Shown here one piece after another: positions 1 to 58,810 of a stretch of 58,810 bases of DNA. Positions within the stretch are counted from its first letter, which is position 1. Each line of letters opens with the position of its first letter. The stretch covers positions 1,713 to 60,522 of the forward strand of contig JAMCQB010000153.1 in assembly GCA_023382175.1 (NCBI GenBank), written 5' to 3'. The stretch comes from Nitrospirota bacterium (lineage in GTDB: Bacteria > Nitrospirota > Thermodesulfovibrionia > Thermodesulfovibrionales > UBA9159). Made by a program: the position numbers and the translations under genes. The notes under the pieces were generated by a model. The model ran no database searches, was not told where the DNA came from, and was given only the letters and a program-made list of their open reading frames with translations.

Positions 1-2037
1 TCAACGTACTCCAACAGGTGCTCCAATCTCGCGGATATCGAGATAATCATCAGGCCGAACACTGATCTGGCAATTCAAAACTTTATCCTGCGGGAGGTCG
101 TCTATAACCGCCCTGAAGCTATAGACTGGGATTTTGTGAATAACAACTGTGCGTTCGCAACGGGTTATGTGGACATTGGCTATGGACTGAGGCCGAAGGT
201 CGACCATGCGAAATACAAAAAAACCGAACTGGACACCGCAAGCAAAGAGGCATACAAGATCATTACGAAAGAGGAAGCAACGGCAATGTCAGCCCTTGGC
301 ATCAAGGCCGGGGACAAGATGGAGATGAAGCACGCCGGCGCTCCGGATGCCCATTGGGCAATCACCTTCGAGGATTTCAAGAAAGGGCTTGAGCCCTATA
401 CCCTCGATTTTGTGGCAGCCCTCGCAAAAGGAGATGCTGACGAATCCTTCGAGGATTTCAAGAAGAAGCTCGTCAAGCTCGCTGACCTCTATACCGAGAA
501 GGGAAGGAAGGTGGTGAGCTTCTGGACCATGGGTTTTAACCAGCATGTCCGGGGCACATGGGTGAATGAGCAGGTCTATTCCATCCATCTCCTCCTCGGA
601 AAGCAGGCACAACCGGGGAATGGCGCCTTCAGCCTCACAGGACAACCAAGCGCCTGCGGAACCGCTCGTGAGGTCGGTACCTTTGCGCACAGACTCCCTG
701 CAGACATGGTCGTGGGAAACCCCAAACACAGGGAGATCACCGAAAAGATATGGAAGCTGCCTGAGGGGACGCTGAACCCTGTGGTCGGCTCACATTATGT
801 GAAGATTATGAGGGACCTGGAAGACGGGAAGGTTAAATGGGTGTGGGTGCAGGTGAATAACCCGTGGCAGAACACGGCCAACGCCAACCACTGGATAACT
901 GCTGCCCGGGAGATGGACAACTTCATCGTTGTGTCAGAGGCGTATCCCGGCATCTCTGCAAAGGTCGCTGACCTTATCCTGCCTGCTGCAATGATCTTCG
1001 AGAAGTGGGGCGCATATGGGAATGCCGAGAGGAGGACCCAGCACTGGAGACAACAGGTCACTCCCCTTGGCAAGGCGATGTCAGATACGTGGCAGCTCGT
1101 GGAATTTTCGAAGAGGTTCCCCCTTTCCGAGGTCTGGAAGGAGCAGAAGATCGATGACAAGACCGCTCTTTCCAACGTCCTGAGCAAGGCAAAAGAAATG
1201 GGCTACAAGGAGACCGATACCCTCTTTGATGTGCTCTTTGCCAACAAGGAGGCGAAGGGATACAAGTGGCCTGATCCCATTGGAGCCGGGTTCCTGAACA
1301 CAGAGGCAGCGGGAGATAGGAGAAATGTGGAGGGTTTCAAGGGGTATGGCTTTTTCCTGCAGAAATACCTCTGGGAGGAATACAGGAAATTCGGCCTCGG
1401 GCATGGGCACGACCTCGCAGACTTCGACGCCTATCAGAAAGTGAGGGGCTTGAGATGGCCTGTTGTTGACGGCAAGGAGACCCTCTGGAGGTTCAATGCA
1501 GAATACGATCCTTATGCGAAAAGGGCTAATCACGGCAAATTCGCATTTTATGGCGTAGCATTCAAGGAGATACCCAAGGGAGACCTCCTCAGCCCCAAGG
1601 GAGACGAGAAGGTGAAACTTCCAAACAAGGCCAAGATATTCCTCAGGCATTATATCGACCCGGCTGAGATTCCCGACGCCGAATACCCATTGTGGCTCTG
1701 TACAGGAAGGGTTCTCGAACACTGGCATAGCGGCACCATGACCATGAGAGTGCCTGAACTCTACCGTGCTGTGCCTGAAGCCCTCTGCTTCATGAACCAG
1801 AAGGACGCCAAGAACGCCGGCTTCAAGGAGGGTGAACTTGTCTGGGTTGAATCCAGGAGAGGGAAGGTGAAGGCGAGGGTAGAGACGCGGGGAAGGAACA
1901 TTCCGCCACAGGGGCTTATCTTCGTTCCCTGGTTCGATGAAAACGTTTTTATCAACAAGGTCACCCTGGATGCAACCTGCCCCCTTTCGAAGGAAACGGA
2001 TTTCAAGAAATGCGCGGTAAAGGTTTACAAGGCGTAG
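1..2037 (+). CDS. napA: Periplasmic nitrate reductase catalytic subunit (5'-truncated by the window edge)
   Basis: Frame 1 is open from base 1 ([25 protein letters not shown]...). Contains NapA motifs [35 protein letters not shown] and the C-terminal DFKKCAVK. Followed by napGHBD. Confidence 0.97.
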
Positions 2038-2052
2038 GGGTTTCAGCTACGT

Positions 2053-2865
2053 ATGTCCAGGGATGAGAGGGCTGAGAAGATGCCTGAAAGAAGAAGGTTT
2101 CTTATCGGCGTGGTGAAGGGCATCGGTGCTGCAGCAGTGGGGGGCCTCGTCTGGAACGGTTTCCTGGACGGCAAAAAGGCCTATCCTTTTGTCCTGCGGC
2201 CCCCCGGCGCCGTCACAGAGGAAAAGTTCCTCGCCAAATGCACCAAATGCGGGATATGTGTTGAGGCCTGTCCTTACAAGGCGCTGATCCTTGCCAGACC
2301 CGGTGATGAAAGGCCCGTCGGGACACCCTATTTCGCCATGAGGGAGAACCCGTGCCGCATGTGCAAGGATATCCCTTGCGCTGCTGCATGCCCTACCGGC
2401 GCCCTTGATCTTTCCCTTGTGAGCGGAAAGGATGAGCAGGGAAGGACAAAGCCCGATATCAACCTTGCCAGGATAGGCCTTGCAGTGATCGACAGGGAGA
2501 CCTGCGTGGCATACTGGGGTATTCAGTGCGACGCCTGCTACCGCTCATGCCCGGTCATGGACAAGGCGATTAAAGTGGAATACCTGAGGAATGAGAGGAC
2601 AGGAAAGCATGCCCTACTGGCGCCCATTGTCCACAGTGAACACTGCACCGGATGCGGAATGTGCGAGAGGGCATGTGTTACGGAGAAGGCATCCATCTTT
2701 GTCCTCCCGAGGCATATTGCCATGGGCGAATCTTCAGCGCGGTATATAAAAGGCTGGGACAGCAGTGATGAGCAGCGTATGGGTGAACTTCCTGAGGAAA
2801 CAAAGACCATTACGCCCAGGTCACAGAAAAATCCCCTTGACTATCTCAACCAGGGAGGTTTTTGA
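2053..2865 (+). CDS. napG: Ferredoxin-type protein NapG
   Basis: Tat-like ERRRFL leader, LRPPGA, and four 4Fe-4S Cys clusters (CTKCGICVEACP ... CTGCGMCERAC). Confidence 0.95.
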   Translation: MSRDERAEKMPERRRFLIGVVKGIGAAAVGGLVWNGFLDGKKAYPFVLRPPGAVTEEKFLAKCTKCGICVEACPYKALILARPGDERPVGTPYFAMRENPCRMCKDIPCAAACPTGALDLSLVSGKDEQGRTKPDINLARIGLAVIDRETCVAYWGIQCDACYRSCPVMDKAIKVEYLRNERTGKHALLAPIVHSEHCTGCGMCERACVTEKASIFVLPRHIAMGESSARYIKGWDSSDEQRMGELPEETKTITPRSQKNPLDYLNQGGF

Positions 2866-3671
2866 TCGTGCGGGATATGAGGAAATACAAGTACATGGTG
2901 CTTCGGAGAAGCTCGCAGGTATCCCTCCTGTTCCTCTTCATTGCGGGAAACATCCTCGGCTGGAACGCACTGAGGGGGAACCTCAGTGCCTCGATAATTC
3001 TCGGCAAGATACCCCTCACCGACCCCTTCGCACTTCTTCAGATCTTTGCAACAGGGAATATGATCTCAGCAGAGGCGCTCGAGGGAGCATTGATAGTAAC
3101 GGTCCTTTTTGGTCTTGTGTGCGGGAGGGCCTTTTGCAGCTGGGTATGTCCGCTGAATATGGTGACGGACCTGGCGAACCGGCTCAGGGAGAAGATGAAG
3201 CTGGATGCAGAAAACAGAAATCCCTTTTTGAGCAGGAAGGCACGGTACTGGGTCATCGGCATCAGCCTCGTGCTTTCCTTCGCCACTGGGGTGGCTGCCT
3301 TCGAGTGGATAAGCCCCATATCAATGTTTCATAGAGGAGTGATCTTCGGCATGGGAGTTGGCTGGACAGCTGTTCTTGCCATATTCCTCTTCGACCTCCT
3401 TATTGCGAGGAATGGCTTCTGCGGCCATCTCTGCCCGCTGGGAGGTTTCTATTCCCTCATCACGAGGTTCAGCCTCGTCAGGGTGAGGCATTACAAGGAG
3501 AAATGCACGCAATGCATGAAATGTACAGATATCTGTCCCGAAAGACAGGCGCTGCCCATGGTAGGAAAGACAAGCTCCATGGTTGTTTCAGGAGAATGTA
3601 CAAACTGTGCCAGGTGTATCGAGGTCTGTGATGATGATGCCATGAGATTCGGAATACGATATGTTTCCTGA
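2862..3671 (+). CDS. napH: Quinol dehydrogenase membrane subunit NapH
   Basis: TM helices, GRAFCSWVCP, FCGHLCPLG and two C-terminal 4Fe-4S motifs. TTG start after GGAGG overlaps the napG stop. Confidence 0.95.
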   Translation: MIVRDMRKYKYMVLRRSSQVSLLFLFIAGNILGWNALRGNLSASIILGKIPLTDPFALLQIFATGNMISAEALEGALIVTVLFGLVCGRAFCSWVCPLNMVTDLANRLREKMKLDAENRNPFLSRKARYWVIGISLVLSFATGVAAFEWISPISMFHRGVIFGMGVGWTAVLAIFLFDLLIARNGFCGHLCPLGGFYSLITRFSLVRVRHYKEKCTQCMKCTDICPERQALPMVGKTSSMVVSGECTNCARCIEVCDDDAMRFGIRYVS

Positions 3672-3708
3672 TAAAAAGAAGAGAGTCAGGAAAAAGAAGG
3701 AGGCTTAT

Positions 3709-4263
3709 ATGATAAGAAATGCTCAAAGAAGAATGATCGCTGCCTTGGTTGTAATCGTTATCCTTTTCGGCGCAGGCGTTGCTATGGCAGACAAAAAAGA
3801 GAAGGCTAAGAGCGAGGAAGATATGGGACTCAGGAAGGAGTCGATCTATGAAGAGGAAAAGGTTAAACCTGGACATGGAGAATACAGTAAGGCCGAGCCG
3901 GGCAAAAGCAAGAAGATAGAGAGGGCATTTGAAAACAGTCCTCCCCTGATACCCCATGACCTGACCGGCATGCTTCCCATCGCAGAGACGAACAATATGT
4001 GCCTTAACTGCCATATGCCCGATGTGGCGAAAGGCCTCGGGGCAACGGCATTGCCGAAATCCCATTTTATTGATATGGAAACAGGCAAGGATCTGAAAGG
4101 GAAGCTTGACGGCAAACGCTACAACTGCATGCAATGCCATGTCCCGCAGGTGAACATCCCTGAGCCCATAAAGAACCGGTTCAAGGCTGATTTCAGGTCC
4201 AAGAAGAGCAGAACAAGCTCTAACCTGATCGATTCCCTGAATGAAGGGGTGAAGGCAGAATGA
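3709..4263 (+). CDS. napB: Diheme cytochrome c subunit NapB
   Basis: Signal peptide, RAFENSPPLIPH, and heme motifs CLNCH and CMQCH. ATG at 3709 follows AAGGAGG. Confidence 0.93.
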   Translation: MIRNAQRRMIAALVVIVILFGAGVAMADKKEKAKSEEDMGLRKESIYEEEKVKPGHGEYSKAEPGKSKKIERAFENSPPLIPHDLTGMLPIAETNNMCLNCHMPDVAKGLGATALPKSHFIDMETGKDLKGKLDGKRYNCMQCHVPQVNIPEPIKNRFKADFRSKKSRTSSNLIDSLNEGVKAE

Positions 4264-4556
4264 ATATATCAGGCATAGTGGTCAAGACAGCGCCTGAACA
4301 TCTCCGGAATGTGCTGGACAGCCTGAAGTCTTCAGGGGTATGCGATGTCCATTTCCATGACGATTCAGGGAAGATAATCGTCACGGTGGAGGGCAAAGAT
4401 ACCGGTGAAGAGGTCAGGAAGATGAAGGAGATAATGAACATGCCGCACGTGCTCTCCGCCGGCCTGGCGTATTCTTACAACGAAAAAGAACTGAATGATG
4501 CCATACAGCAGTTCAAGGAGGGAGGAAAGGCTGTTCCTGATGGGCTGAAAGAGTAG
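4260..4556 (+). CDS. napD: NapA chaperone NapD
   Basis: MNISGIVV...GKIIVTVEG is typical of NapD; last gene of the nap operon. Confidence 0.92.
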   Translation: MNISGIVVKTAPEHLRNVLDSLKSSGVCDVHFHDDSGKIIVTVEGKDTGEEVRKMKEIMNMPHVLSAGLAYSYNEKELNDAIQQFKEGGKAVPDGLKE

Positions 4557-4557
4557 T

Positions 4558-4580
4558 CTCCGGGCGCTTCTGGCCCGGAG
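4558..4580. terminator. GC-rich hairpin after napD (possible terminator between convergent genes)
   Basis: CTCCGGGC-gcttctg-GCCCGGAG, an 8-bp stem directly after the napD stop; weak U-tract. Confidence 0.5.
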
Positions 4581-4585
4581 GTGAT

Positions 4586-4642
4586 TCATTTGAGGATTCC
4601 TCTCACAATTATATCCACCGCTTCCTCGGGATTAAGCCCGTG
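4586..4642 (-). pseudogene. Possible 3'-terminal remnant of a SufB/SufD-type Fe-S assembly gene
   Basis: Minus strand reads HGLNPEEAVDIIVRGILK*, which resembles, from recall, the C-terminus of short SufB/D proteins (LMARGL..EEAVD.IV.G.L). Only 18 aa are recognisable. Confidence 0.4.
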
Positions 4643-4724
4643 AACCTCCCCTGATTCGCCTGCAAGAGACAGTCCTGATTTTCGCTTACTTTATATGCAC
4701 TGTCATTCATTTCAAGCAGTGGTG

Positions 4725-6548
4725 TCATATCTCTCTTTTATTAATCTTTTGATAAAACTCACATTTCTTGCAATCCTCGTATTTCTGTGCAAAGGTCCCC
4801 TGCACCTTGCCTTCACAAAATGTGCCTGCCACTACCCAGCATATCCTTCCAAAATTCGGGTATGCAGGACATTTTATTGTTGCGTCTTTATCTCTCCCAC
4901 ATTTCATGTATTCCCAGCATTTTATCTTTAGTGATTCCTCCTCACTCTGGTATGGGAAATAGAGACTGAATGTAGAGCCTTTTCCCATGGTGCTTTCTGC
5001 CATTACGAAGCCGCCATGCTCCTCCAAAATCTTTCTTGTTATTGAAAGCCCAAGCCCTGTGCCACGACTAATCTCTTTTGTTGTGAAGAACGGTTCAAAT
5101 ATCATAGGCAACTTGTCTTCAGGTATCCCCTGCCCTGTATCAGACACCTTCAAGTATATATATATTGCATTGTGTAAGTCCTCTTTACCTGCTATTACTT
5201 TTAATGTGCCGCCATGAGGCATTGCATCTATCGCATTGGTAATGAGATTACTGAATGCTTGTCTTACCTGCTCTCTATCTATGAGAAGAGGGGGAAGGTG
5301 CTCTTCTATTTTTATTTCTCTATTTATTAACTGTTCTTTGCACAGATCCTCATATATTATTAATACATCATGAATGACTTCTTCTATGTTATGTCTTTCG
5401 AGGTGATATCTTGCTTCCCTTGAAAATGCAAGGACATTCCTCAATATCTTCTCGAGACTATTTACATTACATACTATAACATCAGCATATTCTTTCTCTT
5501 TCTCCTGTGTAACGACCTTGGATAGTCTATGGGCAAATCCACCGAGAGCAGTGAGGGGGTTTCTTATTTCATGCGCCACATCTGCGGTTAGCCTTCCCAG
5601 TGATGCAAGCTTTTCTGCCTGAATAAGTTTGGCCTGCGATTTTCTCAACTCATCCGTTTTTTTTGCAATTTCATCTTCCAGGGTCTTTGTCCAATTTTCC
5701 ATCCTTTCCTTCGCTATGTTGAGGTCTTTAGTCATTACATTAAAGGTTTTTGCAAGCAGACCCATTTCATCCTGAGAAGTGAGAGTGACCGTTTGAGTTA
5801 AGTCACCATCCGCAACTTTTTCCATTGCATGCGAAAGGGTTGAAACTGGTTTCATGACTAATTTCCGGAGTATAAAATAGAGCAAGATGGAACTGATGCT
5901 TATCAGGACAATGCCATAGATAGTGATCTCGATGGTTTGCTTCTTTATATTTTCATCAACGGAAGAGAGTGAAAAATCGGTCTCAAGTATGCCGAGAACC
6001 CTCTGATTCTGAGGATGGGCATGGCAGGCTGCTGTATAGCATGAAGGTTCATTGTAAATTGGGTCAACAAATGTCAAAATCCTGTATCCCTCTTTGCCTT
6101 TGTATATTGTCCATTGGTTCTTACCTGCCACAGTTATGGATGGTTTTTCAGGGTCGATATGACAACCAATACAGGCAGGCGAAGTTCTATTGACCAGCTG
6201 CCCGATATCATTCTTTTGTAATGAGTAGAAAATCCTCCCTTTGCTGTCAAATATCCTTATTCTTTTGATATCCTCTCGTGAACCGATACTTTCCAAAGTG
6301 TGCTGAATGGCTTCCCTGTGAAAGGTGAGCATGCTGTGCCGGGTGCTTCTCCTCACGAGGTCGGAGTAGGAAGCGGCATGCCTTATGGCGTTGTTCAGAA
6401 GATTTTTCCGTGCGGTATCAATGAGCGTGTACCATGATATGCCGGCGCCAATTACAATGAGCAGGCCAAGGGCAATAATAAGTTTACCGGCGAGGGATTT
6501 GGCAATACGGCTGAAAGGATTTCTCATCATTGGTAATAATCCTTCCAT
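4725..6548 (-). CDS. Orphan sensor histidine kinase: periplasmic heme-c motifs, HAMP, HisKA/HATPase, C-terminal Cys/Trp (two-CW-like) domain
   Basis: Two TM helices flank a periplasmic region with CIGCH and CYTAACH. H-box AHEIRNPL, G-boxes DTGQGI and GTGLGL. Tail KCWEYMKCGR...CPAY...ICWVVAGTFC...CKKCEFY. Confidence 0.9.
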   Translation of the reverse strand: MEGLLPMMRNPFSRIAKSLAGKLIIALGLLIVIGAGISWYTLIDTARKNLLNNAIRHAASYSDLVRRSTRHSMLTFHREAIQHTLESIGSREDIKRIRIFDSKGRIFYSLQKNDIGQLVNRTSPACIGCHIDPEKPSITVAGKNQWTIYKGKEGYRILTFVDPIYNEPSCYTAACHAHPQNQRVLGILETDFSLSSVDENIKKQTIEITIYGIVLISISSILLYFILRKLVMKPVSTLSHAMEKVADGDLTQTVTLTSQDEMGLLAKTFNVMTKDLNIAKERMENWTKTLEDEIAKKTDELRKSQAKLIQAEKLASLGRLTADVAHEIRNPLTALGGFAHRLSKVVTQEKEKEYADVIVCNVNSLEKILRNVLAFSREARYHLERHNIEEVIHDVLIIYEDLCKEQLINREIKIEEHLPPLLIDREQVRQAFSNLITNAIDAMPHGGTLKVIAGKEDLHNAIYIYLKVSDTGQGIPEDKLPMIFEPFFTTKEISRGTGLGLSITRKILEEHGGFVMAESTMGKGSTFSLYFPYQSEEESLKIKCWEYMKCGRDKDATIKCPAYPNFGRICWVVAGTFCEGKVQGTFAQKYEDCKKCEFYQKINKREI

Positions 6549-6714
6549 ATCACCTGCTACTAAGTATAAATACCCTCAAAGATTCTCTCGTCGTCATCGT
6601 ATATAAGTCCTTTCATCTCCAGCAGGTATATCTTATTTTAAATTATTTGTTATCGCGAAATACATCCCTGCTACTGCCAGTATCGCATCGCATCAACTTC
6701 GCTTCCCCATTGTA

Positions 6715-6884
6715 TCAGTCATGTTTTTCCCCCTCAGCTTCAAGATTCTTGATAAAATCCTCTATCCTGTCCTTTATCTCATCCCGCGCCCGTCTGAATT
6801 CTTTTATGATTTCCTCTTCTGTCCCCACTGCGCCCACCGGGTCTTTGATCGGCCACCTGTGCACAGAAACATTACCTTAAGCAT
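6715..6884 (-). pseudogene. arsC: Thioredoxin-type (LMW-PTP fold) arsenate reductase with a large internal deletion
   Basis: RBS GGAGG, then ATG at 6884 encoding MLKVMFLCTG (start of the P-loop). This is joined out of frame to WPIKDPVGAVGTEEEIIKEFRRARDEIKDRIEDFIKNL...*, a typical ArsC C-terminus. The middle of the gene is missing. Confidence 0.85.
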
Positions 6885-6983
6885 CCTTACCTCCCCCAGC
6901 ACATTCTTTTGTCTTTAAGGTTTGCAACATTGAAGTGATGCCGAATATTGCATTGAAGAGAACCATACTCTTATAATAAAAAG

Positions 6984-8714
6984 GTGACGGGGAAAAGACT
7001 TGTCTTAATCTTCTTTGTATCTGTTTTCTTCTTGTCCGGCCTGCAAATAGGTTATGCTCTGAAACAGCAGCCTCATGAACCGGAAGGAGTATTTGTTTCC
7101 CAACCTGTGAGGATCGGCGTATCATCAATGATCACACCTGTTGATGCGGTGAAGTATTACCAGGAGATAATTGATTACATAGGAGAACAGATAAAGCAGC
7201 CGGTCCAAATGGTCCACAGAAGGACCTACGATGAAATGGATTCGCTGCTTGAAAAAGGCGAGGTTAAGATTGCGTTCATCTGCTCTGCTCCCTATGTGAA
7301 GAACCGAGAACAGTTCGGCGTTGAACTCCTTGTAGCGCCGAGTGTGAATGGAAGTTCCACATACCACTCATACATCATCGTCCACAAGGATAGTCCTGTC
7401 AAGTCATTCTCGGAGTTAAAAGGGAAAGTCTTTGCCTTTACTGACCCCAAGTCCAATACCGGCAAGCTCTATCCAACCTATCTGTTGAAGACGATGGGTT
7501 TTACGCCTGAGAAATTCTTTAAACGATATATGTATAGTTACAGCCACAATAAATCAGTTGAGCTGGTCGCCAAAAGAGTTGTAGATGGCGTTGCCGTAGA
7601 GAGCCTTGTTTATGAATATATGCTCAAAAAGGACTCACCCTATGCAAAACAGACAAGGATCATAAAGCGATCACCTCCCTATGGAATACCGCCTGTTGTG
7701 GTAACCAAAGATATTGATCCGGATCTCAAGAAAAAGATAAAGGACGCCTTTTTAAATATGCATAAGACAGAGAAGGGTAGGGCGATCCTCAATTCAATGA
7801 TGATAGATGGTTTTGTGCAAGTATCGGACAATGCCTATGACTCGATAAGGAAGATGGAGCGGGCCACTGTCGACGTCCCCAGGGCGGCAGGAAAGATCAG
7901 AGATAAAAAAATTGTTTACTTCGGAGTGATCCCAAGGGACAACCCGAGGATCATGTACGAAAAATACCAGCCCCTTCTTGATTATCTTGCGGGTAAGACG
8001 CCATACACCTATGAATTGGTCCTGAAGAAAAACTATGAAGAGACGGTGAATGCCCTCGGAAACGGGGAAATGGACGTTGCCTTGCTCGGACCTCTCACGT
8101 ATCTTGAGGCCCGGGCAAAATACGGGGCAATCTCTATCCTGAAGCCCAGAGGCGCTGATGGCAATGCAAATTACAAAAGCGTCATCATAAAAAAGAAGGA
8201 TTCCCCTATCAGCGGTCCTTCTGAGCTGAAAGGGAAAAGAGTGGCCTTTGCTTCATCCAAATCCACGTCAGGGAACCTGCTGCCCCGGTACCTCCTTGCC
8301 AGCTCCGGAATACACCTCAGTGACCTGAGCGCTTATGCTAATTTTGACTATCACGATTCCGTCGTAAAAGCGATCCTGAAGGGCCAGTATGATGCCGGGG
8401 CGGTGCGGGATGCGGTGGCGAAGAAGTACATGCAACTCGGCATAGAAACCATTGCAGAGTCCGAGTCCATCTCCACGGGTCCCCTTGTTGTCGGGCCGGG
8501 CACACCGTTCTCAGTCATAGAAAACATAAAGAGGGCCCTTCTTGAACTGGATCCCCGGGACAGCAACAGCCAGAAGATATTGAGGCGTCTTGATGAAGAC
8601 TTTAAGAACGGCTTTACTGGGGCCTCAGACAAAGATTATGAGGACATACGGGCAAAGATCAATGCTGTTCCGCAGACCTGCGGCAGGGGATGCCATCCGA
8701 AGATAAAGCTATGA
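6984..8714 (+). CDS. arrX: Periplasmic oxyanion-binding sensor, ArrX/ArrT/AioX-like, with two tandem PhnD-family domains
   Basis: Signal peptide. Domain 1 has AFICSAPY (Cys100) and DPKSNTG; domain 2 has STSGNL and HDSV. Coupled via ATGA to the kinase upstream of arrA. Confidence 0.8.
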   Translation: MTGKRLVLIFFVSVFFLSGLQIGYALKQQPHEPEGVFVSQPVRIGVSSMITPVDAVKYYQEIIDYIGEQIKQPVQMVHRRTYDEMDSLLEKGEVKIAFICSAPYVKNREQFGVELLVAPSVNGSSTYHSYIIVHKDSPVKSFSELKGKVFAFTDPKSNTGKLYPTYLLKTMGFTPEKFFKRYMYSYSHNKSVELVAKRVVDGVAVESLVYEYMLKKDSPYAKQTRIIKRSPPYGIPPVVVTKDIDPDLKKKIKDAFLNMHKTEKGRAILNSMMIDGFVQVSDNAYDSIRKMERATVDVPRAAGKIRDKKIVYFGVIPRDNPRIMYEKYQPLLDYLAGKTPYTYELVLKKNYEETVNALGNGEMDVALLGPLTYLEARAKYGAISILKPRGADGNANYKSVIIKKKDSPISGPSELKGKRVAFASSKSTSGNLLPRYLLASSGIHLSDLSAYANFDYHDSVVKAILKGQYDAGAVRDAVAKKYMQLGIETIAESESISTGPLVVGPGTPFSVIENIKRALLELDPRDSNSQKILRRLDEDFKNGFTGASDKDYEDIRAKINAVPQTCGRGCHPKIKL

Positions 8715-10183
8715 AGCGAATTGCCGCATATTTTTCCAGGCTGGGGCTTCAGTATAAATTCATACTCATCACCACCTGTGCGATCATTGCGATCATGAGC
8801 ATCATCGGTTATCTCGCAGTGGAAAGGGAGAAAAGCATTCTCTATGCAGAGGTTGAAAAACAGGGGCGCCTTCTCGGTGAGACCCTTGCCATCCCCATAA
8901 TCAATGACCTGATATACGAAAGGCTTGGGCTTGTCGAGGAAGGCGGTCTTCTTGATAACTATATCCTGGAGATATTCAACAGAAAGGATGCTGGTTTGTT
9001 GTATATCGCGATCCTGGATGAAGAAGGCAGGGTAATATCCCACAACAATATTACCGAGTATGGAAGGGTTTATTCCGACCCCTTGACGCAAAAGGCCCTT
9101 GCTGCAAACAGTACGGTCATACAGCATGTTTCAGGCAGTGAGCATAACGCCCTTGATTTCGGCGTGCCTCTTTCCATAGGAAAGAAGAGGTGGGGGACCC
9201 TGAAATTTGCCATTTCTCTGGAAAAGGTAGAACATGAAATCACTGCAATGGTCAAAAGGATTGTCCTCTTTACAGTATTTTTGCTTGCTGTTGGTTTTGT
9301 AGTCATACTCCTATTGAGCAGAAGGTTTATAAGTCCTATAACCCAATTGGCAAACACCATGGAAAAAACAGGAGGAGATTACCTTGATGTGAAGGTTGAG
9401 GTGAAGGGACATGATGAACTTGCTGTCCTCGGCGAGAGATTTAATAGCATGATAGAGAGAATAAGGCAGGCAAACGAAGAACTGAAAAAGGCCCAAGAAA
9501 AGATGGTACAATCAGAAAAACTTGCATCCATAGGCATCCTTGCTGCCGGGGTTGCCCATGAGATAAACAATCCCCTCGGAGCACTTTTTAACAGTCACTA
9601 TATGTTGAAACAGAATATCGACGCCCCTGCCTTAAGGGAGAAGTATCTAGACTTTATTAGTGAGGGGCTTGAAAGAATAGAAAACATAGTAAGCAAGCTT
9701 TTATGGATGGCAAGGAAAGGAGAACATAAGCCGGTTAAAATAAACATCAGGGATGCTGTTAATGAGGTTTATTCCCTTGTTGAATATAAAGCCAGAAAAG
9801 GCAAGATTCAGTTTGTTAATGATGTGGATGAAGAACTTAGCGTTTTTGTTGACCGCCATGATTTTCAACAGGTGACCCTTAATCTCTTTATAAACGCAAT
9901 CCATGCAATGACGGATGGCGGCTGTTTGAAGGTGGGAGGTTACAGAGACGACTCAAAGATTAAAATAGAAATTATGGACACAGGTGCCGGCATTGCACGG
10001 GAAAATATCAGCAAGATATTTGATCCATTTTTTACAACAAAGCCCCCTGGAGAGGGAACAGGGCTTGGATTATGGTTGAGTTATGAAATAGTCAAAAACT
10101 ATAATGGAGAAATTTCTGTTGAAAGTGGAATGGGAAAAGGCAGTAAGTTTACACTGACATTTCCGGCAAATCAGACTGCATGA
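8711..10183 (+). CDS. arrS: Sensor histidine kinase, ArrS-like
   Basis: Two TMs, HAMP, AHEINNPL, DTGAGI and GTGLGL. ATG overlaps the arrX stop. Symbol assigned from context. Confidence 0.85.
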   Translation: MKRIAAYFSRLGLQYKFILITTCAIIAIMSIIGYLAVEREKSILYAEVEKQGRLLGETLAIPIINDLIYERLGLVEEGGLLDNYILEIFNRKDAGLLYIAILDEEGRVISHNNITEYGRVYSDPLTQKALAANSTVIQHVSGSEHNALDFGVPLSIGKKRWGTLKFAISLEKVEHEITAMVKRIVLFTVFLLAVGFVVILLLSRRFISPITQLANTMEKTGGDYLDVKVEVKGHDELAVLGERFNSMIERIRQANEELKKAQEKMVQSEKLASIGILAAGVAHEINNPLGALFNSHYMLKQNIDAPALREKYLDFISEGLERIENIVSKLLWMARKGEHKPVKINIRDAVNEVYSLVEYKARKGKIQFVNDVDEELSVFVDRHDFQQVTLNLFINAIHAMTDGGCLKVGGYRDDSKIKIEIMDTGAGIARENISKIFDPFFTTKPPGEGTGLGLWLSYEIVKNYNGEISVESGMGKGSKFTLTFPANQTA

Positions 10184-11517
10184 AAGAAACTGTGCTCATA
10201 ATTGAAGACGAAAAACTGATGAGGGTTACCCTTGAGGATGCCCTGAAGTCTGAAGGATACGACGTTGTATCCTTTGGAACAGGGACAGATGCTTTGAATT
10301 CGCTCAGGAATAATTTGTTTGATGTGGTGGTTACCGATGTCAGATTACCCGATATTGACGGACTTGGCATTCTCAAGGAAATCTCTCGCTTGAACGCTGC
10401 TCAGGTGATTGTGATGACGGCCTTCGGCACAATTAAGGATGCTGTGGAGGCGATGAAGCTCGGGGCCTTTGACTATATAACCAAACCCTTTGCCCTTGAT
10501 GAATTCCTCCTGCTCATCGAGAGGGCTCTCGAAATAAAGAGGCTGAAGGAAGAGAACATCAGGCTTAAGAAGGACCTCAACAAGTGCTACTGCGGGCCAA
10601 ACATCATCGGTGAAAGCACGGAGATGAAGAAAGTTTTTTCCCTTATCGAAAGGGTCTCAGCATCCGACGCTACCGTTCTGATACTTGGAGAGAGCGGAAC
10701 GGGCAAGGAGCTTGTTGCCACCACGATCCACTATCAGAGCAAGCGCAAGGATAAGCCGCTCATTAAAGTGAACTGTGCAGCGCTGCCTGAGGGTCTCATA
10801 GAAAGCGAACTCTTTGGTCACGAAAAGGGCGCGTTCACCGGCGCGGTAAAGAGAAAGCCTGGCAGGTTCGAGCTTGCCAATGGAGGCACGGTTTTCCTTG
10901 ACGAGATCGGCGACCTTCCCCCTTCAACTCAGGCAAAAATCTTGAGGGTCATACAGGAAAGACAGTTCGAGCGGATCGGCGGAACAGCCACGCTGACCGT
11001 TGATGTCAGGATTATCGCTGCTACCAACAAAGACCTTGAGGAAGAGGTGAAAGCCGGCAGATTCAGGGAAGACCTTTATTACCGGCTGAACGTTATACCG
11101 ATAGTCCTTCCGCCGCTGAGGGAACGGAGAGAGGATATTCCCCCTCTCGTCGAGTTCTTTACGGATAAGTACAGGAGCAGACTCTCGAAGGATGTGCGGT
11201 TTTCAAGAGATGCAGCGGATATGCTTCTCGCTTATGATTATCCCGGCAACGTCAGGGAACTTGAAAATATCATTGAACGGTGCGTTACCCTTTCCCGTGC
11301 CGAGGTAATTGAGAAGGATGAGTTGCCTTCCTTGATCTCAAGCGAGACGCTGGGCACAAAGAGCCTGGTTCTCTCAAATGTGGCTGCTGATGCTGAGAAA
11401 GCACACATCCTGATGGTTCTGAAGACTACACAGGGCAACAAGACAAGAGCTGCAGAGATACTGGGTATCAGTAGAAAGACCCTGTGGGAGAAGATGAATG
11501 CCTATGGGATGGTTTAA
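10180..11517 (+). CDS. arrR: Sigma54-dependent (NtrC-family) response regulator, ArrR-like
   Basis: Receiver domain, [21 protein letters not shown] and a Fis-type HTH ([16 protein letters not shown]). Symbol assigned from context. Confidence 0.9.
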
Positions 11518-11534
11518 TTACCGCAATCAATAAG

Positions 11535-11639
11535 TGTTACGTAATCGTAACAGCCCTGCCTTTTGCCCCCATAATATATAAACTATTAAAATCAATTAGT
11601 TACTACTGAATATTTTTCCAGCGTTACCTTTTCGTAACA
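11535..11639. promoter_or_regulatory. Two GTTAC-N6-GTAAC palindromes, putative enhancer (UAS) sites for ArrR
   Basis: tGTTACgtaatcGTAACa at 11535-11552 and GTTACcttttcGTAACa at 11623-11639, 87 bp apart, upstream of a sigma54 promoter. Confidence 0.7.
11590..11602 (+). promoter_or_regulatory. IHF-consensus site
   Basis: AATCAATTAGTTA matches WATCAANNNNTTR. Near-matches at 11525 (AATCAATAAGTGT) and 11663 (TTTCAATAAGTTA). Confidence 0.55.
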
Positions 11640-11678
11640 TCGCATGAATAAGTTCCTTTTAATTTCAATAAGTTATAC

Positions 11679-11695
11679 CTGGCAAGAAAGCTGCT
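11679..11695 (+). promoter_or_regulatory. Sigma54 (-24/-12) promoter for arrA
   Basis: CTGGCAAGAAAGCTGCT: GG at 11681-82 and GC at 11693-94 with an exact 10-nt spacer, next to a sigma54 activator gene. Confidence 0.8.
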
Positions 11696-11898
11696 TAAAT
11701 AACGCCAGGAAATATGTGTTCATAAATTCTTCTAAATATGCAAAGGGCCTTGAGGCTGATGGAACTTAGGAATTTCAGGGGCGTGTAGCAAGATAAAGGG
11801 GGTGAAAAAACAGTTCAGTATTCGGGGTAAATGTTTTTTTGAACTTCCAGATTCTTGAGGTTTAATTTGTTGGTAAAAACAAACAGAGGAGGAAGAGA

Positions 11899-14481
11899 AT
11901 GAAGATTAAGAGAAGGGACTTTCTCAAGGCAGGCGTGGCAGCCGGTGCAGCAATGGCTTTAACCGGACCGTCGCTTAACGCTTTTGCCGCTTCAAAGGAA
12001 CAGGAAAAGGTTAGTGGCGAAACAGCGCCGGGCAAATGGATACCGTCAACATGCCAGGGCTGCACGCAGTGGTGTCCGTGCGAGTTCTTTGTCCAGAACG
12101 GCAGAGCAGTGAAGGTCAGGGGCAACCAGTTGTCAAAGGTCAATAACGGGTACGTATGTCCGAGGGGATACCTTATGCTGCAAGAGCTTTATGACCCTGA
12201 CAGGGTAAAGGTTCCGATGAAAAGGACAAACCCGAAGAAAGGCAGAGGCGTTGACCCGAAATTCGTTCCTATATCATGGGATGAAGCGCTCGATACGGTT
12301 GCCGATAAGCTCCTTGAGATTCGGAAGAACGGTGAGTCTCATAAGCTTTTGCTCATCAGAGGAAGGTATTCCCCCACAACCTATCCTTTGATTTATGATT
12401 CCTTCCCGAAAATAATAGGTTCACCGAACAATATCTCGCACAGCGCCATATGTGCGGAGGCAGAGAAATTCGGGCCTTTCTATACGGAAGGCTACTGGGG
12501 TTACCGGGATTATGATCTCGCAAATATGAAGTGTCTGGTGGTATGGGGCTGCGATCCCTTAAGCTCTAACAGAAATGTCCCGAATACTGAACTGTTTTTT
12601 CACCCCCTTATTGACAGAGGCACCCTTATTGTTATTGATCCAAGGCTCAGTTCAGCTGGCGCAAAAGCCCATGAATGGGTCCCGGTAAAGCCAGGAGAAG
12701 ACGGAGCCCTTGCAACAGCCATTGCCCATGTGATTCTTGTGGAAGGTCTGTGGAGCAAGGAATTCGTAGGCGACTTCAAGGATGGCAAGAACATGTTTAA
12801 GGCAGGCAAGGCTGTTGATGAGGCTGCATTTGCAGAAAAAGAGACATATGGTCTTGTGAAGTGGTGGAATATTGAACTCAAGGACAGGGCTCCTGAATGG
12901 GCTGCGCCGATTACCGGTATCCCAAAAGAGCAGATTGTCAGGATAGCCAGGACAATGGGCGCCGCCGCTCCCAAAGTCGCGGTATGGATGGGCCCCGGCC
13001 CTGTCATGAGCCCGAGGGGCGCATATCCATCAATGGCGATTCATGCCCTTAACGGCCTTTTGGGTTCCTGCGAGAACGAGGGAGGTTCATTGAGGAACCA
13101 CGCCAAGACTCCAACAAATAAATTCGCGAAATTTGATGGCTATCTCGATGATATTGCCAAGAAGGGCGGCAAGGAGAAAAAGATAGACCAGAGAGGCACC
13201 AAGGCATTTCCCGCAATTGCATCAGGGAAGGCCGCCAGCGGGGTTATTACCAATAATGTGGCCAATGCCGTTCTCAACGGGGACCCGTATGACATAAAGG
13301 TGGCCGTCAGCTACTGGGCCAACTTCAACTTCTCATGCACCGGAGCCGACAGATGGGACAGGGCAATGCAGAAGATACCTTTCTATGTCCATATCGGCAC
13401 CAACTCTTCAGAAGCGGCAATGTTTGCGGATATAGTCCTGCCTGCTGCGCACCATGCCACACAGAAACTGTCGGCTGTGGATAACAAGGGGAATCTCTTT
13501 ACTCACCTTTCGATTCAGCAACCCGTGGTCGGAAGGCTGTGGGAAGAAAAAGCTGATGAGACGGAGATAATGTGGATGCTCGCTGAGAAGCTGAAGGCAA
13601 AGGGCTTTGCAAATCTCTATGACTATTACTCAAAAGAGTTTAAGGATCCGGAGACAGGCAAGACCCCTGCCAACGCGGATGAGTTTGCATTAATTGCAAC
13701 AAGGATTGTGAGCGCGGCCGTGTGGAAACCGAAGGAGCCGCTTAAGGGCGACAAAATTGACGGCTGGGAAGACTTCAAGGCTAAGGGCGTTTACAACTCC
13801 GAGCCTTATCAGTTCAGGAAACTGTGGGGCAAATTCGGCAAGGAAGTGGAAAAAGACGGCAAGAAGGAGACCGAGGGCACTGTCACCCACAAGTTCGAGT
13901 TCTATAGCGAAACCCTTAAGAAGGCGCTCGGCGACCATGCCAAGAAGCACAAAACAACCATCGATGATGTTGTTGAGGCGGCCGGCTACCTTGCAAAGGG
14001 TGAAGAGGTATTCGTCCCTCACTATGAGCCGCCGAAAAGATGGGGAGATCCGGTCAAGTATCCCTTTACCTTTGTCGACTACAAGTCGAGGCTCAACAGG
14101 GAAGGGAGGAGCCAGAACTGTACCTGGTATCAGGAATTCAAGAAACTCGATGTGGGCGATGAGAGCTGGGACGATGTCGTGAAGATAAACCCCGAGGACG
14201 GCAAGAAACTCGGCATTAAAACCGGAGACACGGTGAAGCTTATCTCCGTTACCGGAAGCATTACAGTAAAAGCAAAGCTCTGGGAAGGTGTCAGGGCGGG
14301 AACGGTAACCAAGTGCTATGGTCAGGGACACTGGGCATACGGAAAAGTTGCCGCAAAGGAGTTCGGCAAGACACCGAGAGGCGGCAATAACAATGATCTT
14401 ATGCCCGACGACTATGAGCGCATGACCGGTAGCACGGCAAGAAACGGCGGTTTCACAGCCGTAAAGATCGAAAAGGTTTAA
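11899..14481 (+). CDS. arrA: Respiratory arsenate reductase molybdopterin subunit
   Basis: Tat signal KRRDFLK, FS0 motif STCQGCTQWC...C, and ArrA signatures RGRY, NISHSAICAEAEK and KSRLNREGRS. RBS GAGGAGG. Confidence 0.95.
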   Translation: MKIKRRDFLKAGVAAGAAMALTGPSLNAFAASKEQEKVSGETAPGKWIPSTCQGCTQWCPCEFFVQNGRAVKVRGNQLSKVNNGYVCPRGYLMLQELYDPDRVKVPMKRTNPKKGRGVDPKFVPISWDEALDTVADKLLEIRKNGESHKLLLIRGRYSPTTYPLIYDSFPKIIGSPNNISHSAICAEAEKFGPFYTEGYWGYRDYDLANMKCLVVWGCDPLSSNRNVPNTELFFHPLIDRGTLIVIDPRLSSAGAKAHEWVPVKPGEDGALATAIAHVILVEGLWSKEFVGDFKDGKNMFKAGKAVDEAAFAEKETYGLVKWWNIELKDRAPEWAAPITGIPKEQIVRIARTMGAAAPKVAVWMGPGPVMSPRGAYPSMAIHALNGLLGSCENEGGSLRNHAKTPTNKFAKFDGYLDDIAKKGGKEKKIDQRGTKAFPAIASGKAASGVITNNVANAVLNGDPYDIKVAVSYWANFNFSCTGADRWDRAMQKIPFYVHIGTNSSEAAMFADIVLPAAHHATQKLSAVDNKGNLFTHLSIQQPVVGRLWEEKADETEIMWMLAEKLKAKGFANLYDYYSKEFKDPETGKTPANADEFALIATRIVSAAVWKPKEPLKGDKIDGWEDFKAKGVYNSEPYQFRKLWGKFGKEVEKDGKKETEGTVTHKFEFYSETLKKALGDHAKKHKTTIDDVVEAAGYLAKGEEVFVPHYEPPKRWGDPVKYPFTFVDYKSRLNREGRSQNCTWYQEFKKLDVGDESWDDVVKINPEDGKKLGIKTGDTVKLISVTGSITVKAKLWEGVRAGTVTKCYGQGHWAYGKVAAKEFGKTPRGGNNNDLMPDDYERMTGSTARNGGFTAVKIEKV

Positions 14482-14499
14482 GAAAGGAGGTAAAGATAG

Positions 14500-15318
14500 A
14501 TGCCTAAATACGGAATGGTTATCGATTTACAGAAGTGTGTCGGCTGCGGCTGCTGCGGGATGGCTTGCAAAACAGAGAACAATACTCAGGACAGGGCGAA
14601 AGGTCAGACCTTCAACTGGGCCGACTTCATTTCCCGGACCGAGGGGAAATTCCCCAATGTGAAAATCACCTTTATGCCGGTGCTCTGCAACCACTGCACT
14701 GATGCCCCGTGCGTGAAGGCCTGTCCGGTAACGCCAAAGGCAATGCACAAGCATGAAAACGGCATGACAATACACAATCAGGAGAGATGCATCGGATGTC
14801 GTCTCTGTCAGCAGAATTGTCCTTACAGTTCCGAGGACGTGGACAAGAGCAAGGCAGCTTACAGTGTCATAAGCTTCAATGACTTCAATGATGAGATTCA
14901 CCCATTCTACAAAGACACAAAGGAGCTTATCCCGGGATGTACCTCGTCAGGCGCCGAGGTAGCCAAAAAGGCTGGTGACACGCCTCCCCACCGCACGCTG
15001 TATAAACACTCTGACTATGCCAGCGTAAGAGAGAAGGGAAAGGTTGAGAAGTGCATCTTCTGCGAGCACAGGGTGATGAAGGGCGAGAAGCCTGCCTGCG
15101 TGGCTTCCTGCCCTGCAAAGGCAAGGATATTCGGCGACGTCTCAGATCCGAACAGCGAGGTAAGCCAGCTGCTGAAAAAGCACAAAGCGGTTAACCTTAA
15201 GAACAATAAAGGCGAAGTCCTGAAGGGCGGCGAAAAAGGCACTCAGCCCAATGTTTACTACATAAAGAGCTTCATGGCCGGGGCAAAGAAAGAGCCTGCA
15301 AAGGCCAAAAAGGCGTAA
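14500..15318 (+). CDS. arrB: Respiratory arsenate reductase Fe-S subunit
   Basis: DmsB/NrfC-type cluster pattern (IDLQKCVGCGCC, CNHCTDAPCVKACP, CIGCRLCQQNCPY, KCIFC...PACVASCP) directly after arrA. Confidence 0.92.
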   Translation: MPKYGMVIDLQKCVGCGCCGMACKTENNTQDRAKGQTFNWADFISRTEGKFPNVKITFMPVLCNHCTDAPCVKACPVTPKAMHKHENGMTIHNQERCIGCRLCQQNCPYSSEDVDKSKAAYSVISFNDFNDEIHPFYKDTKELIPGCTSSGAEVAKKAGDTPPHRTLYKHSDYASVREKGKVEKCIFCEHRVMKGEKPACVASCPAKARIFGDVSDPNSEVSQLLKKHKAVNLKNNKGEVLKGGEKGTQPNVYYIKSFMAGAKKEPAKAKKA

Positions 15319-15336
15319 CCCTGACGGAGTAAGGGA

Positions 15337-15378
15337 GTTTGGAGTAATGGGGCATTTGAATGCTCCATTACTCCAAAC
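15337..15378. repeat. Long intergenic hairpin (about 20-bp stem) between arrB and arrD
   Basis: GTTTGGAGTAATGGGGCATT-tg-AATGCTCCATTACTCCAAAC, with one G-T pair. Confidence 0.75.
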
Positions 15379-15429
15379 ACTTGCCCTCTGCTACTTTAGT
15401 ACTCAAATATCGTAACAAAAGGGGTAAGG

Positions 15430-16101
15430 GTGGATATCAAAGGATTTATTTCCCGGGAGAAAGCAAGGGGGGACTGTTACAGGCTTGTATCGGCATGTTT
15501 TTATCAGCCTGAGAAGGATGTTTTTCTTCAGGAGGATGTTTTTAGAAACCTTGCATTATTGTTGAAGCAGGTCTCTCAGGATGCTTCAGCCATTGTCAGC
15601 GAGATGGAAAAGTCATTTTCGAAATACAGCGAAGAAGAACTCACCGTGGATTATGCAAGACTCTTTGTGGGGCCAAATGAGCTGTTAGCTCCTCCATACG
15701 GTTCGGTGTATCTCGACGGGGACAGGAAGGTTATGGGCGATTCCACGATGGAAGTCATGAAGATGTACGAGGAGCAGGGGCTCGCTATGGACAGAGAATT
15801 CAGGAATTTGCCGGATCACATAACCGTAGAACTTGAATTCATGTATTACCTGATATTCAAAGAGATAGAGGCTCTTGAAAAGTCCGACATAGCCTCGGCT
15901 CTCAATTTTATAAACATTCAGGAAGTTTTCTTAGACAGGTTCCTTAAAAGGTGGATTCGGCCGTTTTGCGATAAGGTGAAGGAAGGCACGGATAGTGGAT
16001 TTTACAAGGCCCTCGCAGACTGTGCAGCCGCCTTTATCAGAGACGCAAGTCCCGGAGATGAACTCCCCGATGACCTGCAGAATAAAATGGCACGAGTGTA
16101 G
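15430..16101 (+). CDS. arrD: TorD/DmsD-family maturation chaperone
   Basis: DYARLFVGP, APPYGSVY, LPDHITVELEFM. Confidence 0.9.
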   Translation: MDIKGFISREKARGDCYRLVSACFYQPEKDVFLQEDVFRNLALLLKQVSQDASAIVSEMEKSFSKYSEEELTVDYARLFVGPNELLAPPYGSVYLDGDRKVMGDSTMEVMKMYEEQGLAMDREFRNLPDHITVELEFMYYLIFKEIEALEKSDIASALNFINIQEVFLDRFLKRWIRPFCDKVKEGTDSGFYKALADCAAAFIRDASPGDELPDDLQNKMARV

Positions 16102-16104
16102 ACA

Positions 16105-17118
16105 ATGTTAAAAGGGAAGATCATAGACAAGGCCCTGAGCACCGCAGAGAGCATCGGAACCGACCGTTCAAGGTGTCTGAGAATGCGCTTTAACCGTAAT
16201 TTATGCTCCGGATGCACAAGCATGTGCCGTTCAGGGGCAATAACCATAGATGAGGACGTGCATATTCTTGCGGATAACTGCTCTGAATGCATGCTCTGTG
16301 TTTCGGCATGCCCGTCGGACTCTTTTGAAATACGGGGATCCGATTTCTATTCGCTGCTCGGTAGGCTCAGAAAAATCCAGTCGTCGGTCCGGACGCCTGT
16401 TCTGGGCTGTAATATCAGGACAGATGCTGCTTGCCATGGAAAGACCTTCTGTTTCGGTTTTTTGTCCGAGGAACATGTCATAGCCCTTTCTGTCTTTATG
16501 GGGGATACACTGCAGATCGATATGACAGGATGTGCGGACTGCAGAAACGGGTTTATTGTTGATGTCCTTAAAAAAAGAATCGAGCGTGTCGAAACAAAGA
16601 CTTCCCTCAGGCTTTCTGACAGGATAAAGCTTGTGCACAGTAAAGCCGATCTGGATTTTCAGGAGATAGCGTATGACCGGCGGGGATTTTTCAAAGCGCT
16701 CAAGAACTTAACCTTTATGCAGGCAGCAGGACTATTTGATAATGATGATTCCGGCGAAGAGATGCGTTCATATTCATTAAAAAAACTGCCTTTTAAAAGG
16801 GAGCTGTTAAACAGGGCTCTGAAGGTTTTGCCGGAGGAAGCGGGTAGGGGTTTGGTAAGAAATTACTACTACACGGTTGGCGTTACGGAGAACTGCAATA
16901 ACTGCTTTGCATGTATCGGCATGTGCCCTGCAGGAGCTTTGAAGATAGAAGAAACGGGGGAGGGCAGGGAACTTTTTTTCAGCAGCTCCCTTTGCAACGG
17001 CTGCGGCCTCTGTCAAGACTTCTGCATGACTAAGTCTGTCAGGATAGAAAAGGGATTTTCGGGAGACAACCCTTTTGGGTTCAGCAACACGAAAAGGGAA
17101 GTGTTATGCACGGCGTAA
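16105..17118 (+). CDS. Polyferredoxin / 4Fe-4S dicluster protein of the arr operon
   Basis: N-terminal CSGCTSMC and CSECMLCVSACP, internal RRGFF, C-terminal CNNCFACIGMCP and CNGCGLCQDFC. Confidence 0.85.
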   Translation: MLKGKIIDKALSTAESIGTDRSRCLRMRFNRNLCSGCTSMCRSGAITIDEDVHILADNCSECMLCVSACPSDSFEIRGSDFYSLLGRLRKIQSSVRTPVLGCNIRTDAACHGKTFCFGFLSEEHVIALSVFMGDTLQIDMTGCADCRNGFIVDVLKKRIERVETKTSLRLSDRIKLVHSKADLDFQEIAYDRRGFFKALKNLTFMQAAGLFDNDDSGEEMRSYSLKKLPFKRELLNRALKVLPEEAGRGLVRNYYYTVGVTENCNNCFACIGMCPAGALKIEETGEGRELFFSSSLCNGCGLCQDFCMTKSVRIEKGFSGDNPFGFSNTKREVLCTA

Positions 17119-17801
17119 GCTGCTCTCGTTCATAACTTCCAAATGTTGTGCTATGTTTGCTGAAAGCGCAAATCTGGACCACGGGTTATGAGAGGAAATA
17201 ATAGTGTGGATATCATGGATTCAAGTTTTAAGAGCAGGAGCAACATATTAATAGTTGATGATGATGAAACAATAGTTACCATGTTGTCACGCTTTTTATC
17301 AAATAGAGGGTATGCGGTAGCTGGAGCAACTTCAACAGAGGAAGCGTTGCTTTTGATTCATAAAATGAGGTTTGATCTAATCATGACAGATTTGAAAATG
17401 CAGCCTGAAAGCGGCGTTGAACTGATAAGGAAAATGAAGGAGACAGGTTTTCACAGGTCGATAATTGCTTTTTCAGCTAATCCGGAATATATTGCAGAGC
17501 TTAAGAGTTCAAATTTGGATGTTGCTGCGATATTTGAGAAGCCATTTGACCTGGGTGAAATACATGGTAAAATTGAGGAGTGTATACGGTGCTAAAGGTG
17601 GCAGTTGATTTTGAGAGACTTCTCGATGAGTCTGTAAAAGTGCATGGACACCTCTGTCCCGGACAGGTGCTTGGGGTAAAGATGTCTATGCTCGGGCTTT
17701 CGGAGGTCGGCATTACGGACCCGAAAGGAAAAGACAGAAAGAGCATTATCGTTTTTGTCGAAATGGACAGATGCGCAACTGACGCCGGAATCATCATTAT
17801 C
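16738..17801. repeat. Perfect 19-bp inverted repeat pair (16738-16756 and 17783-17801)
   Basis: GATAATGATGATTCCGGCG is the exact reverse complement of CGCCGGAATCATCATTATC. Both copies lie inside different CDSs. Confidence 0.9.
17188..17595 (+). CDS. Single-domain response regulator (receiver only)
   Basis: ILIVDDD, DLIMTDLKM, FEKPF. AT-rich; start could be 17215. Confidence 0.85.
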   Translation: MRGNNSVDIMDSSFKSRSNILIVDDDETIVTMLSRFLSNRGYAVAGATSTEEALLLIHKMRFDLIMTDLKMQPESGVELIRKMKETGFHRSIIAFSANPEYIAELKSSNLDVAAIFEKPFDLGEIHGKIEECIRC

Positions 17802-18200
17802 GGGTGCAGCCTCGGACACAGGACCATGAAGTTTCTGGATTTCGGCAAGATGGCGGCAACTTTTGTGAATCTCAGGACAGGCAAAGCAGTAAGGGTTGCG
17901 GCGAGAGAGGAATCGCGACAGAAAGCAAAGGAATATTTCCCTGAAATTGAAGATAAGTACGCTGCCCAGCTTGAAGCATACAAGATCATGCCTGATGAAG
18001 AGCTTTTTGATATAATGGAGGTGAAAGTTACCGTAAAACCTGAAGATATGCCCGGGAGACCGCTAACAAGGGTCAGATGTGAGAAATGCGGGGAATATGT
18101 CCAGGATGTGAGGGAGGTTTATAAGGATGGGAAGCTGCTTTGTCTGCCTTGTGCAGGAGGAGGGTATTACGAGATTGAAAACAACGCTACTTGTGAATGA
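17589..18200 (+). CDS. FmdE/FwdE family protein with a C-terminal Zn-finger
   Basis: HGHLCPGQVLG, DRCATD, GKMAATF, CEKCGE...CLPC. GTG at 17589 follows GAGGAG. Confidence 0.9.
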   Translation: MLKVAVDFERLLDESVKVHGHLCPGQVLGVKMSMLGLSEVGITDPKGKDRKSIIVFVEMDRCATDAGIIIIGCSLGHRTMKFLDFGKMAATFVNLRTGKAVRVAAREESRQKAKEYFPEIEDKYAAQLEAYKIMPDEELFDIMEVKVTVKPEDMPGRPLTRVRCEKCGEYVQDVREVYKDGKLLCLPCAGGGYYEIENNATCE

Positions 18201-18474
18201 CCATTCGATCGAGCTTAATGAGTTTACAAGCAACTATATCGGAGAGGTTATTCAGGGGGTTGTAAGGGCGCTTGGAAAGAACGATGACAGGATGTCAGTG
18301 GAAATAGATGAAACGGGTTTGAGGATTTTCACCTCCAATGAGGAAATACCCCTGGTGAAGGAATTTGTGAGGAATTTGATAGAAAGCACTGTCAAAGGAG
18401 TTCTGTCTCCGTTGAAGGGTATTTTCTGGCTTCAGAAAATCACGATTTCTGTCGAAGCAACAACAGAGGCTTAG
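18175..18474 (+). CDS. Hypothetical protein (two internal repeats, each resembling a MobB C-terminal-like unit)
   Basis: TTG after GGAGGAGG. VNDHSIELNEFTSNYI... and NEEIPLVKEFVRNLI... are similar halves; sits among Mo-related genes. Confidence 0.6.
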   Translation: MKTTLLVNDHSIELNEFTSNYIGEVIQGVVRALGKNDDRMSVEIDETGLRIFTSNEEIPLVKEFVRNLIESTVKGVLSPLKGIFWLQKITISVEATTEA

Positions 18475-18504
18475 GAAATAATTTCATGATTTTTTTTCGC
18501 GCTT

Positions 18505-18527
18505 CGTTATGCAGAAATGCCATAACG
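18505..18527. promoter_or_regulatory. Putative ModE operator
   Basis: CGTTATG-N9-CATAACG palindrome 21 bp upstream of the modE-like gene; resembles CG(C/T)TAT...ATAACG ModE boxes. Confidence 0.65.
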
Positions 18528-18548
18528 GGAAAGCAGGCAGGATAGCCG

Positions 18549-18947
18549 ATGGAAATCAGGTCAAAGCTCTGGATAGAGATTGACGGCGAGCCCGTCTTCG
18601 GAAGGGGAAGGAGGTATTTACTCCAGGCAATAGATAAATATGGTTCCATAAACCAGGCTGCGAAAGAGGTGAGCATCTCCTACAGGAAGGCATGGAGCTA
18701 TATAAAAGCGATGGAGGAGAGGCTTGGTATTGCTCTGGTCGAGAGGCATGCGGGAGGAAAGAACGGCGGCGGCGCCACCCTCACGGAAGATGCAAAAGAA
18801 TTCTTGAAGAGATATGAACAAATGGAAGAAGGGGTGAGGGAAATCGTTGACGAAAGATTCAGGAGGTTTTTTCTTTTAAAAGGCAAGGAGGACGTTTTAT
18901 GTGCGATATCCAAAGAGAAGAAGATAAGGGAAAAAACACAGAAATAA
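18549..18947 (+). CDS. modE: ModE-family transcriptional regulator (HTH-only form)
   Basis: KLWIE...FGRGR..LL.AI...GSIN.AAKE..ISYRKAW...LVER..GG.NGGGA.LT; no TOBE domains. Confidence 0.88.
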   Translation: MEIRSKLWIEIDGEPVFGRGRRYLLQAIDKYGSINQAAKEVSISYRKAWSYIKAMEERLGIALVERHAGGKNGGGATLTEDAKEFLKRYEQMEEGVREIVDERFRRFFLLKGKEDVLCAISKEKKIREKTQK

Positions 18948-20131
18948 TGAGCTCGAATACTTCTGAACGTCAGGGCCTCCACACGTCCGAGCGTATCCCG
19001 GTGACCGAGGCAGTGGGTATGGTGTTGGCCCATGACATTACGGAAATAAGGCAGAACGAATTTAAGGGAAGGGCGTTCAAGAAAGGGCATGTGGTCAGGC
19101 AGGAGGATGTATGTCACCTCCAGAGGCTGGGAAAGGAGCATCTCTTTGTCCTTCACGTAGGTGATGACGAAATGCACGAAGACGACGCTGCCTTTGCCCT
19201 GGCAAGGGCACTGATGGGCGAAGGGGTCGGTATGCAGGGGGAACCCAGGGAAGGCAAGATAAACATCGTTGCCGAAAGAGACGGTCTTTTGAAAATCAAT
19301 AAGGAAGCGCTGCTGAAATTCAACATGTTTGGAGAGGTTATGTGCTCTTCCCTTCATGATAATACCGTGGTGAAGAAAGGGCAGGTCGTTGCAGGTACAA
19401 GGGCGATCCCCCTCGTCATTAAGAAGAAGATTGTCGACCAAGCAGTGAAGATATGTAAGGAAGCATCACCCCCCCGTCCCCCCCTTGGCAAGGGAGGGCG
19501 GAGGGGGGGTGTCCTTGAAGTAAAGGAAATGAGAAAGCCGAAGGCGGGCATTGTAATCACCGGCAACGAGGTTTACTATGGAAGGGTTAAGGATGCTTTT
19601 GCACCTATAATAAGGGAGAAAATAGATGCCTATCATGGAGAAATTGTTGGACTCTACTACACTCCTGATGATGGACACTCTATCGAAGAGAGGCTACGGG
19701 AACTGGTTGCGGCAGGCGCGGATCTGCTCGTGGTCACCGGAGGCATGTCTGTGGACCCCGATGATGTGACTCGGTTTGCCATAAGAAGACTCGGTGTCAA
19801 GGACATGACGTACGGTTCGGCAGTGCTTCCCGGTTCGATGTTCCTCGTGGCATACATCGGGAAAAAAGGAAACGGGGAAAGGGAGAAACGGGGACACGGG
19901 GACACGAAGCTCTCCGAGGCTCCGAATCTCCGGGTCTCCGAGTCAATGATTCCCGTCCTCGGCATACCAGCCTGCGGGATGTACCACAAGATAACCGTTC
20001 TTGATCTGATCGTCCCGAGGGTGCTTGCCGGGGAGACCATCGGCAGAAGAGAGCTTGCAGAACTTGGCCACGGGGGATTGTGTCTTAATTGCAAAGAATG
20101 CAGGTATCCTGTCTGTCCCTTCGGGAAGTAA
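18899..20131 (+). CDS. Molybdopterin-binding (MoeA/MoCF-biosynthesis-like) protein
   Basis: AVGMVLAHDIT, TGNEVY.GR..DAF, TGGMSVDPDD.T, PGSMF, C-terminal GHGGLCLNCKECRYPVCPFGK. RBS AAGGAGG before 18899. Carries two in-frame repeat insertions. Confidence 0.88.
   Translation: MCDIQREEDKGKNTEIMSSNTSERQGLHTSERIPVTEAVGMVLAHDITEIRQNEFKGRAFKKGHVVRQEDVCHLQRLGKEHLFVLHVGDDEMHEDDAAFALARALMGEGVGMQGEPREGKINIVAERDGLLKINKEALLKFNMFGEVMCSSLHDNTVVKKGQVVAGTRAIPLVIKKKIVDQAVKICKEASPPRPPLGKGGRRGGVLEVKEMRKPKAGIVITGNEVYYGRVKDAFAPIIREKIDAYHGEIVGLYYTPDDGHSIEERLRELVAAGADLLVVTGGMSVDPDDVTRFAIRRLGVKDMTYGSAVLPGSMFLVAYIGKKGNGEREKRGHGDTKLSEAPNLRVSESMIPVLGIPACGMYHKITVLDLIVPRVLAGETIGRRELAELGHGGLCLNCKECRYPVCPFGK
19467..19511. 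repeat. GC-rich palindromic element inserted in frame (encodes SPPRPPLGKGGRRGG)
   Basis: CACCCCCCCGTCCCCCCCTTGGCAAGGGAGGGCGGAGGGGGGGTG, 45 nt; a related copy is in ychF. Confidence 0.8.
19868..19944. repeat. Octamer-repeat element in frame (GGA(A/C)ACGG repeats followed by TCTCCGAG-like repeats)
   Basis: ggaaacggggaaagggagaaacggggacacggggacacg-aagc-tctccgaggctccgaatctccgggtctccgagtc, encoding GNGEREKRGHGDTKLSEAPNLRVSES. Confidence 0.7.
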
Positions 20132-20153
20132 AAGAAGACAAAATAAAAAAAAG

Positions 20154-20184
20154 ACTTGAATAATCAAGTAGTATTCTATATAAT
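20154..20184 (+). promoter_or_regulatory. Sigma70 promoter with a palindrome over the -35 box
   Basis: TTGAAT (20156)-17 nt-TATAAT (20179); ACTTGA-ataa-TCAAGT palindrome at 20154-20169. Confidence 0.6.
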
Positions 20185-20201
20185 TATATATAAGGTTTAA
20201 T

Positions 20202-20423
20202 ATGTTAAGGGAAAAAGTTGAAGAGGTCCTTAAGAAAATAAGGATTGGCCTCAAGGCAGAAGGGGGCGATATTGAGCTAGTGGACATAAGAGACAACATC
20301 GTTTACGTCCGACTCAAAGGCGCCTGTGGCACATGCTCCATGTCTTCTCTCACGATGAAGAATTGGGTAGAGGCAAATCTTAAGAAGGAGATTCCGGAGA
20401 TAGCTGCTGTTCATTCGGTATGA
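20202..20423 (+). CDS. NifU/Nfu-domain Fe-S carrier protein
   Basis: IR..L..EGGDIELV...VYVRLKGACGTC.MS..T. Confidence 0.92.
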   Translation: MLREKVEEVLKKIRIGLKAEGGDIELVDIRDNIVYVRLKGACGTCSMSSLTMKNWVEANLKKEIPEIAAVHSV

Positions 20424-21721
20424 ACAAAGAGCAGGGCGTAAAAGACTGTAATGCGTTATGCGTTATGCGTTACGGGGTTAAAGAGAAACCCCTCCATCCT
20501 CTCTTTCTTTTCACGGCGTTGTGCACTCTTATCACCCTCCTGTTTTCGATTCCACTGGATGCCGCTGATAAAGCAGAAATCAAGAACATCCGCTCCTGGT
20601 CGTCTCAAGGATATACAAGAGTCATTATAGACTTATCGCAGCCGGTGGAATTTACCAAAAAACGTCTCTCAAGTCCTGACAGGCTCTATTTCGACCTGAA
20701 GAATTCAAAAATCCCAAGGGAAATACAGAACAACCTTCCCGTGGGTGATGGCATTCTCAAGTCGGTGAGGGCAGGACAGTTCGACCCTGATACGGTAAGG
20801 ATCGTCCTCGATCTCGAAACAATGGATGATTTCAATGCTTACATCCTTGATGACCCCGCCAAACTGGTGATTGATGTCAATGCAAAGAAACCTGAAAAAC
20901 TGGTCGTCACCAGGAGAGTAGTCGTCCTCGACCCCGGCCACGGCGGCCACGACCCGGGCGCCGTCGGCAAGAAAGGTCTTCAGGAAAAAGACGTTGTGCT
21001 GAACGTCGCCCTGAAGATTAAAGAGATCTTGTCAAAGGAGCCGAATATTGAGGTGGTTCTTACGCGGGACAGGGATGTCTTTATACGGCTTGAGGAGAGA
21101 TCCCTTATTGCCCTTCAGAAAGAGGCAGACCTCTTTGTTTCTATCCACGCCAATGCAAGTCCAAACAGAGGTGCAAGGGGGATCGAAACGTATCTCCAGA
21201 ACTGGACCAATGAAGAAGAGGCTATACGAGTTGCTGCGAGAGAGAACTATGTTTCGCTAAAGAGAATGAAGGAGAAGATGGCCCAGTACAAGAGCGATGA
21301 TCTCGGTAAGATCCTCAGCGACCTTAACAGGGACTATAAGAGGGATGAGTCTGTTGCCCTTGCCAACTACATTCAAAGCTCTCTCTATTCCAATGTTGCA
21401 AGGGTCCATGCAAAGACCGTTAACCTGGGGGTAAAGCAGGCCATGTTTTTTGTGCTCATGGGCGCCTCCATGCCGCCTTCCATCCTTGCAGAGGTCTCCT
21501 TTGTCAGCAACCCTGAAGAAGAAAGGCTCCTGGCCAGTGACTCATACCGCGGCGTCATAGCAAAGTCCATTGCATCGGGGATAAAGACATATTTTTCGTC
21601 ATCTGCTCCTGTCCAGAAAGTGGCTGTTGTGAAAAAAGGGGACAGAGGGAATTGGGATGATCTCCCCCGTAGTGCAGACGTTCACGCGAAACCGTCCCGG
21701 GCTTCTTTTGCAGGGCGGTGA
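20420..21721 (+). CDS. amiC: N-acetylmuramoyl-L-alanine amidase with AMIN domain
   Basis: AMIN-like YTRVIIDL/PDRLYFDL; Amidase_3 motifs VVLDPGHGGHDPGA, EKDV.L, FVSIHANA, AEVSFVSN. Confidence 0.9.
   Translation: MNKEQGVKDCNALCVMRYGVKEKPLHPLFLFTALCTLITLLFSIPLDAADKAEIKNIRSWSSQGYTRVIIDLSQPVEFTKKRLSSPDRLYFDLKNSKIPREIQNNLPVGDGILKSVRAGQFDPDTVRIVLDLETMDDFNAYILDDPAKLVIDVNAKKPEKLVVTRRVVVLDPGHGGHDPGAVGKKGLQEKDVVLNVALKIKEILSKEPNIEVVLTRDRDVFIRLEERSLIALQKEADLFVSIHANASPNRGARGIETYLQNWTNEEEAIRVAARENYVSLKRMKEKMAQYKSDDLGKILSDLNRDYKRDESVALANYIQSSLYSNVARVHAKTVNLGVKQAMFFVLMGASMPPSILAEVSFVSNPEEERLLASDSYRGVIAKSIASGIKTYFSSSAPVQKVAVVKKGDRGNWDDLPRSADVHAKPSRASFAGR
20447..20480. repeat. Heptamer tandem repeat (TTATGCG family) in the amiC 5' region
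   Basis: tgtaatgcg-ttatgcg-ttatgcg-ttacggg-gtta. Confidence 0.7.
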
Positions 21722-22352
21722 AGATCATTTGTTGCCCCGCCTTAAGATCTCGCTTTACGTTGTCTTCATTGTAAGCCTTTTTTTTGTTCAGAGCATACAC
21801 CTCCATGCATTTACCGCTGCCGCTGTCTTTATTCTTGTCCTTGTGGCCCTTCCGCCCGGGAAGATAAAGAGCGGTCTTTTTCCCATAACCCTCTTCCTCC
21901 TCTTCACTTTCACCGGGAACCTCTTCTTCCATTCGGGCAGGATCATTTATAGCAGCGGTTTTCTGTCCGTTACTGATGAGGGACTCCTCCTGGCAGGCGT
22001 CAGGACCCTGAGGGTTTTTTCGATGATATTCGCTGCAAAGCTATTGACAGCCGTGCTTTCTGTTGACGAAATGATCCATTCCCTGGAAAGCATCCTGAGG
22101 CCTCTGGAGAGAATCGGCATACCGGTAAGAGACTTTTTCTCGGTCATGGGATTGACGCTTAAATGCTTCCCGGCCCTGACGGCCTATCTCCTGAAGGAGT
22201 ACAGGGAAAATATGAAGGATGACGGGATTCGGGGCTTTCGTCAACGCATGAGACACATGGTATCATTTCTCATGCCGGTGTTTGTGAAGAGTATTCGATC
22301 CCCTGAGAGTTTTTTCGTTTCTTCGGACACAGCGGATTCATCCAGGAAATAG
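21657..22352 (+). CDS. Energy-coupling factor transporter transmembrane component T (CbiQ/EcfT-like)
   Basis: HLLPRLKI N-terminus, several TM helices, LRPLERIGIPV..F..MGLTL..FP; no ECF ATPase adjacent. Confidence 0.7.
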   Translation: MISPVVQTFTRNRPGLLLQGGEDHLLPRLKISLYVVFIVSLFFVQSIHLHAFTAAAVFILVLVALPPGKIKSGLFPITLFLLFTFTGNLFFHSGRIIYSSGFLSVTDEGLLLAGVRTLRVFSMIFAAKLLTAVLSVDEMIHSLESILRPLERIGIPVRDFFSVMGLTLKCFPALTAYLLKEYRENMKDDGIRGFRQRMRHMVSFLMPVFVKSIRSPESFFVSSDTADSSRK

Positions 22353-22355
22353 ATA

Positions 22356-23951
22356 ATGGCCATGGACATTGATATTTTGATCAGAGGAGGCAGGGTGTAT
22401 GATGGCGCCGGAGATGAACCATTCATTGGTGACGTCGCCATAACCCAAGACAGGATAGCATTCATTACAAAAGGCGGAGACCGGTTCACAGGGAAGGTGA
22501 AAAAAATCATCGATGCAAAGGATCTCTCAGTGTCTCCCGGCTTCATTGATACCCATGCCCATTCTGAATTTACACTCCTTGCTGATGGTCGCGCTGAAGG
22601 AAAAATCTTCCAGGGGGTGACAACCGAGATCAATGGCAACTGCGGGTTATCTGCGGCGCCGCTGTATGGCGAAGCCCGTGAATACAGGGAGAATGACCAG
22701 AGGGAGATGGGGCTCGAAGAAAGGTGGTCGACCTTTGGAGAATATTTTCAGCTCCTCGAAAAGAGAAGACCTGCCATAAACTTTGCCGCCCTCGCCGGCC
22801 ACGGAAACATAAGAGCCTCTGTAATCGGCTACGCCGACAGGGAACCTGACGGCGCTGAGATGGAACGGATGCAGAGTCTCTTGAAGGAGGCTGTTCGTGA
22901 AGGCGCCATAGGACTTTCTACGGGATTGATCTATCCCCCCGGCGTATACGCGAGAACCGGGGAAATCATCGGACTTGCGCGGTGTATCAAAGACCTCATC
23001 TACACGTCGCATATGAGGAGTGAGTCGGACCAGTTGATAGAAGCCATTGAGGAGACCATAAGAATAGGGAGAGAGTCAGGGATTGCAGTGCACATCTCCC
23101 ACCTCAAGACCGGCGGAAGGAATAACTGGGCAAAGAGAGACAGAGCCCTCTCCCTTATCGAAAGTGCGCGTACTGAGGGATTGCCCGTGACCTGTGACCG
23201 CTATCCCTACACTGCCGCTTCCACAGACCTCGATGCAGCGCTTCCCGCCTGGGCCTATGCCGGAGGCGCTGAAGAAGAGTTGCAGAGGTTAAAGGACCCG
23301 GAAGTTCGGTCTGCAATAAGAAATGAAGTTGTCTCACAGCACACCGAGGAGGACTACTGGAACAGCATTGCCATATCATCGGTAAATTCGGAAGCTAACA
23401 GGTGGATGGAGGGGAAGACCCTCTCCTTTCTTTCTGAGAGGGCGAAAAAGGAACCCGTTGACTTTCTTCTGGACATCCTCCTTGAGGAAAGACTGAGGAT
23501 CGGCGCGATCTTTCATTCCATGAATGAGGACAACCTCAGGAAGTTTCTCGCGAGGCCTTATTTGATGATCGGCTCAGACAGCTCAGTACGCGCTGCAGAC
23601 GGACCGACGCGCAGGGGCAAACCCCATCCTCGGGGCTTCGGGACGTTCCCGAGATTCGTCGGACGATATGCAAGGGATCTCAAGCTGATGAACATGGGTG
23701 AGGCGATCCGCAAAATTACCCTGCTTCCCTCAGTGACCTTTGGCCTTGCGGGGCGGGGTCAACTGAAAGAAGGGTTTCATGCGGACGTCGTGGTGTTTGA
23801 TGAAGAACGCATCATCGACAGGGCAACCTTTGAGGAACCTTTCCTGAAGCCTGAAGGAATTCATTCTGTCCTGGTGAACGGATCGCCGGTTGTATGGGAA
23901 GGGACCGTCACCGGGAACAGGCCGGGAAAGATATTGAGAAATGGGCGGTAG
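22356..23951 (+). CDS. D-aminoacylase (N-acyl-D-amino-acid deacylase)
   Basis: PGFIDTHAHS, GNCG.S, STGLIYPPG, SHMRSE, HISHLK, GSD, PHPRGFGTFPR. Confidence 0.93.
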   Translation: MAMDIDILIRGGRVYDGAGDEPFIGDVAITQDRIAFITKGGDRFTGKVKKIIDAKDLSVSPGFIDTHAHSEFTLLADGRAEGKIFQGVTTEINGNCGLSAAPLYGEAREYRENDQREMGLEERWSTFGEYFQLLEKRRPAINFAALAGHGNIRASVIGYADREPDGAEMERMQSLLKEAVREGAIGLSTGLIYPPGVYARTGEIIGLARCIKDLIYTSHMRSESDQLIEAIEETIRIGRESGIAVHISHLKTGGRNNWAKRDRALSLIESARTEGLPVTCDRYPYTAASTDLDAALPAWAYAGGAEEELQRLKDPEVRSAIRNEVVSQHTEEDYWNSIAISSVNSEANRWMEGKTLSFLSERAKKEPVDFLLDILLEERLRIGAIFHSMNEDNLRKFLARPYLMIGSDSSVRAADGPTRRGKPHPRGFGTFPRFVGRYARDLKLMNMGEAIRKITLLPSVTFGLAGRGQLKEGFHADVVVFDEERIIDRATFEEPFLKPEGIHSVLVNGSPVVWEGTVTGNRPGKILRNGR

Positions 23952-24615
23952 AGTGCAGGAAAGCATGCCTGTTATCGGTATTCCCATGGATCGGAATGGT
24001 GAATATCTGAGACTGAAACACCATTACTCCTCGGCCATACTGTATGCAGGAGGGACTCCGGTTCTGCTTCCTCCCGGCGGCGACCCACTGAGCTTTGTGA
24101 CTGTTATTGACGGCCTGCTTATCCCCGGGGGAGGGGATATGTACCCGTCCTACTACTCGGAGGAGCCTCATCCCAGTGTCAAAATTGTGCCAAGACAGAG
24201 AACTGACTTTGAAATAGCATTGTTAAAGGCTATAATGGAACTGAGGAAACCGGTGTTCGGTGTCTGTTACGGGATGCAGCTGATAAATGTTGCCTTTGGC
24301 GGAAGTCTGTATCAGGATATAAAATCCCAGCTCGGAACGTCAGTTGACCACACAAGGGGATGCCACAGGGTCATCGGCAGTGGCAAGTGGCTGGGGGGAG
24401 ACTTTGTGGTGAACACCTCGCACCACCAGGCGGTAAAGGAACTGGGAAAGGACCTCGAAGTTATTGCGGTTGCTGAAGATCACCTGGTGGAAGCGGTACA
24501 TCTGCGCGATTATCCGTTCCTGTTGGGAGTTCAGTGGCATCCGGAACGGTCGATGGATCAGTTGTCCGTGCATCTCTTCATATCTTTTGTGGAGGCTGCC
24601 CATGGTTGCAAATAG
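23941..24615 (+). CDS. Gamma-glutamyl-gamma-aminobutyrate hydrolase family (peptidase C26)
   Basis: DGLLIPGGGD, GVCYGMQLINVAFGG.LYQD, VNTSHHQAV, GVQWHPE. Confidence 0.92.
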   Translation: MGGRVQESMPVIGIPMDRNGEYLRLKHHYSSAILYAGGTPVLLPPGGDPLSFVTVIDGLLIPGGGDMYPSYYSEEPHPSVKIVPRQRTDFEIALLKAIMELRKPVFGVCYGMQLINVAFGGSLYQDIKSQLGTSVDHTRGCHRVIGSGKWLGGDFVVNTSHHQAVKELGKDLEVIAVAEDHLVEAVHLRDYPFLLGVQWHPERSMDQLSVHLFISFVEAAHGCK

Positions 24616-25657
24616 GTTTTACTCTTTGATGCTCTTTGTCATACTGGCTGTCCTGGGCTACCTCTCCTATCAGATATTCCAGCCCTTTTTGACCCCCATT
24701 GCATGGGCCATGGTATTTTGTGTGGTTTTTTATCCCGCCTACGTCTTTACCCTGAGGTTTATCAAATTGAAGGCAGTGGCATCTCTCATAACCCTGCTGT
24801 TGATACTGATAATTATTATCGGCCCCTTCTCCTATATTTCGTATGCCCTGATCAATGAGGTGAGTGACATTGTGGCCAAGACTGACGCCGATGCAAGGAA
24901 ACTTACCGCTTTCCTTTCCAATGAGCGGGTGATGAACATCTTCCGGAAGATTGAGCCTTACACCGGACTGGAAGGGCCTTCGGAGGAGGTTATCATTGAG
25001 AATACCAAGAAGATCGGGCAAAAAATCGTGGAGGGGCTCTCATCGGGATTCGGGAACGTAATGACTGTTGCTGCGAATTTTGTCATTATGGCCTTTACTA
25101 TCTTCTTCTTTTTCAAAGACGGCCCGGGGTTTCTCCAGAGGATCAGGAATTACCTTCCGTTTTCAGAACAGAACAGGGACAGGCTGACAACACAGATAAA
25201 AGATATGATCGTCTCCACGATCTATGGCGGTGTGGTTGTGGCCATTGTTCAGGGAATCCTCGGGGGCATTGCCTTTGCCATACTCGGTATAAGATCACCC
25301 ATCTTCTGGGGATGCGCCATGGCCCTCATGTCCTTTGTGCCCATGCTCGGAACCGCCATCATCTGGCTGCCGGCCAGTGCCGTCCTCCTGTTCCAGGGAG
25401 CATACGCGAAGGGCATTGCCCTCATCCTTATCGGGATATTCGTTATCAGCATGGTGGATAATGTTCTGAAACCGCTCATCATAGGTGGCAGGACAAAGAT
25501 GCCGACGATCATCATATTCTTCACCGTCCTCGGCGGCATAAAAGTTTTTGGACTCCTGGGGCTGGTGATGGGACCCCTTGTGTTTGCTCTCTTCCTGTCG
25601 GTGTTCGAGATCTTCAGGACAATGGAAGGCGAGGCAAAACAGTCCTCGGATTATTGA
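24602..25657 (+). CDS. AI-2E family transporter
   Basis: FFFFKDG, QGILGG, SFVP.LG, DN.LKP..IG, GLVMGP. ATG at 24602 is preferred to the 24464 extension. Confidence 0.9.
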   Translation: MVANRFYSLMLFVILAVLGYLSYQIFQPFLTPIAWAMVFCVVFYPAYVFTLRFIKLKAVASLITLLLILIIIIGPFSYISYALINEVSDIVAKTDADARKLTAFLSNERVMNIFRKIEPYTGLEGPSEEVIIENTKKIGQKIVEGLSSGFGNVMTVAANFVIMAFTIFFFFKDGPGFLQRIRNYLPFSEQNRDRLTTQIKDMIVSTIYGGVVVAIVQGILGGIAFAILGIRSPIFWGCAMALMSFVPMLGTAIIWLPASAVLLFQGAYAKGIALILIGIFVISMVDNVLKPLIIGGRTKMPTIIIFFTVLGGIKVFGLLGLVMGPLVFALFLSVFEIFRTMEGEAKQSSDY

Positions 25658-25658
25658 C

Positions 25659-27221
25659 TTGACCCGCCCATCCCGCTTTTTTTTGCTTTCCTGCCTTCTT
25701 GTCCTTCTTATTCTCCTTTCCTGTTCCCATCGGAACAGGCTCAGTGGATATGTCTATTACCGGCTCAGCTCAAACCCCACCACCCTTGACCCGGCTTTAA
25801 TTGTGGATGTGACTGGGGGCACCATTGCGGCAAAGCTTTTTAATGGCCTTGTGAAGCTTGATGAAAGCCTGAGAATTATCCCTGATATTGCTGAACGATG
25901 GACAGTTTCTCCCGATGGACTCACCTATACATTTAGGCTTAGCTATGATGTTAAATACTCGACTAAACAATATGTTAAGGCTACTGACTTTAAGTATAGC
26001 TTTAAAAGAATCCTTGACCCTAAGACCCGTTCTCCCAATACCTGGGTTCTTGAGAAAATCGCCGGCGCAAAGGATTACATGAACGGGCGGACAGATGATG
26101 TCACAGGGATAAGGGTCATTGACGATCACACCCTCGAAATCAGGCTCGAAAAACCCTTCTCCCCTTTCATCTATCTTCTGACCATGCCTGCCGCGTATGT
26201 GGTTCCTGAAGAGGAGGTGCGGAAATGGGGACCGGACTTCTCCACTCACCCCATGGGCACGGGGCCCTTTGTTCTTGAGGAATGGCTTCCGAACAGAGAA
26301 GTAAGGCTCATGCGGAGAGACGATTACTTCGGCGAGAGGGCGAAAATCAAGGGAGTCGTCTATCGTGTCATCCCTGAGGATCTTACTGCAACGACCGAGT
26401 TCGAGCTGGGGAACCTTGATGTGATCTCTGTCCCTGCACCGGAGTTCTCAAAATACAAAAGTGATGCCCGGTGGAAAAGTCTCATGGCCTCTGTGAAGGG
26501 GATAAACACGTACTATATCGGAATGAACTGCTCGAGACCGCCTTTCAATAACATACATCTGAGGAGGGCAATGAACTTTGCCATCGACCGCAGAAAATTG
26601 CTCTCTACATTCTACGAAAGCAGGGGACGGCCGGCAGCAGGGCCGGTGCCTGACCTTCTGAGGACATGGGGCAGTCCTGAGCCCTATGAATATAACCCCG
26701 GAAAGGCAAGGGAGATGGTGGAGAGGGAAGGGATGGCAGGACGGACTATCCGTTTCTACATCACTTCTGACCAGGAGGTGGTGGATATGGCAGAGTTCAT
26801 ACAGTCTTATATCAGGAAAACGGGCATGAACGTGGAAATAACCCAGCTGGAATGGAGTGCATATAAGGAAGCGATTAACAAGGGCGAGCCTGACATGTTC
26901 TGGCTGAGCTGGTGGGCTGACTACCCTGACCCTGAAGACTTTCTTTATCCCCTTTTCCATTCATCCAACGCGGGGCCTGCAGGAAACAGGGCACGATATA
27001 AAAATTCCCTGGTTGACCGGCTTATCGAAGAGGGGCAGGCTGCCGGGAATGAAAGGGAGAGAATGATCGCATACGAAAAGGCAGAGAAGATTATCGTGGA
27101 TGAAGCTCCCTGGGTGTTTTTCTGGCACAAGACCGATTATACCCTTCGGCAGCCGTGGATAAAGGGATACCGGATGTATCCCATCTACAGCATGGACAAG
27201 GGGACAGGGATACAGTATTGA
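25659..27221 (+). CDS. ABC transporter substrate-binding lipoprotein, family 5 (peptide/nickel)
   Basis: Lipobox LLSC, PTTLDPA, LFNGLV, PDIAE.W.VS.DG.TYTF, GTGPF, W.ADYPDP. TTG start at 25659 is inferred. Confidence 0.9.
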   Translation: MTRPSRFFLLSCLLVLLILLSCSHRNRLSGYVYYRLSSNPTTLDPALIVDVTGGTIAAKLFNGLVKLDESLRIIPDIAERWTVSPDGLTYTFRLSYDVKYSTKQYVKATDFKYSFKRILDPKTRSPNTWVLEKIAGAKDYMNGRTDDVTGIRVIDDHTLEIRLEKPFSPFIYLLTMPAAYVVPEEEVRKWGPDFSTHPMGTGPFVLEEWLPNREVRLMRRDDYFGERAKIKGVVYRVIPEDLTATTEFELGNLDVISVPAPEFSKYKSDARWKSLMASVKGINTYYIGMNCSRPPFNNIHLRRAMNFAIDRRKLLSTFYESRGRPAAGPVPDLLRTWGSPEPYEYNPGKAREMVEREGMAGRTIRFYITSDQEVVDMAEFIQSYIRKTGMNVEITQLEWSAYKEAINKGEPDMFWLSWWADYPDPEDFLYPLFHSSNAGPAGNRARYKNSLVDRLIEEGQAAGNERERMIAYEKAEKIIVDEAPWVFFWHKTDYTLRQPWIKGYRMYPIYSMDKGTGIQY

Positions 27222-27380
27222 TCATATCCAGTGTATACATTTCCGTCTCGTCCCCTGTTCGCAGGAAGACATTTCGAAAATATGTTTTATGAGAGAGGGC
27301 CTTTCTTTAAGGTCCACATCGAAGTAAAAGGCACTCTCCATAAGAATTCCGACGACGTCTTTCATGCTCAGCAAATCCAT
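27222..27380 (-). CDS. Small hypothetical protein (52 aa), absent from the ORF track
   Basis: RBS GGAGAAAGGA, then MDLLSMKDVVGILMESAFYFDVDLKERPSLIKHIFEMSSCEQGTRRKCIHWI*; its stop abuts the SBP stop. Confidence 0.55.
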   Translation of the reverse strand: MDLLSMKDVVGILMESAFYFDVDLKERPSLIKHIFEMSSCEQGTRRKCIHWI

Positions 27381-27426
27381 TCCTTTCTCCTCAGTTGTCC
27401 CGAAAATATCTTAAATACATTTTTTA

Positions 27427-27502
27427 CCACAGAGGTCACAGAGGAAACCGAGAAAGATCTAATTCTTTTTTTAATTTTCTACGAACTCTGTGTTCTCTGT
27501 GG
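27427..27502. repeat. Palindromic element with 9-nt periodic arms (CCACAGAG.../...CTCTGTGG)
   Basis: CCACAGAGgtCACAGAG ... AT-rich spacer ... CTCTGTGttCTCTGTGG. Confidence 0.75.
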
Positions 27503-27576
27503 CTAAATTTTCATCCCCCTTTGTGAGTCAAAGGCTCGTGTGGGTTTGCTCATGAATACCAGTCCCGCGTAAAGAA

Positions 27577-27822
27577 TCAGCGGTTGCCCTTTTTCTTTCT
27601 CTTTTTTCCGGAAAGGTAGGCCTCTGAAGGCCTCCATCCAAAGGACACGAGACTCCACAGCAGACCCAGGACTCCTCCCATGACCTTCTCTGCCAAAAGG
27701 GTGATGATTGTTGCAATGGCCATGAACGGCAGGCATATCACATAGACCAGCCCGACCATGGGCCCCAGGACCAGGGCACTTATCCTCTGTCCGATGCTGT
27801 TTTCTGCCTGGTAGGTAAGCAT
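27577..27822 (-). CDS. Small membrane protein
   Basis: RBS AAAGGAGG; hydrophobic LVLGPMVGLVYVICLPF...; basic tail FGWRPSEAYLSGKKRKKK. Confidence 0.75.
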   Translation of the reverse strand: MLTYQAENSIGQRISALVLGPMVGLVYVICLPFMAIATIITLLAEKVMGGVLGLLWSLVSFGWRPSEAYLSGKKRKKKGNR

Positions 27823-27981
27823 TTTCTTTTCCTCCTTTCCTTTTTCTTGATTTCACTATAGCAGGGAATTGAACGGGATATAATTGGAAGAAGTTCTTAG
27901 TTCCATCAGAATTTCTTACTATATGAGGGGCAAAGATTTTCTATCGCTCTGGGGAAAGGATGCCTCTGAGAAAAAGGGATT

Positions 27982-29082
27982 TTATCGATAAAGCCTTGTG
28001 CGTTTGTAGAAAAATGGCTTGAGCACCTTAAGGGCTGCAACGGAAAGCGCGGGCTTGAACAGCCACGGGATGAATGACCTGCTTCCAAGGCAGCGCCCGC
28101 AGTGAGGATGAACAAGCTGAAACTTTCTGAACCCTCTCATGATTTTTCCCATTTCATCAGTGGAAAGCACTTCTTTCAGGGATGCAGTGGTGAGATTGCC
28201 GACTGCTGTCCGGCCATCAAAGTCTATGCAACAGAGCGTAACATCTCCGTTATAAAGGATGCCGAAGTGGTCCTTCATGCCGAAACAGTATCCACCCCAT
28301 GCTTTACGTATTGGCCCCTCATCGAAGGCATTCCCCCAGTCTTCAAGAATATAAGTTTCGAAATGAACGCCGGGCGAGACCTCCACCACATTCCACTTGT
28401 ACGACACCAGTTTCCGGATGCGCTCCAGCGCTTTTCTTCTCTTTACCGACTCCACCCCGAGAATGTCATAGAGAGCGCCCGCCCAGTAGGTAAGGGTGCC
28501 TCGCAATTCTTCCGTGGAAGAGATAACCCTCACTGCGCCCACCTTTTTCTCCATCTCTCTTTTCCGGATCCTTGTGTTCAGAAAACGGAATTTGAATAGT
28601 GTTTCCGGCCATCTCGACCTGTACGAACGGAAGAAGGTAAGGATGCCGCGGAGGTAAGCATCAAAGGTAAGAGTCCTCGATTTTCTGAGGGTGAAGGAGC
28701 GGGCATCAGGTGTCTGCAAGGAAATATCGATCTGGTGGAGATTGTATTCCAGAAGACGTTTCCCCACCTCACCCCCGAGGCCTGCGCTGTTTGTGGTGAG
28801 ACCGATCTTCATCCCTCTGTTCAGGGCATGGGAGAGGATATCAAAAAAGCGGGGATGCAGAGTGGGCTCTCCCATCACATGAAAAGTGATCTTCTCACAT
28901 ATCCCGTTCTCAGCGATTTCATTGATAATGCGTTTGGCAAGATCAGGATCCATAGAGCCCGGGGGTCTTTTCATAAGAGATTTCGGACAGAACAGGCAGT
29001 TGAAGTCGCAGATATTGGTAAGTTCAATGTGAACCCTCTGGAGGGGGATCTCAATATGTCCGAATCGACGCTTTTTTCCCAT
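27982..29082 (-). CDS. Radical SAM protein with a SPASM/twitch-like C-terminal domain
   Basis: ELTNICDFNCLFC (CxxxCxxC), GEPTLHP, TTN, and C-terminal YC...GDVTLCC.D...CGRC. Confidence 0.9.
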   Translation of the reverse strand: MGKKRRFGHIEIPLQRVHIELTNICDFNCLFCPKSLMKRPPGSMDPDLAKRIINEIAENGICEKITFHVMGEPTLHPRFFDILSHALNRGMKIGLTTNSAGLGGEVGKRLLEYNLHQIDISLQTPDARSFTLRKSRTLTFDAYLRGILTFFRSYRSRWPETLFKFRFLNTRIRKREMEKKVGAVRVISSTEELRGTLTYWAGALYDILGVESVKRRKALERIRKLVSYKWNVVEVSPGVHFETYILEDWGNAFDEGPIRKAWGGYCFGMKDHFGILYNGDVTLCCIDFDGRTAVGNLTTASLKEVLSTDEMGKIMRGFRKFQLVHPHCGRCLGSRSFIPWLFKPALSVAALKVLKPFFYKRTRLYR

Positions 29083-29234
29083 GGAGGATCTTCCTGCCCA
29101 TTATTATAGCGGCCCGCCCTATCGAATACAATTCTTGAGAACTCCTGAAGGATGCCTTGGGTGGATGGCTGGAGTCGGAGGGAAGTAAGAATTTCTCTTT
29201 TCAGAACAGTAAGCGGTTTTTTAGATAACTGGGG

Positions 29235-29268
29235 AAAAACCTCCGGGGAATCTTCCCCGGAGGTTTTT
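29235..29268. terminator. Rho-independent terminator downstream of fhs (bidirectional form)
   Basis: AAAAACCTCCGGGGA-atct-TCCCCGGAGGTTTTT. Confidence 0.85.
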
Positions 29269-29292
29269 CTGGGAACATATTGGCAACCGTTA

Positions 29293-31056
29293 TTAGAACA
29301 GGCCTTTCACTTTCCCGGTTTCCACATCAACATCGACTCTGCGGTAGGCAGGGTCTGATGCTGTTCCCGGCATGAGCTTGATCGCTCCTGCAACCGGGAC
29401 AACGAAGCCTGCCCCTTTATAGGTCAGGATATCACGGACATGGAGTTTCCAGCCCTTCGGCACTCCCTTCAGGTTCGGGTTGTCGGTAAGGCTGAGGTGG
29501 GTCTTGACCATGCAGGTGCCGAGCTTTGCGATCTCGGGATCTTCCTCCATCCTCTTTGCCTTTGCAAGGGCTTCAGGAGAAAACTCTACGCCATCTGCGC
29601 CATACACCTCAGTGGCGATGAGTTCAATGCGCTTGCGGAGAGGCGTTGTAAGGTCATAGAGGAACTTGAAGTTACTGGGTTCGTTGCATGCATCCACAAC
29701 AGCGTCAGCCAGTTCCAGGGCGCCTTCACCCCCATACTGCCAGTGCTTCGACAGGGCAACCCTCGCCCCTGAAGTCTCTGCAATCCTCCTGACTGCTTTG
29801 ATCTCATTGTCGGTGTCGGTGTAGAAGGCGTTGATGCAGACAACGGGATTTATACCTGCCTTTTTCACAACATTTACCAGGTGAATGAGGTTCTCGCAAC
29901 CCTTTTCGACCCATCCGATATTTTCTCCCTTGTATTCCTCAGGTATGGGCTTACCGGGAACCGGAATGGGCGCGCCTCCATGACACTTCAGCGCCCTTAT
30001 GGTGGCAACAAGCACCGCAGCATTGGGCTTTAAGCCTGAGAATCTGCATTTCAGGTTCCAGAACTTCTCAAAACCGATATCGGCAGCAAACCCCGACTCT
30101 GTAACATTGTAATCGGCGAGTTTGAGGCCGACCCTGTCGGCTATGATGGATGACTGTCCGATAGCGATATTCGCAAAGGGTCCTGCATGGACAAGGACAG
30201 GCTGGCCTTCTATGGTCTGCATGAGGTTCGGATTGAGGGCCTCCACCATCCATGCGGTCATGGCGCCGGCTACGTCGAGATCTCCGGCCGTGACCGGCTT
30301 GCCGCTCTTGTCGTAAGCAACCACGATCTTCCCCATCCGTTCTCTCATATCTTTGAGGTCCTTTGCAACCGCAAGAATTGCCATTATTTCCGATGAAACG
30401 GCAATGGCAAAACCGGACCGCATCATGAAACCGTCGTCCTTACCGCCCAGGCCAAGGACAATGTCCCTGAGGGACTGTGCGCAGAAGTCCATTATCCATT
30501 TCATCTCCACGTTCCGCGGGTCGATGTTGAGCCTTTTGAGTTTACGCTTTGCAAGCTGCTCGTCCGTGTAGTTGAATTCGTGCTGCATGCGAGAGGTGAG
30601 GGCGACCATGGCAAGGTTGTGGGCGTTCATGATGGCGTTGATATCGCCGGTAAGTCCCAATGAAAACGGGGTAAGGGGAATGCACTGGGAAAGACCGCCT
30701 CCCGCTGCCGAGCCCTTGATGTTCATGGTGGGCCCGCCGGAAGGCTGTCTGATGGCGGCAATAACTTTCTTTCCCCTTTTCCCGAGACCCTGGGTGAGAC
30801 CCATGGTGGTCGTTGATTTTCCCTCGCCCAGAGGCGTCGGGGTAATGGCTGTTACATCGATATACTTGCCGTCCTGCCTGCCGCTGAGCCTTTTCAGGAT
30901 TTTGTTGAAGTCAAGCTTGGCTACATAATGTCCGTGGGGCAGGAGTTCTTCCTTTTCGAGCCCCAGTTCTTCACCGAGCTGATACACGGTTTTCATGCGC
31001 GTTTCGGCTTCTTCCGCAATTTCCCAGTCCGCATGTTTGGTTGGGTCAAGTGCCAT
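29293..31056 (-). CDS. fhs: Formate--tetrahydrofolate ligase
   Basis: [59 protein letters not shown]. Confidence 0.97.
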
Positions 31057-31160
31057 ACATTCCTCCTCATTTCACCATTGGGATTAGTTATTGTGGCCGC
31101 TCGGACGAGCGTTGTTAACCCCTTTAAGATATCGCAACCGAATGGTTGCTGCAGTGTGCG

Positions 31161-31616
31161 TTAATAACTGATCAGGGCGTTCAGGAACTTCTCGTTCATC
31201 TGTCTGAGGTTTTTGCTCAGAACAAGAATAAGCCTCTTCATTATCTTTGATGCGAGGAGGAGGTCTTCATTCTCCATTCTCTCAAAATCCTCTTTCGGTA
31301 TGCACAGGACCACTGTATCTTCAAGGGAGACTGCATTCGCTTCGTGGATCCTGTGTTCGATGATCGAAAGCTCACCAAAGAAACTGCCCTTTGTCAGGAC
31401 TGCCAGTGTCTGTTTCCAGCCGTCAGGGGTGATCTTTGAGATCTCGACCTTTCCTGAATGTATGAGGAAGATGCCCTTTGTGTCTTCCTTTTCCCTGAAG
31501 ACATGCTCTCCCTTCTTGAAGGGGATTTCCTTAACCACGCCGGCCATTTTCTTAAGTTCCGAAGCATCAAGGTCCTCGAGAAGGATCTGTTCCTTCAGCA
31601 TTTCCAGGCTTACCAT
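31161..31616 (-). CDS. Stand-alone cyclic-nucleotide-binding domain protein (no HTH)
   Basis: GEHVFREK...SGKVEI...GSFFGELS...HEANA; ATG at 31616 after GGAGGTG; about 151 aa. Confidence 0.88.
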   Translation of the reverse strand: MVSLEMLKEQILLEDLDASELKKMAGVVKEIPFKKGEHVFREKEDTKGIFLIHSGKVEISKITPDGWKQTLAVLTKGSFFGELSIIEHRIHEANAVSLEDTVVLCIPKEDFERMENEDLLLASKIMKRLILVLSKNLRQMNEKFLNALISY

Positions 31617-31733
31617 GTCACCTCCGGGAGATATCTCTAAGTCTCTACTATATTTTAAAGAACGCAAATTTTCAAGGGGATTCTGCAAATCCCGGTTCAG
31701 GAAAAACGAAAGAAACGGACCGGTTCATCGGCT

Positions 31734-34436
31734 CTATAAAGCCTTTATCTTTACCGCGCAGACCTTGAGTTCAGGGATCTTGCAGACAGGGTCCGTGGCA
31801 GTGTTCGTAAGGACGTTGGCAGCAGCCTCCTTGAAATGGAAGGGGATGAATACCATGCCCCGCAAAGGCCTTTCCGTGATCTTTGCAGCGAGATCGATGC
31901 TTCCCCTTCTGGAGGAGACGGTTATCTTCTGCCCGTCGGCAATGTTAAGTCTTCGGGCATCTTCAGGATGTATTTCAACGTACGGCTGGGAGGCGATCGC
32001 CTCAATGGCAGAGGTCTTTCTGGTCATGGTGCCCGTATGATACTGGAATAACTGTCTTCCCGTGGAGAGCACGAAGGGATATTCATCATCCGGAAGTTCT
32101 GCAGAAGGCCTGTAGCTCACTGCGGTAAATCTCCCTTTTCCCCTGGGAAACCCTCCCTTGAAAAGGTATGGTGTCCCGGGATGTTCAGGGGTGGGGCAGG
32201 GCCACTGTATTCCGTGTTTCTCTATGCGACTATAGGTGATTCCTGCCACCGCAGGCCAGAGCCGGCCGATTTCCTTCATGATGTCTTCCAAGGAGTTATA
32301 TTTCATCTCATATCCGAATCTCTTGCTCAACTCAGCAATTATCCAGGAGTCCTCCCGGGCGTCCCCGGGAGGGTTGACCGCTTTCCTCACGCGCTGAACC
32401 CGCCGGTCGGTATTCGTAAAAGTACCATCCTTTTCCGCAAAGCAGGCCGCGGGCAGCACCACATCAGCGAGCTCCGCGGTTTCCGTAAGGAAAATATCCT
32501 GTACCACAAGGAACTCGAGGTTCTTCAAGGCCTTAATAGTATGGTGCATGTCAGGGTCGCTGAGCACAGGGTTCTCTCCCATGATATACATCGCCTTGAG
32601 CGTGCCGCTGATCGCAGAGTCAGTCATTTCCGTTGCGGTGAGACCGATCTTGCCCGAGAGTGAGACACCCCATTCCTTTTCGAACTTCTCCTTTGCCTGG
32701 GGCATATCGACCTTCTGATATCCGGGATATACATTCGGCGCACAGCCCATATCGCTTGCCCCCTGGACATTGTTCTGCCCCCTCAGGGGATTTACACCGG
32801 TACTTTCTTTCCCCAGATTCCCGGTCATCAGGGCAAGGTTTGCTATGGAGAACACATTGTCCGTTCCGTGGGTATGCTGCGTCATTCCCATGGTGTAATA
32901 AATTCCGGCGCGCTCCGCCTTTCCGTAAAGCATGGCTGCCTTGATTATCTTCTCCTTCGGAACACCGGTGATCTTTTCCCCCACTTCCGGTGTGAACTCA
33001 GCCAGGGAGGCCCTGAATTCTTCGAACCCCTCGGTATGGTTTTTTATGAACTCGTTATCCTCAAGGCTTTCCTTCAGTATCACATGCATGATGGCATTGA
33101 GGAGAGCCACATCAGTCCCCGGCCTCTGCTGAAGCCAGAGGTCAGCGAACCTCACGAGATTTATCCTTCTCGGGTCTGCCACAATGAGTTTCGCCCCTTT
33201 TCTGAAGGCCTTTTTCATCTTTAATCCGATGATGGGGTGGGTCTCGGTGGTATTCGAGCCTATCACGAAAATCAGGTCATTGTTTACTATCTCGGGCATG
33301 GAGTTCGTCATGGCTCCCGAGCCGAAAACCGTGGCCAGACCGGCCACCGTTGCGCTGTGTCAATACCGGGCGCAATGGTCGATGTTGTTTGTGCCGATAA
33401 CAGCCCTGACGAATTTCTGGAAGAGGTAGTTTTCCTCGTTGGTTGCCCTGGCTGAGGACAGCCCTGCGAAGGAATCGGGTCCGTGCTTGTCTCTGATACT
33501 CTTCAGCCTCTCCGCAATGTAATCCAGTGCCTCGTCCCATGAGGCTTCCCTGAATACCTCATTACGCGTAACGCGTGACGCGTCACGGGTTTTTAGAGTT
33601 ATCCTGATAAGGGGTTTCTTTAACCTATCGTGGCTGCTGATGAAATTGTACCCGAATCTTCCTTTCACGCATAACCATCCCTCATTAATGGTGTCCGCCT
33701 TTGAATCCACCCTGATCACCTCATTTCCATGAACGTGGAGGGTGAGGTTGCATCCGCAACCGCAATATCCACAGGTGGTGTCAACTTCCCTTACCTCCTT
33801 CTGGCGTCCCTTCTGTTTCCAGGACTTGCCGGTGAGGGCACCTGTGGGACAAACGGCAATGCACTGGCCGCAGAATTCGCAGTCAAGGTCTTTCTCATAG
33901 GGGGGACAGATCTTGGATTTAAATCCCCGGTAGGCAAAATCAATGGCTCCAACACCTTCGACCTCGTCGCAGACCTTTACGCACCTGCCGCAGAGGATGC
34001 ATTTTTCCATATCCCTTTCAATAAAGGGATTTCCGTCTCGTTTAGTATAGATTCTTCTTTCGCCCTCAAACCTGTTTTCCCTGATGCCGTAGAAATACGC
34101 AAGTTCCTGGAGGGTGCAGTCACCTGCCCTTTCGCATACCATACAGTCGTTGGGGTGGTCTGAAAGAATCAGCTCAAGAACTGTCTTCCTCAAGCTTTCG
34201 AGGTTGGGGCTGGTTGTGGTCACTTCCATTCCCTCACTCACGGGCGTGGTGCAGGAAGTTACCGGTCTCGGAATTCCTTTAATCTCTATGAGACAGAGTC
34301 TGCAACCCCCGAAGGGGGTAAGTTTGGGATGGTGGCAGAGGGTGGGAATGGAAATATGCAGTCTTTTTGCAGCGTCAAGAACCGTTATACCCTCAGGAAC
34401 GTTTACTGTCTTTCCGTCTATCGTGACCTTTGGCAT
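31734..34436 (-). CDS. fdhF: Selenocysteine-containing formate dehydrogenase alpha subunit (cytoplasmic, NuoG-like N-terminus)
   Basis: ORFs 33360-34469 and 31734-33347 are in the same frame, separated by TGA at 33362-33360, giving [27 protein letters not shown] is present, there is no Tat signal, and a SECIS follows the TGA. Confidence 0.93.
33327..33351 (-). other. Bacterial SECIS element
   Basis: UGA-CACAGCGC-AAC-G-GUGGCC-GGUCU-GGCCAC-G-GUU: stem-loop with an apical GGUCU, comparable in position to the E. coli fdhF SECIS. Confidence 0.85.
33561..33590. repeat. Heptamer repeat inserted in frame in the fdh gene ([10 protein letters not shown])
   Basis: a-ttacgcg-taacgcg-tgacgcg-tcacggg. 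Confidence 0.75.
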
Positions 34437-34438
34437 AG

Positions 34439-36235
34439 CTACTCCCTGCTTACCGATGCAAATTTGCATACATCAAAGCACGCACCGCACTTTATGCACT
34501 TTTCGGGATCTATTCTATGGGGCTTTTTCTTGTCGCCTGCGATCGCTCCCGCAGGACATGCCCGCCTGCAGGCACCGCAGCCTGTGCAGACCTCTTCAAT
34601 GATGCTGTAGGTTAAAAGGTCTTTACATACCTTTGCAGGACATTTCTTCTCTCTTATATGGGCTTCGTATTCTCCCCGGAAGTATTTCAGGGTGCTGAGA
34701 ATGGGATTGGGAGCTGTCTGTCCCAAGCCGCAGAGGGACGCTGCTTTGACATCGGCACAGAGTGTTTCGAGAAGTTCAATGTCCCCTTCTTTGCCGAGGC
34801 CTCTTGTGATCCGGTCGAGTATTTCGAGCAGCCTCTTTGTACCGATCCTGCAGGGTACACATTTCCCGCAGGATTCGGCCTGGGTGAATTCGAGGAAGAA
34901 TTTTGCGATATTGACCATGCAGTCAGTTTCGTCGAGGACGACCATTCCCCCGGAGCCTATGATGGATCCGACGCGGCCCAGTGATTCAAAATCTACGGGC
35001 GTATCAAGAAGTTCAGCGGGAATGCAGCCGCCTGAGGGTCCTCCGGTCTGGACGGCTTTGAACTGTTTGTTGCCGATAATACCGCCGCCGATATCGTAAA
35101 TGATCTCGCCGAGTCTAATGCCCATGGGAACTTCAATAAGTCCTGTGTTCTTCACCTTGCCGGTGAGAGCAAAGACCTTTGTCCCCTTGCTCTTCCCGGT
35201 GCCTATTGCGGAGTACCATGCAGCGCCGTTCCGGATAATGTAGGGGATGTTCGAGAGCGTCTCTACATTGTTGATGACCGTGGGCTTTCCCCAGAGACCT
35301 TTGTGAACAGGGAAGGGGGGCTTCGCTCTCGGCATGCCTCTCTCTCCTTCAATGGAGGCGATAAGGGCGGTCTCCTCACCGCACACAAAGGCTCCGGCCC
35401 CCAGCTTTATCCGCACATCGAAATGAAAGCCTGATCCGAAGAGATTGTTCCCGAGGTATCCCAGTTCATGAGCCTGTGCTATTGCAAGTTTCAGCCTGTC
35501 TACGGCTGCGGGATATTCCGCCCTGATGTAGACATATCCGAGACTGGCCCCGATGGCATACGCAGCGATCATCAGGCCTTCAACGACCGAGTGGGGATTA
35601 CCCTCGATGATGGATCTGTCCATAAATGCTCCCGGGTCGCCTTCATCGGCGTTGCAGACGATATACCTTACGTCTCCCGGCGCTTTCCGGCAGGCTTCCC
35701 ACTTCACTCCCGTGGGGAAGCCCGCTCCTCCCCTGCCGCGGATGGCCGATGCCTTTATCTCGTTGATCACATCCTCCGGCGTCATTGCAGAGACGATCTT
35801 CTTTATTCCGCTGTATCCGCCTACATTGATGTAGGCCTGGATGTCTTCAGGGTCTATGGTACCGCAATCCTTGAGGAGGATCTTCAGCTGCTTCGCATGG
35901 AAGGCGTAGTAGGAAGCGTCGATAAGCCACTCCTTTACAGGTTCCCCCTTTATAAGGTGTTCCTCGACAATCCTCTTTGCTATGTCGGGTTTTATCCCCT
36001 GATAGGTCACGCTCGTATCGCCGTCAACCACGTCAACGAGAACGTCCCTGGCGCAGAAGCCACGGCACCCGACCTTCTGGTAATGGCAGGTGAAGTCAAG
36101 TTCGATATCAACACAGAAATCGGTAATCGCCTTCTTGAAGGCTTCGATCACCTCCTTGCCCCCCGCGGCAAGACCGCCCGTGCCTATGCAGACCCTGACG
36201 ACTACCTTTTTCTTGTTCTCTTCACTTTGTTCCAC
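34439..36235 (-). CDS. NuoF/HydB-like flavin subunit (NAD-type, bifurcating signature)
   Basis: N-terminal thioredoxin-like 2Fe-2S region, GRGGAGFP, NADEGDPGAFMDR, CGEETAL, GGPSGG, ESCGKC.PCR, and two C-terminal 4Fe-4S motifs. Confidence 0.92.
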   Translation of the reverse strand: MEQSEENKKKVVVRVCIGTGGLAAGGKEVIEAFKKAITDFCVDIELDFTCHYQKVGCRGFCARDVLVDVVDGDTSVTYQGIKPDIAKRIVEEHLIKGEPVKEWLIDASYYAFHAKQLKILLKDCGTIDPEDIQAYINVGGYSGIKKIVSAMTPEDVINEIKASAIRGRGGAGFPTGVKWEACRKAPGDVRYIVCNADEGDPGAFMDRSIIEGNPHSVVEGLMIAAYAIGASLGYVYIRAEYPAAVDRLKLAIAQAHELGYLGNNLFGSGFHFDVRIKLGAGAFVCGEETALIASIEGERGMPRAKPPFPVHKGLWGKPTVINNVETLSNIPYIIRNGAAWYSAIGTGKSKGTKVFALTGKVKNTGLIEVPMGIRLGEIIYDIGGGIIGNKQFKAVQTGGPSGGCIPAELLDTPVDFESLGRVGSIIGSGGMVVLDETDCMVNIAKFFLEFTQAESCGKCVPCRIGTKRLLEILDRITRGLGKEGDIELLETLCADVKAASLCGLGQTAPNPILSTLKYFRGEYEAHIREKKCPAKVCKDLLTYSIIEEVCTGCGACRRACPAGAIAGDKKKPHRIDPEKCIKCGACFDVCKFASVSRE

Positions 36236-36698
36236 TGGATTCCTTTTTTTTCAATTCCTTGATGAGCTTTGAAGTGCTGTCCGCGGACATTTCGGCGTAG
36301 GCGCTGTTATTGACCAGGACCACGGGCGCGATACTGCAGGCCCCGACGCAACGTACGATCTCGAAGGTGAATTTCCCGTCTTCGGTTGTCTCCCCATCAG
36401 CGGCAAGGCCGAGGTCCCTTTGGATTCGTTCAGCGATCTTGCTCCCGCCCTTGACATGGCAGGCCGTCCCGCAACAGACGGAAACGATGTTCTTTCCCCT
36501 CGGTTTGAGATGGAATTGCGAGTAGAAAGTGACGACCCCGTAAAAACGGCTTGGCGGAATCTCAAGTTTTTCCGAAAAGTAATTGACCGCCTCTTCCGGG
36601 ATATATCCGAGGGCGTCCTGCGTCTCCTGAAGCAGGAATATGACATTGCCTTCCTTTTCCCTGTACTTTGTTATGATGCCGTCGAGAATGTCATTCAT
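36222..36698 (-). CDS. NuoE/HydC-like 2Fe-2S subunit
   Basis: VCCGTACHVKG...CVGAC..AP. Confidence 0.93.
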   Translation of the reverse strand: MNDILDGIITKYREKEGNVIFLLQETQDALGYIPEEAVNYFSEKLEIPPSRFYGVVTFYSQFHLKPRGKNIVSVCCGTACHVKGGSKIAERIQRDLGLAADGETTEDGKFTFEIVRCVGACSIAPVVLVNNSAYAEMSADSTSKLIKELKKKESSGTK

Positions 36699-36720
36699 AA
36701 GTTTGCCTTATGGGCGCATT

Positions 36721-36749
36721 ATTATAGTTAATTATCTGAATTTTTTCAA
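36721..36749 (-). promoter_or_regulatory. Sigma70 promoter for the nuoE2-nuoF2-fdhF unit
   Basis: Minus strand TTGAAA-17 nt-TATAAT, about 20 nt upstream of the ATG. Confidence 0.65.
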
Positions 36750-36787
36750 ACTCTTTTTTCAAACCCTTTTTTTAATACCGACCCGGG

Positions 36788-36817
36788 AAAAAAGCGCCCC
36801 GCCCGAAAAGGCGGGGC
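36788..36817 (-). terminator. Rho-independent terminator after the NuoG-like gene
   Basis: Minus strand GCCCCGCC-ttttcg-GGCGGGGC-gcTTTTTT. Confidence 0.8.
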
Positions 36818-36844
36818 AAGTGGAGGTCAGCCCGGTACAGAAAT

Positions 36845-38860
36845 CTATGCAAGCGCCTTTTCCGACTCTGTAAGCCAGAGGAGCCGTGAGCCATCAATAA
36901 CATGCATGTTCATTGACTGCATTATCTCATTCGTCGCTCCCTCAAGTTCTTCCCGGCGCGTAAAGGGATTGAAGGCAACCACCGGTTTCATTTTTGCGAG
37001 TTTCTTTGTTTCACTCTCTTTAGCCTCCTTCAGAGGCGTTCCCATTGCTTCTGAAAGGGCGACGAATATCTCCCGGTGGGATCTTGCCTCACCGGCGGGC
37101 TCGACAGCCTTGGCCAGCTGTTTCAGCCTTCCGAGATAGTCCACAATGGTGCCGTCCGCTTCGAGATATGCTGCTGCAGGCAGGACCACATCGGCCTGCT
37201 TTGCAATCTCTGTGAGATGAGAGGTCTGCACAATGAGAAAATCTGTGGAAGGTCTGCGACTCAGCGGAACTTCCCCTACTGCATAAAGAAGCTTCATGCC
37301 CTCCGTGGTCATCTCTCCGTAGGTCTTCCCTTCTTTCTTGATCCCCATGAGGATTATCCCTTTTGCATTGCTCTCCACAGGCATCGATACGGCAGCGCCT
37401 TTCAGGAGAGTCACGTTTGCGGCGGCCGGATAGAGGGCAGGGGACGACAGTATCACAGGGTTCTTGGCGCCAACAAAGAGCCCGGCCGCTGCCTCAACCA
37501 TCTCCGTAACCGGGGCGTCCGAGACTGCCGAAGCGAGTTCGCCGTCCGCCTTGATGCCTTTGTCCATGATTGCCTTCACCAGCGCCCTCAATGTCTCGGG
37601 CTCATCGCCCACAAGGTTAACCGCTGCGACTGATGAGATATTCGGCTCTGCAGAATTGATCGTGATCAGCTTTGCCCCTGCATTGACCCTTCTTCTGATG
37701 GTCGCATCGAGGGCAGGCAGCGCCCTTTTCCACTGGTTCGGATTGAGCCCCACAAGGACAAAGAGGTCTGCGGATTCGAGGTCAGCGCCCCCTGAGAGCA
37801 GCGTAGATTCATCGCCGTACAGGCTTGCGGTACTGTCAACGTTCTTCGTCTTTACCGCATCAGAGGCAAGCCTCTTCAGGGTCAGGGCGTCTTCATTAAG
37901 GATACCCGCCGGAGTGATGAATCCGGCATTCTCTCCCGCCTTCTTCATTTCCTTCGCAACGATTCCGAGGGCGTCTTCCCATGTTGTCTCCTGCAATTGA
38001 CCGTTTACGCGCTTCATGGGGACCCTGACCCGCGTGTCTGCCTCGATGCAGTCAAAGCCGAAGCGGCCATAAGCGCAGATGTATTTTTCAGGTGAACCGT
38101 CAGCGGCGCCCGCGTTTACTTTCACAAGCCTGCTGTCCTTTGTGCTCACGCTTATGTCGCAAGCGTTGCCGCAGAGGAGACAGACGGACTTTACCTTGTC
38201 ATAATCCCATTCCCTTCCCCTGCGCCACCTGTCGGCCTCGAGGAGGGCGTTCACCGGGCAGACGTCAACGCAACTGCCGCAGAATGTGCAGCCCGATTCA
38301 TGAAGGGGTTTGTCGTTTGCGGTAGTGACCTTCGAGCCCACGCCACGCCCCATGAATTCAAGGACATTCGTCCCCTGGTTTTTGCAGACCCTCACGCACC
38401 TTCCGCAGAGGACACAGTAGTCAGGATCCCGCTTGATGAACGGGTTCGCCTCGTCAATCGAGAAACCGAACTTCTTTCTCGTGAAATTCGACTCCTTGAT
38501 CTCGAAATCATAGGCATAATTCTGGAGGTTGCAGACACCGGCCTTCGTGCAGGTCATGCAGTCCAGGGGGTGCATCGAGAGGATGAGGTCTATCACGAAC
38601 TTCCTCGTCTCGAGGACCTTCTCCGTCTTTGTCCTGACCGCCATCCCTTCCTTCACCTTTGTTGTGCAGGCTATCATGGGGGCCTTCAGTCCCTCGACCT
38701 CGACCATGCACAACCGGCACGCGCCGATGCCTTTTAATCCCTTGAGGTAGCAGAGGTTCGGTATATGGATACCGCCAAGCTCTGCCGCATCGATAAGGTT
38801 CATCCCCTCGGGGGCATGGATCTCCTTGCCGTCTATCGTAAGCTTTATTGTATTTGCCAT
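36845..38860 (-). CDS. NuoG/HylA/SfrA-like Fe-S protein with a degenerate molybdopterin fold (no Mo ligand)
   Basis: 2Fe-2S (IPNLC...GACRLC...C), HPLDC..C.....C, two 4Fe-4S motifs, CLLCGNAC...C. NVDSTASLYG replaces the NIDHCAR(L/Y)(C/U)H ligand loop. Confidence 0.88.
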   Translation of the reverse strand: MANTIKLTIDGKEIHAPEGMNLIDAAELGGIHIPNLCYLKGLKGIGACRLCMVEVEGLKAPMIACTTKVKEGMAVRTKTEKVLETRKFVIDLILSMHPLDCMTCTKAGVCNLQNYAYDFEIKESNFTRKKFGFSIDEANPFIKRDPDYCVLCGRCVRVCKNQGTNVLEFMGRGVGSKVTTANDKPLHESGCTFCGSCVDVCPVNALLEADRWRRGREWDYDKVKSVCLLCGNACDISVSTKDSRLVKVNAGAADGSPEKYICAYGRFGFDCIEADTRVRVPMKRVNGQLQETTWEDALGIVAKEMKKAGENAGFITPAGILNEDALTLKRLASDAVKTKNVDSTASLYGDESTLLSGGADLESADLFVLVGLNPNQWKRALPALDATIRRRVNAGAKLITINSAEPNISSVAAVNLVGDEPETLRALVKAIMDKGIKADGELASAVSDAPVTEMVEAAAGLFVGAKNPVILSSPALYPAAANVTLLKGAAVSMPVESNAKGIILMGIKKEGKTYGEMTTEGMKLLYAVGEVPLSRRPSTDFLIVQTSHLTEIAKQADVVLPAAAYLEADGTIVDYLGRLKQLAKAVEPAGEARSHREIFVALSEAMGTPLKEAKESETKKLAKMKPVVAFNPFTRREELEGATNEIMQSMNMHVIDGSRLLWLTESEKALA

Positions 38861-38879
38861 TCAGACCTCCTCTTAATAT

Positions 38880-38947
38880 GTTACACGTGACACGTAACGG
38901 CGTTATGAGTTTTTAGATTTTGGACGTCACGCATTACGCGTTACGAG
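38880..38947. repeat. Intergenic heptamer-repeat element (TTACGCG family)
   Basis: ttacacg-tgacacg-taacggcg-ttatgag ... tcacgca-ttacgcg-ttacgag. Confidence 0.7.
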
Positions 38948-38953
38948 TTTTAT

Positions 38954-39556
38954 TTATACGCCTACCGCCTTTTTCTTCTTTGCCTCAACTATTACGATCG
39001 CTTCCGTGGGACAGACCTTCCTGCATTCGTCGCATTTGACGCACTTCTTCTGCCGTATCTCGAAGGGCGGATAGCCGCTATGGAAGGGCTTTTTCTTCTG
39101 CCCGAAGATCGCATGGTACTTGCAGGCATCGAGGCAGATCCCGCAGTTGTCGCATTTGTCGGGGATTACCCGGTACTCGATGAAAGCAGGGCACTTCATC
39201 GATGGGCAGATGCCACCGATATGCTTGTCATATTCATCCGTGCTCATCCATTGGAGGACAAATTTCGCGGTATCTTTCCCCTTCTTGCACATCGAGGATT
39301 CGAGCATGTCCCCCGCGATCCTCTTCAGCGCCCACAGGTCTGCTTCCCTGCCCCTGCCGTTTACGATGGTCTCGAGCCTTATCCTCGCTTCGTAGCTTCC
39401 CATGGCGCAGGGGAAACACCTTCCGCACATGGGACCTGCAAGAAACTCCGTCATGTAGTAGAAGGCTTTCTGCACGGGGCAGCCCTTTCCCTCGGCAAGC
39501 GTTCTTATCTCTTCAACCTTTAGCTCTCTCTTCTCGGTTGCACTTTTTTCAGTCAT
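38954..39556 (-). CDS. NuoF Fe-S-binding-region protein with two 4Fe-4S clusters (no flavin domain)
   Basis: CPV...MCGRCFPC...SMCKKG...H..G.CP...C, CDNCGIC...C, CVKCDEC...CP. Confidence 0.85.
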   Translation of the reverse strand: MTEKSATEKRELKVEEIRTLAEGKGCPVQKAFYYMTEFLAGPMCGRCFPCAMGSYEARIRLETIVNGRGREADLWALKRIAGDMLESSMCKKGKDTAKFVLQWMSTDEYDKHIGGICPSMKCPAFIEYRVIPDKCDNCGICLDACKYHAIFGQKKKPFHSGYPPFEIRQKKCVKCDECRKVCPTEAIVIVEAKKKKAVGV

Positions 39557-39565
39557 GCCTTACCT

Positions 39566-42029
39566 CTAATAGATATCCTCTGCCATATAGATAACCTCGG
39601 GCAGCAGGTAGGAAACCAGGTCCCTGTAAGAGACCATGCCGATGATCTTCTCGTCTTCCATGACGGGGAGATGTCTGATCTTCCTCTCCGACATCACCGT
39701 GATCGCCACACTGATGTCCGTCGAGGAGTCAAGGGTTATAGGTTTGGGGGTCATGATGGTTGCCATCGTCTCTTCCTTGAAGTTGATGTTCTTCGCAAAA
39801 CAGTGCATGATATCCCTTTCAGTGAAGATTCCGGCCAGCTTCTCGTCGTCGTCAAGGACCAGGATGGAACCGACATTCTGGCCGTCCATGACGGTCACCG
39901 CATCGGCGACAATACAGGTTGTCTTGCAGGTGACCATCTTTGACGGTTTCGCTTTTAACAGATCCTTTAATGTCATTCTCGCTCTCCTTTCGAGTATCTC
40001 GATTTTTTCAGGAGGCACTCTGAACTGCTCCTCGAGTTTCACGATACTCTCTTTTCTTATTTTGACCGCACCGATGGGACACGCGTGGAAGCATGCCTTG
40101 CATTTTGTGCAGGAATCCTGATCGATAAAGAAGCGTTCCCTCGTCTCTTTCACCGCGCCATAGGCGCAGGCCTGTTTGCAGAGCCCGCAGCTGAAACACT
40201 CGGCAGAATTGATCACAAAGACGCCCGTGCCTCCGCAGATGTTCGCCCTGCAGTACTTTCCATAGATGTGCTCTTCGTATTCATCCCTGAAATACTTGAT
40301 CGTGCTGAGGACCGGGTTTGGGGCTGACTGGCCGAGACCGCAGAGAGACCCCTTCTGGATTTGTTTTCCCATCTCGATAAGCCTCGCGATATCGCCGTGT
40401 TTGCCTCTGCCGCTTGTGATATCTTCAAGTATCCGGAGCATCTGGTAAGTGCCGATCCTGCACGGGGGGCACTTCCCGCAGGATTCCGACTGGGTAAAGG
40501 AGAGGAAGTATTTTGCCACGTCCACCATGCAGGTGTCCTCGTCCATGACGACCATGCCCCCGGAGCCCATCATTGAGCCGACCTTCCAGAGGGAATCGAA
40601 GTCTGCCGGCAGATCGAGAAGGCTTGCCGGCATGCAGCCCCCCGAAGGTCCACCGGTCTGGACTGCCTTTATTTTCTTGTCATTCAGCACTCCGCCACCG
40701 ATGTCGAAGATGATCTCCCTGAGCGGCATACCCATCGGGACTTCCACAAGTCCGGTGTTCTTGACCTTGCCGGTCAGAGCAAAGACCTTTGTGCCTGGAG
40801 AGGTCTCGGTCCCGATACTTCTGAACCAGTCCGCTCCTTTTTCTATTATCGGAGGGACACAGGCATAAGTCTCTATGTTGTTCAGGTTGCTGGGATATCC
40901 CCACACGCCTCCGCCGGGCTCGGAGAGTCTTGGCGGGCGGGGCCTCGGGAATCCCCTTTCGCCCTCGATCGAAGCAACAAGGGCAGTGGACTCGCCGCAG
41001 ACGAATGCACCCGCACCCTCTCTCACGTCAAGGTGAAAACTGAAATCCGTTCCGAGGATGTTCCTGCCGAGAAGCCCCAGATCTTCGGCCTGACCTATGG
41101 CATGTTTCAGGTTTCTTACCGCAAGGGGATATTCATGCCTCACATAGACGAATCCGAAGGACGCCCCGATGGCATAGGCACAGAGGAGCATCCCTTCGAA
41201 GAGACTGTGGGGATCGCCTTCCATGATCGACCTGTCCATGAAGGCGCCGGGGTCGCCTTCGTCGCCGTTGGCAATGACGAATTTTATGTTCCCGGGTGCG
41301 CTCTTTGTATGCATCCATTTCTTTCCGGCGGGGAACCCTGCGCCGCCTCTTCCCCTGAGGTTTGCCTTATCGACCTCGTGCAGCACATCATCAGGAGTCA
41401 TGGAAGACAGTGCCTTTTCCAGAGCGGCATATCCCCCAACAGCGATATAGTGATGGATGTTGGTAGGGTCGATCTTATCATTATTCCTCAATGCAATCCT
41501 CACCTGCTTTTTGTAAAAGGGCAGATTGAGCATCTCCGGGATAGGATCGCTCAGGATGTCTTCCCGGTAAAGGGCTTCCCTGAACGGTGTGCCTGCGACA
41601 AAGGTAGAGCTTATGAGCCCTGATGCATGCTCGGGTTTCACTCGCTGATAGAAAATCTCCTGAGGCTCTGTCTTCCCGGTAAAGGGCTTCCCTGAACGGT
41701 GTGCCTGCGACAAAGGTAGAGCTTATGAGCCCTGATGCATGCTCGGGTTTCACTCGCTGATAGAAAATCTCCTGAGGCTCTGTCTTCATGATCGGACCCT
41801 TCTGGCACATGCCCTGGCACCCTGTCTTGATGATCTCGATTCCCAGTCCCTTTTTCCTGGCCTCGTCTTCAAGGGCGTGAATAACCTTGGACGAACCTGA
41901 AGCAGTGCATGCGGTGCCGCAGCAGACCCTTGCCCTTTCCCTGTCAGGCTGAAAGACCTCCGATGCAAGCCGTTCTCTCAACCTCCGTAAATCCTCTATG
42001 TTCTGTAACCTCTCCATCCGGAACTCCAT
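39566..42029 (-). pseudogene. NuoF/HydB-like flavin subunit with a C-terminal CBS pair, frameshifted by a 112-bp tandem duplication
   Basis: ORF 41481-42029 (N-terminal VCCGTAC...TGCQGMC) plus ORF 39566-41713 (GRGGAGFP, GDEGDPGAFM, CGESTAL, GGPSGG, 4Fe-4S, CBS motifs GIFTERD and IRHLPV). Deleting one repeat copy gives one 783-aa ORF. Confidence 0.85.
41557..41787. repeat. Exact 112-bp tandem duplication bounded by TGTCTTC microhomology
   Basis: 41557-41668 equals 41669-41780; TGTCTTC occurs at 41557, 41669 and 41781. Confidence 0.95.
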
Positions 42030-42030
42030 T

Positions 42031-42513
42031 CTATTCTTTCACCATTGTGACCATCTTGTTGATCTTCTCCTGATCGATCTCGCCCACAACCTCCTCATTC
42101 ACGGTGATTACCGGTGCGAGACCGCAGCAGCCGACGCACCCCACGGTTTCGAGGGTCATCGATCCATCAGGAGTCGTTTCCCCTTCCTTGACCCCGAATT
42201 CCTCTTCGAGATTCTGGAGCACCTTTGAAGCGCCTCTTACGTGACAGGCAGTTCCCACACAGACACAGACGATGTTTTTCCCTCTCGGCTTAAAATAGAA
42301 ATGCCTGTAGAACGAGGCGGTGCTGTATACATCAGAAAGAGGAATATCGAGATTCCTCGAAAGTTCCCTGAGTTCGTCTTCGGGAAGATAGTTATGTTCC
42401 TTCTGTATCTTCTGAAAGGCGTGGATGAGAAGTCCCCTCTTCTTTTGATCTTCGCTCATAACCTCACCGACGCCTCTGTAGAATTCCTCGACGTTCATCC
42501 TATCCACGGGCAT
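42031..42513 (-). CDS. NuoE/HydC-like 2Fe-2S subunit (second copy)
   Basis: VCVGTACHVRG...VGCVGCCGLAP; RBS GGAGG. Confidence 0.92.
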   Translation of the reverse strand: MPVDRMNVEEFYRGVGEVMSEDQKKRGLLIHAFQKIQKEHNYLPEDELRELSRNLDIPLSDVYSTASFYRHFYFKPRGKNIVCVCVGTACHVRGASKVLQNLEEEFGVKEGETTPDGSMTLETVGCVGCCGLAPVITVNEEVVGEIDQEKINKMVTMVKE

Positions 42514-42810
42514 TTAACCTCCTTTTGCTCACGAGTCCATTATTATTTCAGAGCTTAAAAATTTATCACACCTCACTTCGCTATATCAACGTAACTATAA
42601 GTTTATTAACATTTCTAATTGCACCCTTGATTTAATGTCATTAAGAAAAGAGATGCCTGGGGAAGCAGCTGGATGTCAATAATCAAGTCTGGCCCTGATT
42701 CTTCACTTCCTGATTCTGAATTCCGTCGGAATGTAATGCAAGGAGAAGAAAAGCTGTCAGGATTTCTCGTCAAGCCTTTGATCCTGGGAACTCCCAGAAA
42801 TGTGGACTAC

Positions 42811-43302
42811 TCAGGCTGCGCGCGATGCGCCTGCCTTCACAAGGGTAGGGCGGAGGATTCTGACCGCCTCGTACGGGTCCATGCCCACAAGATAGCCCCG
42901 CTTGCCGCCGTTGATATAGACTTTCCGAAGATTGAGGATGGTCTCTTCCATATACACGGGGATTTCCACGTGTATACCGAAGGGAGATATCCCTCCTGCC
43001 TGATACCCTGAATACTGTTCCGCTTTGTCAGGGAGGCAGGGCGTGATGATCTTCGCTCCGATTATCCGCGCAAGTTCCTTTGTGGATGCCCTCATATCGC
43101 CGTGCATCAGAACGATAAAGGGATTTCCGTCCGCCTCGAGAAGAATCGTTTTCACCAGCGCGTGTTCATCTATGTTAAGTTCCCTCGCGCAGACCTCCGT
43201 AGAGCCTCCTTTTTCATAGGGGTAAAAGTGGTCTGTAAATGTAACCCCTGCTGCGCGCAAGATTTCCACCGCCGGTGTTACAGAGGACGCTTCTTCAGTC
43301 AT
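42811..43302 (-). CDS. ybaK: Cys-tRNA(Pro) deacylase YbaK
   Basis: TPA...L, VKT.L, GY..GGISPFG, INGG.RG. Confidence 0.9.
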   Translation of the reverse strand: MTEEASSVTPAVEILRAAGVTFTDHFYPYEKGGSTEVCARELNIDEHALVKTILLEADGNPFIVLMHGDMRASTKELARIIGAKIITPCLPDKAEQYSGYQAGGISPFGIHVEIPVYMEETILNLRKVYINGGKRGYLVGMDPYEAVRILRPTLVKAGASRAA

Positions 43303-43366
43303 GTCCGCACCTCGCTTCAATAGAAACTTCCCTATTTTATCATTTTGGAATCAAAAGCGCAGGTCC

Positions 43367-45298
43367 TTATGCCCGCGAGTCCTTCAGTTCAAAGATTTTC
43401 ACTTCCCTTTCCTTGCCTTTCACTTTCGCGGATGCAAGTTCCTTTACCGCCAGATGCCCAAACAAGCCATTCTTTATGAGGGGTTCTATATATGCAAAAG
43501 TATTTTCTGTGATAAGGATCCTCGTACCGTATTGCCTTGTTAATTTCTCTACCCTGGCTGCAAGATTCACATGGTCTCCTATTACCGTATAATCCATCTT
43601 CTTCCCTGGTGCTCCGATATTCCCTATCAGAACTTCACCGCTATTGATCCCTATGCCGACATCAAGGACATCAGTACCTCTCTGCCTCCATATCTCCTGC
43701 AACTTTGTCAGTTTCTCTGACATGTCAAGGGCGCATCGTAAAGCGAGCTCGGCGTGATTTGGTTGCTCTATGGGTGCGCTCCAGAGCGCCATGATCTCAT
43801 CTCCCACAAATTTATCAAGGGTCCCGTCCCATTTGAATATGATATCTGTCATCTCGTGAAAGTATTCATTAAGGAGGGAGACGACTTCCTCTGGCTGTCT
43901 TTTTTCGGAAAGGGAAGTAAATTCGATGACGTCCGAGAAGAGCACGGTCACCGTCCTCCTTACGCCGGAAAGAGTGGCCTTTTCCGGATTTTCGACGAGC
44001 TCTTTCACGATCTTCGGGGATACATAGCTCGAAAACATCTGGCGTATCTCCTTTGCCTTCTTTTCTTCATGGACGAACCTTATGACCGTCAAAGTGACAA
44101 AAATGGTAAACATGTTCGTGCCCGGATAGAGGAGATTTGCCCAGAGATTATGGTATACGAGCAGATAGCAGCAGACAAAGATATAGAGGAGTATGAAACC
44201 GGTGGCAAGGAAGGCACTGGAAATAGCCTTTAATCTTGGAAGAGTTAATCCAAGAATAATCCCGGTGAAGATAATAGCGATCAACTCAATAACACCGGGG
44301 CTCTTTTTTATAAAATTGTTTAAGAGAATGTTATTTACGACATTCGCATTCTTCTCCACTCCCGGCATATTGCCGGAAAAGGGCGTCACCTTCTGGTCGT
44401 AGGTGGCAAGGGCAGATGTCCCGACGAGGACTATCTTGTCTTTTAAGACATCAGAGGGGACTCTGTCTTTGAGCACATCCGAGGCAGAGATATAGGGAAA
44501 ACTTCGCTCTTTTCCCCTGTAATTTATTACGGCCCTACCGTACAGATCGGTGGAGATAAACGCACTGCCAAGACCTATCCCGGAGCCGCCGTAGAGGATC
44601 ATGTCTTTCATAGGAATGCCCAGGGCGACTCTCGCGATCTGGAGAGCAAACTGCGGATAACAGTCTTCACCGTAAGAAAGAGAAAGAATCTCCCATCGCT
44701 GAGATCCATCCATATCAGGCAGGGTATAGACATGACCGAGCGCTGCGACTGTGGAGATTTCGGGCAAGGAGGGCTTAACCTTTTCCGCCTTAACCGCAAA
44801 GTCCTTCCACTTAATTCCTTTTTGGCTTCTTACCTCCATGAAGGCAGAGTCCCAGAGAAAATCAGGGACTTCCTTTGGAGAACCGGCGACTGTCCTGCCC
44901 TGAGGGACCTCAAAGGCTGTGGCCAGTACTACGTTGTCCGCCTTTTTTATCGCTTCTGCAAGTTTTTCGTCTTTCTCAGGACTCTCCCTTTCGGTGAACA
45001 TAACATCGATGCCTATAACCTTAGGTCCTGCAGCCGAGATCTTATTCACAAGCGCTGCCATAACATCCCTCCCCCACGGCCATCTGCCTATTTCCCCGAT
45101 GCTTTTGTCGTCGATGGCAACGACGATAATATCCTTTGCCGGAGGCTGCTCCTTTATAAGGTTCCTCAGCCGGAGCCTGAGATCATAGGTTTTGCTTTCC
45201 AGATGTTCACGGATTATCAGGGGATCTTTAAGCTGCAGAACAACAAAAAACAGTGTGGAAAGGAAGGGGATAAGATAAAGCCAGAGCCTCTTCTTCAT
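43367..45298 (-). CDS. CHASE2-domain membrane adenylate cyclase (class III)
   Basis: CHASE2 motifs IDDKSI..IGRWPW.R and PGVE; three TMs; catalytic VLFSDV, DKFVGD (Lys suggests ATP) and YTVIGD.VNLAAR.E. Confidence 0.93.
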   Translation of the reverse strand: MKKRLWLYLIPFLSTLFFVVLQLKDPLIIREHLESKTYDLRLRLRNLIKEQPPAKDIIVVAIDDKSIGEIGRWPWGRDVMAALVNKISAAGPKVIGIDVMFTERESPEKDEKLAEAIKKADNVVLATAFEVPQGRTVAGSPKEVPDFLWDSAFMEVRSQKGIKWKDFAVKAEKVKPSLPEISTVAALGHVYTLPDMDGSQRWEILSLSYGEDCYPQFALQIARVALGIPMKDMILYGGSGIGLGSAFISTDLYGRAVINYRGKERSFPYISASDVLKDRVPSDVLKDKIVLVGTSALATYDQKVTPFSGNMPGVEKNANVVNNILLNNFIKKSPGVIELIAIIFTGIILGLTLPRLKAISSAFLATGFILLYIFVCCYLLVYHNLWANLLYPGTNMFTIFVTLTVIRFVHEEKKAKEIRQMFSSYVSPKIVKELVENPEKATLSGVRRTVTVLFSDVIEFTSLSEKRQPEEVVSLLNEYFHEMTDIIFKWDGTLDKFVGDEIMALWSAPIEQPNHAELALRCALDMSEKLTKLQEIWRQRGTDVLDVGIGINSGEVLIGNIGAPGKKMDYTVIGDHVNLAARVEKLTRQYGTRILITENTFAYIEPLIKNGLFGHLAVKELASAKVKGKEREVKIFELKDSRA

Positions 45299-45341
45299 GA
45301 ATAAGATTATACAGGTTCAAGACAAAAAATAAGAAATGAAG

Positions 45342-45367
45342 AAAAAAGGGTGCCGTTTACGGAACCC
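45342..45367 (-). terminator. Probable terminator after the FecR-like gene
   Basis: Minus strand GGGT-t-CCGT-aa-ACGG-c-ACCC-TTTTTT. Confidence 0.6.
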
Positions 45368-45429
45368 CTCAAAGTGTATCTATTCCCCTTGCCAGACTTA
45401 CCGCCGTCCCTTGTCCCTTAGCCCCATCA

Positions 45430-46332
45430 TTAATCTACGGGGGCCCCCCCAGGCCCATTATAAGGTGGTGGAGGCGGAGGATATATGTCCGGCGGAGGCG
45501 GTGGAGGTGGTGGAGGCGAAGGTGGTGGAGGCGAAGGCGGCGGTGGTGGAGGCGAAGGCGGTGGTGGTGGAGGTGGCGGTGGAGGAGGCGGTGGTGTTAC
45601 TGACTTTGGGGCTATGGGCGCTTGGTCACCGCGAGGCACGAAAACATCTTCAGCAGTACCCTCCAATTTGGCAGGACCAGGTCCCCAAATCCGTATTTCT
45701 TCGAAGTCGATATCTCTCAGGAGTTCCTCAATTTCCGCGTCAGAGGCCGGCGATGGCTGCGGAAGGGGCTCTCTCTCACATACCTCAATCTTGAACCGCG
45801 GTTTAAGCACCCGTAGTCCTTTGATATTGGTGTCAGGGCTGGTGACGAACACTTCCTTTTCAGTCTCGGTAGTTATCAGTTTGCTGCATATCTTTCCATC
45901 GATTTTTCTCACATGATAGAGAATGATAGTCCCCCTTGCTGCGGCCACCGCAGTGGGTGTCTGGACCTCAAATTGGGTTTTCCCGACAACCGACTTCATT
46001 TTGCCGTCGATGAGATTGAAGATGGACTTTCCGCCTTTGTCCTTGGCGTAAAGGAATTCTTTTATTACTACCTTCGATTTTTCTCCCATACTCAGGACAC
46101 TGTCGTCAGCAAAGAGCAGCTTTGCCCTGGAAGCCTCAAGGGTCGATACGGAATCCTTCAGGAGTATCCCGTCCTTTACCTTGGCATCTATAATCCTGTT
46201 ATCACGTTCGATGACTGTTTTACCTCGAAGGGCAACTACCGTGCCTACCTCATCCTTTGCCATGACAATGTCTGACAATCCCACAATGGAGAGGGTAATG
46301 ACAAGAAGTGTTATCAGTTTCAAGACTTTCAT
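45430..46332 (-). CDS. Secreted FecR-domain protein with a poly-proline C-terminal tail
   Basis: Signal peptide; FecR-like D...T...SRAKL.F.D.SVL.MGE.S, FEVQTPTAVAAARGT; Pro-rich tail. Confidence 0.85.
   Translation of the reverse strand: MKVLKLITLLVITLSIVGLSDIVMAKDEVGTVVALRGKTVIERDNRIIDAKVKDGILLKDSVSTLEASRAKLLFADDSVLSMGEKSKVVIKEFLYAKDKGGKSIFNLIDGKMKSVVGKTQFEVQTPTAVAAARGTIILYHVRKIDGKICSKLITTETEKEVFVTSPDTNIKGLRVLKPRFKIEVCEREPLPQPSPASDAEIEELLRDIDFEEIRIWGPGPAKLEGTAEDVFVPRGDQAPIAPKSVTPPPPPPPPPPPPPSPPPPPPSPPPPSPPPPPPPPPDIYPPPPPPYNGPGGAPVD
45464..45595 (-). repeat. Low-complexity poly-Pro coding tract
   Basis: GGTGGTGGAGGC(GAA) units on the + strand encode P-runs punctuated by Ser on the minus strand. 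Confidence 0.9.
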
Positions 46333-47628
46333 CTAAAACCTCGCATTCAGGAAAAGACTTGTTATTGCCCGTTTATAGTCGAAGACTGCCGTATTCGATT
46401 TGTTCCTCGTATAAAGCTGTCCCACGGTTACGCTGTATCGTTGTGACAAGAGTTTTGTGGCGGAAACAGAAGCGGTATATACATTGTCCTTCCTGTTATC
46501 GCCTGGTAACTGGAATGCGCCTTTGTAATTCTTGTGGTAGTAGTCGCCGTGAAGGTCGAGATATATGCTCCTGGGCAGTGAGAACTGTATCGCAGCAAGA
46601 ACTTTGTCGCCCCTGTAACTCCAGAACTCCTGCCTCGTAGAATCTACGTCATGGGAATAACTAACCCTTGCGAGAACAGAAGGGGGGAGAGATATGTTCT
46701 GCGTTATCGCCACAAGGTTATTTGAGCCGGTTCTCTCTGCGTTGTTGAAGAAGAGATCCGAGTTCATGAAATGGGACTTCTTGTATTTATATTCTATCAC
46801 TGTGGAATATCCGTTCCCTTCAGAAACGATGAGTGCAGGGGAGAGGGAATACGCGGAAGCGAAATTGTTCCCTCCTATGAAGCTATACTCAAAGGCGCCG
46901 ATGCCCCTCAGGCTCAACTGAGGGGAAAGAGCATGGGTTGCCCTGAGATCCAGTAAGTGAGAGGAGACGTTAAAGTCGGTGAGTTTGGCGTGGAGGCTCT
47001 GATAAAGACTATAGGCAACGGAAGCTTCTGCCTGATCCGTCTTCACAAAATCATATCTGCCTTTCAGGTAAAGTACGGCCCTCCAGTCCGATTTTCTCGA
47101 TATTCCCTGGGGGAGGGCGCCTTCAGCTCCGTTGAGGACCACATTGCTGTCATATTGAGTTCCCAGAGAGACATTTAACATCCATGGCTTCGCACCTCCC
47201 TCTAACGCAGCGACCCTCAGGTATTCTTTTGCCATTGCTGAAAGATCAGTGTTCGGGGCAGCGGCAATCGTCCTATTGAAATAATCCGCTGAGGTATTGT
47301 ACGCAGCTTTGTTGAAATAGTAGATACCCAGCTCAAGGGAGGCGCGGGCGTCTCCGGGCTTCATGGCAAGGGCTTTCTTCAGGGTCGTCTCGGCCTCGTT
47401 ATCTCCGGCACGACTCTGGGCTATACCGAGATAAAGGGTTGTCGTGAAGTCCCCCGGGCTGTCTTTCAGTGCAGATTCAAATTCAGTAATGGCCTCACGG
47501 TAATTTTTCGCTTCAATGTCTGACACACCCTTTGCGATATGCTGCTCATACGTTGTTTCAGAAGCGTAGGAAAAAGACGACAGAAGCACAAAAAATGCGG
47601 TCATTATTACGACAGTATAGTTTCTGAT
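46333..47628 (-). CDS. TPR plus outer-membrane beta-barrel protein (Slam/DUF560-like)
   Basis: Signal peptide, TPR helices, YDSNV, alternating beta-strand pattern, terminal Phe (LNARF). RBS AAAGGAGGTG precedes ATC at 47628; the nearest in-frame ATG is 47604. Confidence 0.8.
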   Translation of the reverse strand: MRNYTVVIMTAFFVLLSSFSYASETTYEQHIAKGVSDIEAKNYREAITEFESALKDSPGDFTTTLYLGIAQSRAGDNEAETTLKKALAMKPGDARASLELGIYYFNKAAYNTSADYFNRTIAAAPNTDLSAMAKEYLRVAALEGGAKPWMLNVSLGTQYDSNVVLNGAEGALPQGISRKSDWRAVLYLKGRYDFVKTDQAEASVAYSLYQSLHAKLTDFNVSSHLLDLRATHALSPQLSLRGIGAFEYSFIGGNNFASAYSLSPALIVSEGNGYSTVIEYKYKKSHFMNSDLFFNNAERTGSNNLVAITQNISLPPSVLARVSYSHDVDSTRQEFWSYRGDKVLAAIQFSLPRSIYLDLHGDYYHKNYKGAFQLPGDNRKDNVYTASVSATKLLSQRYSVTVGQLYTRNKSNTAVFDYKRAITSLFLNARF

Positions 47629-47717
47629 GGCACCTCCTTTTTTGAGCTTAATTATAAGGAAATTATATTGTTTGTCAAGGGAAAATTCCCCATAACCCGG
47701 TTGGGGGAGAAACCGGT

Positions 47718-48485
47718 TCATATCCTGATGGTCTCCCCGTCTCTTAACAAGCTCAGGTTTCTGATGCCCAAGTTCTTGAGTTCGGTTCTGATTGTCCTGA
47801 AATACTGAGGTTTCGTATGGGTAATGTATATCTTTTCGGGTAAATGCTTTACCTTTGAGAGTTCTTCCTTTAGTAATCGGCTGGTGAGATGGCCGGTCAT
47901 GAGGGCGGTCTCTTTCATCCTGTTGGGAAAGGAGACCTCTATAATGAGGCAGTGAATCTGCCTGTCTCCAAGCTTTTCCCATGTTGCATCGGTGGGGCCT
48001 GTGTCGCCGGTGTAAAAAAACAGTTTTCCGTCACGGTCTTCAACCAGATATCCCACCGCAGGAACGGAATGGTTGACTTTGTAAGGCGTTACCGTAAAAT
48101 CATTGATCCTCATGGAACAGCCGTCCCGGGCGGCGAGAAACTTCAGCACGCCGTTTCCGGGGCCTGGGATTATGGTGAAGTCAGGCCAGACCTGTCCGTT
48201 GAGGAGATTCTCCCTGATGGTCTTTATCACCTGAGGGATACTTATGATATTCACTTTGCATCCCTTGTTCTTTATGAGGAGGTTGTCCGCGAGGAAGGGG
48301 ATACCCCTGATATGGTCCAGGTGTGCATGGGTGATAAAAATATTTCTTATCTTTTGCTGCCCGCTTCCGTCCAGCACATTGGTCAGGCTCCCCGCATCAA
48401 ACAGGATTTCATCATCAAGGAGGAAGCCGGGGGGATTATGGCCGGGGAATTCTGCGCCTGAACATCCGAGGACCCTGATCTTCAC
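47718..48485 (-). CDS. 3',5'-cyclic-nucleotide phosphodiesterase (class II / metallo-beta-lactamase fold)
   Basis: VLGCSG, DAGS, THAHLDH, VWPDF, VNHSVP, TGDTG, EVSFPN, GHLT, THTKP. Confidence 0.88.
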   Translation of the reverse strand: MKIRVLGCSGAEFPGHNPPGFLLDDEILFDAGSLTNVLDGSGQQKIRNIFITHAHLDHIRGIPFLADNLLIKNKGCKVNIISIPQVIKTIRENLLNGQVWPDFTIIPGPGNGVLKFLAARDGCSMRINDFTVTPYKVNHSVPAVGYLVEDRDGKLFFYTGDTGPTDATWEKLGDRQIHCLIIEVSFPNRMKETALMTGHLTSRLLKEELSKVKHLPEKIYITHTKPQYFRTIRTELKNLGIRNLSLLRDGETIRI

Positions 48486-48488
48486 GAC

Positions 48489-49577
48489 CTAAAAGTTTCC
48501 TTCATGATAGGACTTGATGAACGCATTGACCACATCAGGATCAAACTGGGCACCTGCATACCTCCCCAGCTCTTCCAGAGCAGCCTCAGCGCTCAGTCCT
48601 TTTCTGTATGGTCTGTCCATGGTCATTGCATCAAAGGTGTCTGCCACTGAAATGATCCTGGCGATGACCGGGATCGTATCTCCCTTCAGCCCTTCGGGAT
48701 ACCCTGACCCGTCATACTTTTCATGATGCCACTTCACTCCCGGTATGATATCCTTCAGCTGCCTGATATGGTTCAGTATCTCTGCTCCGTACACGGCGTG
48801 CATCATTATTGCATTATATTCCTCAAAGGTCAACCGTTCATTCTTGAGCAGGATGTTATCCCTGACGCCGATCTTTCCGATATCGTGGAGGATGGCGGAG
48901 AGCCTGAGGTCGATCATGTCCTTCTGTGGCAGCCCCATGGCCTTTCCGATGGCAAGGCTGTAGTTCATCACCCGCTTTGTGTGTCCGCTCGTATAGGGAT
49001 CCCTTTTCTCAATGGTCTCCGCAAGGGCGTGTACAGTTGCATAAAAGGTTTCCCTCAATTCGTCGTAGAGCCGTGCATTCTCGATCGCAACGGCGACCTG
49101 ATTGGAGAGGGCGGTGAGAAGCTCCCTGTCCTCGCTTTCAAACTGCCCGTGCCTTTTGTTGATCGCCTCCAGCACCCCCACAAGTTTGGCCTTTAACTTT
49201 ACCGGGAGACAGATCATGGTGCGTGTCTCGAACTCGCTTTTCCTGTCAGCATCCTTAAAGAACCGCGGGTCGTTCTGCACATCATTGATGATCACCGGTT
49301 CCTGATGTTCCGCCACCCAGCCGGCAATCCCCTGACCTTTCTTAAGACATATGGTCTTTATGGATTCCCCCTTTTCTCCCAGCGCCACATCAAAATAGAG
49401 ATCCCCTGTTTCCCCGTCGAGAAAAAGAAGGCTTCCTGTCTCTGCATCCGCGAGCCGCACCGCTGCCTCTATTGTCCTTTTCCTGATTTCCGTTACGTCC
49501 AGGGATGAATTGATCAGTGCGGACAGCTCTATCAGGGTGTTGATCTGCAGCGTTCTTTCAGGGCTGTTTATGGTCAT
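48489..49577 (-). CDS. GAF plus HD-GYP phosphodiesterase
   Basis: GAF (GQGIAGWV, DPRF, NK); HD-GYP (DPYT.GH..RV, LHDIGKIG, HHEKYDGSGYP, RPYR). ATG at 49577 is preferred. Confidence 0.92.
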   Translation of the reverse strand: MTINSPERTLQINTLIELSALINSSLDVTEIRKRTIEAAVRLADAETGSLLFLDGETGDLYFDVALGEKGESIKTICLKKGQGIAGWVAEHQEPVIINDVQNDPRFFKDADRKSEFETRTMICLPVKLKAKLVGVLEAINKRHGQFESEDRELLTALSNQVAVAIENARLYDELRETFYATVHALAETIEKRDPYTSGHTKRVMNYSLAIGKAMGLPQKDMIDLRLSAILHDIGKIGVRDNILLKNERLTFEEYNAIMMHAVYGAEILNHIRQLKDIIPGVKWHHEKYDGSGYPEGLKGDTIPVIARIISVADTFDAMTMDRPYRKGLSAEAALEELGRYAGAQFDPDVVNAFIKSYHEGNF

Positions 49578-49720
49578 CCTGGTCAAATTGTAGCATAAAT
49601 CTACCGTGACGTAACCGCTGTTTTTTCGCAGCATCACTCTGTCCGCTACCCGTGTTACGTGGATGTGAGAAGAGAAAGAAATAGGTTGATAATGGGAGGA
49701 CTCAGGCACATAATAATGGT

Positions 49721-50899
49721 ATGGATATAAATAATGTAAGGGAGGCGGTTCTCAGTCATCCCCTCGTTTCACGAATAGTAAGTGCAGAGAGAGAGGTCTT
49801 CCTCGTTGGCGGATATCTCAGGGATCTCCTGCGAGGGATAAGGTCCAGGGATATTGATTTTGTGGTGAGGGGTGACCCGGGGAGCATGGTGTCAATGATC
49901 TTTCCGGAAGGGGAGGGAAGCGTCATTGCATTCAGGGAAACCCTCCTTGTGAGGGTGGTTGTTGGCGATACCACCGTGGACTTTTCAGAACTGAAAGGAG
50001 AGATTGAAGACGATCTCTCCCGCCGGGATTTTACCGTGAACGCCATTGCATGGTCTCCGGAAAGAGGGCTCATCGACCCGCTGAAGGGAGTCAGCGATAT
50101 CGAGAAGGGCAGGCTCAGGGGCATCTCGGAGAAGAACTTTATGGATGATCCCCTGCGCCTTCTCAGGGCATACCGCTTTGCAGCTGAACTGGGATGGACC
50201 ATTGATCAGCGAACGAGAAGAATAATTAGGAAGTTAAAGCAATCCATTAAGGTGTCTGCCACTGAAAGGATCACTTTAGAATTATATAAATTGTTAAACT
50301 CGGGGGGTTCTTTCAATGCCCTGAAACAGGCATTGAAAGACGGCCTAATGGAAGAAATTATAGCTATAAATTCCGGTAAGTTAAGAGAAAATATTAAAGC
50401 TCTTTCGAGATTAAATTCGTTCCTTAAGAAGATACCTGAAGAATTGAGGTCCGATCTTGATAACACTTTCTCACAGGGGTTGTCTTTAATCGGCCTTCTC
50501 AGGGCAGAGCAGCTTCTTTATGGATCAGATATCCACAGGAGCAATCTGAGCCTGAGCAGGGCAATAGTGAAGAGACTTGTTGTCACGATGAAGCTTCTGG
50601 ATACGTATAAAAAGAAAGAGGATTTGAATGATTCAGGAATCTTCGACCTGTTTGCCGGGGCAGAGGATGCGGTCATGGATTTTGCCTTGCTCACGAAAAA
50701 AATGAGATTCCTCAAGAAGGTTGAGAGATTTCTGCAGGTTCGCTCTGTGTTGGCTGCAGAGGAGGTCATGAGGGTAACAGGTCTCGAAGCCGGGCCAGAA
50801 CTGGGCCGTGTCTTGCACGACATGAGGAAGCTGCAGTTTCTCGGAAAGATTAAGGATGAGGAAGGTGCAAGAAAGTGGCTGCGTGGCAGGGGTGATTGA
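49721..50899 (+). CDS. Class II tRNA nucleotidyltransferase, probably CC-adding
   Basis: VGGYLRD, DIDFVV, EDDLSRRDFTVNA, DDPLRLLRAYRF, ERI..E. The flexible loop before the DL.RRDFT motif appears absent, and there is no HD domain. Confidence 0.85.
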   Translation: MDINNVREAVLSHPLVSRIVSAEREVFLVGGYLRDLLRGIRSRDIDFVVRGDPGSMVSMIFPEGEGSVIAFRETLLVRVVVGDTTVDFSELKGEIEDDLSRRDFTVNAIAWSPERGLIDPLKGVSDIEKGRLRGISEKNFMDDPLRLLRAYRFAAELGWTIDQRTRRIIRKLKQSIKVSATERITLELYKLLNSGGSFNALKQALKDGLMEEIIAINSGKLRENIKALSRLNSFLKKIPEELRSDLDNTFSQGLSLIGLLRAEQLLYGSDIHRSNLSLSRAIVKRLVVTMKLLDTYKKKEDLNDSGIFDLFAGAEDAVMDFALLTKKMRFLKKVERFLQVRSVLAAEEVMRVTGLEAGPELGRVLHDMRKLQFLGKIKDEEGARKWLRGRGD

Positions 50900-51048
50900 A
50901 ACTGTGCTGTGCCAACTTCTTATTAAACGCTTGCGATATGCTTTTCCAGACTGCGCATTGCATAGGGAAATAAATGAAAGAGGGAGCTAGATACTATATC
51001 AATGCTATCAATAGCCATCAAAGTATTATCATAGTATAATGAAAATCA

Positions 51049-51366
51049 GTGAATAACCAGGAGAGAACAGAACGCAGAAAGCACAAGAGACTTCCTTTTA
51101 GAGAAGACATTCTGGTAGACGGCACGAAATTGTGTACAAGCACGGATATAAGCGAAGGCGGTCTTTTTGTTTCTGCGATTCAATATTTTGAAGAGGGTAA
51201 CGTGGTTGAGGTTACCATTCCTCTCGGTGAAGAGAAGATAACGGTTAAAGCGCAAGTCAAATATTGCCAACCAGGAATTGGTGTGGGGATTGTGTTTATT
51301 GAGCTGAATGATGAGCAAAGAACAAAAATTAGGGAATTAGTTGAGAGCATTGCGAAGTCTGATTAG
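51049..51366 (+). CDS. PilZ-domain protein (c-di-GMP receptor)
   Basis: ERRKHKR (RxxxR) and DISEGG (DxSxxG). Confidence 0.9.
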   Translation: MNNQERTERRKHKRLPFREDILVDGTKLCTSTDISEGGLFVSAIQYFEEGNVVEVTIPLGEEKITVKAQVKYCQPGIGVGIVFIELNDEQRTKIRELVESIAKSD

Positions 51367-51389
51367 CCTTTTCTGAATGTCCTGCCATT

Positions 51390-51419
51390 TTGACAAACTT
51401 CTTTTGGATGATTTAACAT
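51390..51419 (+). promoter_or_regulatory. Sigma70 promoter for tRNA-Ser
   Basis: TTGACA (51390)-18 nt-TAACAT (51414). Confidence 0.55.
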
Positions 51420-51440
51420 AAAAAGCTTTAAAACAGGCGT

Positions 51441-51531
51441 GGAGAGATGACCGAGTGGCCGAAGGTGCACGACTGGAAATCGTGTGTGCGCTAATCCCGC
51501 ACCGTGGGTTCGACTCCCACTCTCTCCGCCA
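51441..51531 (+). tRNA. tRNA-Ser(GGA)
   Basis: GGAGAGA/TCTCTCC acceptor stem, anticodon arm CACGA-CTGGAAA-TCGTG, long variable arm, GGTTCGACTCC T-arm, encoded CCA. Confidence 0.97.
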
Positions 51532-51560
51532 TTTCCTCTCTGAGATTACGAAAGATTATC

Positions 51561-52220
51561 ATGGACGATTTTCAAAAGACTGACGATACACGTTCTTCGT
51601 CTCTGCGCCTGCATTTCCCTGAGGATGAGGGGAAATACCCATGGCTCTCCATGCTCCTTGATGCCTATGCGATCATCGATGAAGGCGTTGCGGTTGCAGT
51701 AAAGGCTGAAGAGGATGAACTCAATGCAAAGCTGGCATGCAGGGAAGGGTGCGACAATTGCTGTCGTTTCCAAGGAGATATCCCCCTCTATCCGTTGGAA
51801 CTTATCGGAATCTCCTGGTTTGCCACGGAAAAGATGACCGGGCTCCGGCGGGCAACTCTCAAAAAACAGCTGGCGGGCCACGGCGAGGGTAACCCCTGTC
51901 CTTTTCTCATAAGCGGGTCCTGTTCTATCCACCTCCTCCGTCCCGTGGCATGCAGGCAGTTCAATGTTTTCTATGAGCCGTGCGACGAAGGGGAAGACCC
52001 GTACTTCACCAGGAGGGATGATGTCCTTACTCCGATGCAGAATTACACGGACCGTGCCTTTTCCGCCATGCTCCCGTTCTACGGCATCCCCGATGATGCC
52101 GACGAAACCCGGGCAGTAAAAAACATCATTCAGACCCAGGCCCTCAACCTTCAGTCCTTCGACTGGAAAAATCTGGTGAAGATAATGGAAGATTTTGATT
52201 CGAGAAATTCTGAATCATGA
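51561..52220 (+). CDS. YkgJ-family (CxxxCxxCC) zinc/iron-chelating protein
   Basis: CREGCDNCC, CPFL..G.CSIH..RP.ACR. ATG at 51561, since the ORF-track start lies inside the tRNA. Confidence 0.88.
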   Translation: MDDFQKTDDTRSSSLRLHFPEDEGKYPWLSMLLDAYAIIDEGVAVAVKAEEDELNAKLACREGCDNCCRFQGDIPLYPLELIGISWFATEKMTGLRRATLKKQLAGHGEGNPCPFLISGSCSIHLLRPVACRQFNVFYEPCDEGEDPYFTRRDDVLTPMQNYTDRAFSAMLPFYGIPDDADETRAVKNIIQTQALNLQSFDWKNLVKIMEDFDSRNSES

Positions 52221-52319
52221 TGCTCTGTCTTGCCGTGTCCTGCGGCATATCTTCAAGCATGAATAAGTGTCAAATCTCCCAATCACTGTGCTACAATAAA
52301 TGACCGACTTTTTGTTTTC

Positions 52320-52434
52320 CTGCAGTCAGGGAGTGGCCCTGCGCAACAGGATGGTGTGAACCCCGCCAGGTCCGGAAGGAAGCAGCGGTAAGCATTTATT
52401 TTGTGTGCCGCAGCAAGTTGTTCCCTGGCTGCAG
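52320..52434 (+). ncRNA. ffs: Signal recognition particle RNA (4.5S)
   Basis: Conserved core CCAGGTCCGGAAGGAAGCAGC, closing stem CTGCAGTCAGGGA/TCCCTGGCTGCAG; upstream of dnaX. Confidence 0.95.
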
Positions 52435-52451
52435 CAAGACAAAAAAGGACC

Positions 52452-54164
52452 ATGAGTTATCTCGTATTAGCAAGAAAATGGAGACCGCAGGGTTTTGAAG
52501 ACCTCATAGGTCAGGAACCCATAAGCCAGATTCTCAGCAATGCCATAGTGCAGGGCAGGATCGCCCACGCCTATCTCTTCTCGGGCCCGAGGGGAGTCGG
52601 AAAGACCTCCACCGCGCGGATACTGGCAAAGGCTTTGAACTGCGAAAAGGGACCGACCTCTGTTCCCTGCGGGGTCTGCGCCTCGTGCAAAGGTATCGCC
52701 GATGGATCATCCGTTGACGTCATGGAAATAGACGGCGCATCAAATAACAGTGTGGATGATATCAGGGACCTCAGAGAAAGGGTGAAATACGCTCCTGCGG
52801 GAGGGCAGTACAAGGTCTATATCATTGATGAGGCCCATATGCTGTCCGGCCCGGCGTTCAACGCCCTCCTTAAGACCCTCGAGGAGCCCCCGCCCCATGT
52901 GGTGTTTGTCCTGGCAACAACCGCCCCGAGAAAAGTGCCTGCCACGGTGCTTTCCCGGTGTCAGCATCTCCCCTTCAGGAAAATACCGTTCCCGAAGATC
53001 AAGGGGAGGCTCAGAAAGATAGTAGATTCAGAAGGGATAGTCATATCGGATCCAGCCATAGAGATGATTGCCAGGGCTTCCGAAGGAGGCATGAGGGATT
53101 CCCTCACCATCCTTGATCAGGTATCGGCCTTTTCTTCCGATATAAAGGAATCGGATGTCAAGGATCTCCTGGGCATTGCCGATTTCGCTGGCCTCTCGGA
53201 GATTGCCGCATCCATTGTCAGAGGTGACAGGAAGCGTATCATTGAGGTGATAGCAGAACTTACCGACAGGGGGACAGACCTCAAGTCCTTTACCAAAGAC
53301 CTCATGCAGTTTTTCAGAGACCTCCTCGTTGCAAAGGTCGTGAAGAGACCGGAAGAGGCGCTGGAGGTGAATGAGCGCGAACTCAGCGTTATGAAAGAAC
53401 TCCTCGGAATGACTTCGGAAGAGCATCTCACGCTCCTGCTTTCCGAGATGATCAAGACGGAGGGCGAAGTGAGGATTGCTTTTTCACCCCGCGTTGCCCT
53501 GGAAGTGGCGCTTGTCAGAGCGAGTTTCCTCAACGTCCTGAAGCCCATACAGGAAGCCATCGAGAACCTGGAGTCCTTTGTTGCGGACAAGAAAGGACAG
53601 TCTGAAAGAACGCGGGACATTTCGGATAAGCCTGCTGTGGTGAAGCCCCTGGTGGAGAAAGCCGTGGTCGAGGAAGCTGTTGTGAAAGAGCCTGTGCGTG
53701 AGGAATCCCAGCCCTCTTCAGAACCTCAGCCCCCTGTCATCCCTGAAGATGCTTCTCCTCCTGACAATGCAGATATTCCTCAGTCCCCCAAGGGAGGAGA
53801 ATTCCGGGACGACCTCATAAAAAAACTGGAAGAGGCAAACCACCTGCTGGCAATAAAACTGTCCGAGGCCGAAATGAATCTGGACGGTGATTCCCTTGTC
53901 ATCACCTTCAGCGGGGGAGCGGCCATTCATGCCGATTCCGTGAAAAAGAATATGGACGCAGTACGATGCGCAGCTGAAGAGATTCTAGGGAAAAAAGTTT
54001 CCATAAAGATTGACACCGCAAAAAAAAAGGTTCATCGAAGGAAAGAGCTGAAGGAAAAGATATTGGCGGAGCCCCTGGTACAGGAAGCCATCGAGTTGTT
54101 TGAAGGCAGGATCGTGGATATAAGACCTATGGACAATACAAAGAACGGAGGGAACAATGTCTAA
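52452..54164 (+). CDS. dnaX: DNA polymerase III subunit gamma/tau
   Basis: [41 protein letters not shown]. Confidence 0.97.
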
Positions 54165-54495
54165 GAAGATGCTGGGCGATATCATGCGCGAGGCGCAGAA
54201 GCTTCAGGCGGAAATGCAGCGGCTGCAGGAAGAGGCAAAGACAAAGACCGTGGAGGCGAGCGCAGGCGGGGGCATGGTCACGGTAGTGGCAAACGGCGGG
54301 GGCGAGATCGTCTCCATAAAGATAGAAAAGGACGTGGTGAACCCCGATGACGTGGAGATGCTCCAGGATCTGATTCTGGCTGCCGCCAATGAGGCGCTGA
54401 AGAGGGCGCAGCAGATGGTGAATCAGGAGATGGCGAAGCTCACGGGGGGATTGCAGATACCCGGCCTTGGCGGAATGGGAAACATTTTCGGATGA
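54157..54495 (+). CDS. ybaB: YbaB/EbfC nucleoid-associated protein
   Basis: AQKLQ..M, AGGGMV.V..NG, D.EMLQDLI.AA.N; between dnaX and recR. Confidence 0.95.
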
Positions 54496-55085
54496 CGCTG
54501 GGCATTATCGAAAATCTTATCAACGAGCTGACGCGGCTTCCCGGCATCGGCAGGAAGACCGCCCAGCGGCTCGCATTCTTTATCCTCACCATGCCCGAAG
54601 ATGAAGCAAAGGCCATTGCGAAAGCAATCAGCGAGGTCAAGGAAAGGGCTCGGTTCTGCAGTCAGTGCTTCAATATCACCGATGCAGAGGTTTGCGAGAT
54701 ATGCAGAGATGAACAGCGGGACAAGAAAAAGATCTGCGTAGTGGAAGAGCCGAGTAATATCCTCGTGATCGAACGGGCCAGGTTTTTCAACGGTCTGTAT
54801 CACGTTCTGCTGGGTTCCCTCTCTCCCATTGACGGGATCACGCCGGAGAAACTCAAGATCGATGAACTGGTTCACAGGGTTCAGGCAAACGGTGTGGATG
54901 AGGTAATCATCGCCACGAACCCCAACACAAAAGGGGAGATCACGGCTCAGTACATCAGGGAGTGCTTTAACGGTCATCCGGTGAAAGTCACCAGGATCGC
55001 ATACGGTCTTCCCATGGGCAGCGATATCGAATTCGCGGATGAGGTAACGCTGAGCAAAGCCCTTGAGGGAAGAAGGCAGATGTAA
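54492..55085 (+). CDS. recR: Recombination mediator RecR
   Basis: [14 protein letters not shown]4 Zn finger, YHVL.G, ATNP...GE.TA, RIAYGLP.G. Confidence 0.97.
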
Positions 55086-55087
55086 AA

Positions 55088-55157
55088 TAGCGTTTAGCGC
55101 ATAGTGTATAGCGTGTTTTTGTCTGTTCTACACGCTATACCCTGCACGCTACACGCT
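55088..55157. repeat. Intergenic inverted heptamer-repeat element (TAGCGTA / TACACGC)
   Basis: tagcgtt-tagcgca-tagtgta-tagcgtg ... tacacgc-tataccc-tgcacgc-tacacgc. Confidence 0.75.
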
Positions 55158-55198
55158 TGGCGTATTCTGAATACAGTGCCACTTGTAAGGAGTGCTAT

Positions 55199-56323
55199 TT
55201 GAGATTAGCCATCATCGGACTTTCCAATTCAGGCAAGACAACGGTTTTCAATGCCCTTACCGGCCAGAACCTTGAAACCACCATTTATCCAACAGTGAGC
55301 GGTGAACCGAACTTAGGCGTGGTCAAAGTGCCTGATTCCAGAGTTGAGAAGCTTGCCGGAATCTTCAAACCCAAAAAAATCACCCACGCCGCTGTTGAGT
55401 ACGTCGATTATATCGGGCTCACAAAGGGAGACGTTGATCAGAACAGAAAGGTGTTTGACCTGATAAAGGATGCGGATGCCATTGTCCATGTGGTGAGGGC
55501 CTTTGAAGACGATTCTGTTTCCCATCCCCTGAATGAGGTCAATCCCCTCAGGGACATTGAGACCCTTGAACTGGAACTTATCTTCGGCGATCTGGAGTTT
55601 GTGGAAAAGAGACTGGCGAGAATGGAGGAGGGGTCAAGGAGAGGGAAGAAGCCCGATGAAAAGGAAAAGAAGCTCCTCCAGAAATGCAAGGATGCCCTCG
55701 AAAAAGAGATCCCCCTCAGGAATGTCGCCTTTGACGAGGAAGAGGAAAAGGCGATGAAACCCCTCCAATTTATATCCACAAAGCCAGAGGTTGTAGTGCT
55801 CAATATTGGAGAGAGTGATTTGAATGCGGAAAAAGTAAGGAATATTCAAAAAGAAGCAGACAGGTATTTTGAGAGCAGACCCCCCCATCCCCCCCTTGCT
55901 AAGGGGGGGATAATCACGTGTTACGCATCACTTTCTCTCTGCGGAAAGATCGAGATGGAGATTGCACAGTTATCCCCTGAAGAGGCAAAGGCATTCCTTG
56001 ATGACCTGGGAATTCAGGAGCCTGCCCTGAACAAACTTATCCATGTGAGCTATGACCTCCTGGGGCTCATATCCTTTCTCACCGTGGGTGAGGACGAGGT
56101 GAGGGCATGGACGATAACGAAAGGTACCAGCGCCCACAAGGCTGCCGGAAAGATACATTCGGATATCGAACGGGGATTCATCAGGGCAGAGGTGGTGGGC
56201 TACGACGATTTCATTTCTTCCGGCACTATGCATGTCGCACGGGAAAAGGGTCTCCTGAGGCTGGAAGGCAAGACCTACGAGGTGAAAGACGGGGACATCA
56301 TCAACTTCAGGTTCAATGTCTGA
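55199..56323 (+). CDS. ychF: Redox-regulated ATPase YchF
   Basis: GLSNSGKTT.FNALT, V.VPD.R, E.RAWTI..G..A..AAG.IHSD.ERGFIRAE, FRFNV. TTG start after AAGGAG. Confidence 0.93.
   Translation: MRLAIIGLSNSGKTTVFNALTGQNLETTIYPTVSGEPNLGVVKVPDSRVEKLAGIFKPKKITHAAVEYVDYIGLTKGDVDQNRKVFDLIKDADAIVHVVRAFEDDSVSHPLNEVNPLRDIETLELELIFGDLEFVEKRLARMEEGSRRGKKPDEKEKKLLQKCKDALEKEIPLRNVAFDEEEEKAMKPLQFISTKPEVVVLNIGESDLNAEKVRNIQKEADRYFESRPPHPPLAKGGIITCYASLSLCGKIEMEIAQLSPEEAKAFLDDLGIQEPALNKLIHVSYDLLGLISFLTVGEDEVRAWTITKGTSAHKAAGKIHSDIERGFIRAEVVGYDDFISSGTMHVAREKGLLRLEGKTYEVKDGDIINFRFNV
55880..55931. repeat. GC-rich palindrome plus heptamer repeat in frame in ychF (RPPHPPLAKGGIITCYAS)
   Basis: CCCCCCCATCCCCCCCTTGCTAAGGGGGGGA followed by tcacgtg-ttacgca-tcac; the same families as 19467 and 33561. 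Confidence 0.75.
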
Positions 56324-56396
56324 GCTCCTCTTTCATACTGTCGCGAATATCCGGCCGCAACAATAAGTCCTCAAGCTGGAAGGCATACAGTTTTCT

Positions 56397-57275
56397 ATGG
56401 ATTTGCTTCTTAAGGGAATAGCAAAGGAAGAAGGGCTGCTGGTTGTCAGCCTCGTCAGTACCGAGACCGTGGAGAAGGCCCGCTTGATCCACGATACCTA
56501 TCCCACTGCCACTGCAGCCTTTGGCAGGGTGCTGGGCGGGGCTCTCCTCCTTTCTTCTCTTCTCAAGGAAGGTCAGAAGGTAATCCTCCAGGTGTCCGGT
56601 GACGGACCTCTCAAGGAAATGGTTGCCGAGGCTGACTGGCTCTGCAGGGTGAGGGGTTACGTGAAGAGACCCCACATCCATCTTGAACTGAAGGATGAAA
56701 AGCTGGACGTGGGAAGGGCCGTGGGAAAGGGGATCATGCACGTGATAAAGGACCTGGGGCTCAGGGAATACTACCGTGGAAGTGTCCCCTTGCAGACAGG
56801 GGAGATTGCCACGGACCTTGCTTATTACCTAACCGCTTCCGAGCAGATACCCGCTGCAGTATCCCTGGGAGTCTTTGTGGATACCGACAATGCGGTAAAG
56901 GCAAGCGGAGGGTTCATGATCCATGTCCTTCCCGGTGCGACAGACGAGACGCTGCGGTATCTGAAGGAACGCTTGAAGAAGTTTCCGCCGGTCAGTTCCA
57001 TGATCAGGGAAGGTTGCGGGCCGGAGGAGATCATGGAAAAGGCCATGGGGCTCCCCGTGGAGGTTCTGGAAAGGAAGGAAGTTCACTATTACTGCCCGTG
57101 CAGCAGGGACAGGGTTCTCGACACATTGGTCGCTCTTGGTGAAAAGGATATGAATGAGCTTGCCGAAAAGGACGAAAGGGTTAATGTCCAGTGCCGGTTC
57201 TGCATGAAGGAGTATTCTGTTTCACGGGAGGAACTCCTCTCGCTGCTGAAGGCTATGAAGAACAGCAGCGGGTAG
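56397..57275 (+). CDS. hslO: Hsp33 redox-regulated chaperone
   Basis: A...H...PTATAA.GR, GDGPL, SEQIP, GGF, Zn motif CPCS...CRFC. Confidence 0.95.
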   Translation: MDLLLKGIAKEEGLLVVSLVSTETVEKARLIHDTYPTATAAFGRVLGGALLLSSLLKEGQKVILQVSGDGPLKEMVAEADWLCRVRGYVKRPHIHLELKDEKLDVGRAVGKGIMHVIKDLGLREYYRGSVPLQTGEIATDLAYYLTASEQIPAAVSLGVFVDTDNAVKASGGFMIHVLPGATDETLRYLKERLKKFPPVSSMIREGCGPEEIMEKAMGLPVEVLERKEVHYYCPCSRDRVLDTLVALGEKDMNELAEKDERVNVQCRFCMKEYSVSREELLSLLKAMKNSSG

Positions 57276-57346
57276 AGGATCGCTATCTCCAGTTGCGAAG
57301 AATGCTTGATACTTTATCATAAATTAATGTATAGTTACACTTAACG

Positions 57347-57955
57347 ATGGAGATAAGTAGCGGAAACAGGTCCTGCGGCTTTACTTCATCTGTCGAAGCA
57401 TCCCACCTCATAAATAGATATGGAAATGGTGCACCCTGGGTAAAGCATTGCTCGGCTGTTTCTCGAGTTGCGTCATGCCTGTCCGACATCTTTGCAGCGA
57501 AATATGCCATTAACATTGAATTCATTCGAACTGCTTCTCTACTTCATGACATAGGCAGATATAAGACCCAGGACCCCATATTGCATGGGATCGAAGGCTA
57601 TAGACTTCTCATCAGCCTGGGCTATGTGGATGAGGCCTTTGTTTGCGCCTCACATGTTCTCTATGGTCTAAGTAGCGCCGAGGCATCAAGGTATGGGTTG
57701 CCGGAACAAGACTTTATTCCAATCTCTTTTGAAGAGAAGCTTATTCCTTTAATTGACTTCCTGGTGGAGCATGATCGAGCCGTATCGTTGGATAAGAGAT
57801 TTGAATCATTGAGGCTGAGAAACAGCGCGAATAAAGATTTCTTGATGAAACTGGAAAAGGCAGAAGTAAAAGCGAGGACATTTATGCACCGGTTGAACAG
57901 TGAATTTAATATTTCAATGGAGGAACTTGCGGCAAGAATCCTCCAAAAGGAATGA
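57347..57955 (+). CDS. HD-domain (HDIG) metal-dependent phosphohydrolase
   Basis: HC.AV..VA, LLHDIGR, HG.EG...L, EEKL...D. AT-richer than its neighbours. Confidence 0.85.
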   Translation: MEISSGNRSCGFTSSVEASHLINRYGNGAPWVKHCSAVSRVASCLSDIFAAKYAINIEFIRTASLLHDIGRYKTQDPILHGIEGYRLLISLGYVDEAFVCASHVLYGLSSAEASRYGLPEQDFIPISFEEKLIPLIDFLVEHDRAVSLDKRFESLRLRNSANKDFLMKLEKAEVKARTFMHRLNSEFNISMEELAARILQKE

Positions 57956-57992
57956 TTGATCAATACCGCCTTGATCGATAGTAAAGGTAGTG

Positions 57993-58120
57993 GAGCTTGT
58001 CTAAAAACTATTTCAATATAAAGTCGTCATTCTCGCGAAAGCGGGAATCCAGTATTTTAAATGTTCTGGATTGCCCGATCAAGTCGGGCAATGACAAAAT
58101 CTGAGTTTTTAGACAGACTC
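57993..58120. repeat. Nested REP/MITE-like palindromic element
   Basis: Outer perfect IR TGTCTAAAAACT (57998-58009)/AGTTTTTAGACA (58104-58115). Inner GTCATTCTCGCGAAAGCGGGAATCCAG ... CTGGATTGCCCGATCAAGTCGGGCAATGAC. Confidence 0.8.
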
Positions 58121-58128
58121 AGTGTGCT

Positions 58129-58581
58129 ATGGTGAATATTACGATTCGGGAGGCAAACGTAGAGGACTTGCCGAGTATTCTTTCTCTTCATGCACAACTC
58201 GATGAGGGAGATGTCCTGCCGGTTAAAGAGGCGCGAACGATCTTCGGTGGAATCAAAAGATATCCCGACTATCGGATTTATGTCGCTACAATTGATAAAG
58301 AGATCATCGGAACATTTGCATTGCTCATTATGGATAATCTTGCTCACATGGGCGCCCCTTCAGGAATCATTGAAGACGTGGTAGTGCATCAAGATTGGCA
58401 GAGAAAAGGAATCGGAAAACAGATGATGAAGTTTGCAATGGACTATTGCAGGGCAAAAGGCTGTTATAAGGTTGCTTTGTCCAGTAATCAGAGGCGAGAC
58501 GAGGCTCACCGTTTTTATGAGTCCCTCGGTTTTCAAAGGCACGGATATAGCTTTGTTGTGGAACTCAACAAGGATGGATGA
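58129..58581 (+). CDS. GNAT family N-acetyltransferase
   Basis: IEDVVV...QRKGIG..M, GCYK..LSSN..R..AH.FY..LGF. Confidence 0.93.
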   Translation: MVNITIREANVEDLPSILSLHAQLDEGDVLPVKEARTIFGGIKRYPDYRIYVATIDKEIIGTFALLIMDNLAHMGAPSGIIEDVVVHQDWQRKGIGKQMMKFAMDYCRAKGCYKVALSSNQRRDEAHRFYESLGFQRHGYSFVVELNKDG

Positions 58582-58720
58582 GGCGCTATTTTGAAAGTGT
58601 GCGATACGATGATAAAGTATACGGCTTTACTAAAAACCTACAAGAAGAACGGAGAATATTTTTTTGGAAAGTTTTGATAATCAGGTGGACTTTTTCTCTC
58701 TCGTCAGACAAAATGCGATT

Positions 58721-58810
58721 TTAGAGAGCATTCTTGACTGTATCTTTGACGACCTGCTGATTATAGACAAGAAAGGCTTTATCATTCACATCAGCCGGAA
58801 CACCAGCGAT
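58721..58810 (-). CDS. C-terminal fragment of an unidentified CDS running off the window
   Basis: Open frame IAGVPADVNDKAFLVYNQQVVKDTVKNAL* from the window end. Confidence 0.45.
   Translation of the reverse strand: MAGVPADVNDKAFLVYNQQVVKDTVKNAL

Follow-up and report, generated by a model that had tools for sequence, protein, structure and literature searches.

The closest described relatives of the protein analysed here are ArrX of Chrysiogenes arsenatis (PDB IDs: 6x6b, 6xl2), AioX of Rhizobium sp. NT-26 (6esk, 6eu7), and ArxX, which are arsenic-oxyanion co-sensors of X-S-R three-component systems, with the X gene upstream of a kinase gene (S) and a sigma54 regulator gene (R) and an arsenic Mo-enzyme operon adjoining. 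ArrX binds arsenate with a Kd of about 1 µM. PhnD-like periplasmic domains also occur in the tetrathionate/thiosulfate kinases TtrS and ThsS, where such a domain detects the oxyanion and governs the operon of a Mo-enzyme reductase, and PtxB, PhnD, and HtxB serve ABC transporters of phosphite, phosphonate, and hypophosphite as binding proteins. AioX, ArxX, and ArrX are single domains of ~300 aa, a reference length used in an earlier note on this DNA that fits both the solved ArrX chain (305 aa) and AioX (304 residues, PMC5908839). The three share the same first-shell residues yet bind different ions (PMC5908839), so the first-shell residues do not fix specificity.

Here, we report that the window, i.e., the whole stretch of 58,810 nucleotides that was analysed, from a Nitrospirota bacterium (contig JAMCQB010000153.1), encodes an X protein of 576 aa with two features that set it apart from the single-domain ArrX, AioX, and ArxX, namely a further PhnD-type domain, different from the first, and a CGxGCH tail. 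It is a variant of the AioX/ArrX three-component sensor. The parts of X are as follows.

6984..8714, plus strand: gene of X, periplasmic co-sensor with two modules (open reading frame with a GTG start, 576 aa; two PF12974 stretches)
6984..7058, plus strand: probable Sec signal peptide (residues 1-25, ending in QIGYA; putative cleavage site)
7107..7868, plus strand: domain 1, ArrX/AioX-type binding module with Cys100 (residues about 42-295)
7875..7904, plus strand: low-confidence inter-module linker (residues 298-307, pLDDT <50)
7905..8663, plus strand: domain 2, PtxB/PhnD-type binding module (residues about 308-560; alignable with PhnD and with PtxB 5o2j/5lv1)
8664..8711, plus strand: C-terminal tail, CGRGCH followed by PKIKL (CGRGCH is residues 566-571, nt 8679-8696, read from the codons)

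The translation and the two stretches of PF12974 (Phosphonate-bd; Pfam, 4e-132, the best one covering residues 44-285) agree with the earlier description of X as two tandem domains in 576 aa, and the opposite strand across the open reading frame is stop-rich. All of the motifs quoted in that description were found: AFICSAPY with Cys100, ALLGPLTY with Gly369 at the Cys position, STSGNL (427-432), and the C-terminus QTCGRGCHPKIKL with C566, C570, and H571. X is probably a secreted protein, judging from its basic n-region, the hydrophobic core, and the G-Y-A ahead of the putative cut; the AlphaFold 2 model has a single helix at 2-23 and then disorder at 22-37. The pTM of the whole-X model is 0.51, so no fixed orientation of domain 1 relative to domain 2 is predicted. 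The homologue search listed 120 clusters with 72-100% identity and lengths of 528-642 aa, and among these listed matches both AFIC, with the domain 1 Cys, and STSGN are kept in 120/120. The fused form occurs widely among uncultured bacteria of groundwater.

Domain 1 had been taken for a Cys-type arsenic-sensor domain, and this assignment stands. Its nearest solved structures are ArrX (169 bits against 6x6b) and AioX (145-152 bits), and its AlphaFold 2 model superposes on ArrX 6x8w with a TM-score of 0.93 and an rmsd of 1.9 Å (Foldseek), i.e., a PhnD-type class II fold. The AioX pocket is formed by Y88, C106, Y131, S161, S163, H192, and D210 (PMC5908839), and the aligned counterparts in domain 1 are Y82, C100, Y127, S157, T159, H188, and E206, with five residues identical and two changed conservatively (Ser to Thr, Asp to Glu). 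The alignment of domain 1 with ArrX is gapless, and there is a three-residue gap against the signalling loop of AioX; the loop of ArrX is likewise shorter than that of AioX (PMC5908839). Domain 1 is like ArrX, then, in fold, in pocket including the Cys, and in the short loop.

Domain 2, described earlier as Cys-less and PhnD-like, is indeed of the PtxB/PhnD type, with Gly369 in place of the Cys. No Tyr in domain 2 (ISTGPLVV) lies opposite the PQYPW stretch of PtxB 5lv1, where we presume the phosphite-capping Tyr of PtxB to be, and the alignment is weak there. Aligned to PtxB, its oxyanion residues are Y351, Y397, S427-T428-S429, and H457, corresponding to the STS-H motif and the tyrosines defined in PMC5700983; all six oxyanion hydrogen-bonding residues of Te_PtxB (two Tyr, S-T-S, His) are present. 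The earlier doubt that domain 2 might be degenerate is answered by this comparison, which points to an intact tetrahedral-oxyanion pocket. Fold, STS-H, and the two Tyr are shared with PtxB, PhnD, and HtxB, from which domain 2 differs in having no transporter genes nearby, in carrying the CGxGCH tail, and in standing beside a kinase and a regulator, whether alone or fused. An alignment of 56 rows, extending down to 39% identity, shows conservation of the two pockets and of the tail, with the pocket residues invariant or nearly so, and the same holds, with minor exceptions, for 52 related loci.

The name double-length ArrX given to X earlier holds for its two-domain length only, the protein being a fusion of two different PhnD subfamilies. 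Domains 1 and 2 are 29% identical, and a tree of 72 rows separates them (100 SH-aLRT), placing domain 2 among stand-alone proteins that bear the tail and domain 1 among ArrX-like singles; an internal ArrX duplication was rejected on these two grounds. The tail, formerly counted as a feature of ArrX, belongs to the domain-2 lineage: C-x3-C-H was found in 10 of 13 stand-alone domain-2 relatives versus 0 of 129 ArrX-like singles. The genes that follow X tell the same lineage.

8711..10183, plus strand: sensor histidine kinase S (sCache_3_2, HAMP, HisKA, HATPase_c; Pfam)
10180..11517, plus strand: response regulator R, sigma54-dependent (REC, AAA+ sigma54 activator, Fis-type HTH; Pfam, NCBIfam)

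One stand-alone tail-bearing domain-2 protein of 303 aa (P0148) lies directly upstream of a kinase that is 45-46% identical to S over its full length, including the periplasmic domain, and of a sigma54 regulator that is 63% identical to R. The kinase beside the nearest ArrX-like single matches S in the catalytic core only (32% over residues 269-495), and no regulator match was found beside that single. By sequence, the S/R pair is orthologous to the partners of the domain-2 lineage and not to those of ArrX, another difference from the ArrX, AioX, and ArxX systems. Domain 2 would be the ancestral partner of the S kinase family and therefore probably docks on the periplasmic sCache domain of the kinase, and the ArrX-like module would be a later N-terminal graft that brought in a second ligand input. 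Complex prediction for X 38-576 with the periplasmic part of the kinase (38-182), using their own alignments, scored 0.01 and 0.00 where the mark is 0.32, which favours neither docking nor its absence. AioS is also listed with an sCache-like sensor domain, as found in S (PMC8050422).

The likely start of S is the ATG at 8711, which overlaps the stop of X as ATGA (the longest S open reading frame begins at 8690), and the start of R overlaps the stop of S in the same way. The arr operon follows on the same strand.

11536..11551, no strand: palindrome GTTACGTAATCGTAAC, putative R site 1 (exact GTTAC-N6-GTAAC)
11623..11638, no strand: palindrome GTTACCTTTTCGTAAC, putative R site 2 (87 bp past site 1)
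11680..11695, plus strand: sigma54-type -24/-12 element TGGCAAGAAAGCTGCT (57 bp past site 2)
11899..14481, plus strand: arrA, catalytic subunit of arsenate respiratory reductase (Tat signal, IRGRY, ISHSAICAEA)
14500..15318, plus strand: arrB, iron-sulfur subunit (NF041715 1.6e-75, under cut-off)
15430..16101, plus strand: arrD-like chaperone of the TorD/DmsD family
16105..17118, plus strand: poly-ferredoxin, 337 aa (Pfam Fer4 families)
17580..18200, plus strand: FmdE-domain protein with a DksA/TraR zinc finger (Pfam)

Exact GTTAC-N6-GTAAC sites occur only twice in the 2.85-Mb genome, both upstream of arrA. The palindrome recurs downstream of R in 27 of 62 related loci, where chance would give 0.7; these loci hold 31 such sites, every one of them downstream of R (again 0.7 expected). 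In the region past the palindromes, TGG[CT]A-N7-TGC keeps a conserved spacing in half of the sequences that bear a palindrome (14 of 28), the background being 0.02 per 450 nt. A scan of the whole window with TGGCAC-N5-TTGC at up to two mismatches gave 47 matches versus 48.6 expected, so this strict sigma54 consensus scan is uninformative on its own.

The downstream ArrA is genuine as judged by alignment: it scores 972 bits against the solved Shewanella ArrA (6cz7, residues 42-860), with IRGRY and ISHSAICAEA aligned; we take the (R/K)GRY motif and the Cys ligand of Mo as the marks of ArrA. Its score against NF041714 is 1111 bits, under the 1600-bit cut-off. Homologues of the poly-ferredoxin at 53-58% identity sit in ArrA-type loci, i.e., this gene travels with the arr operon. 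With X, S, and R ahead of arrABD, the locus has the same order as the AioX, ArxX, and ArrX systems, with a kinase and a sigma54 regulator beside arsenic Mo-enzyme genes. The earlier proposal that X feeds ArrS is upheld as to coupling, by the ATGA overlaps ahead of arrABD, and not as to the partner, S and R being orthologues of domain-2 partners.

We consider it probable that X is the co-sensor of an X-S-R three-component system that switches on arrABD, a fusion in which the ArrX-type module likely takes arsenate. The N-terminal ArrX-type module would most likely bind arsenate, ligand-loaded X would activate kinase S, and phosphorylated R would bind the two GTTAC-N6-GTAAC sites and fire the sigma54 promoter that lies about 220 bp ahead of arrA. 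The related loci show how far this may be generalised. Of the 62, 52 have an adjacent kinase, 48 have a regulator, and 46 have the complete pair; for most of the 16 without the pair, a contig end truncates the locus. For the enzyme downstream of R, the 41 loci with at least 700 nt past R were counted: 13 have an ArrA orthologue, 10 have another Mo enzyme that is 25-31% identical to ArrA, and 18 have neither, some of these with multihaem cytochromes, TtrA-like enzymes, or NrfD downstream. The pocket residues of X are the same across the ArrA, PhsA-like, TtrA-like, and cytochrome locus types, and arsenic specificity of the sensor family is not sustained. Two ways of keeping an ArrA in the PhsA-like loci were rejected. 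The PhsA-like enzyme is not a disguised ArrA (27% identical, without RGRY), and a separate ArrA-grade match was found in 0 of 5 PhsA-like-type genomes of unstated completeness, the best one reaching 177 bits versus 1111 here. The cassette is not tied to ArrA, so arsenate may not be the ligand of the family. Since the same cassette and pockets precede other reductases, the arsenate ligand, the two-input logic, and the haem on the tail are what we infer.

These loci also feed a rather unlikely alternative, namely that the cassette is a general switch of respiratory reductases in which X reports some other signal, e.g., another oxyanion, phosphate status, or the periplasmic redox state through the tail, and stands before whatever terminal reductase the genome has, the likeness to ArrX being ancestry. 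It would agree with the presence of the cassette, including palindromes and sigma54 element, ahead of all four output types, with their identical pocket residues, with the want of an ArrA-grade match in the five PhsA-like-type genomes, and with the scatter of output types over the sensor tree (on a tree of 53 rows, 12 changes are required to place the ArrA label on its 13 rows, and the shuffled mean is 11.7); arrRSX-like genes are also placed upstream of an sreA-like gene on Methanoperedens elements (PMC13444090). However, domain 1 has the only solved arsenate binder as its closest relative and keeps the pocket and the short loop of that protein, the only two palindromes of the genome precede a genuine ArrA, and in the characterised AioX, ArxX, and ArrX systems the ligand of the sensor is the substrate of the neighbouring enzyme (PMC5908839); the substrates of PhsA-like and TtrA-like enzymes could themselves be arsenic species.

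It is improbable, to a greater degree, that one module alone senses and the other is a structural spacer or docking scaffold, as a single-input sensor would have it. Stand-alone domain-2 proteins, which have no domain 1, do pair with kinases of the S family, and AlphaFold 2 gives beads on a string, but strong purifying selection acts on both pockets throughout the 56-row alignment and the 52 loci described above. Very improbable is the function under which X homologues are named in public records, i.e., a substrate-binding protein of a phosphonate/phosphite ABC transporter. X does pass one NCBIfam equivalog cut-off (TIGR03431 PhnD, 273.9 bits versus 261.1), but solely by summing its two domains (two stretches). 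Its flanks, moreover, are the ATGA-coupled kinase and sigma54 regulator, nap genes upstream, and arr genes downstream; the neighbours within 1-20131 are nap, kinase, regulator, arr, FmdE, MoeA-like, and other genes, and Pfam and NCBIfam found no ABC permease or ATPase gene between 1 and 20131, the linkage expected of PtxB, PhnD, or HtxB being absent there. The conservation of the X-S-R triad in related loci also speaks against a transporter and for the co-sensor of arrABD.

The conservation of the CGRGCH tail, for which the earlier note had proposed a check, is complete among the matches listed: C-x3-C-H lies within the last 16 residues in 120/120 X homologues. We regard a covalent haem c attachment site as the most likely reading of this tail, at roughly an even chance. 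C566-x3-C570-H571 is a Cys-Xn-Cys-His motif of the haem-attachment kind with the non-canonical CX3CH spacing, and a preprint counts CX3CH as an alternative motif for haem in homologues of MtrA (bioRxiv 10.1101/2025.05.29.656830). As for export and maturation, X has the signal-peptide-like N-terminus, and the source genome has two ResB/CcsB cytochrome c maturation genes (System II) over cut-off; CcmE was not found in this genome, which is 86.8% complete. The tail peptide had no match among PDB sequences at E up to 10, and the literature searched for haem-bearing CXXXCH periplasmic binding proteins returned none, only haem-uptake papers. To our knowledge, no haem-tagged binding protein has been described as a sensor, and we know of no such tail motif in TtrS/ThsS.

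Somewhat less probable is a thiol/imidazole site in place of haem, either for a soft metal or metalloid (As(III)/Sb(III) as product feedback, or Zn) or as a redox-active disulfide. Cysteine pairs have affinity for arsenite, and the tail, which lies just 11 residues away from the C-terminus, comes out as flexible in the model (pLDDT 56-58). One tail relative reads CGRGCY, i.e., Tyr for His, and besides C566, C570, and H571 no residue is co-conserved with the tail among the tail-bearing proteins, so no distal haem ligand was identified. On the other hand, all but one of 31 tail-bearing sequences at about 40-100% identity retain the His, which together with the C-x3-C-H of the listed homologues fits the C...CH signature of haem; the motif is present also in stand-alone relatives that adjoin non-arsenic operons, and cassette-bearing lineages encode multihaem cytochromes beside the cassette, with the System II maturation genes in this genome. 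If the tail carries haem, the most elaborate form of the proposal, which we put forward tentatively and hold to be rather doubtful, would be a free binding protein that combines a covalent c-type haem on its last 11 residues with two different oxyanion pockets into a logic gate. Ahead of kinase activation, such a gate would read the availability of the acceptor (arsenate or a related oxyanion) together with redox or gas conditions in the periplasm, and it would be part of a portable cassette (kinase, sigma54 regulator, paired GTTAC-N6-GTAAC sites, sigma54 promoter) placed before operons for respiratory reductases of at least four kinds. A haem-binding tail would make X a possible new sensor type.

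The literature searched, with the ArrX structure paper outside it, yielded no description of the tandem form, in line with the earlier suggestion of an undescribed architecture. Two type-II binding-protein folds in one chain are also seen in BvgS (VFT1-VFT2, 4q0c) and GlnPQ (SBD1-SBD2, 6h30), which Foldseek returned for both domains, and conceptually these likewise couple two Venus-flytrap modules to one output. Their domains, however, belong to other binding-protein families and are covalently built into the kinase or the transporter, whereas X is free and probably secreted; the TM-score of full-length X against 4q0c and 6h30 is only 0.29-0.37. TtrS and ThsS share a PhnD-family domain with X (NF040750 is a weak match of 42 bits), but theirs is single and fused to the kinase.

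Respiratory arsenate reduction mobilises groundwater arsenic, and this locus shows a genuine arrABD with its probable switch in a genome most closely related to uncultured Nitrospirota/Thermodesulfovibrionales. The transporter names attached to X homologues mean that genome surveys miss a widespread module, found in at least 120 sequence clusters and at 62 loci of species-representative genomes. The fusion illustrates how a three-component system may gain a second ligand module, and the compact cassette with its clear DNA sites could serve as a biosensor. Beyond the arr operon, homologues of the FmdE-domain protein (72-78% identity) also adjoin the cassette: they follow PhsA-like operons in eight loci, and in one ArrA-type locus (L034) the homologue lies on the opposite strand, upstream of X.

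The X gene, with which this analysis is concerned (6984-8714, forward strand, GTG start), encodes a 576-aa protein (P0001), and the antisense strand of the ORF is blocked by many stops. Pfam PF12974 (Phosphonate-bd) matches the protein twice, 4e-132 overall, which confirms the two tandem domains described in the earlier note. The motifs given there were all read in the translation, i.e., AFICSAPY with Cys100 in the N-terminal domain 1, ALLGPLTY in the C-terminal domain 2, STSGNL, and the C-terminal end QTCGRGCHPKIKL; direct alignment of the two domains places Gly369 opposite Cys100, so domain 2 is Cys-less as proposed. The N-terminus resembles a Sec signal peptide, with basic residues ahead of a hydrophobic core and G-Y-A after it, and in the AF2 model it is a lone helix (residues 2-23) followed by disorder. 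Mean pLDDT of this model is 86, near 90 for each domain, with a pTM of 0.51, a disordered linker (298-307), and pLDDT of 56-58 for the C-terminal C-x3-C-H tail (C566, C570, H571). Its top Foldseek match is ArrX (TM 0.93); BvgS, GlnPQ SBD1-2, and transferrins were also matched as two-domain analogues, with low full-length TM.

Domain 1 (residues 42-291), searched against the whole set of PDB sequences, best matches ArrX of Chrysiogenes arsenatis (169 bits), followed by AioX (145-152 bits). The AioX pocket consists of Y88, C106, Y131, S161, S163, H192, and D210 according to the available text of PMC5908839, and its equivalents in domain 1, counted along the alignment, are Y82, C100, Y127, S157, T159, H188, and E206. 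The alignment with ArrX is gap-free, whereas that with AioX has a 3-residue gap at the AioX signalling loop, in agreement with the shorter ArrX loop described in the same portion of that paper. The idea of a Cys-type arsenic-sensor domain is thus supported, with ArrX/AioX nearest and C100 aligned with AioX C106. For domain 2 (residues 308-560), PtxB and PhnD are the closest (72-73 bits), then ArrX (63 bits) and AioX (about 40). In the accessible part of PMC5700983, the oxyanion in Te_PtxB is hydrogen-bonded by six residues, i.e., two Tyr, an S-T-S run, and a His. All six are kept in domain 2, and degeneracy of this domain, which would have counted against a second sensing module, is not what we found.

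How the two domains came together can be explained either by duplication within an ArrX or by joining of two lineages. Duplication is ruled out by the identity of only 29% between the domains together with a 72-row tree containing both halves of seven tandem proteins, 22 tail-bearing singles, five tail-less domain-2-like singles, and 31 of the 129 ArrX-like singles. In this tree, built by a quick method without bootstrap, domain 2 and the domain-2-like singles (34 rows) are split from domain 1 and the ArrX-like singles (38 rows) with an SH-aLRT of 100. The per-domain phylogeny suggested earlier therefore puts the two domains in separate groups, and the name "double-length ArrX" does not hold, as domain 2 is nearer to PtxB/PhnD; the sequences indicate that X is a fusion of two lineages.

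The tail follows one of these lineages. Conservation of the C-terminal Cys pair is borne out: all 120 close homologue clusters listed have C-x3-C-H among their last 16 residues, mostly as CGRGCH or CGKGCH. In a survey of 147 new representatives from a 50%-identity library plus P0149, the tail was found in three of the six two-domain or partial rows (the three real relatives, P0200-P0202) and in 10 of 13 domain-2-like singles, one further single reading CGRGCY, and in none of the 129 ArrX-like singles. Stand-alone proteins (about 290-305 aa) have a hydrophobic signal-like N-terminus and a domain-2-like body ending in the tail; the tail is a property of the domain-2 lineage. One such protein, P0148 (locus L063), lies directly 5' of a sCache_3_2/HAMP kinase and a sigma54 regulator; this kinase is 45-46% identical over its full length, including the periplasmic domain, to the sensor kinase S located 3' of X, and the regulator is 63% identical to the sigma54 response regulator R of the window. 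The gene after P0205 (locus L066), the closest ArrX-like single, encodes a 760-aa kinase sharing with S the catalytic core only (32% over residues 269-495), and no match to R was found in L066. Judged from one locus of each kind, kinase and regulator also appear to belong to the domain-2 lineage, and the same two loci suggest to us that this kinase family's ancestral X gained an ArrX-like module at its N-terminus.

ATGA overlaps join X to S and S to R, and the region between R and arrA contains the following elements:

11536, palindrome 1, between R and arrA
11623, palindrome 2, between R and arrA, 87 bp from palindrome 1
11680, TGGCAAGAAAGCTGCT element with GG-N10-GC spacing, 3' of the palindromes

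Exact GTTAC-N6-GTAAC sites occur nowhere in the assembly (2.85 Mb, 86.8% complete) other than at the two palindromes. The gene downstream of them is a genuine ArrA, with 972 bits to the solved Shewanella enzyme and aligned IRGRY and ISHSAICAEA Cys motifs; its NCBIfam equivalog score is below the cut-off (1111 vs 1600 bits). Downstream of it are genes for ArrB, a TorD-like chaperone, and a poly-ferredoxin, and a search of this genome for orthologues of PhsA-like or TtrA-like enzymes returned none.

X would act as a secreted co-sensor, in which domain 2 and the tail would be the ancestral partner of the kinase and domain 1 would contribute an ArrX-type input, in this genome most likely arsenate; S would then phosphorylate R, and R would bind the paired palindromes to switch on the sigma54 promoter of arrABD. 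We consider the core of this mechanism somewhat more probable than otherwise. Arsenate as the domain 1 ligand is an evenly balanced proposition, because outputs vary across the family with unchanged pockets and because first-shell residues do not set specificity in the AioX/ArxX/ArrX subfamily, as stated in the available text of PMC5908839. Whether the tail carries haem c could go either way: the C...CH signature, the signal-like N-terminus, cytochrome-rich gene contexts, ResB/CcsB genes, and a CX3CH precedent in the accessible part of a preprint (bioRxiv 10.1101/2025.05.29.656830) speak for it, and one His-to-Tyr variant (CGRGCY), the low-confidence tail model, and a search for a distal haem ligand that found none speak against it. 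The ResB/CcsB-type cytochrome c maturation genes of this genome (G000) are two, and no CcmE was found in the 86.8% complete assembly:

G000 C32:21352-22824, ResB/CcsB-type gene
G000 C109:3611-4348, ResB/CcsB-type gene

Of 62 related loci recovered, 52 have an adjoining kinase and 48 a regulator, with the complete pair in 46; most of the 16 incomplete loci are truncated by contig ends or are fragments, and L047 appears fragmented. Exact palindromes occur at 31 sites in 27 of the 62 loci (0.7 expected by chance), every site downstream of R, and in 14 of the 28 sequences with a palindrome a sigma54-like element follows at conserved spacing (background 0.02). Among the 41 loci having at least 700 nt after R, to which output typing was restricted, an ArrA orthologue (62-80% identical) is encoded in 13, another Mo enzyme only 25-31% identical to ArrA in 10 (PhsA being the best NCBIfam match for the two scanned), and neither by this test in 18. 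The PhsA-like-type locus L029 combines the Mo enzyme with an FeS subunit, a chaperone, and FmdE; in L024 and L028 of the same type a small cytochrome precedes it. Some loci without an ArrA orthologue, upon inspection, contain a multihaem cytochrome with a PstS-like protein, TtrA-like enzymes, NrfD, or ComFB-like ORFs. The PhsA-like enzyme lacks the RGRY motif, and an ArrA-grade match was found in none of five PhsA-like-type genomes, possibly incomplete, the best hit (177 bits) being the PhsA-like gene itself. Neither the pocket residues of both domains nor the tail differ between output types, and the ArrA label is unclustered on the sensor tree (12 changes for 13 rows; shuffled mean 11.7).

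The known AioX, ArxX, and ArrX are single-domain proteins, whereas X has two domains; tandem binding domains as such are already known from BvgS and GlnPQ. The literature searched, with the ArrX structure paper (Poddar et al. 2021) outside its scope, yielded no tandem or tail-bearing form: in term searches, the words "tandem" and "fusion" are both absent from the available text of PMC5908839, and neither form was found in that of the binding-protein signalling review PMC8050422. The tandem tail-bearing sensor is widespread but unrecognised, being annotated as a phosphonate transporter component. X itself passes NCBIfam TIGR03431 (PhnD "equivalog", 273.9 bits vs a cut-off of 261.1) only by summing two domains, which may be why its homologues are named "phosphonate ABC transporter substrate-binding protein".

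Several further observations concern the family. The first gene after the palindrome is a small ComFB-domain ORF in L031 (10566-10895), L041 (12724-13068), and L045 (5946-6260), and a small multihaem cytochrome in L024, L028, and L052. In L056 (7609-10589), the sigma54 regulator comes straight after the tandem X gene, no kinase lying between them, and a MoeA-like gene is next. An FmdE + DksA/TraR zinc finger gene (window 17580-18200, forward strand) accompanies the cassette whatever the Mo enzyme; its homologues at L024, L028, L029, L030, L034, L039, L042, and L047 are 72-78% identical, placed after PhsA-like operons and near one ArrA-type locus. L057, a 3-kb contig labelled Methanobacteriota archaeon, carries a bacterial-type X-S-R triad (72-80% identity), for which horizontal transfer and a binning error are both conceivable explanations. 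According to the available text of PMC13444090 (2026), a sreA-like gene on Methanoperedens elements has arrRSX-like genes upstream.

Other genes identified in the window are the following, coverage of 20420-58810 being an ORF listing except for the matches at 20420-23951:

1-4263, forward strand, periplasmic nitrate reductase genes in a cluster: napA (truncated at the start of the window), napG, napH, napB-like cytochrome
4725-6548, reverse strand, 607-aa histidine kinase, divergent from X
20420-23951, AmiC-like amidase, weak CbiQ-like match, amidohydrolase

Since the nap cluster is present too, the contig encodes two alternative modes of anaerobic respiration next to each other. The 607-aa kinase is not conserved beside the cassette in other loci, with the exception of a 77% match at the edge of L023. 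Its periplasmic part contains CIGCH and CYTAACH, possible haem c sites, and a Cys-rich extension (KCWEYMKCGRD...CKKCEFYQ) follows the ATPase domain at the C-terminal end.

Follow-up and report, generated by a model that had tools for sequence, protein, structure and literature searches.

A predicted NADP-type relative of the Codh-Bfu class located beside a selenocysteine formate dehydrogenase in a Nitrospirota genome

Two Bfu units in the window

The DNA analyzed, here termed the window, is a stretch of 58,810 nucleotides from a Nitrospirota bacterium. The region of interest contains the following features, with coordinates counted from the first nucleotide of the window:

29293..31056, minus strand: Fhs, formate-tetrahydrofolate ligase, an enzyme of the Wood-Ljungdahl methyl branch (PF01268, E 1.3e-229)
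31161..31688, minus strand: cyclic-nucleotide-binding protein between FdhA and Fhs (PF00027, E 7.7e-24)
31734..34469, minus strand: FdhA, 911 aa with selenocysteine (TGA at 33360-33362, motif HCARYUHS)
34439..36235, minus strand: HydB1, the BfuB of the FDH unit, predicted to be NAD-type (CGEETAL, PPF; Pfam, motifs and alignment)
36222..36698, minus strand: HydC1, the BfuC of the FDH unit (PF01257, E 3.5e-48)
36721..36749, minus strand: sigma-70-like promoter ahead of HydC1 (TTGAAA-17-TATAAT, 11 of 12 positions matching)
36795..36818, minus strand: intrinsic-terminator-like hairpin after BfuA2 (10-bp stem, 8 G-C pairs, T run)
36845..38860, minus strand: BfuA2, NuoG-like subunit of 671 aa (Pfam and alignments)
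38954..39556, minus strand: FeS200, a free-standing copy of the HydB C-terminal part (N3-type 4Fe-4S and 2x[4Fe-4S]), 200 aa (Pfam)
39566..42029, minus strand: HydB2, the BfuB of unit 2, deposited as two ORFs, 41481-42029 (182 aa) and 39566-41713 (715 aa)
39566..39960, minus strand: C-terminal CBS pair of HydB2, approximate limits (PF00571, E 1.7e-23, two stretches)
40928..40930, minus strand: Arg codon of PPR(LSE), directly after PRPRPP (protein PRPRPPRLSE), aligned with Arg340 of T. kivui HydB
40988..40990, minus strand: Ser codon TCC in CGESTAL, at the position of Glu183 in E. coli NuoF (motif search and alignment)
41557..41780, no strand: perfect 112-nt tandem duplication that shifts the HydB2 frame (41557-41668 is identical to 41669-41780)
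42031..42513, minus strand: HydC2, the BfuC and first gene of unit 2, a NuoE-like thioredoxin-fold [2Fe-2S] protein of 160 aa (PF01257, E 2.1e-45)

The original prediction of twin, separate HydBC-type (Bfu) units was borne out. Unit 1 (HydC1-HydB1-FdhA, the FDH unit) and unit 2 (HydC2-HydB2-FeS200-BfuA2) are both located on the minus strand, and the terminator and promoter proposed at 36721-36817 are present between them, the hairpin reading from 36818 to 36795 and the promoter from 36749 to 36721. The scan gave one promoter-like site (0.8 expected) and two terminator-like sites (0.7 expected). Upstream of HydC2 only two weak 9-of-12 promoter matches were found. An Rfam scan of the whole window detected tRNA and SRP RNA only, with no riboswitch near either unit.

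The Bfu family is defined by the domains of its BfuB, BfuC and BfuA subunits (Schut et al., 2022; PMC9304861). HydB1 and HydB2 have Complex1_51K, SLBB, NADH_4Fe-4S and Fer4 domains in common, and both gave the PF01512, PF10531, PF10589 and Fer4 matches of a BfuB. HydC1 and HydC2 match PF01257 as BfuC does, and BfuA2, encoded together with them, matches PF13510/PF00111 and Fer4 as does BfuA. Since the N-terminus of FdhA is a NuoG-like Fe-S domain, unit 1 represents a Type 1 Fdh-Bfu. In two related loci (L030 and L034) the gene for the cyclic-nucleotide-binding protein was located between BfuA and HydC1.

The deposited HydB2 gene is split by the 112-nt duplication. Removal of one repeat copy gave a single ORF encoding a protein of 783 aa, which contains, in order, an N-terminal Trx-like 2Fe-2S domain, an FMN/NAD(P)H domain, SLBB, an N3-type 4Fe-4S, 2x[4Fe-4S] and two CBS domains. 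The best CBS stretch corresponds to residues 652-704 of the 715-aa ORF, and the CBS pair is missing in HydB2 orthologues of 625-634 aa. A single repeat copy, with 41556 joined to 41669, was found in contigs of sequencing runs X1, X2 and X5, and this in-frame form had no mismatches in X1 and X2 and few in X5. None of four runs had two copies, X6 being without cover over 41308-41692. Because it is absent from the contigs of three sequencing runs, the duplication is probably an assembly artefact, with the caveat that assembly from short words might in theory merge the two copies of a perfect tandem repeat into one. L013 and L017 have intact orthologues (779-785 aa, 89-90% identity), and the HydB2 gene is probably intact.

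Were the duplication real, HydB2 would be a pseudogene here and a CooS-linked paralogue would do the work. The deposited frameshift agrees with this, and the genome does contain a second full set, with FeS-BfuA at the end of contig C4 and BfuA C-terminus-CooS-HydC-HydB on contig C81. The in-frame form in the three runs argues against such decay, as does the rest of HydB2, which contains no stop. The other three genes of unit 2 are also intact, and five related genomes carry the module as their sole copy. We consider a decaying copy highly improbable.

BfuA2 contains Cys/His motifs for five clusters, all conserved: a 2Fe-2S, a His-ligated 4Fe-4S, two ferredoxin-type 4Fe-4S and a MopB-type 4Fe-4S cluster. 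C-terminal of these is a cofactor-less molybdopterin-oxidoreductase-like domain. This is in agreement with the predicted Mo-less NuoG-like protein, as 2Fe-2S, NuoG-type 4Fe-4S and Molybdopterin domains were found but no Molydop_binding. An active formate dehydrogenase was rejected for BfuA2, which has the Sec segment deleted relative to the Sec-FdhA of the window and gave no PF01568 match. FeS200 fits the description of a flavin-less NuoF fragment, consisting of NADH_4Fe-4S and Fer4 only. Its best PDB match was residues 466-626 of chain 7p5h_B (E 4.3e-25), and 14 Cys and one His were invariant in 42 sequences.

Cofactor signature of HydB2 and HydB1

The motifs DPGAFM (41237-41254), GTKVF (40781-40795) and GGPSG (40640-40654) were found in HydB2 as anticipated. 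HydB2 further contains CGESTAL (40979-40999) and PRPRPP (40931-40948), and HydB1 contains CGEETAL (35363-35383) and PRAKPP (35315-35332). Morina et al. in 2011 reportedly found that substitution of E183 in E. coli NuoF allows NADPH use. Alignment with NuoF of E. coli K-12 confirmed that the Ser of CGESTAL is the E183 equivalent: C180, G181, E182 and T184 were invariant, and at position 183 E. coli NuoF and HydB1 have Glu, whereas HydB2 and its paralogue have Ser.

The proposed difference between PRPRPP and PRAKPP failed as a discriminator, since the EE-type NiFe-HydB 7t2r also has PRPRPP. The informative residue is the one that follows, Arg in HydB2 and Phe in HydB1. In an alignment with solved chains, T. 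kivui HydB (8a6t_B) had CGESTAL and PPR, as has HydB2, and the NAD-linked or unassigned chains 7t2r_B, 7p5h_B, 9n5u_B and 9bov_B had CGEETAL with PPF or PPY. T. kivui HydB uses NADP+, which is contacted by Arg340 (Fig. 4 legend, PMC10021017). Within this family, no NADP signature other than Ser/Arg has been documented structurally.

The two positions covaried in all 84 HydB/NuoF rows (E[S/A] with Arg in 71, EE with Phe in 12 and EE with His in one), and E[S/A] with Arg was found in 71 of 77 HydB2-like rows. At least three signature switches were found on the tree. A natural two-residue switch (Glu/Phe versus Ser/Arg) that changes this often in one gene family would be useful for cofactor engineering of NuoF/HydB. 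The predicted division into an NAD-type and an NADP-type unit is strengthened by the Ser and Arg that HydB2 has in common with T. kivui HydB; the basis for predicting an NADP-type site in HydB2 is this residue pair and a single characterised relative. In comparisons with solved chains only, by score and alignment, HydB2 scored 687 bits against 7t2r_B and 674 bits against 8a6t_B. As the EE/F-type 7t2r_B outscores 8a6t_B, the signature of HydB2 and T. kivui HydB is probably convergent.

CODH linkage and the predicted role of unit 2

A CooS gene was located beside HydC-HydB-FeS-BfuA in 49 of 80 related Nitrospirota loci, corresponding to 49 of the 58 informative ones. Nine loci had no CooS despite at least 2.2 kb of upstream sequence, and 22 were too short to tell. 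Gene order was highly conserved: HydC, HydB and FeS200 were located ahead of BfuA in 60 of the 61 loci with enough upstream sequence, the HydC2 orthologue sitting ahead of HydB. Of the 47 loci with a CooS of more than 300 aa, 44 also contained AcsB and three were too short to tell, and in all 44 informative loci the CooS was the CODH of the acsB-cooS operon. CdhD and AcsB of L015 were confirmed by Pfam. L104, a member of another class, has the order HydC-HydB(ES/R)-FeS-BfuA-CooS. In a sample of 301 genomes of the phylum the BfuA type was found in 107 and CooS in 141, and all 107 were among the 141 when the lists were compared by hand; the 160 sampled genomes without CooS contained no BfuA2-type gene.

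Codh-Bfu is a predicted, uncharacterised Bfu class (Schut et al., 2022; PMC9304861). Judged by the CooS/AcsB synteny and by the nesting of the BfuA type within CooS genomes, unit 2 is a putative CODH/ACS-associated, NADP-type relative of this class that has moved beside a Sec-FDH Bfu. Our main reading, to which we assign a probability of roughly 0.55, is that unit 2 is an NADPH/ferredoxin-linked bifurcating module that is normally located behind the CODH of the acetyl-CoA pathway. HydC2, HydB2, FeS200 and BfuA2 would form a soluble BfuABC-type flavin/iron-sulfur complex, with the pyridine-nucleotide site at the HydB2 FMN adapted to NADP(H) and with ferredoxin as second substrate. The Fe-S chain of BfuA2, probably together with FeS200, would provide a third electron port serving the physically associated Ni-CO dehydrogenase (CooS) of CODH/ACS. 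Bifurcation or confurcation would then couple CO2/CO at CODH jointly to NADP+/NADPH and ferredoxin. The carbonyl branch would need less ferredoxin, and the oxidative direction would yield NADPH and reduced ferredoxin. The four genes would have parted from the acs-cooS operon to their present position upstream of the independent NAD-type Sec-FDH Bfu unit and Fhs, so that the partner CODH would be encoded elsewhere, on contig C159, with a second CooS-linked copy on C4/C81.

The earlier statement that unit 2 has no catalytic subunit is only locally true, because CooS matches are located on other contigs. Three were found, on C81, C159 and C140, and none on the contig of the window. The adjacent CooS that characterizes Codh-Bfu is consequently missing beside unit 2 and present in the paralogous C4/C81 set. 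The CooS on C159 was 91% identical to that of a cdhD-acsB-cooS operon from a genome with an unlinked module. AcsB was not found in the window's genome with the L015 AcsB query, but as this genome is 86.8% complete, its lack is no proof of absence. A match to a characterised complex with its catalytic partner encoded elsewhere had been named as a refutation of the original prediction, and half of this applies: a likely partner does exist, but the complex belongs to a class that is itself only predicted (PMC9304861).

On the tree, the HydB2 of the window is placed among 21 rows that form a clade with support 100. CooS-linked and unlinked copies occur together in this clade, as would fit a recent detachment. 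Five unlinked genomes have a single BfuA2-type gene each and a CooS elsewhere that ends a cdhD-acsB-cooS operon. In the four such regions fetched, no Bfu genes followed CooS. CooS linkage changed at least five times over 65 informative rows, and the module was unchanged in the nine informative loci where it is unlinked. This would suit a stand-alone NADPH:ferredoxin oxidoreductase with no fixed third partner, one that keeps NADP(H) and ferredoxin in equilibrium on behalf of the Wood-Ljungdahl pathway. Its activity would be adjusted to the adenylate status by the CBS pair, with BfuA2 and FeS200 acting as scaffold and as wires on which ferredoxin docks. BfuA2 indeed has no catalytic cofactor site, FeS200 copies the C-terminal part of HydB, which is ferredoxin-reducing in T. 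kivui HydABC (Fig. 2 legend, PMC10021017), and NfnAB-like genes near 16 of the 80 loci point to pyridine-nucleotide/ferredoxin balancing. However, such an enzyme is rather unlikely given the strict nesting of the BfuA2 type in CooS genomes. NADPH-to-ferredoxin transfer with two substrates would be uphill without a third, exergonic leg, and the conserved five-cluster chain of BfuA2 suggests that electrons go somewhere.

With CooS preceding the module in 49 of 58 loci, the first proposal, of a hitherto undescribed orphan that would dock on FDH or team up with the NAD module, is not the leading explanation. The NADP-type BfuBC-BfuA set would in that case work with the neighbouring NAD-type Fdh-Bfu, the inactive FdhF-like domain of BfuA2 maybe pairing with FdhA, and the result would be either an FDH that works with NAD as well as NADP or a transhydrogenase for NADH, NADPH and ferredoxin that needs no formate. 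Unit 2 adjoins the HydC1-HydB1-FdhA unit in the window, L013, L030 and L034. A homologous inactive FdhF-like domain mediates oligomerisation in StnABC (PMC10482914), and BfuA2 aligns with StnC-type chains on either side of the GltD insert. Four relatives (L024, L046, L075 and L072) have EE/F and ES/R HydB in tandem in one CooS operon, and mixed NAD/NADP Bfu sets therefore exist. These NAD-like and NADP-like tandems are the one indirect echo of the transhydrogenase-like idea, which, like docking on FDH, is a minority reading. Several observations make an FDH-linked role distinctly unlikely. The two units appear to be transcribed separately, by their terminator and promoter signals, and the FDH unit is complete without unit 2, since FdhA itself includes a NuoG-like domain and comes with HydB1C1. 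Adjacency to FDH was found in two of 58 informative loci, in addition to the window and the short L034, against 49 loci adjacent to CooS. In three of the five unlinked genomes the module is located on a different contig from every FdhA-like gene. A transhydrogenase is moreover probably already present, as the genome contains an NfnB-like gene (58% identity).

The CODH-linked reading also has points against it. No CooS is encoded in the window, and nothing but a strong terminator/promoter pair parts unit 2 from the FDH unit. FDH adjacency in four genomes, spread over two subclades, might point to a functional tie with FDH. Genes that are neighbours need not encode proteins that bind, and a Codh-Bfu has never been purified. 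The CO/CO2 couple has an E0' of -520 mV (Table 1, PMC9304861); as this is more negative than ferredoxin, bifurcation at CODH is not obviously needed, an energetic problem also raised by the authors of the Codh-Bfu proposal (PMC9304861).

Electron supply to CODH/ACS in Wood-Ljungdahl organisms outside the classical acetogens is poorly understood, and an acsB-cooS operon joined to a bifurcating core with an NADP signature would offer a concrete, testable answer. The predicted Codh-Bfu class would be extended to another phylum and another cofactor, and the apparent orphan and apparent pseudogene of the window would both have ordinary explanations. A wider and tentative picture is that in much of Nitrospirota CODH/ACS might be hard-wired to an NADP(H)/ferredoxin bifurcating module (BfuC, NADP-type BfuB, a spare HydB-tail subunit and a cofactor-less BfuA), with NADPH and ferredoxin jointly driving CO2 to enzyme-bound CO. 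In the lineage of the window this module would have left the acs operon for a site next to an NAD-type FDH-Bfu, and a single organism would then contain NAD- and NADP-specific bifurcating cores, which may exchange partners.

Comparison with known systems

The NADH-input module of complex I (NuoEFG) is built from the same three protein families as unit 2, and NuoG also has a cofactor-less MopB-like domain. HydB2 differs by extra N- and C-terminal Fe-S domains, and the genome has its own nuoCD-E-F-G-H operon with NuoE, NuoF (442 aa) and NuoG on contig C86; a complex I N-module was rejected for unit 2 on both grounds.

Unit 2 resembles StnABC/Nfn-Bfu (PDB 8oh5, 9n5u, 9bov) in its HydBC-like core, NuoG-like Fe-S part and inactive FdhF-like domain, and BfuA2 residues 5-107 and 99-609 align with residues 4-107 and 564-1106 of 9bov_A. 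BfuA2 lacks the GltD-like FAD/NADPH domain of about 450 residues: it gave no Fer4_20 or Pyr_redox_2 match and the alignment skips 9bov_A 108-563, so that an Stn-type transhydrogenase was rejected. Whereas in Stn the HydB-like subunit binds NAD and the GltD domain NADPH, the only nucleotide site of unit 2 is the predicted NADP-type FMN site.

Among solved structures, HydB2 scored highest (687 bits) against NiFe-HydABCSL (PDB 7t2r), the prototype Bfu with separate catalytic subunits. These subunits supply electrons to a BfuA that itself lacks a catalytic site (Schut et al., 2022; PMC9304861). This complex has a NiFe hydrogenase as partner, and its HydB is of the EE/F type.

T. kivui HydABC (PDB 8a6t) is an NADP+-specific electron-bifurcating [FeFe]-hydrogenase (PMC10021017). 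Unit 2 is similar in having a HydB-type flavoprotein with an N-terminal 2Fe-2S and C-terminal 2x[4Fe-4S], a HydC partner, an identical CGESTAL and the PPR arginine; the match covers residues 15-550 with 674 bits. It differs in having no H-cluster subunit, BfuA2 with its cofactor-less MopB-like domain being present instead, and in the extra FeS200, the CBS pair of HydB2 and a two-residue insert after PPRLSE.

A literature search found the term Codh-Bfu in one paper only and no description of this Nitrospirota module; NuoE/F/G-like COGs near Wood-Ljungdahl-type CODH genes were noted by Inoue et al. (2019; PMC6344411). In its text, the Codh-Bfu paper describes the class from four sequences, said to be from Firmicutes only, and assumes NAD as the nucleotide. 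BfuB and BfuA are there separated by the CODH genes, and BfuA is of Type 2, without the A3 and A5 clusters (PMC9304861). Unit 2 is set apart from that text by its Nitrospirota host, although the supplementary tables may list Nitrospirae members, and apparently, compared with the text description of a reduced BfuA, by the five cluster motifs kept in BfuA2. Further differences are the order acsB-cooS-bfuC-bfuB-fes-bfuA in its relatives, the predicted NADP-type site and the CooS that is not adjacent in the window. As in Codh-Bfu, the BfuABC genes of its relatives are clustered with a Ni-CODH gene and extra Fe-S subunits (PMC9304861).

Gene layout and the duplication in HydB2

Both units are co-directional on the minus strand, and all motifs and coordinates of the original prediction were correct when rechecked. 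The in-frame TGA of FdhA was read as selenocysteine from its sequence context.

Features of unit 2 (predicted NADP-type) and unit 1 (NAD-type, formate dehydrogenase, FDH), window coordinates
42031-42513, minus strand: HydC2, NuoE-like; unit 2, first transcribed
39566-42029, minus strand: HydB2; unit 2, second transcribed
38954-39556, minus strand: FeS200, 200-aa Fe-S protein; unit 2, third transcribed
36845-38860, minus strand: BfuA2, 671-aa NuoG-like protein; unit 2, fourth transcribed
36818-36795, minus strand: terminator-like hairpin 3' of unit 2
36749-36721, minus strand: promoter ahead of unit 1, 11 of 12 consensus matches
36222-36698, minus strand: HydC1; unit 1
34439-36235, minus strand: HydB1; unit 1
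31734-34469, minus strand: FdhA, 911 aa, putative selenocysteine at TGA 33360-33362, motif HCARYUHS; unit 1

Unit 1 is followed by genes for a cNMP-binding protein (31161-31688, inside the FDH-Fhs cluster), formate-tetrahydrofolate ligase and a radical-SAM/SPASM protein, while a YbaK-like protein and a CHASE2 adenylate/guanylate cyclase (43367-45298) are encoded just upstream of unit 2. HydB2 carries a CBS pair, which suggests adenylate-dependent control; orthologues of 775-796 aa have the pair and those of 625-634 aa lack it. Together, the cNMP-binding protein, the cyclase and the CBS pair hint that these redox genes are regulated by nucleotide-based signals.

Elsewhere in the window we found a Nap-type nitrate reductase cluster (1-4263; molybdoenzyme, two Fe-S proteins and NapB), a second molybdopterin oxidoreductase accompanied by an Fe-S subunit and a NarJ-like chaperone (11899-17118), and two-component and sigma-54 regulators between them. 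The C-terminal part of a FecR-domain protein (45430-46332) is a near-pure Pro run with few Ser. The sole Rfam matches in the window were a tRNA gene (51441-51528) and a small SRP RNA gene (52330-52427).

In the deposited sequence a perfect tandem duplication of 112 nt (41557-41780) breaks HydB2 in two, and removal of one repeat copy gives an open frame of 783 aa. The region was compared with Logan contigs of four sequencing runs from four studies. Contigs of runs X1 and X2, which may be source samples, run directly from 41556 to 41669 without a mismatch, and X5 contigs contain the same junction with 16 mismatches over two pieces. Two repeat copies were seen in none of these three runs; X6 contigs gave no cover at the site. 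Since contigs of three public runs hold a single copy, the deposited genome is probably in error at 41557-41780, the duplication being an assembly artefact, with the reservation that short-word contigs might collapse a perfect repeat. A split frame could also indicate that unit 2 is a decaying copy; HydB2 orthologues are intact in two related loci (780 aa in L013, 779 aa in L017), and we regard decay as very improbable.

The nucleotide site of HydB2

Aligned with E. coli K-12 NuoF, residues C180, G181, E182, and T184 were invariant. At position 183, E. coli NuoF, HydB1 and both short NuoF proteins of the window's genome have Glu, and HydB2 and its paralogue in that genome have Ser. Morina and co-workers are reported to have found in 2011 that E. 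coli complex I accepts NADPH once E183 is replaced.

We aligned the nucleotide-binding stretch of HydB2 with its five best solved relatives. Only chain 8a6t_B shares CGESTAL and PPR with HydB2, the others having CGEETAL with PPF (7t2r_B, 7p5h_B, and 9bov_B) or PPY (9n5u_B). According to the data statement of PMC10482914, 8a6t is the HydABC of T. kivui. Katsyv et al. (2023, PMC10021017) state that this enzyme uses NADP+ and that of A. woodii NAD+, and in their Fig. 4 legend the residues given as contacting the nucleotide are Phe205 and Arg340. Counted along the chain alignment, Arg340 of T. kivui HydB is the Arg of PPR. The signature first proposed, CGESTAL with PRPRPP, holds for the Ser, which is common to 8a6t_B, but PRPRPP is not diagnostic because 7t2r_B carries it together with EE/F (CGEETAL with Phe after PP).

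The two positions covary in every one of 84 HydB/NuoF rows (ES or EA with R in 71, EE with F in 12, EE with H in one), and on the tree the pair changed state three or more times, which supports a coupled cofactor switch. The covariation and the Ser and Arg shared with 8a6t_B strengthen the NADP-type prediction, and we infer that the HydB2 site is NADP-specific.

Many related operons have two tandem HydB genes behind one HydC (e.g., L063, L079, L044, L056, L068, and L051). In L024, L046, L075, and L072 the first copy is NAD-like (EE/F) and the second NADP-like (ES/R), possibly representing a dual-cofactor complex.

Linkage to CODH/ACS in relatives

A BfuA2 search of contigs from one genome per species returned 264 relatives. 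The best 80 loci, nearly all from genomes titled Nitrospirota or Thermodesulfovibrionales, were kept and their ORFs annotated against the window's proteins. HydC, HydB, and FeS200 lie ahead of BfuA in 60 of 61 loci with sufficient upstream DNA. A CooS gene was present in 49 of these best 80 loci; nine lacked it despite at least 2.2 kb visible upstream of HydC and 22 were too short. Where the CooS ORF exceeded 300 aa (47 loci), AcsB accompanied it in 44, the other three being cut too close. Pfam supported the identity of CdhD and AcsB next to the cluster, and of an NfnAB-like pair there in some loci; the commonest order was cdhD-acsB-cooS-hydC-hydB-fes-bfuA. In place of the orphan module originally predicted, the leading reading is a Bfu module (Bfu, bifurcating BfuABC complexes) that is associated with CODH/ACS and has been displaced, to which we assign a probability of roughly 0.55.

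An NfnB-like gene occurs in 16 of the 80 best loci, and NfnAB-like pairs adjoin the CODH/ACS-Bfu cluster or the unlinked module (L015:11144-13549, L073:2757-5071, and L103:9068-11430).

In a genome from a different Nitrospirota class the order is HydC-HydB(ES/R)-FeS-BfuA-CooS (L104:6211-13555), with no AcsB match in the 19-kb locus; 45 of 64 sampled genomes of its family encode BfuA2-type genes of 46-51% identity. Across 301 sampled genomes of the phylum, 107 had a BfuA2-type gene (E <=1e-150) and 141 had CooS (E <=1e-100). Compared by hand, all 107 fell within the 141, which is a pattern and not a test because related genomes are not independent.

The window's HydB2 belongs to a 21-row clade (support 100) in which CooS-linked and unlinked copies are mixed, and CooS linkage changed at least five times over 65 informative rows. 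Five genomes with an unlinked module each have one BfuA2-type gene and CooS elsewhere; in all four regions fetched from such genomes CooS is the last gene of a cdhD-acsB-cooS operon, and no Bfu genes follow. Neither the FDH unit nor CooS adjoins the module in three of the five; the module adjoins the FDH unit in the other two, as in the window. We consider a stand-alone NADPH:ferredoxin oxidoreductase unlikely, and an FDH-linked or transhydrogenase-like function somewhat less likely still.

The window's genome is 86.8% complete. Its contig C159 carries a CooS gene, truncated by the contig edge, that is 91% identical to the CooS of one such cdhD-acsB-cooS operon. A second, divergent module is broken across C4 (FeS-BfuA at its end, L096:5829-7939) and C81 (BfuA C-terminus-CooS-HydC-HydB, L011:1-5356), giving the order LarB/LarC-like genes, FeS, BfuA, CooS, HydC, HydB. 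This HydB (733 aa) carries CGESTAL and an additional Cys-rich Fe-S tail in place of CBS domains. The genome also encodes a true complex I operon (C86) and a short-NuoF FDH (C59).

Proposed working and comparison with known systems

BfuA2 retains ligand motifs for five Fe-S clusters; the stretch surrounding the Sec/Cys ligand is missing from it, as is the entire dinucleotide-binding domain. FeS200 is a separate copy of the HydB C-terminal third (best solved match 7p5h_B residues 466-626, E 4.3e-25), with 14 Cys and one His invariant in 42 sequences. By homology with the solved HydABC, NiFe-HydABCSL, and StnABC, HydB2 and HydC2 would form an FMN plus Fe-S bifurcating core. Ferredoxin would be served at the HydB C-terminal clusters, and through BfuA2 electrons would pass between the core and a third redox site, with FeS200 as a plausible connector. 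The linkage data point to CooS of CODH/ACS as the most likely third site. In a table of Schut et al. (PMC9304861) the standard CO/CO2 potential lies below that of ferredoxin. For the scheme to be energetically sensible, the effective potential would have to be raised by CO being enzyme-bound or very dilute, an argument also made in that paper.

Both units have the domains that define the Bfu family in the text of PMC9304861, with unit 1 belonging to Type 1 Fdh-Bfu. Unit 2 is similar to Codh-Bfu, a predicted class that the paper describes from four Firmicutes sequences and that has never been purified; our literature search found no further paper using the term. NuoE/F/G-like COGs are listed among neighbors of Wood-Ljungdahl-type CODH genes (Inoue et al., 2019, PMC6344411). 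Neither the NADP signature nor the Nitrospirota operon was found described in the literature searched, which included the text of PMC9304861. Compared with Codh-Bfu as presented in the text of PMC9304861, unit 2 comes from another phylum and differs in gene order, in the additional FeS200 subunit and in its predicted NADP-type site. It also appears to differ in its BfuA, which keeps motifs for all five clusters and joins them to an inactive FdhF-like domain; the large Stn subunit is built alike, with a GltD insert that BfuA2 lacks.

Follow-up and report, generated by a model that had tools for sequence, protein, structure and literature searches.

A conserved Bateman module at the C-terminus of a BfuB-type flavin/iron-sulfur subunit in Thermodesulfovibrionia-type Nitrospirota

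We show that a gene encoding a NuoF-like subunit with a C-terminal CBS module, identified in a window of 58,810 nucleotides (the whole stretch of DNA analysed) from a Nitrospirota metagenome-assembled genome (MAG), is real and conserved. By its domain set, the host is predicted to be the BfuB-type subunit of a four-subunit soluble Bfu/HydABC-like complex, and this complex of Thermodesulfovibrionia-type Nitrospirota is genomically tied to Wood-Ljungdahl enzymes. The explanation that we favour as a whole, with a confidence only slightly better than even, is that of a real fused BfuB-CBS protein in a Wood-Ljungdahl-tied complex, in which the CBS pair would exert adenylate-type control over the low-potential branch; its demonstrated parts are the architecture, which is conserved among relatives, the gene order, the fold and the retention of the ribose-binding residues. 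The gene and its parts lie in the window as follows.

39566..42029, minus strand: bfuB-CBS gene, NuoF-like FMN/NAD(H) subunit with C-terminal Bateman module
41721..41936, minus strand: N-terminal thioredoxin-like [2Fe-2S] domain of BfuB (PF01257, E 4.9e-07, residues 32-103 of ORF 41481-42029)
41557..41780: perfect 112-nt tandem duplication, two copies, frame-shifting (copies 41557-41668 and 41669-41780, 100% identity, spacing 112)
40853..41374, minus strand: FMN/NAD(H)-binding domain, Complex1_51K (PF01512, E 2.5e-39, residues 114-287)
40268..40522, minus strand: NADH_4Fe-4S domain, N3-type cluster (PF10589, E 2.3e-33, residues 398-482)
40046..40216, minus strand: ferredoxin-like domain with two [4Fe-4S] motifs, B3/B4-type clusters of Bfu enzymes (Fer4 families, 4Fe-4S dicluster, residues 500-556)
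39977..40045, minus strand: helical linker from the ferredoxin-like domain to the CBS pair (helices 76-85 and 89-99 of the 236-residue model, pLDDT 64-87)
about 39569..39976, minus strand: Bateman module with CBS1 (GIFTERD), CBS2 (RHLPV ... YRD) and a conserved C-terminal tail (LPE..YMAE..Y) (PF00571, twice)

In the assembly, the gene appears as two ORFs on the minus strand, 41481-42029 and 39566-41713, the latter encoding 715 amino acids that include the peptides quoted in a preliminary description of this DNA. The duplication separates this CBS-bearing ORF from the N-terminal thioredoxin-like 2Fe-2S part (ORF 41481..42029). Contigs of all four public runs analysed (four studies) join position 41556 to 41669, skipping exactly 112 nt with 0-2 other differences, and the duplicated form was not found in the contigs of these four runs, one of which may be the source sample, contigs being prone to drop rare variants. 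The duplication thus probably arose in assembly or is private to this genome. Its absence from these contigs led us to reject a pseudogene status, and the gene should be annotated as intact in the MAG. The natural single-copy form comprises 2352 nt and encodes 783 aa with no internal stops; it aligns gap-free with the L009 ortholog over 780 aa, at 89.6% identity. Cys motifs were found in the thioredoxin-like [2Fe-2S] domain and the GGAGFP and DEGDPG motifs in Complex1_51K, an SLBB domain is matched by Pfam at residues 310-359 of the 715-aa ORF, and all eight Cys residues of the ferredoxin-like domain are invariant in 32 sequences, in which the linker is partly conserved (E83, F85, P88, R97, R98).

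The assembly defect bears on whether the fusion itself is an artefact, caused by loss of a stop codon, by a chimeric join or by misassembly of the MAG. We give this next to no credence: the 112-nt duplication lies 1.6 kb upstream in the same gene and the genome is a MAG of 171 contigs that is 86.8% complete, but the identical architecture is present in hundreds of independent assemblies, with conserved junction and linker. All 120 database matches listed, out of 576 at E<=1e-3 in the whole search, carry PF01512 and PF00571 and are mostly 775-793 aa long. The segment from the ferredoxin-like domain through the linker to the CBS pair is matched end to end in 79 MAG loci, the titles of nearly all of which name Nitrospirota or Thermodesulfovibrionales. 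Among 401 genomes of the phylum, at least 42 contain the fusion (43 of the 150 matches listed extend to residue 712 or beyond), and the orthologs are open frames of 771-880 aa, stop-free in all but two of these 42 genomes. The preliminary description had allowed for a lost stop or a mis-join that would leave the fusion absent from all relatives; this fails because the fusion is conserved in the listed matches, the MAG loci and the genomes, and we rejected such an origin as both architecture and synteny recur in relatives.

The preliminary description had assigned the protein to the NuoF/HydB subunits of a flavin-based electron-transfer complex. A flavin/FeS subunit of this type in such a complex was confirmed, the host being of the Bfu (HydABC-like) type by its domains and by the Bfu definition, but neither name can be kept. 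'HydB' is wrong because an H-cluster domain is missing from the large subunit: HydB of the bifurcating [FeFe]-hydrogenase HydABC was rejected, as the partner has a molybdopterin-like domain, and FeFe_hydrog_A6 matches only the N-terminal FeS part of the large subunit (residues 5-270, 224.7 bits versus a cut-off of 765). 'NuoF' is wrong because the score lies below the NCBIfam NuoF cut-off, for which reason a respiratory NuoF was rejected: nuoF_fam of NCBIfam matches residues 79-483, and the protein reaches 459.7 bits with the NuoF equivalog TIGR01959 (cut-off 558.65) and 365.5 bits with NF008436 (749). It shares the FMN/NADH domain and the N3-type cluster with NuoF/Nqo1 of complex I, compared to which BfuB-CBS is extended by a 2Fe-2S part at the N-terminus and by 2x4Fe-4S and CBS parts at the C-terminus, and compared to complex I the four-gene module comprises NuoE-, NuoF- and NuoG-like subunits and a 200-aa FeS protein, p200, only. 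The partners of bfuB-CBS are encoded at the following positions.

42031..42513, minus strand: BfuC/NuoE-like [2Fe-2S] subunit, directly upstream of bfuB-CBS (PF01257, E 2.1e-45)
38954..39556, minus strand: p200, 200-aa FeS protein with a NADH_4Fe-4S-like domain and two 4Fe-4S motifs (Pfam)
36845..38860, minus strand: BfuA/NuoG-like 671-aa subunit (Fer2_4, NADH-G_4Fe-4S_3, Fer4, Molybdop_Fe4S4, Molybdopterin)

The NuoF-CBS protein contains PF01512, PF10531, PF10589 and Fer4 families, which we take to be equivalent to the InterPro entries of the Bfu definition. In the family survey, this definition comprises IPR011538, IPR019554, IPR019575 and IPR017896 for BfuB, a neighbouring BfuC (IPR002023) and a BfuA that contains, as a minimum, ferredoxin-type domains of the 2Fe-2S and 4Fe-4S kinds (PMC9304861); PF01257 is present at 42031-42513 and Fer2_4/Fer2 together with Fer4 at 36845-38860. 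BfuB of BfuABC (Schut et al. 2022, PMC9304861; Tsi NfnABC structures, PMC12018979) has the same set of domains, from the N-terminal thioredoxin-like 2Fe-2S through FMN/NAD(H), SLBB and NADH_4Fe-4S to the two-[4Fe-4S] ferredoxin-like domain, and a NuoE-like BfuC and a 2Fe-2S/4Fe-4S BfuA as neighbours are common to it and the window's module. In contrast to BfuABC, the protein of the window adds about 160 residues of linker and CBS pair after the ferredoxin-like domain, and its module adds p200 and has a BfuA with a dead molybdopterin-like domain. The domain content leads us to assume that this Bfu-like complex would be capable of electron bifurcation, which in the Bfu family takes place between NAD(H), ferredoxin and a third substrate.

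The gene order NuoE-like, NuoF-CBS, p200, NuoG-like was observed in 29/29 and 18/18 loci, with the BfuC/NuoE-like gene always adjoining bfuB-CBS and p200 always being the next gene after it. p200 resembles the C-terminal third of BfuB lacking the FMN domain (32% identity to query residues 394-553), and in paralogs of about 900 aa it is fused onto the BfuB C-terminus. The BfuA/NuoG-like subunit is predicted to combine a molybdopterin-like domain with one 2Fe-2S and several 4Fe-4S clusters and scores 348 bits against NuoG, below the cut-off of 470. Neither a Cys/Sec at the active-site position nor a Molydop_binding domain (PF01568) was found in its 671 aa by Pfam and sequence inspection, for which reason an NAD-dependent or Bfu-type formate dehydrogenase was rejected.

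Of 18 extended 20-kb loci of relatives, 14 include CODH, mostly as ACS-CODH directly upstream. In the window, no CODH was found near the bfu module, and in the window's genome CODH precedes a CBS-less paralog (L002). The window's module is located beside a selenocysteine formate dehydrogenase, and formate-THF ligase is also encoded; FdhA at 31734-34469 contains both the catalytic Sec and Molydop_binding and has its own second NuoE/NuoF pair. The bfu genes of the relative G175 also adjoin formate dehydrogenase. This resembles the Codh-Bfu and Fdh-Bfu clusters of Schut et al. 2022, in which bfu lies beside CODH or FDH; in that survey, however, Codh-Bfu is confined to Firmicutes and its CODH genes separate bfuB from bfuA, whereas here the lineage is Nitrospirota, ACS-CODH mostly precedes bfuC and the window's FDH has a NuoE/NuoF pair of its own. 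The same survey cautions that adjacency to CODH or FDH is no proof of a shared complex (PMC9304861).

The module varies among relatives. CBS-less orthologs of about 630 aa occur in the same four-gene synteny at 13 loci, so the core function does not depend on the module. In the relative G278, bfuB ends right after the Fer4 domain, and the CBS pair is encoded by a gene of its own (140 aa) that begins after a 15-nt spacer and is followed by p200, showing that the CBS module is autonomous; in this natural split form the linker stretch between ferredoxin-like domain and CBS pair is deleted. Paralog C-termini differ, having no add-on, two extra 4Fe-4S motifs or an extra Fer4 with a fused p200. The family appears narrow: among the best 150 matches of a profile search at 50% clustering, in which distant NuoF-CBS fusions outside Nitrospirota would rank beneath multi-CBS proteins, we found one full-length representative with ferredoxin-like domain and CBS, plus fragments, and a protein-cluster search returned only the own Nitrospirota cluster and plain NuoF-like clusters, with no lead to a CBS fusion elsewhere. 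In a quick tree, the CBS-bearing forms need six changes, three of them forced by starred branches; a tree uniting all 36 CBS rows was not rejected by the AU test (delta lnL 35.1, p 0.167), the group having been defined after inspection of the tree and three long rows having been excluded.

The CBS pair, which the preliminary description had placed at 39566-40010 as a C-terminal fusion after two 4Fe-4S motifs, was borne out both by Pfam and by fold, the module (about 39569-39976) falling within that range. PF00571 matches with E 1.7e-23 and 83.2 bits versus a cut-off of 24 in two stretches, the best being residues 652-704. The C-terminal 236 residues were modelled with AlphaFold; the model has a pLDDT of 87-93 across the CBS part and a pTM of 0.56, and gives no placement of the CBS pair relative to the rest of the protein. 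Its beta-alpha-beta-beta-alpha fold, present twice, matches solved CBS pairs: Foldseek with the modelled CBS part retrieved 3fhm_A (E 1.7e-12) and 2rc3_A (TM 0.91, rmsd 1.5 A), and the VIA superposition on 2rc3_A yielded Z 18.5 and an rmsd of 1.5 A over 126 residues. The best matches in both sequence and fold are the stand-alone CBS pairs NE2398 (2rc3), Atu1752 (3fhm) and Burkholderia 4fry, with phmmer E-values between 6e-15 and 6.8e-16 (2rc3, 4fry) and of 1.6e-12 (3fhm), Z 17.7-18.5 and 26-33% identity; the alignment with 4fry contains the TERD and RHLPV motifs in both proteins. In contrast to BfuB-CBS, these three are single-domain proteins of unknown function lacking the LPE..YMAE..Y tail and an FeS host. 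CBS chains of PDB entries 9znf/9zng/9zni were rejected as parts of a redox complex, as they are the ribosome-associated SriC/SriD of Methanosarcina.

In 32 aligned sequences with 46-91% identity to that of the window, T152, E153, D155, R201, H202, P204, R218, L225, P226 and E227 are invariant. The ribose-binding Asp is kept in both CBS motifs, D155 (GIFTERD) being invariant and D219 (YRD) present in at least 90% of the sequences; we take these to be the ribose-binding Asp positions of the GhhT/SxxD (GhhTxxD-type) motif. Their conservation in both motifs fits an adenosine-containing ligand, for which the sites are predicted to be competent. CBS pairs in general bind many ligands or none, and the sequence evidence does not separate AMP/ADP/ATP, NAD(P)H, SAM and c-di-AMP. 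The CBS2 site of AMPK, with Arg in place of the ribose-binding Asp, does not bind nucleotides (PMC5535039).

Two other classes of ligand come into question. The CBS pair might sense NADH/NAD+ or NADPH and hence the redox state of the enzyme's substrate pool, thereby tuning bifurcation or confurcation, which we judge rather unlikely. The host subunit uses NAD(H), and of the closest solved relatives, the small stand-alone pairs 2rc3, 3fhm and 4fry, some were presumably crystallised with NAD(H) or AMP, although a literature search on their ligands returned nothing; these ligands, moreover, stem from structural-genomics entries without a shown physiological role, and the sequence offers no means of telling NAD(H) apart from AMP or ATP. 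CBS sites as such can bind NADH and NADPH, as stated for AMPK CBS3 (PMC5535039). A ligand such as c-di-AMP or S-adenosylmethionine, linking the complex to second-messenger signalling or methyl-group status, seems very improbable to us. The fold matches do include the c-di-AMP receptor DarB (Z 14.7) and the SAM/MTA-bound MJ0100 (Z 15.9), yet both score below the generic stand-alone CBS pairs; a DAC-domain c-di-AMP cyclase is encoded in five of five genomes tested, the window's included, but this domain is widespread, occurring in 11 of 14 control genomes. The Wood-Ljungdahl context, which involves methyl transfer, could also be put forward.

The module might also bind no ligand and act structurally, either as a BfuB dimerisation domain or as a docking platform for p200, CODH/ACS or FDH. 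The strongly conserved C-terminal tail, with its invariant LPE, is also kept in stand-alone CBS forms of 135-140 aa, which suggests a protein-protein contact, the same C-terminus gathers electron-transfer modules in paralogs, and CBS pairs commonly dimerise. Such a role nevertheless appears unlikely, since both ribose-binding Asp residues and the invariant RH pair are conserved across the 32 sequences, a conservation for which a structural role alone would give no reason, and since the complex occurs without the module in the CBS-less orthologs.

The evidence is consistent with our favoured model, according to which the CBS pair acts as an adenylate-type control element. In solved Bfu enzymes, the C-terminal ferredoxin-like domain carries the low-potential B3/B4 clusters and forms, together with the C-terminal domain of BfuC, the ferredoxin-docking cleft at the low-potential exit; in the BfuB-CBS sequence, the CBS pair is placed directly behind this domain via the helical linker. 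The pair would bind an adenosine-containing metabolite, most likely AMP/ADP/ATP, and would, via the linker and the conserved C-terminal tail, alter where the ferredoxin-like domain, or the p200 docked there, sits or how freely it moves, so that the output of the low-potential branch would depend on the energy or redox state of the cell. The preliminary description had proposed energy-charge gating of the complex, which may hold. The identity of the ligand, the direction of its effect and electron bifurcation itself are what we infer in this model. Precedents exist among CBS enzymes inhibited or activated by AMP/ADP/ATP (PMC11172384, PMC5535039), CBS-PPase being inhibited by AMP/ADP and activated by ATP (PMC11172384). 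CBS-pyrophosphatase, IMPDH, AMPK gamma and cystathionine beta-synthase likewise combine a Bateman module, fused or associated, with a catalytic protein and conserve its Asp motif, whereas BfuB-CBS carries the module C-terminally on a multi-cluster flavin/FeS subunit for electron transfer.

The preliminary description knew of no characterised HydB/NuoF with this fusion, and our literature search likewise found no description of a NuoF/BfuB-CBS fusion; the word 'CBS' does not occur in four papers on Bfu enzymes, its occurrence in PMC7483475 was rejected as a prior report since it is a strain name there, and no nucleotide-dependent or other allosteric regulation of the Bfu family was found in this search. 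We tentatively propose, at clearly less than even confidence, that this may be the first Bfu-type (flavobicluster) bifurcating complex with built-in allosteric control, in which an adenylate- or NAD(P)H-bound Bateman module would reposition the B3/B4 domain or occlude the ferredoxin/p200 cleft, switching low-potential electrons to CODH/ACS or FDH according to energy or redox state. Naturally occurring variants, in which the CBS pair is missing or split off or p200 is fused, provide matched forms for comparison and would, if this is true, be ready-made controls.

Enzymes of the Bfu/HydABC type hold a central place in the energy economy of anaerobes and rely, in their mechanism, on large domain movements around the BfuB ferredoxin-like domain. 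A conserved predicted sensor on this mobile, ferredoxin-docking domain would offer a natural handle on the gating of the low-potential branch. Our results also point to a CODH/ACS-linked Bfu module in Thermodesulfovibrionia, which are widespread subsurface sulfate reducers; such a module was not described in the 2022 family survey. The CBS module may represent a built-in regulatory switch on this enzyme family.

Pfam domains and fold superposition both confirm the CBS pair that the preliminary description had placed behind two 4Fe-4S motifs, and the peptides quoted there are present in the 715-aa ORF (39566..41713, minus strand), which has the following Pfam architecture:

Residues 114-287: Complex1_51K (E 2.5e-39)
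Residues 310-359: SLBB
Residues 398-482: NADH_4Fe-4S (E 2.3e-33)
Residues 500-556: 4Fe-4S dicluster families
Two stretches: CBS (PF00571, E 1.7e-23)

The last 236 residues, modelled with AlphaFold2 from the alignment A1 of 32 orthologs, have a mean pLDDT of 79.3, rising to 87-93 in the CBS part, which superposes on solved CBS pairs by Foldseek (3fhm_A, E 1.7e-12; 2rc3_A, TM 0.91, rmsd 1.5 Å) and by VIA-align (2rc3_A, Z 18.5; 4fry_B, Z 18.3; 3fhm_B, Z 17.7). Taken together, the Pfam match and the superposition show the CBS-pair observation to be correct far beyond chance. A helical linker of ~25-45 residues, depending on the chosen CBS start, joins the two-cluster ferredoxin-like domain to the CBS pair.

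The gene extends beyond the 715-aa ORF. The upstream ORF 41481..42029 contains a thioredoxin-like 2Fe-2S domain (Pfam) and repeats ~40 residues of the 715-aa ORF because of a frame-shifting, perfect 112-nt tandem duplication, which splits bfuB-CBS in two ORFs:

41557-41668: one copy of the 112-nt repeat
41669-41780: the other copy

In Logan contigs from public metagenomes (four runs, each of a different study), compared over 41300-42100, position 41556 is joined directly to 41669 in 4/4 runs with 0-2 other differences and the duplicated form is absent; rare variants are lost from such contigs, and the source sample may itself be among the runs. In single copy, the gene is an uninterrupted ORF of 783 aa, and its product is 89.6% identical to the ortholog at locus L009 over 780 aa, gap-free. 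We regard the duplication as a probable assembly artefact or private variant, and bfuB-CBS looks broken in this assembly only.

The subunit had been described as NuoF/HydB; our data support an FMN/FeS subunit with NuoF-type domains, whereas both names have to be replaced by BfuB-type. Equating the Pfam families in the window module with the Bfu-defining InterPro domains, we found all those of BfuB, BfuC and BfuA. The family definition (Schut et al. 2022, PMC9304861) names four such domains for BfuB, a single one for BfuC and two for BfuA. The respiratory NuoF models of NCBIfam stay below their cut-offs (459.7 versus 558.65), excluding the name NuoF, and the module has no H-cluster subunit, excluding HydB, so that BfuB-type subunit is the best name. 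The gene order NuoE-like, NuoF-CBS, p200, NuoG-like is conserved in 29/29 short and 18/18 extended loci. The p200 protein (200 aa) combines an NADH_4Fe-4S-like domain with two 4Fe-4S motifs; it is similar to the C-terminal third of the NuoF-like protein but lacks the FMN domain. In the NuoG-like protein (671 aa), a molybdopterin-like domain is accompanied neither by a Molydop_binding domain nor by a Cys/Sec at the formate-dehydrogenase active-site position.

The fusion is kept in protein databases, MAG loci and genomes of the phylum, answering the concern that it might be missing from all relatives and excluding an artefactual fusion. A protein search with residues 480-715 gave 576 matches; all 120 matches listed contain both PF01512 and PF00571, and most of these are 775-793 aa long. 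Among the names that these matches carry in their sources are 'NuoF/CBS domain-containing protein/(2Fe-2S) ferredoxin' and 'CBS domain-containing protein [Nitrospirae bacterium]', the CBS and NuoF-type domains of such proteins being already annotated in databases. A one-genome-per-species scan found 560 related stretches, the best 80 of which yielded 79 loci, in each of which the match runs from residue 1 to 231-236, across ferredoxin-like domain, linker and CBS pair; the titles of almost all name MAGs of Nitrospirae, Nitrospirota, Thermodesulfovibrionales or Thermodesulfovibrio. Within the phylum, 386/401 genomes have a NuoF-like match, and among the 150 matches listed (607 further matches exist) at least 43 reach residue 712 or beyond, in open frames of 771-880 aa from 42 genomes including the window's own; 40 of these 42 belong to the window's class and two to another family of the phylum. 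In the window's order, a NuoF-like match at E<=1e-30 is missing from 13/14 genomes of family f6/genus g10 (1.5-2.0 Mb, mostly 99-100% complete) and present in every other family. The best 150 matches of a profile search of 1.84 billion representatives of 50% identity clusters include a single full-length one (779 aa) plus fragments, indicating a narrow family as seen here; the remaining top matches cover the CBS part alone. Among the best CBS-part matches are giant proteins of 2354-3237 aa with ~10 CBS stretches each (P0121, P0122, P0130).

In this clade, the BfuB C-terminus is a hot spot of domain accretion. Thirteen loci with the four genes in unchanged order encode a BfuB of ~630 aa that lacks the CBS pair, two additional 4Fe-4S motifs occur in BfuB forms of 729-748 aa (four cases, one of them L002 in the window's own genome), and paralogs of ~900-920 aa (L144-L147 in genomes G306, G235, G348 and G229) have an extra Fer4 and a fused p200-like module, these four loci having no separate p200 gene. 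By a Rosetta-stone argument, the fused forms suggest p200 docking at the BfuB C-terminus. At locus L053 (G199:C36), the NuoE-like gene and p200 flank three tandem BfuB paralogs, of which two (782 and 743 aa) have CBS pairs. A quick maximum-likelihood analysis of the core (63 rows, 496 columns) gives a tree with interleaved CBS-bearing and CBS-less forms, requiring six label changes, three of them forced by well-supported branches; in an AU test with three long rows omitted and the CBS group defined after the tree was seen, a tree uniting all 36 CBS rows is not rejected (delta lnL 35.1, p 0.167). Genome G278 encodes the CBS pair separately:

L155 (G278:C71), 1498-1920 and 1936-3420, minus strand: natural split of bfuB and CBS-pair gene

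Here, bfuB ends just behind the Fer4 domain. A 15-nt spacer, in part purine-rich, separates it from the gene for a 140-aa CBS protein (P0142), which begins at the conserved M-T-L-K-D segment; p200 comes next, and the helical linker is absent. Two more stand-alone CBS forms (135-136 aa) have a similar tail. CBS pair and tail are therefore an autonomous module of the complex. Such a module could also be purely structural, serving docking or dimerisation.

Downstream of the module, the window encodes a second NuoE/NuoF pair, formate dehydrogenase (FDH), a cNMP-binding protein, formate-THF ligase and a radical SAM protein, an arrangement shared, among the 18 extended loci, with genome G175 only:

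36222-36698 and 34439-36235: FDH's own NuoE/NuoF-like pair, preceding the FDH alpha gene
31734-34469, minus strand: FDH alpha subunit, in-frame TGA at 33360-33362 in the active-site motif ...HCARYUH...

The in-frame TGA suggests a selenocysteine enzyme. The 20-kb stretch includes a CODH gene in 14/18 extended loci, most commonly with ACS ahead of CODH and both immediately upstream of the NuoE-like gene; five of the 14 also have NfnAB-like genes. In the window's genome, CODH precedes a BfuB paralog, and a separate p200/NuoG-like pair lies on contig C4 (L006):

L002 (G000:C81), 785-3471: CODH, NuoE-like, 733-aa BfuB with two extra 4Fe-4S motifs, no CBS pair

The CODH/ACS and FDH/formate-THF ligase neighbours tie the module to Wood-Ljungdahl enzymes, adjacency alone being no proof of one complex. 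A CHASE2-domain adenylate/guanylate cyclase upstream of the operon (43367-45298, minus strand) and the cNMP-binding protein downstream (31161-31688, minus strand), both also present in the close relative G175, may point to cyclic-nucleotide control of the FDH/FTHFS region. A FecR-domain protein of the window (45430-46332, minus strand) has a long near-C-terminal proline tract with P runs broken by single S.

Residues of ribose/phosphate type are conserved in the CBS pair. Across 32 sequences that are 46-91% identical to the one in the window, T152, E153 and D155 (CBS1, GIFTERD), R201, H202 and P204 (CBS2, RHLPV), R218 (YRD) and the tail residues L225, P226 and E227 are invariant, D219 being present in at least 90%. 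We take D155 and D219 to be the Asp of the GhhT/SxxD motif in the two repeats. According to PMC5535039, this Asp is the ribose-binding residue of CBS sites, AMPK CBS2 with Arg in its place binds no nucleotide, and AMPK CBS3 binds NADH and NADPH, making an NAD(P)H sensor conceivable. Both CBS sites look competent for an adenosine-containing ligand, the sequence singling none out. Sensing of c-di-AMP or SAM is a further rival, and a c-di-AMP cyclase domain is encoded in 5/5 genomes tested.

The CBS pair is positioned next to the ferredoxin-docking domain. Solved Bfu enzymes are reported to have the ferredoxin-docking site 12.8 Å from clusters B3 and B4 and to open it after NADH-induced conformational changes. 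We favour a model according to which the Bateman module would bind an adenosine-type metabolite, most likely adenylates, and linker and conserved tail would relay this to the ferredoxin-like domain, or to p200 docked there, changing its position or mobility so that the low-potential branch would be gated. The preliminary description knew of no characterised HydB/NuoF with such a fusion, and in the literature we searched, too, a CBS domain on a subunit of NuoF, HydB or BfuB type is nowhere described; the term 'CBS' is absent from the Bfu-family papers checked, and in a Sporomusa Nfn paper it is a strain name. The bfuB-CBS fusion, with its putative sensor role, is of interest to specialists in electron bifurcation.

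Follow-up and report, generated by a model that had tools for sequence, protein, structure and literature searches.

The NsrA-CyaK system of the plant symbiont Sinorhizobium meliloti, which works with CyaD1/CyaD2, places a CHASE2 class III cyclase behind envelope gene(s) with FecR, TPR and outer-membrane beta-barrel parts. The nsrA gene lies on pSymB directly upstream of cyaK, with stop and start codons overlapping, and NsrA carries FecR (residues 66-160) and TPR (378-587) ahead of its barrel. According to the available parts of PMC7529298 and PMC13001267, NsrA is needed for signal-dependent CyaK/CyaD cAMP signalling. A Campylobacterota gene cluster (Mo et al., mBio 2022, PMC9239204) encodes a CHASE2 adenylate cyclase, a cAMP phosphodiesterase, a FecR-domain protein and a TPR protein; the available text of that paper proposes that the four genes work in a common pathway and have been passed on horizontally. 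The Burkholderia BiofilmReg operon, from the accessible portion of PMC5192318, encodes an RR, a LysM-FecR protein, a CHASE2 histidine kinase and DUF4136. Through NsrA-CyaK and the Campylobacterota cluster the module was known beforehand, with a mechanism that is poorly resolved, and the cassette described here is a further example.

The window, as we call the whole 58,810-nucleotide stretch of Nitrospirota DNA analysed, carries five co-oriented ORFs with intact catalytic motifs (ORF list and Pfam; Table 1), transcribed in the order GAF-HD-GYP phosphodiesterase, class II cAMP phosphodiesterase, TPR plus 14-strand barrel, FecR-fold protein and CHASE2 cyclase. An earlier note on this DNA had described this gene content, which Pfam, motifs and ORF strands bore out; the start of the barrel ORF was corrected relative to it, and that of the GAF-HD-GYP ORF is uncertain. 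It had also seen no ECF sigma factor or TonB receptor nearby, and Pfam found neither an ECF sigma domain nor a TonB-dependent receptor domain in the 54 window ORFs scanned. The cassette has the same four gene types as the Campylobacterota cluster in a different phylum, and shares with BiofilmReg a secreted FecR-domain protein encoded beside a CHASE2 sensor; BiofilmReg differs in its histidine kinase output, the LysM on its FecR protein and the absence of a TPR-barrel gene. The FecR protein is the outer-membrane one in the available text of PMC9239204, where an HD-GYP partner and a poly-proline tail go unmentioned, whereas in the window it is the TPR protein that has the barrel, alongside a soluble FecR protein. 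We read the cassette as an envelope-sensing cAMP module of the NsrA-CyaK type, in split form and equipped with enzymes that erase its signal, at a probability of roughly 0.55.

Table 1. Features of the cassette and of its surroundings, in window coordinates.
Feature	Position	Strand	Evidence
Cassette, five ORFs	43367-49709	-	ORF list, Pfam
CHASE2 class IIIb adenylate cyclase, inner-membrane	43367-45298	-	Pfam CHASE2, E 6.5e-63; Guanylate_cyc, E 3.3e-25
Terminator-like hairpin, then U6CUU	45345-45370	-	131-nt gap between FecR and cyclase genes
Soluble secreted FecR-fold protein	45430-46332	-	Pfam FecR, E 1.6e-11
Poly-proline tail (residues 244-290)	45463-45603	-	Mixed Pro codons
Outer-membrane protein: signal peptide, 7-helix TPR domain, 14-strand beta-barrel, C-terminal Phe	46333-47628	-	AlphaFold model
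Sigma-70 consensus promoter-like site, TTGACA-16-TATAAT (12/12)	47651-47678	-	Between PDE stop and barrel start
Class II (MBL-fold) cyclic-nucleotide PDE, cytoplasmic	47718-48485	-	PDEase_II, 56.9 bits (cut-off 23.7)
GAF-HD-GYP phosphodiesterase	48489-49709	-	Pfam GAF and HD_5 (HD-GYP), E 5.5e-40
Small cNMP-binding protein, candidate cAMP receptor (outside cassette)	31161-31688	-	Pfam cNMP_binding
NuoF-like gene with CBS	39566-41713		Pfam; formate-dehydrogenase/FTHFS cluster
PilZ-domain gene	51049-51366	+	Pfam PilZ, E 2.2e-13

In the window the FecR part is secreted as a protein of its own, its gene following that of the TPR-barrel protein, whereas NsrA is a single chain of 1200 aa in which FecR comes first. 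With hhalign, the window FecR family aligned to NsrA 56-212 (probability 97.6, E 3.7e-12) and the barrel-protein family to NsrA 422-580 (probability 96.3); the latter alignment covered the TPR part only and gave no barrel homology. The barrels differ in size (about 280 aa and 14 strands in the window; residues 600-1200 given for NsrA), the cyclase is only about 29% identical to CyaK, and the cassette adds the class II PDE and the GAF-HD-GYP gene.

In the AlphaFold model of the barrel protein (pLDDT 91.2), helices at 18-133 precede 14 strands at 141-422, and the barrel domain matches CymA (Z 23.0) and OmpG (Z 20.6); no solved Slam structure was among the fold matches. Pfam on the ORF at 46333-47982 found TPR repeats and a weak BBP2_2 barrel match (E 2.5e-4). 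This 549-aa ORF was rejected, its overlap with the PDE gene being merely the product of a long open frame; the real start lies at ATG 47604 (423 aa, signal peptide right after) or, likelier from start-codon comparison, just before it at in-frame ATC 47628. Across the barrel family, Pfam matches were to BBP2_2 (25/29 members) and, with a best E of 5e-8, to TPR_Slam (23/29) and SlipAM (13/29). This Slam/T11SS-type similarity fits secretion as well as sensing.

The soluble FecR protein has a signal peptide (...IVMA/KDE) and no lipobox. Its model (pLDDT 82) has a beta fold at 28-195, for which the nearest solved folds were the C-terminal cell-surface-signalling domain of PupR (6ovk) and the anti-sigma protein BDI_1681 (4m0h), at E of about 1e-5 and TM of 0.51-0.54; it resembles the periplasmic domain by which PupR binds its outer-membrane partner. 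The fold and the outer-membrane partner are common to the cassette and to FecR/PupR-type cell-surface signalling. Unlike that system, the cassette protein has neither an N-terminal anti-sigma domain nor a membrane anchor, the window holds no ECF sigma factor or TonB-dependent transducer, and the output is cAMP instead of sigma-factor release. The poly-proline tail, common only to the window and two related loci (L001 and L010), occupies the place of a C-terminal motif, PPhxQxP...PVxhxhxF, conserved in most small homologues, and may act as a rigid spacer across the periplasm. The FecR ATG immediately follows the stop codon of the barrel gene, and 29 of 44 FecR ORFs have a barrel ORF directly upstream on the same strand (gaps -4 to 260 nt, eight of them <= 1 nt).

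T11SS/Slam proteins (DUF560; PF04575 SlipAM plus PF24575 TPR_Slam) also combine an N-terminal periplasmic TPR with a 14-strand barrel and have their partner gene immediately adjacent. It is conceivable, if rather unlikely, that barrel and FecR form a type 11 (Slam-like) secretion pair, in which the barrel would send the FecR-fold protein out of the cell or fix it to the surface, where it would serve as adhesin or surface antenna. The link to the cyclase would then be that the displayed protein is the sensor, or merely that cAMP regulates its production. The TPR and 14-strand barrel architecture, the family's TPR_Slam and SlipAM matches and the translational coupling of the two genes fit such a pair, as does the strand-like end (PVxhxhxF) of most small FecR partners. 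Three long FecR partners with no barrel gene in view have PEP-CTERM-like tails (under curated cut-offs), and in close relatives a further gene, for a secreted protein of fn3, beta-helix, CARDB or IgGFc-binding type, sits between FecR and cyclase. Further points in the same direction are a barrel/FecR segment that is divergent in a close strain with nearly identical flanking genes, and weak matches to LipL45 and Lsa33, which are surface proteins of Leptospira. However, neither SlipAM nor TPR_Slam matches the barrel protein of the window even at E <= 1, and its partner has a FecR fold, not the C-terminal 8-strand barrel that is the hallmark of known T11SS cargo in the available part of PMC12282271. 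In that part of the cargo survey the words 'cyclase' and 'CHASE' occur 0 times, and the literature searched contained no paper combining DUF560 and FecR. The FecR fold is that of a periplasmic domain binding outer-membrane proteins, and NsrA fuses FecR and TPR with a barrel in one chain of which only the barrel loops face outwards (PMC7529298, available text).

In the cyclase, hydrophobic segments of the translation indicate one TM, a periplasmic CHASE2 domain at about 24-336, three TM and the catalytic domain, in which D456, K496, D500, T571, N578 and R582 are invariant across 31 sequences. Its own genome, an 87% complete assembly to which all such counts refer, has no other CHASE2 or PF00211 match. 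The CHASE2 gene, the class III cyclase, the class II PDE and the full-length barrel of this family are all single copies there and lie within 6.3 kb, together with one of the three FecR genes. Judged from sequence, the enzyme appears to be the sole cAMP-making enzyme of the bacterium.

A reading of the cassette as a single five-gene operon is countered by three signals within it, and two or three transcription units are probable from sequence. The -35 hexamer and flanks of the sigma-70 promoter-like site before the barrel gene are conserved in L001, and the same motif occurs in L002. The terminator-like hairpin before the cyclase gene folds at -12.8 kcal/mol (z -2.5; 1 of 200 shuffles equally stable), and TGTATAAT (TATAAT, -10-like), just 5' of the cyclase ATG, is kept in the window, L001 and L010. 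These separate signals would also suit an arrangement that we consider improbable, in which the envelope pair is the target and not the input: the CHASE2 cyclase senses otherwise, cAMP controls an envelope or biofilm function of barrel and FecR, and the linkage is co-regulation only. Many CHASE2 cyclases work without the pair, and S. meliloti SMc02177 (FecR-domain) and SMb20495 (TPR) are Clr/cAMP targets dispensable for signal perception (PMC5498481, available text). Against this, the published requirement for NsrA lies upstream of CyaK (PMC7529298, in the part available), and both phyletic distribution and co-variation point the other way.

Among 151 genomes of the phylum, CHASE2 was present in 82 and absent from 69. 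A strong match to a barrel-only profile (E <= 1e-25) occurred in 32 genomes, all 32 of which carry CHASE2, and in 0 of the 69 without it, a dependence stricter than a regulon member would need. Half of these genomes, 16 of 32, have the barrel no more than 10 kb from a CHASE2 gene. In mirror-tree comparisons (n = 26), FecR, TPR and barrel distances correlated more strongly with the CHASE2 domain (r 0.90-0.92) than with the catalytic domain (r 0.76-0.81), and the partial r of FecR and CHASE2 given the catalytic domain was 0.74 (converse 0.19); shared ancestry confounds these values, as does the catalytic domain, which is slower and saturates differently.

These genes are a genuine set that recurs across many bacteria. 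We compiled 80 related loci, 79 with a cyclase ORF and 33 flanked by 5 kb or more on either side; the closest records are Nitrospirota/Thermodesulfovibrionia MAGs. The 79 loci yielded FecR in 36, a barrel-HMM ORF in 31 and both in 28, and the 33 well-flanked loci yielded 19, 17 and 16, respectively, with some TPR-only ORFs among the barrel-HMM counts. This neighbourhood analysis recovered barrel, FecR protein, CHASE2 cyclase and class II PDE as a recurrent unit elsewhere, in line with the earlier claim that CHASE2 enzymes often neighbour FecR and TPR/barrel genes. The partners are not obligatory and the module is not monolithic. Six of the 33 loci had none of the four partner families, and a strong barrel match was missing from 50 of the 82 CHASE2 genomes. 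Of five genomes whose roughly 45%-identical cyclase lies in a Crp-cyclase-PDE operon, four showed no barrel region anywhere, an absence not proven because these are MAGs. That the five genes are unrelated neighbours by chance is extremely improbable. The PilZ, CCA-adding enzyme and YbaK-like neighbours are indeed not conserved beside the cyclase, but recurrence and phyletic-profile counts refute a chance grouping, as does the co-location within 6.3 kb of the genome's sole CHASE2, cyclase, class II PDE and full-length barrel; the same linkage has been published twice (NsrA-CyaK and, in its available text, PMC9239204).

The PDE gene starts 3 nt past the HD-GYP stop. It also matched the MBL fold, its translation holds an HAHLDH motif and no signal peptide, and its closest solved relative is yeast PDE1 (4ojv, E 1.9e-8). 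Its top NCBIfam scores were RNase Z models, all far under their cut-offs, and its HMM found one strong match in the genome, the cassette PDE itself. PDEase_II genes were verified in 25 related loci and GAF+HD_5 genes in 14, and the tightly packed HD-GYP to PDE pair recurs in four other loci holding all five families. The GAF-HD-GYP protein, whose start is uncertain (GTG 49709, ATG 49634 or ATG 49577), contains HDIGK and HHEKYDGSGYP. PmGH of Persephonella marina (PDB 4mcw) is a full-length homologue (E 1.3e-57, residues 49-401 aligned); relative to PmGH, linkage on the genome with a cAMP PDE and a CHASE2 cyclase is particular to the present loci, and the substrate and GAF ligand of the cassette enzyme are predicted from homology. 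The GAF domain is nearest to the cNMP-binding GAFs of PDE5, PDE2 and CyaB2, which makes the proposed cross-talk between cAMP and c-di-GMP plausible.

The cNMP and CBS sensors placed by the earlier note in an adjacent C1 cluster were confirmed by Pfam (Table 1), and the adjacency is present in the window but otherwise common only to the closest relative, L001. Homologues of the cNMP-binding protein (E <= 1e-10) occur in 16 of 80 cyclase loci, and in 11 of these the gene, coding for a ~214-aa protein, precedes the cyclase by no more than about 120 nt; the L065 homologue aligns along nearly the whole CRP model with a score under the cut-off. The window's own genome has eight cNMP-binding domains, one of them in the neighbouring formate-dehydrogenase operon. 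The PilZ gene was found about 1.3-1.5 kb off, near the ~1.5 kb proposed. No PilZ homologue occurs in any of the 80 related loci, and the gene counts as a neighbour only.

Taken as a split NsrA-CyaK-type module, the cassette would form a surface-to-cytoplasm relay, for which we infer the contacts between the proteins, the way the signal travels, the ligand and the link from cAMP to the GAF domain. The TPR-barrel and FecR/PupR-fold proteins, made from a translationally coupled gene pair, would form the outer half of the sensor, in the outer membrane and the periplasm, respectively, and would control the adenylate cyclase in the inner membrane through its periplasmic CHASE2 domain. The resulting cAMP would be read by cNMP-binding proteins and broken down by the cassette's own cytoplasmic class II phosphodiesterase; it would probably also bind the GAF of the cassette's HD-GYP enzyme, which would tie cAMP to the hydrolysis of c-di-GMP (or cGAMP).

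The five co-oriented genes that the earlier note had joined into a trans-envelope signalling cassette are all present on the minus strand (43367-49709), with their Pfam domains found and catalytic signatures intact in the translations. We read them, with a probability of about 0.55, as a split form of the NsrA-CyaK envelope protein and CHASE2 cyclase of Sinorhizobium meliloti, that is, a module of envelope proteins supplying input to the one class III cyclase detected in the organism, with a cAMP eraser and a GAF-regulated HD-GYP enzyme encoded alongside. Under this reading, the signal would pass from an outer-membrane TPR-barrel to a periplasmic FecR-fold adaptor and from there to CHASE2.

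Positions of the cassette genes and of other features in the window and in related loci (L numbers)
Feature	Location	Position	Strand	Remark
GAF + HD_5 (HD-GYP) gene	window	48489-49709	-	Pfam; first in transcription order
PDEase_II on MBL fold (PDE)	window	47718-48485	-	Pfam; second in transcription order
TPR repeats + weak BBP2_2 barrel match, ORF	window	46333-47982	-	Pfam; third in transcription order
FecR gene	window	45430-46332	-	Pfam; fourth in transcription order
CHASE2 + Guanylate_cyc gene (cyclase)	window	43367-45298	-	Pfam; last in transcription order
Sigma-70 consensus-like site	window	47678-47651		TTGACA-16-TATAAT
In-frame ATC	window	47626-47628	-	ATA in L001
Poly-proline coding stretch with in-frame skips	window	45516-45572
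Upstream stretch matched in run X6	window	47057-49758		contigs only
Stretch without cover in run X6	window	45687-47056
Small cNMP-binding gene	window	31161-31688
Formate dehydrogenase/FTHFS cluster next to the cassette	window	29293-42513
Formate dehydrogenase alpha subunit, ORFs	window	33360-34469 and 31734-33347
In-frame TGA between these ORFs	window	33360-33362	-
Extra FecR-cyclase intervening gene	L002	7596-8897
Extra FecR-cyclase intervening gene	L003	930-1724
Extra FecR-cyclase intervening gene	L005	6236-8863
Extra FecR-cyclase intervening gene	L011	7144-8868
Extra FecR-cyclase intervening gene	L020	5477-6862
Extra FecR-cyclase intervening gene	L056	4223-5581
Extra FecR-cyclase intervening gene	L078	3765-6197
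Long FecR protein gene	L031	6258-7523
Long FecR protein gene	L041	2471-4819
Long FecR protein gene	L054	11180-13633
LPP20-fused FecR cluster	own genome (L096)	G000:C23:38342-43380

As an open frame, the barrel gene overlaps the PDE gene by 265 nt. This overlap was rejected as an artefact of the long frame. The promoter-like site matches the sigma-70 consensus at 12/12 positions and, like the AGGAGG box, lies between the PDE stop and the barrel-protein signal peptide; its -35 element and flanks are kept in L001, the closest relative. The ATG at 47604 is not conserved, being ATT in L001 and L002, and no ATG, GTG or TTG of the L002 barrel gene gives a signal peptide, while an in-frame ATC (window, L002) or ATA (L001) stands 4-5 nt 3' of the GGAGG box. 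Together, these features point to a likely non-AUG start of the barrel gene at 47628. Downstream, the FecR ATG directly abuts the barrel-gene stop codon, and a gap of 131 nt separates the FecR stop from the cyclase start. This gap contains, at 45345-45370, a hairpin of -12.8 kcal/mol (z -2.5) with U6CUU behind it, and TGTATAAT, which is conserved in three relatives. With a promoter-like site before the barrel gene, and the hairpin and conserved element before the cyclase, the cassette seems to be divided into two or three transcription units (HD-GYP and PDE; barrel and FecR; cyclase) rather than a single operon.

The cyclase has the Pfam CHASE2 and Guanylate_cyc domains of a CHASE2 class III adenylate cyclase, in an architecture identical to that of CyaK. 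Residues D456, K496, D500, T571, N578 and R582 were invariant in an alignment of 31 cyclases and place the enzyme in class IIIb; we take them to be the two metal Asp, the class IIIb Lys/Thr substrate pair and the transition-state Asn/Arg. Its translation contains one N-terminal hydrophobic segment, a CHASE2 domain of ~310 residues, three more hydrophobic segments and the catalytic domain, an arrangement that predicts a periplasmic CHASE2 and a cytoplasmic catalytic domain. Within CHASE2, the conserved residues include E34, D39, R41, D63, W75, R77, D98, D110, D195, D197 and R201. The genome to which the window belongs (2.85 Mb, 86.8% complete) carries one CHASE2 gene and one PF00211 cyclase. 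The CHASE2 cyclase is thus its sole detected class III cyclase, and its sole cAMP source unless another cyclase class exists.

Both phosphodiesterases were assigned to their expected classes. The PDE matched PF02112 at 56.9 bits (cut-off 23.7) and yeast PDE1 (4ojv) at E 1.9e-8, and its translation contains THAHLDH, HxHLDH being the signature motif of class II cyclic-nucleotide phosphodiesterases. In NCBIfam, RNase Z models gave the higher scores for this protein, yet fell far under their own cut-offs. No signal peptide was found in the PDE, and the genome has one strong class II PDE match. The HD-GYP protein matched PF13487 (E 5.5e-40), carries HDIGK and HHEKYDGSGYP, and shows full-length homology (E 1.3e-57, residues 49-401) to 4mcw, a GAF-HD-GYP enzyme of solved structure. 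Among GAF domains, its own most resembles those of PDE5, PDE2 and CyaB2, which bind cNMPs. There are 15 GGDEF matches in the genome, 14 of them over the cut-off.

The FecR protein is predicted to begin with a cleavable signal peptide that lacks a lipobox. A beta-rich fold (28-195) comes next, then a short helix and a disordered linker, and residues 244-290 form a poly-proline stretch. Pfam assigned it to FecR, and the nearest solved folds in Foldseek (E about 1e-5, TM 0.51-0.54) were 6ovk_R, the periplasmic C-terminal cell-surface-signalling domain of PupR, and 4m0h, the anti-sigma protein BDI_1681. In contrast to FecR/PupR cell-surface signalling, the window protein has neither an anti-sigma N-domain nor a membrane anchor; the FecR domain comes directly after a signal peptide. 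The earlier remark that no ECF sigma factor or TonB-dependent receptor lies nearby was borne out, with neither domain in the 54 window ORFs scanned. Three FecR genes occur in the genome, and the other two were rejected as a second module: DUF6600 is present in one, and the other belongs to an LPP20/FlgT_N/CsgG-like cluster. This cluster (L096) has an LPP20-fused FecR protein among two LPP20 lipoproteins, a FlgT_N protein and a CsgG-like outer-membrane channel, and is a different envelope assembly that also employs the FecR fold.

For the barrel protein, the predicted model (pLDDT 91.2) places seven TPR helices at residues 18-133 and a barrel of 14 strands at 141-422, with Phe at its end; the barrel domain aligns structurally to CymA (Z 23.0) and OmpG (Z 20.6). 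It is the one full-length barrel of its family in the genome, where the C30 match of the barrel HMM proved to be a TPR-only protein. Contigs of metagenome run X6 agree at about 97-100% with the cyclase and the upstream part of the cassette. The N-terminal part of FecR and the C-terminal part of the barrel were without cover there, which by itself is no evidence, and one contig of 2949 nt departs from the window exactly at 47057. These contigs suggest that a close strain may have a strongly divergent barrel/FecR pair, or something else in its place.

We compared the cassette with nsrA-cyaK, taken from S. meliloti pSymB. NsrA (1200 aa, its stop overlapping the cyaK start) has FecR at 66-160 and TPR at 378-587, and its published description places the barrel at residues 600-1200 with the loops alone exposed (PMC7529298). 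In hhalign, the window FecR family aligned with NsrA 56-212 (prob 97.6, E 3.7e-12) and the TPR region of the barrel family with NsrA 422-580 (prob 96.3); against the single NsrA sequence the TPR region alone aligned and the barrels did not. Both systems set a CHASE2 cyclase beside FecR, TPR and an outer-membrane barrel, in NsrA as one chain and in the window as two genes. These matches and the NsrA domain positions indicate, at the sequence level, that the cassette has the NsrA domain content in split form; barrel homology is not part of this claim. When longer proteins with the barrel fused to other domains were searched for, 6 matches came up, all TPR-driven and 0 NsrA-like, which is weak evidence. 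Signalling through CyaK and CyaD1/D2 in response to a proteinaceous plant signal requires NsrA, according to two reports (PMC7529298, PMC13001267). Other work describes a four-gene cluster of CHASE2 cyclase, cAMP PDE, FecR protein and TPR protein in Campylobacterota (PMC9239204), all four gene types of which the window holds within 5.2 kb, and a FecR-CHASE2 histidine-kinase operon in Burkholderia (PMC5192318).

An N-terminal TPR followed by a C-terminal 14-strand barrel is also the layout of the outer-membrane proteins of type 11 secretion (T11SS; Slam/DUF560), and the 7 helices and 14 strands of the model share it. A Slam-like role in export or display of the barrel/FecR pair is nevertheless somewhat unlikely in our estimation. 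Among the 29 members of the barrel family, 23 match TPR_Slam and 13 match PF04575 SlipAM (best E 5.1e-8), which speaks for such a role, but the window protein itself matches neither at E <= 1. Fold searches with it returned generic barrels (BcsC, CymA, OmpG) and TPR proteins, and listed no Slam structure, so that they are uninformative on Slam membership. The partners also differ: T11SS cargo has a C-terminal 8-strand beta-barrel (TbpBBD/lipoprotein C) domain according to a cargo survey (PMC12282271), whereas the window partner is modelled as a FecR/PupR-like beta fold with a disordered linker and a poly-proline tail and has no predicted 8-strand cargo barrel. The survey makes no mention of cyclases or CHASE, and none of the papers searched combines DUF560 and FecR.

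The FecR C-termini also bear on a display role. PPhxQxP...PVxhxhxF is the conserved terminal motif of most small FecR partners; in its place, the window, L001 and L010 have 32-47 prolines encoded by mixed codons. Skips of 45, 51 and 54 nt, all in frame, were seen in the poly-proline coding stretch on three contigs from two runs, with flanking matches of just 20-24 nt; they may be repeat artefacts or other organisms' DNA, and do not count as evidence. In seven close relatives an extra secreted gene, of fn3-repeat, DUF1565/NosD-type beta-helix, CARDB or IgGFc-binding-type domain content, separates FecR from the cyclase; the window, L001 and L010 have no such gene. Elsewhere, long FecR proteins beside CHASE2 cyclases have PEP-CTERM/VPLPA-CTERM-like tails with no barrel gene in view (L041, L054, L031), as if exosortase-type anchoring took the place of the barrel, although NCBIfam support for these tails was weak and under the cut-off, with none for L054 at E <= 0.05. 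The variable C-termini, together with a strain whose divergent barrel/FecR segment has flanks about 97-100% identical, hint at diversifying pressure, which would be compatible with a role in secretion or surface display.

Whether read as split NsrA or otherwise, the gene families recur together. We scanned 80 loci around cyclase relatives, one genome per species, with HMMs iterated on the loci's ORFs; the loci are mostly from Nitrospirota/Thermodesulfovibrionia, Syntrophorhabdia and other Desulfobacterota MAGs, and the best cyclase relative is 85% identical. Across the 79 loci with a cyclase ORF, FecR was found in 36, the barrel HMM in 31, both in 28, the MBL/PDE HMM in 37, a GAF/HD-GYP-like ORF in 26 and none in 18, and in the 33 flanked by 5 kb or more on either side the corresponding counts were 19, 17, 16, 17, 10 and 6; the HMM counts take in some TPR-only and other-MBL matches. 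A same-strand barrel ORF lies immediately upstream of 29/44 FecR ORFs (gaps -4 to 260 nt, eight <= 1 nt). A Pfam check confirmed PDEase_II at 25 loci and GAF + HD_5 at 14; it took in 57/65 candidate PDE/GAF ORFs and left out 8 fragmented or edge-cut ones of L067, L068, L070 and L077. The tightly packed HD-GYP and PDE pair recurs in L001, L015, L021 and L048, each of which holds all five families. A conserved GAF protein of ~285 aa lies about 1.8 kb upstream of the cyclase in L013, L015, L018, L032, L035, L036 and L058; that of L013 has weak PAS matches too. YbaK-like and CCA-adding enzyme genes were rejected as module members (0 and 2 matches in the 80 loci).

A barrel-only profile (A6) was searched in 151 genomes sampled from the phylum, with E <= 1e-25 as a strong match. 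CHASE2 occurred in 82/151 genomes and strong barrel matches in 32, spanning about 20 genera in which related genomes are not independent; 32/32 were CHASE2-positive, and 0/69 CHASE2-negative genomes had a strong match. The 15 weak matches (1e-9 to 1e-18), 14 of them in CHASE2-negative genomes, look like members of another family. The barrel gene lies <=10 kb from a CHASE2 gene in 16 of the 32 barrel-positive genomes.

The converse dependence does not hold, as 50/82 CHASE2 genomes of the sample have no strong barrel match. In a Nitrospirota subgroup (L022, L040, L042, L047, L063, L065, L067, L068, L070, L072, L079 and L080), the order is a cNMP-binding protein, the CHASE2 cyclase and the PDE directly downstream, often with a GAF-GAF-HD-GYP gene further upstream, and no FecR or barrel is in view. 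In 11 loci the cNMP-binding protein (~214 aa) is encoded upstream of the cyclase, no more than about 120 nt away, and that of L065 aligns over nearly the whole CRP model, under the cut-off. No barrel region was found anywhere in 4/5 genomes searched from this subgroup, which, in MAGs, does not imply true absence. On these grounds, the core of the system is the cyclase and PDE, often with HD-GYP and a cNMP receptor, to which the barrel/FecR pair adds an input or accessory module that is optional. The cassette proposed in the earlier note stands as observed, and its interpretation is supported in part: its genes do co-occur elsewhere by both locus counts and the 151-genome profile, but many CHASE2 genomes lack its barrel. 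The PilZ gene, which had been noted about 1.5 kb away, was rejected as a module member, with 0 counterparts in the 80 loci.

The genome has eight cNMP-binding domains. The window's small cNMP-binding gene, for a protein of 175 aa, belongs to the same receptor family as those of the subgroup and lies 12 kb away in a formate-dehydrogenase/FTHFS operon. The suggested adjacency to a C1 cluster with such a sensor is thus real, but among the 80 loci it is common to L001 only. T11SS barrel genes often neighbour single-carbon metabolism genes, according to PMC12282271, and in the window a Slam-like barrel lies beside this cluster. The formate dehydrogenase alpha subunit is split by an in-frame TGA alone, which is most likely a selenocysteine codon, joining the two ORFs into one putative selenoprotein of ~910 aa. 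That the barrel/FecR pair is a target of cAMP, rather than an input to its synthesis, we consider quite improbable.

Co-variation was measured as pairwise-distance correlation over the 26 loci in which all three genes are present. Against the CHASE2 domain, FecR, TPR and barrel gave r = 0.90, 0.92 and 0.91, respectively; against the same cyclase's catalytic domain, they gave r = 0.76, 0.81 and 0.81. The partial correlation of FecR with CHASE2 given the catalytic domain was 0.74 (permutation p 0.001), and the converse was 0.19. Such a pattern is consistent with the envelope parts having co-evolved, but shared ancestry and the slower catalytic domain confound it.

A bolder reading, which we regard as unlikely, is that a Slam/T11SS-derived translocon was recruited for signalling. 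It would thread or display the FecR protein as an 'antenna', the variable C-terminus (the conserved terminal beta-strand motif, a PEP-CTERM-like anchor or, in the window, a poly-proline rod of ~47 residues) setting how it is held across the envelope, and the FecR head would gate CHASE2. If true, this would be a cell-surface signalling route needing neither TonB nor an ECF sigma factor, would explain the input of the long-orphan CHASE2 sensor class, and would give T11SS-like barrels a sensory role.

The gene cluster was already known; what this locus contributes is supporting data and variants (poly-proline tail, HD-GYP/PDE pair and probable non-AUG start). CHASE2 is a widespread extracytoplasmic sensor domain, and the few CHASE2 papers found name no ligand and describe no activation mechanism. 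The locus is a compact, apparently complete example, in which the only detected class III cyclase stands with an eraser and a probable cross-talk enzyme. Phyletic dependence is strict and one-way, the barrel family being found solely where CHASE2 is present, and the studied NsrA provides direct evidence of the domain content of the window's two envelope genes in a single chain. Together, these three points make testable the hypothesis that signals may pass from barrel to FecR to CHASE2.
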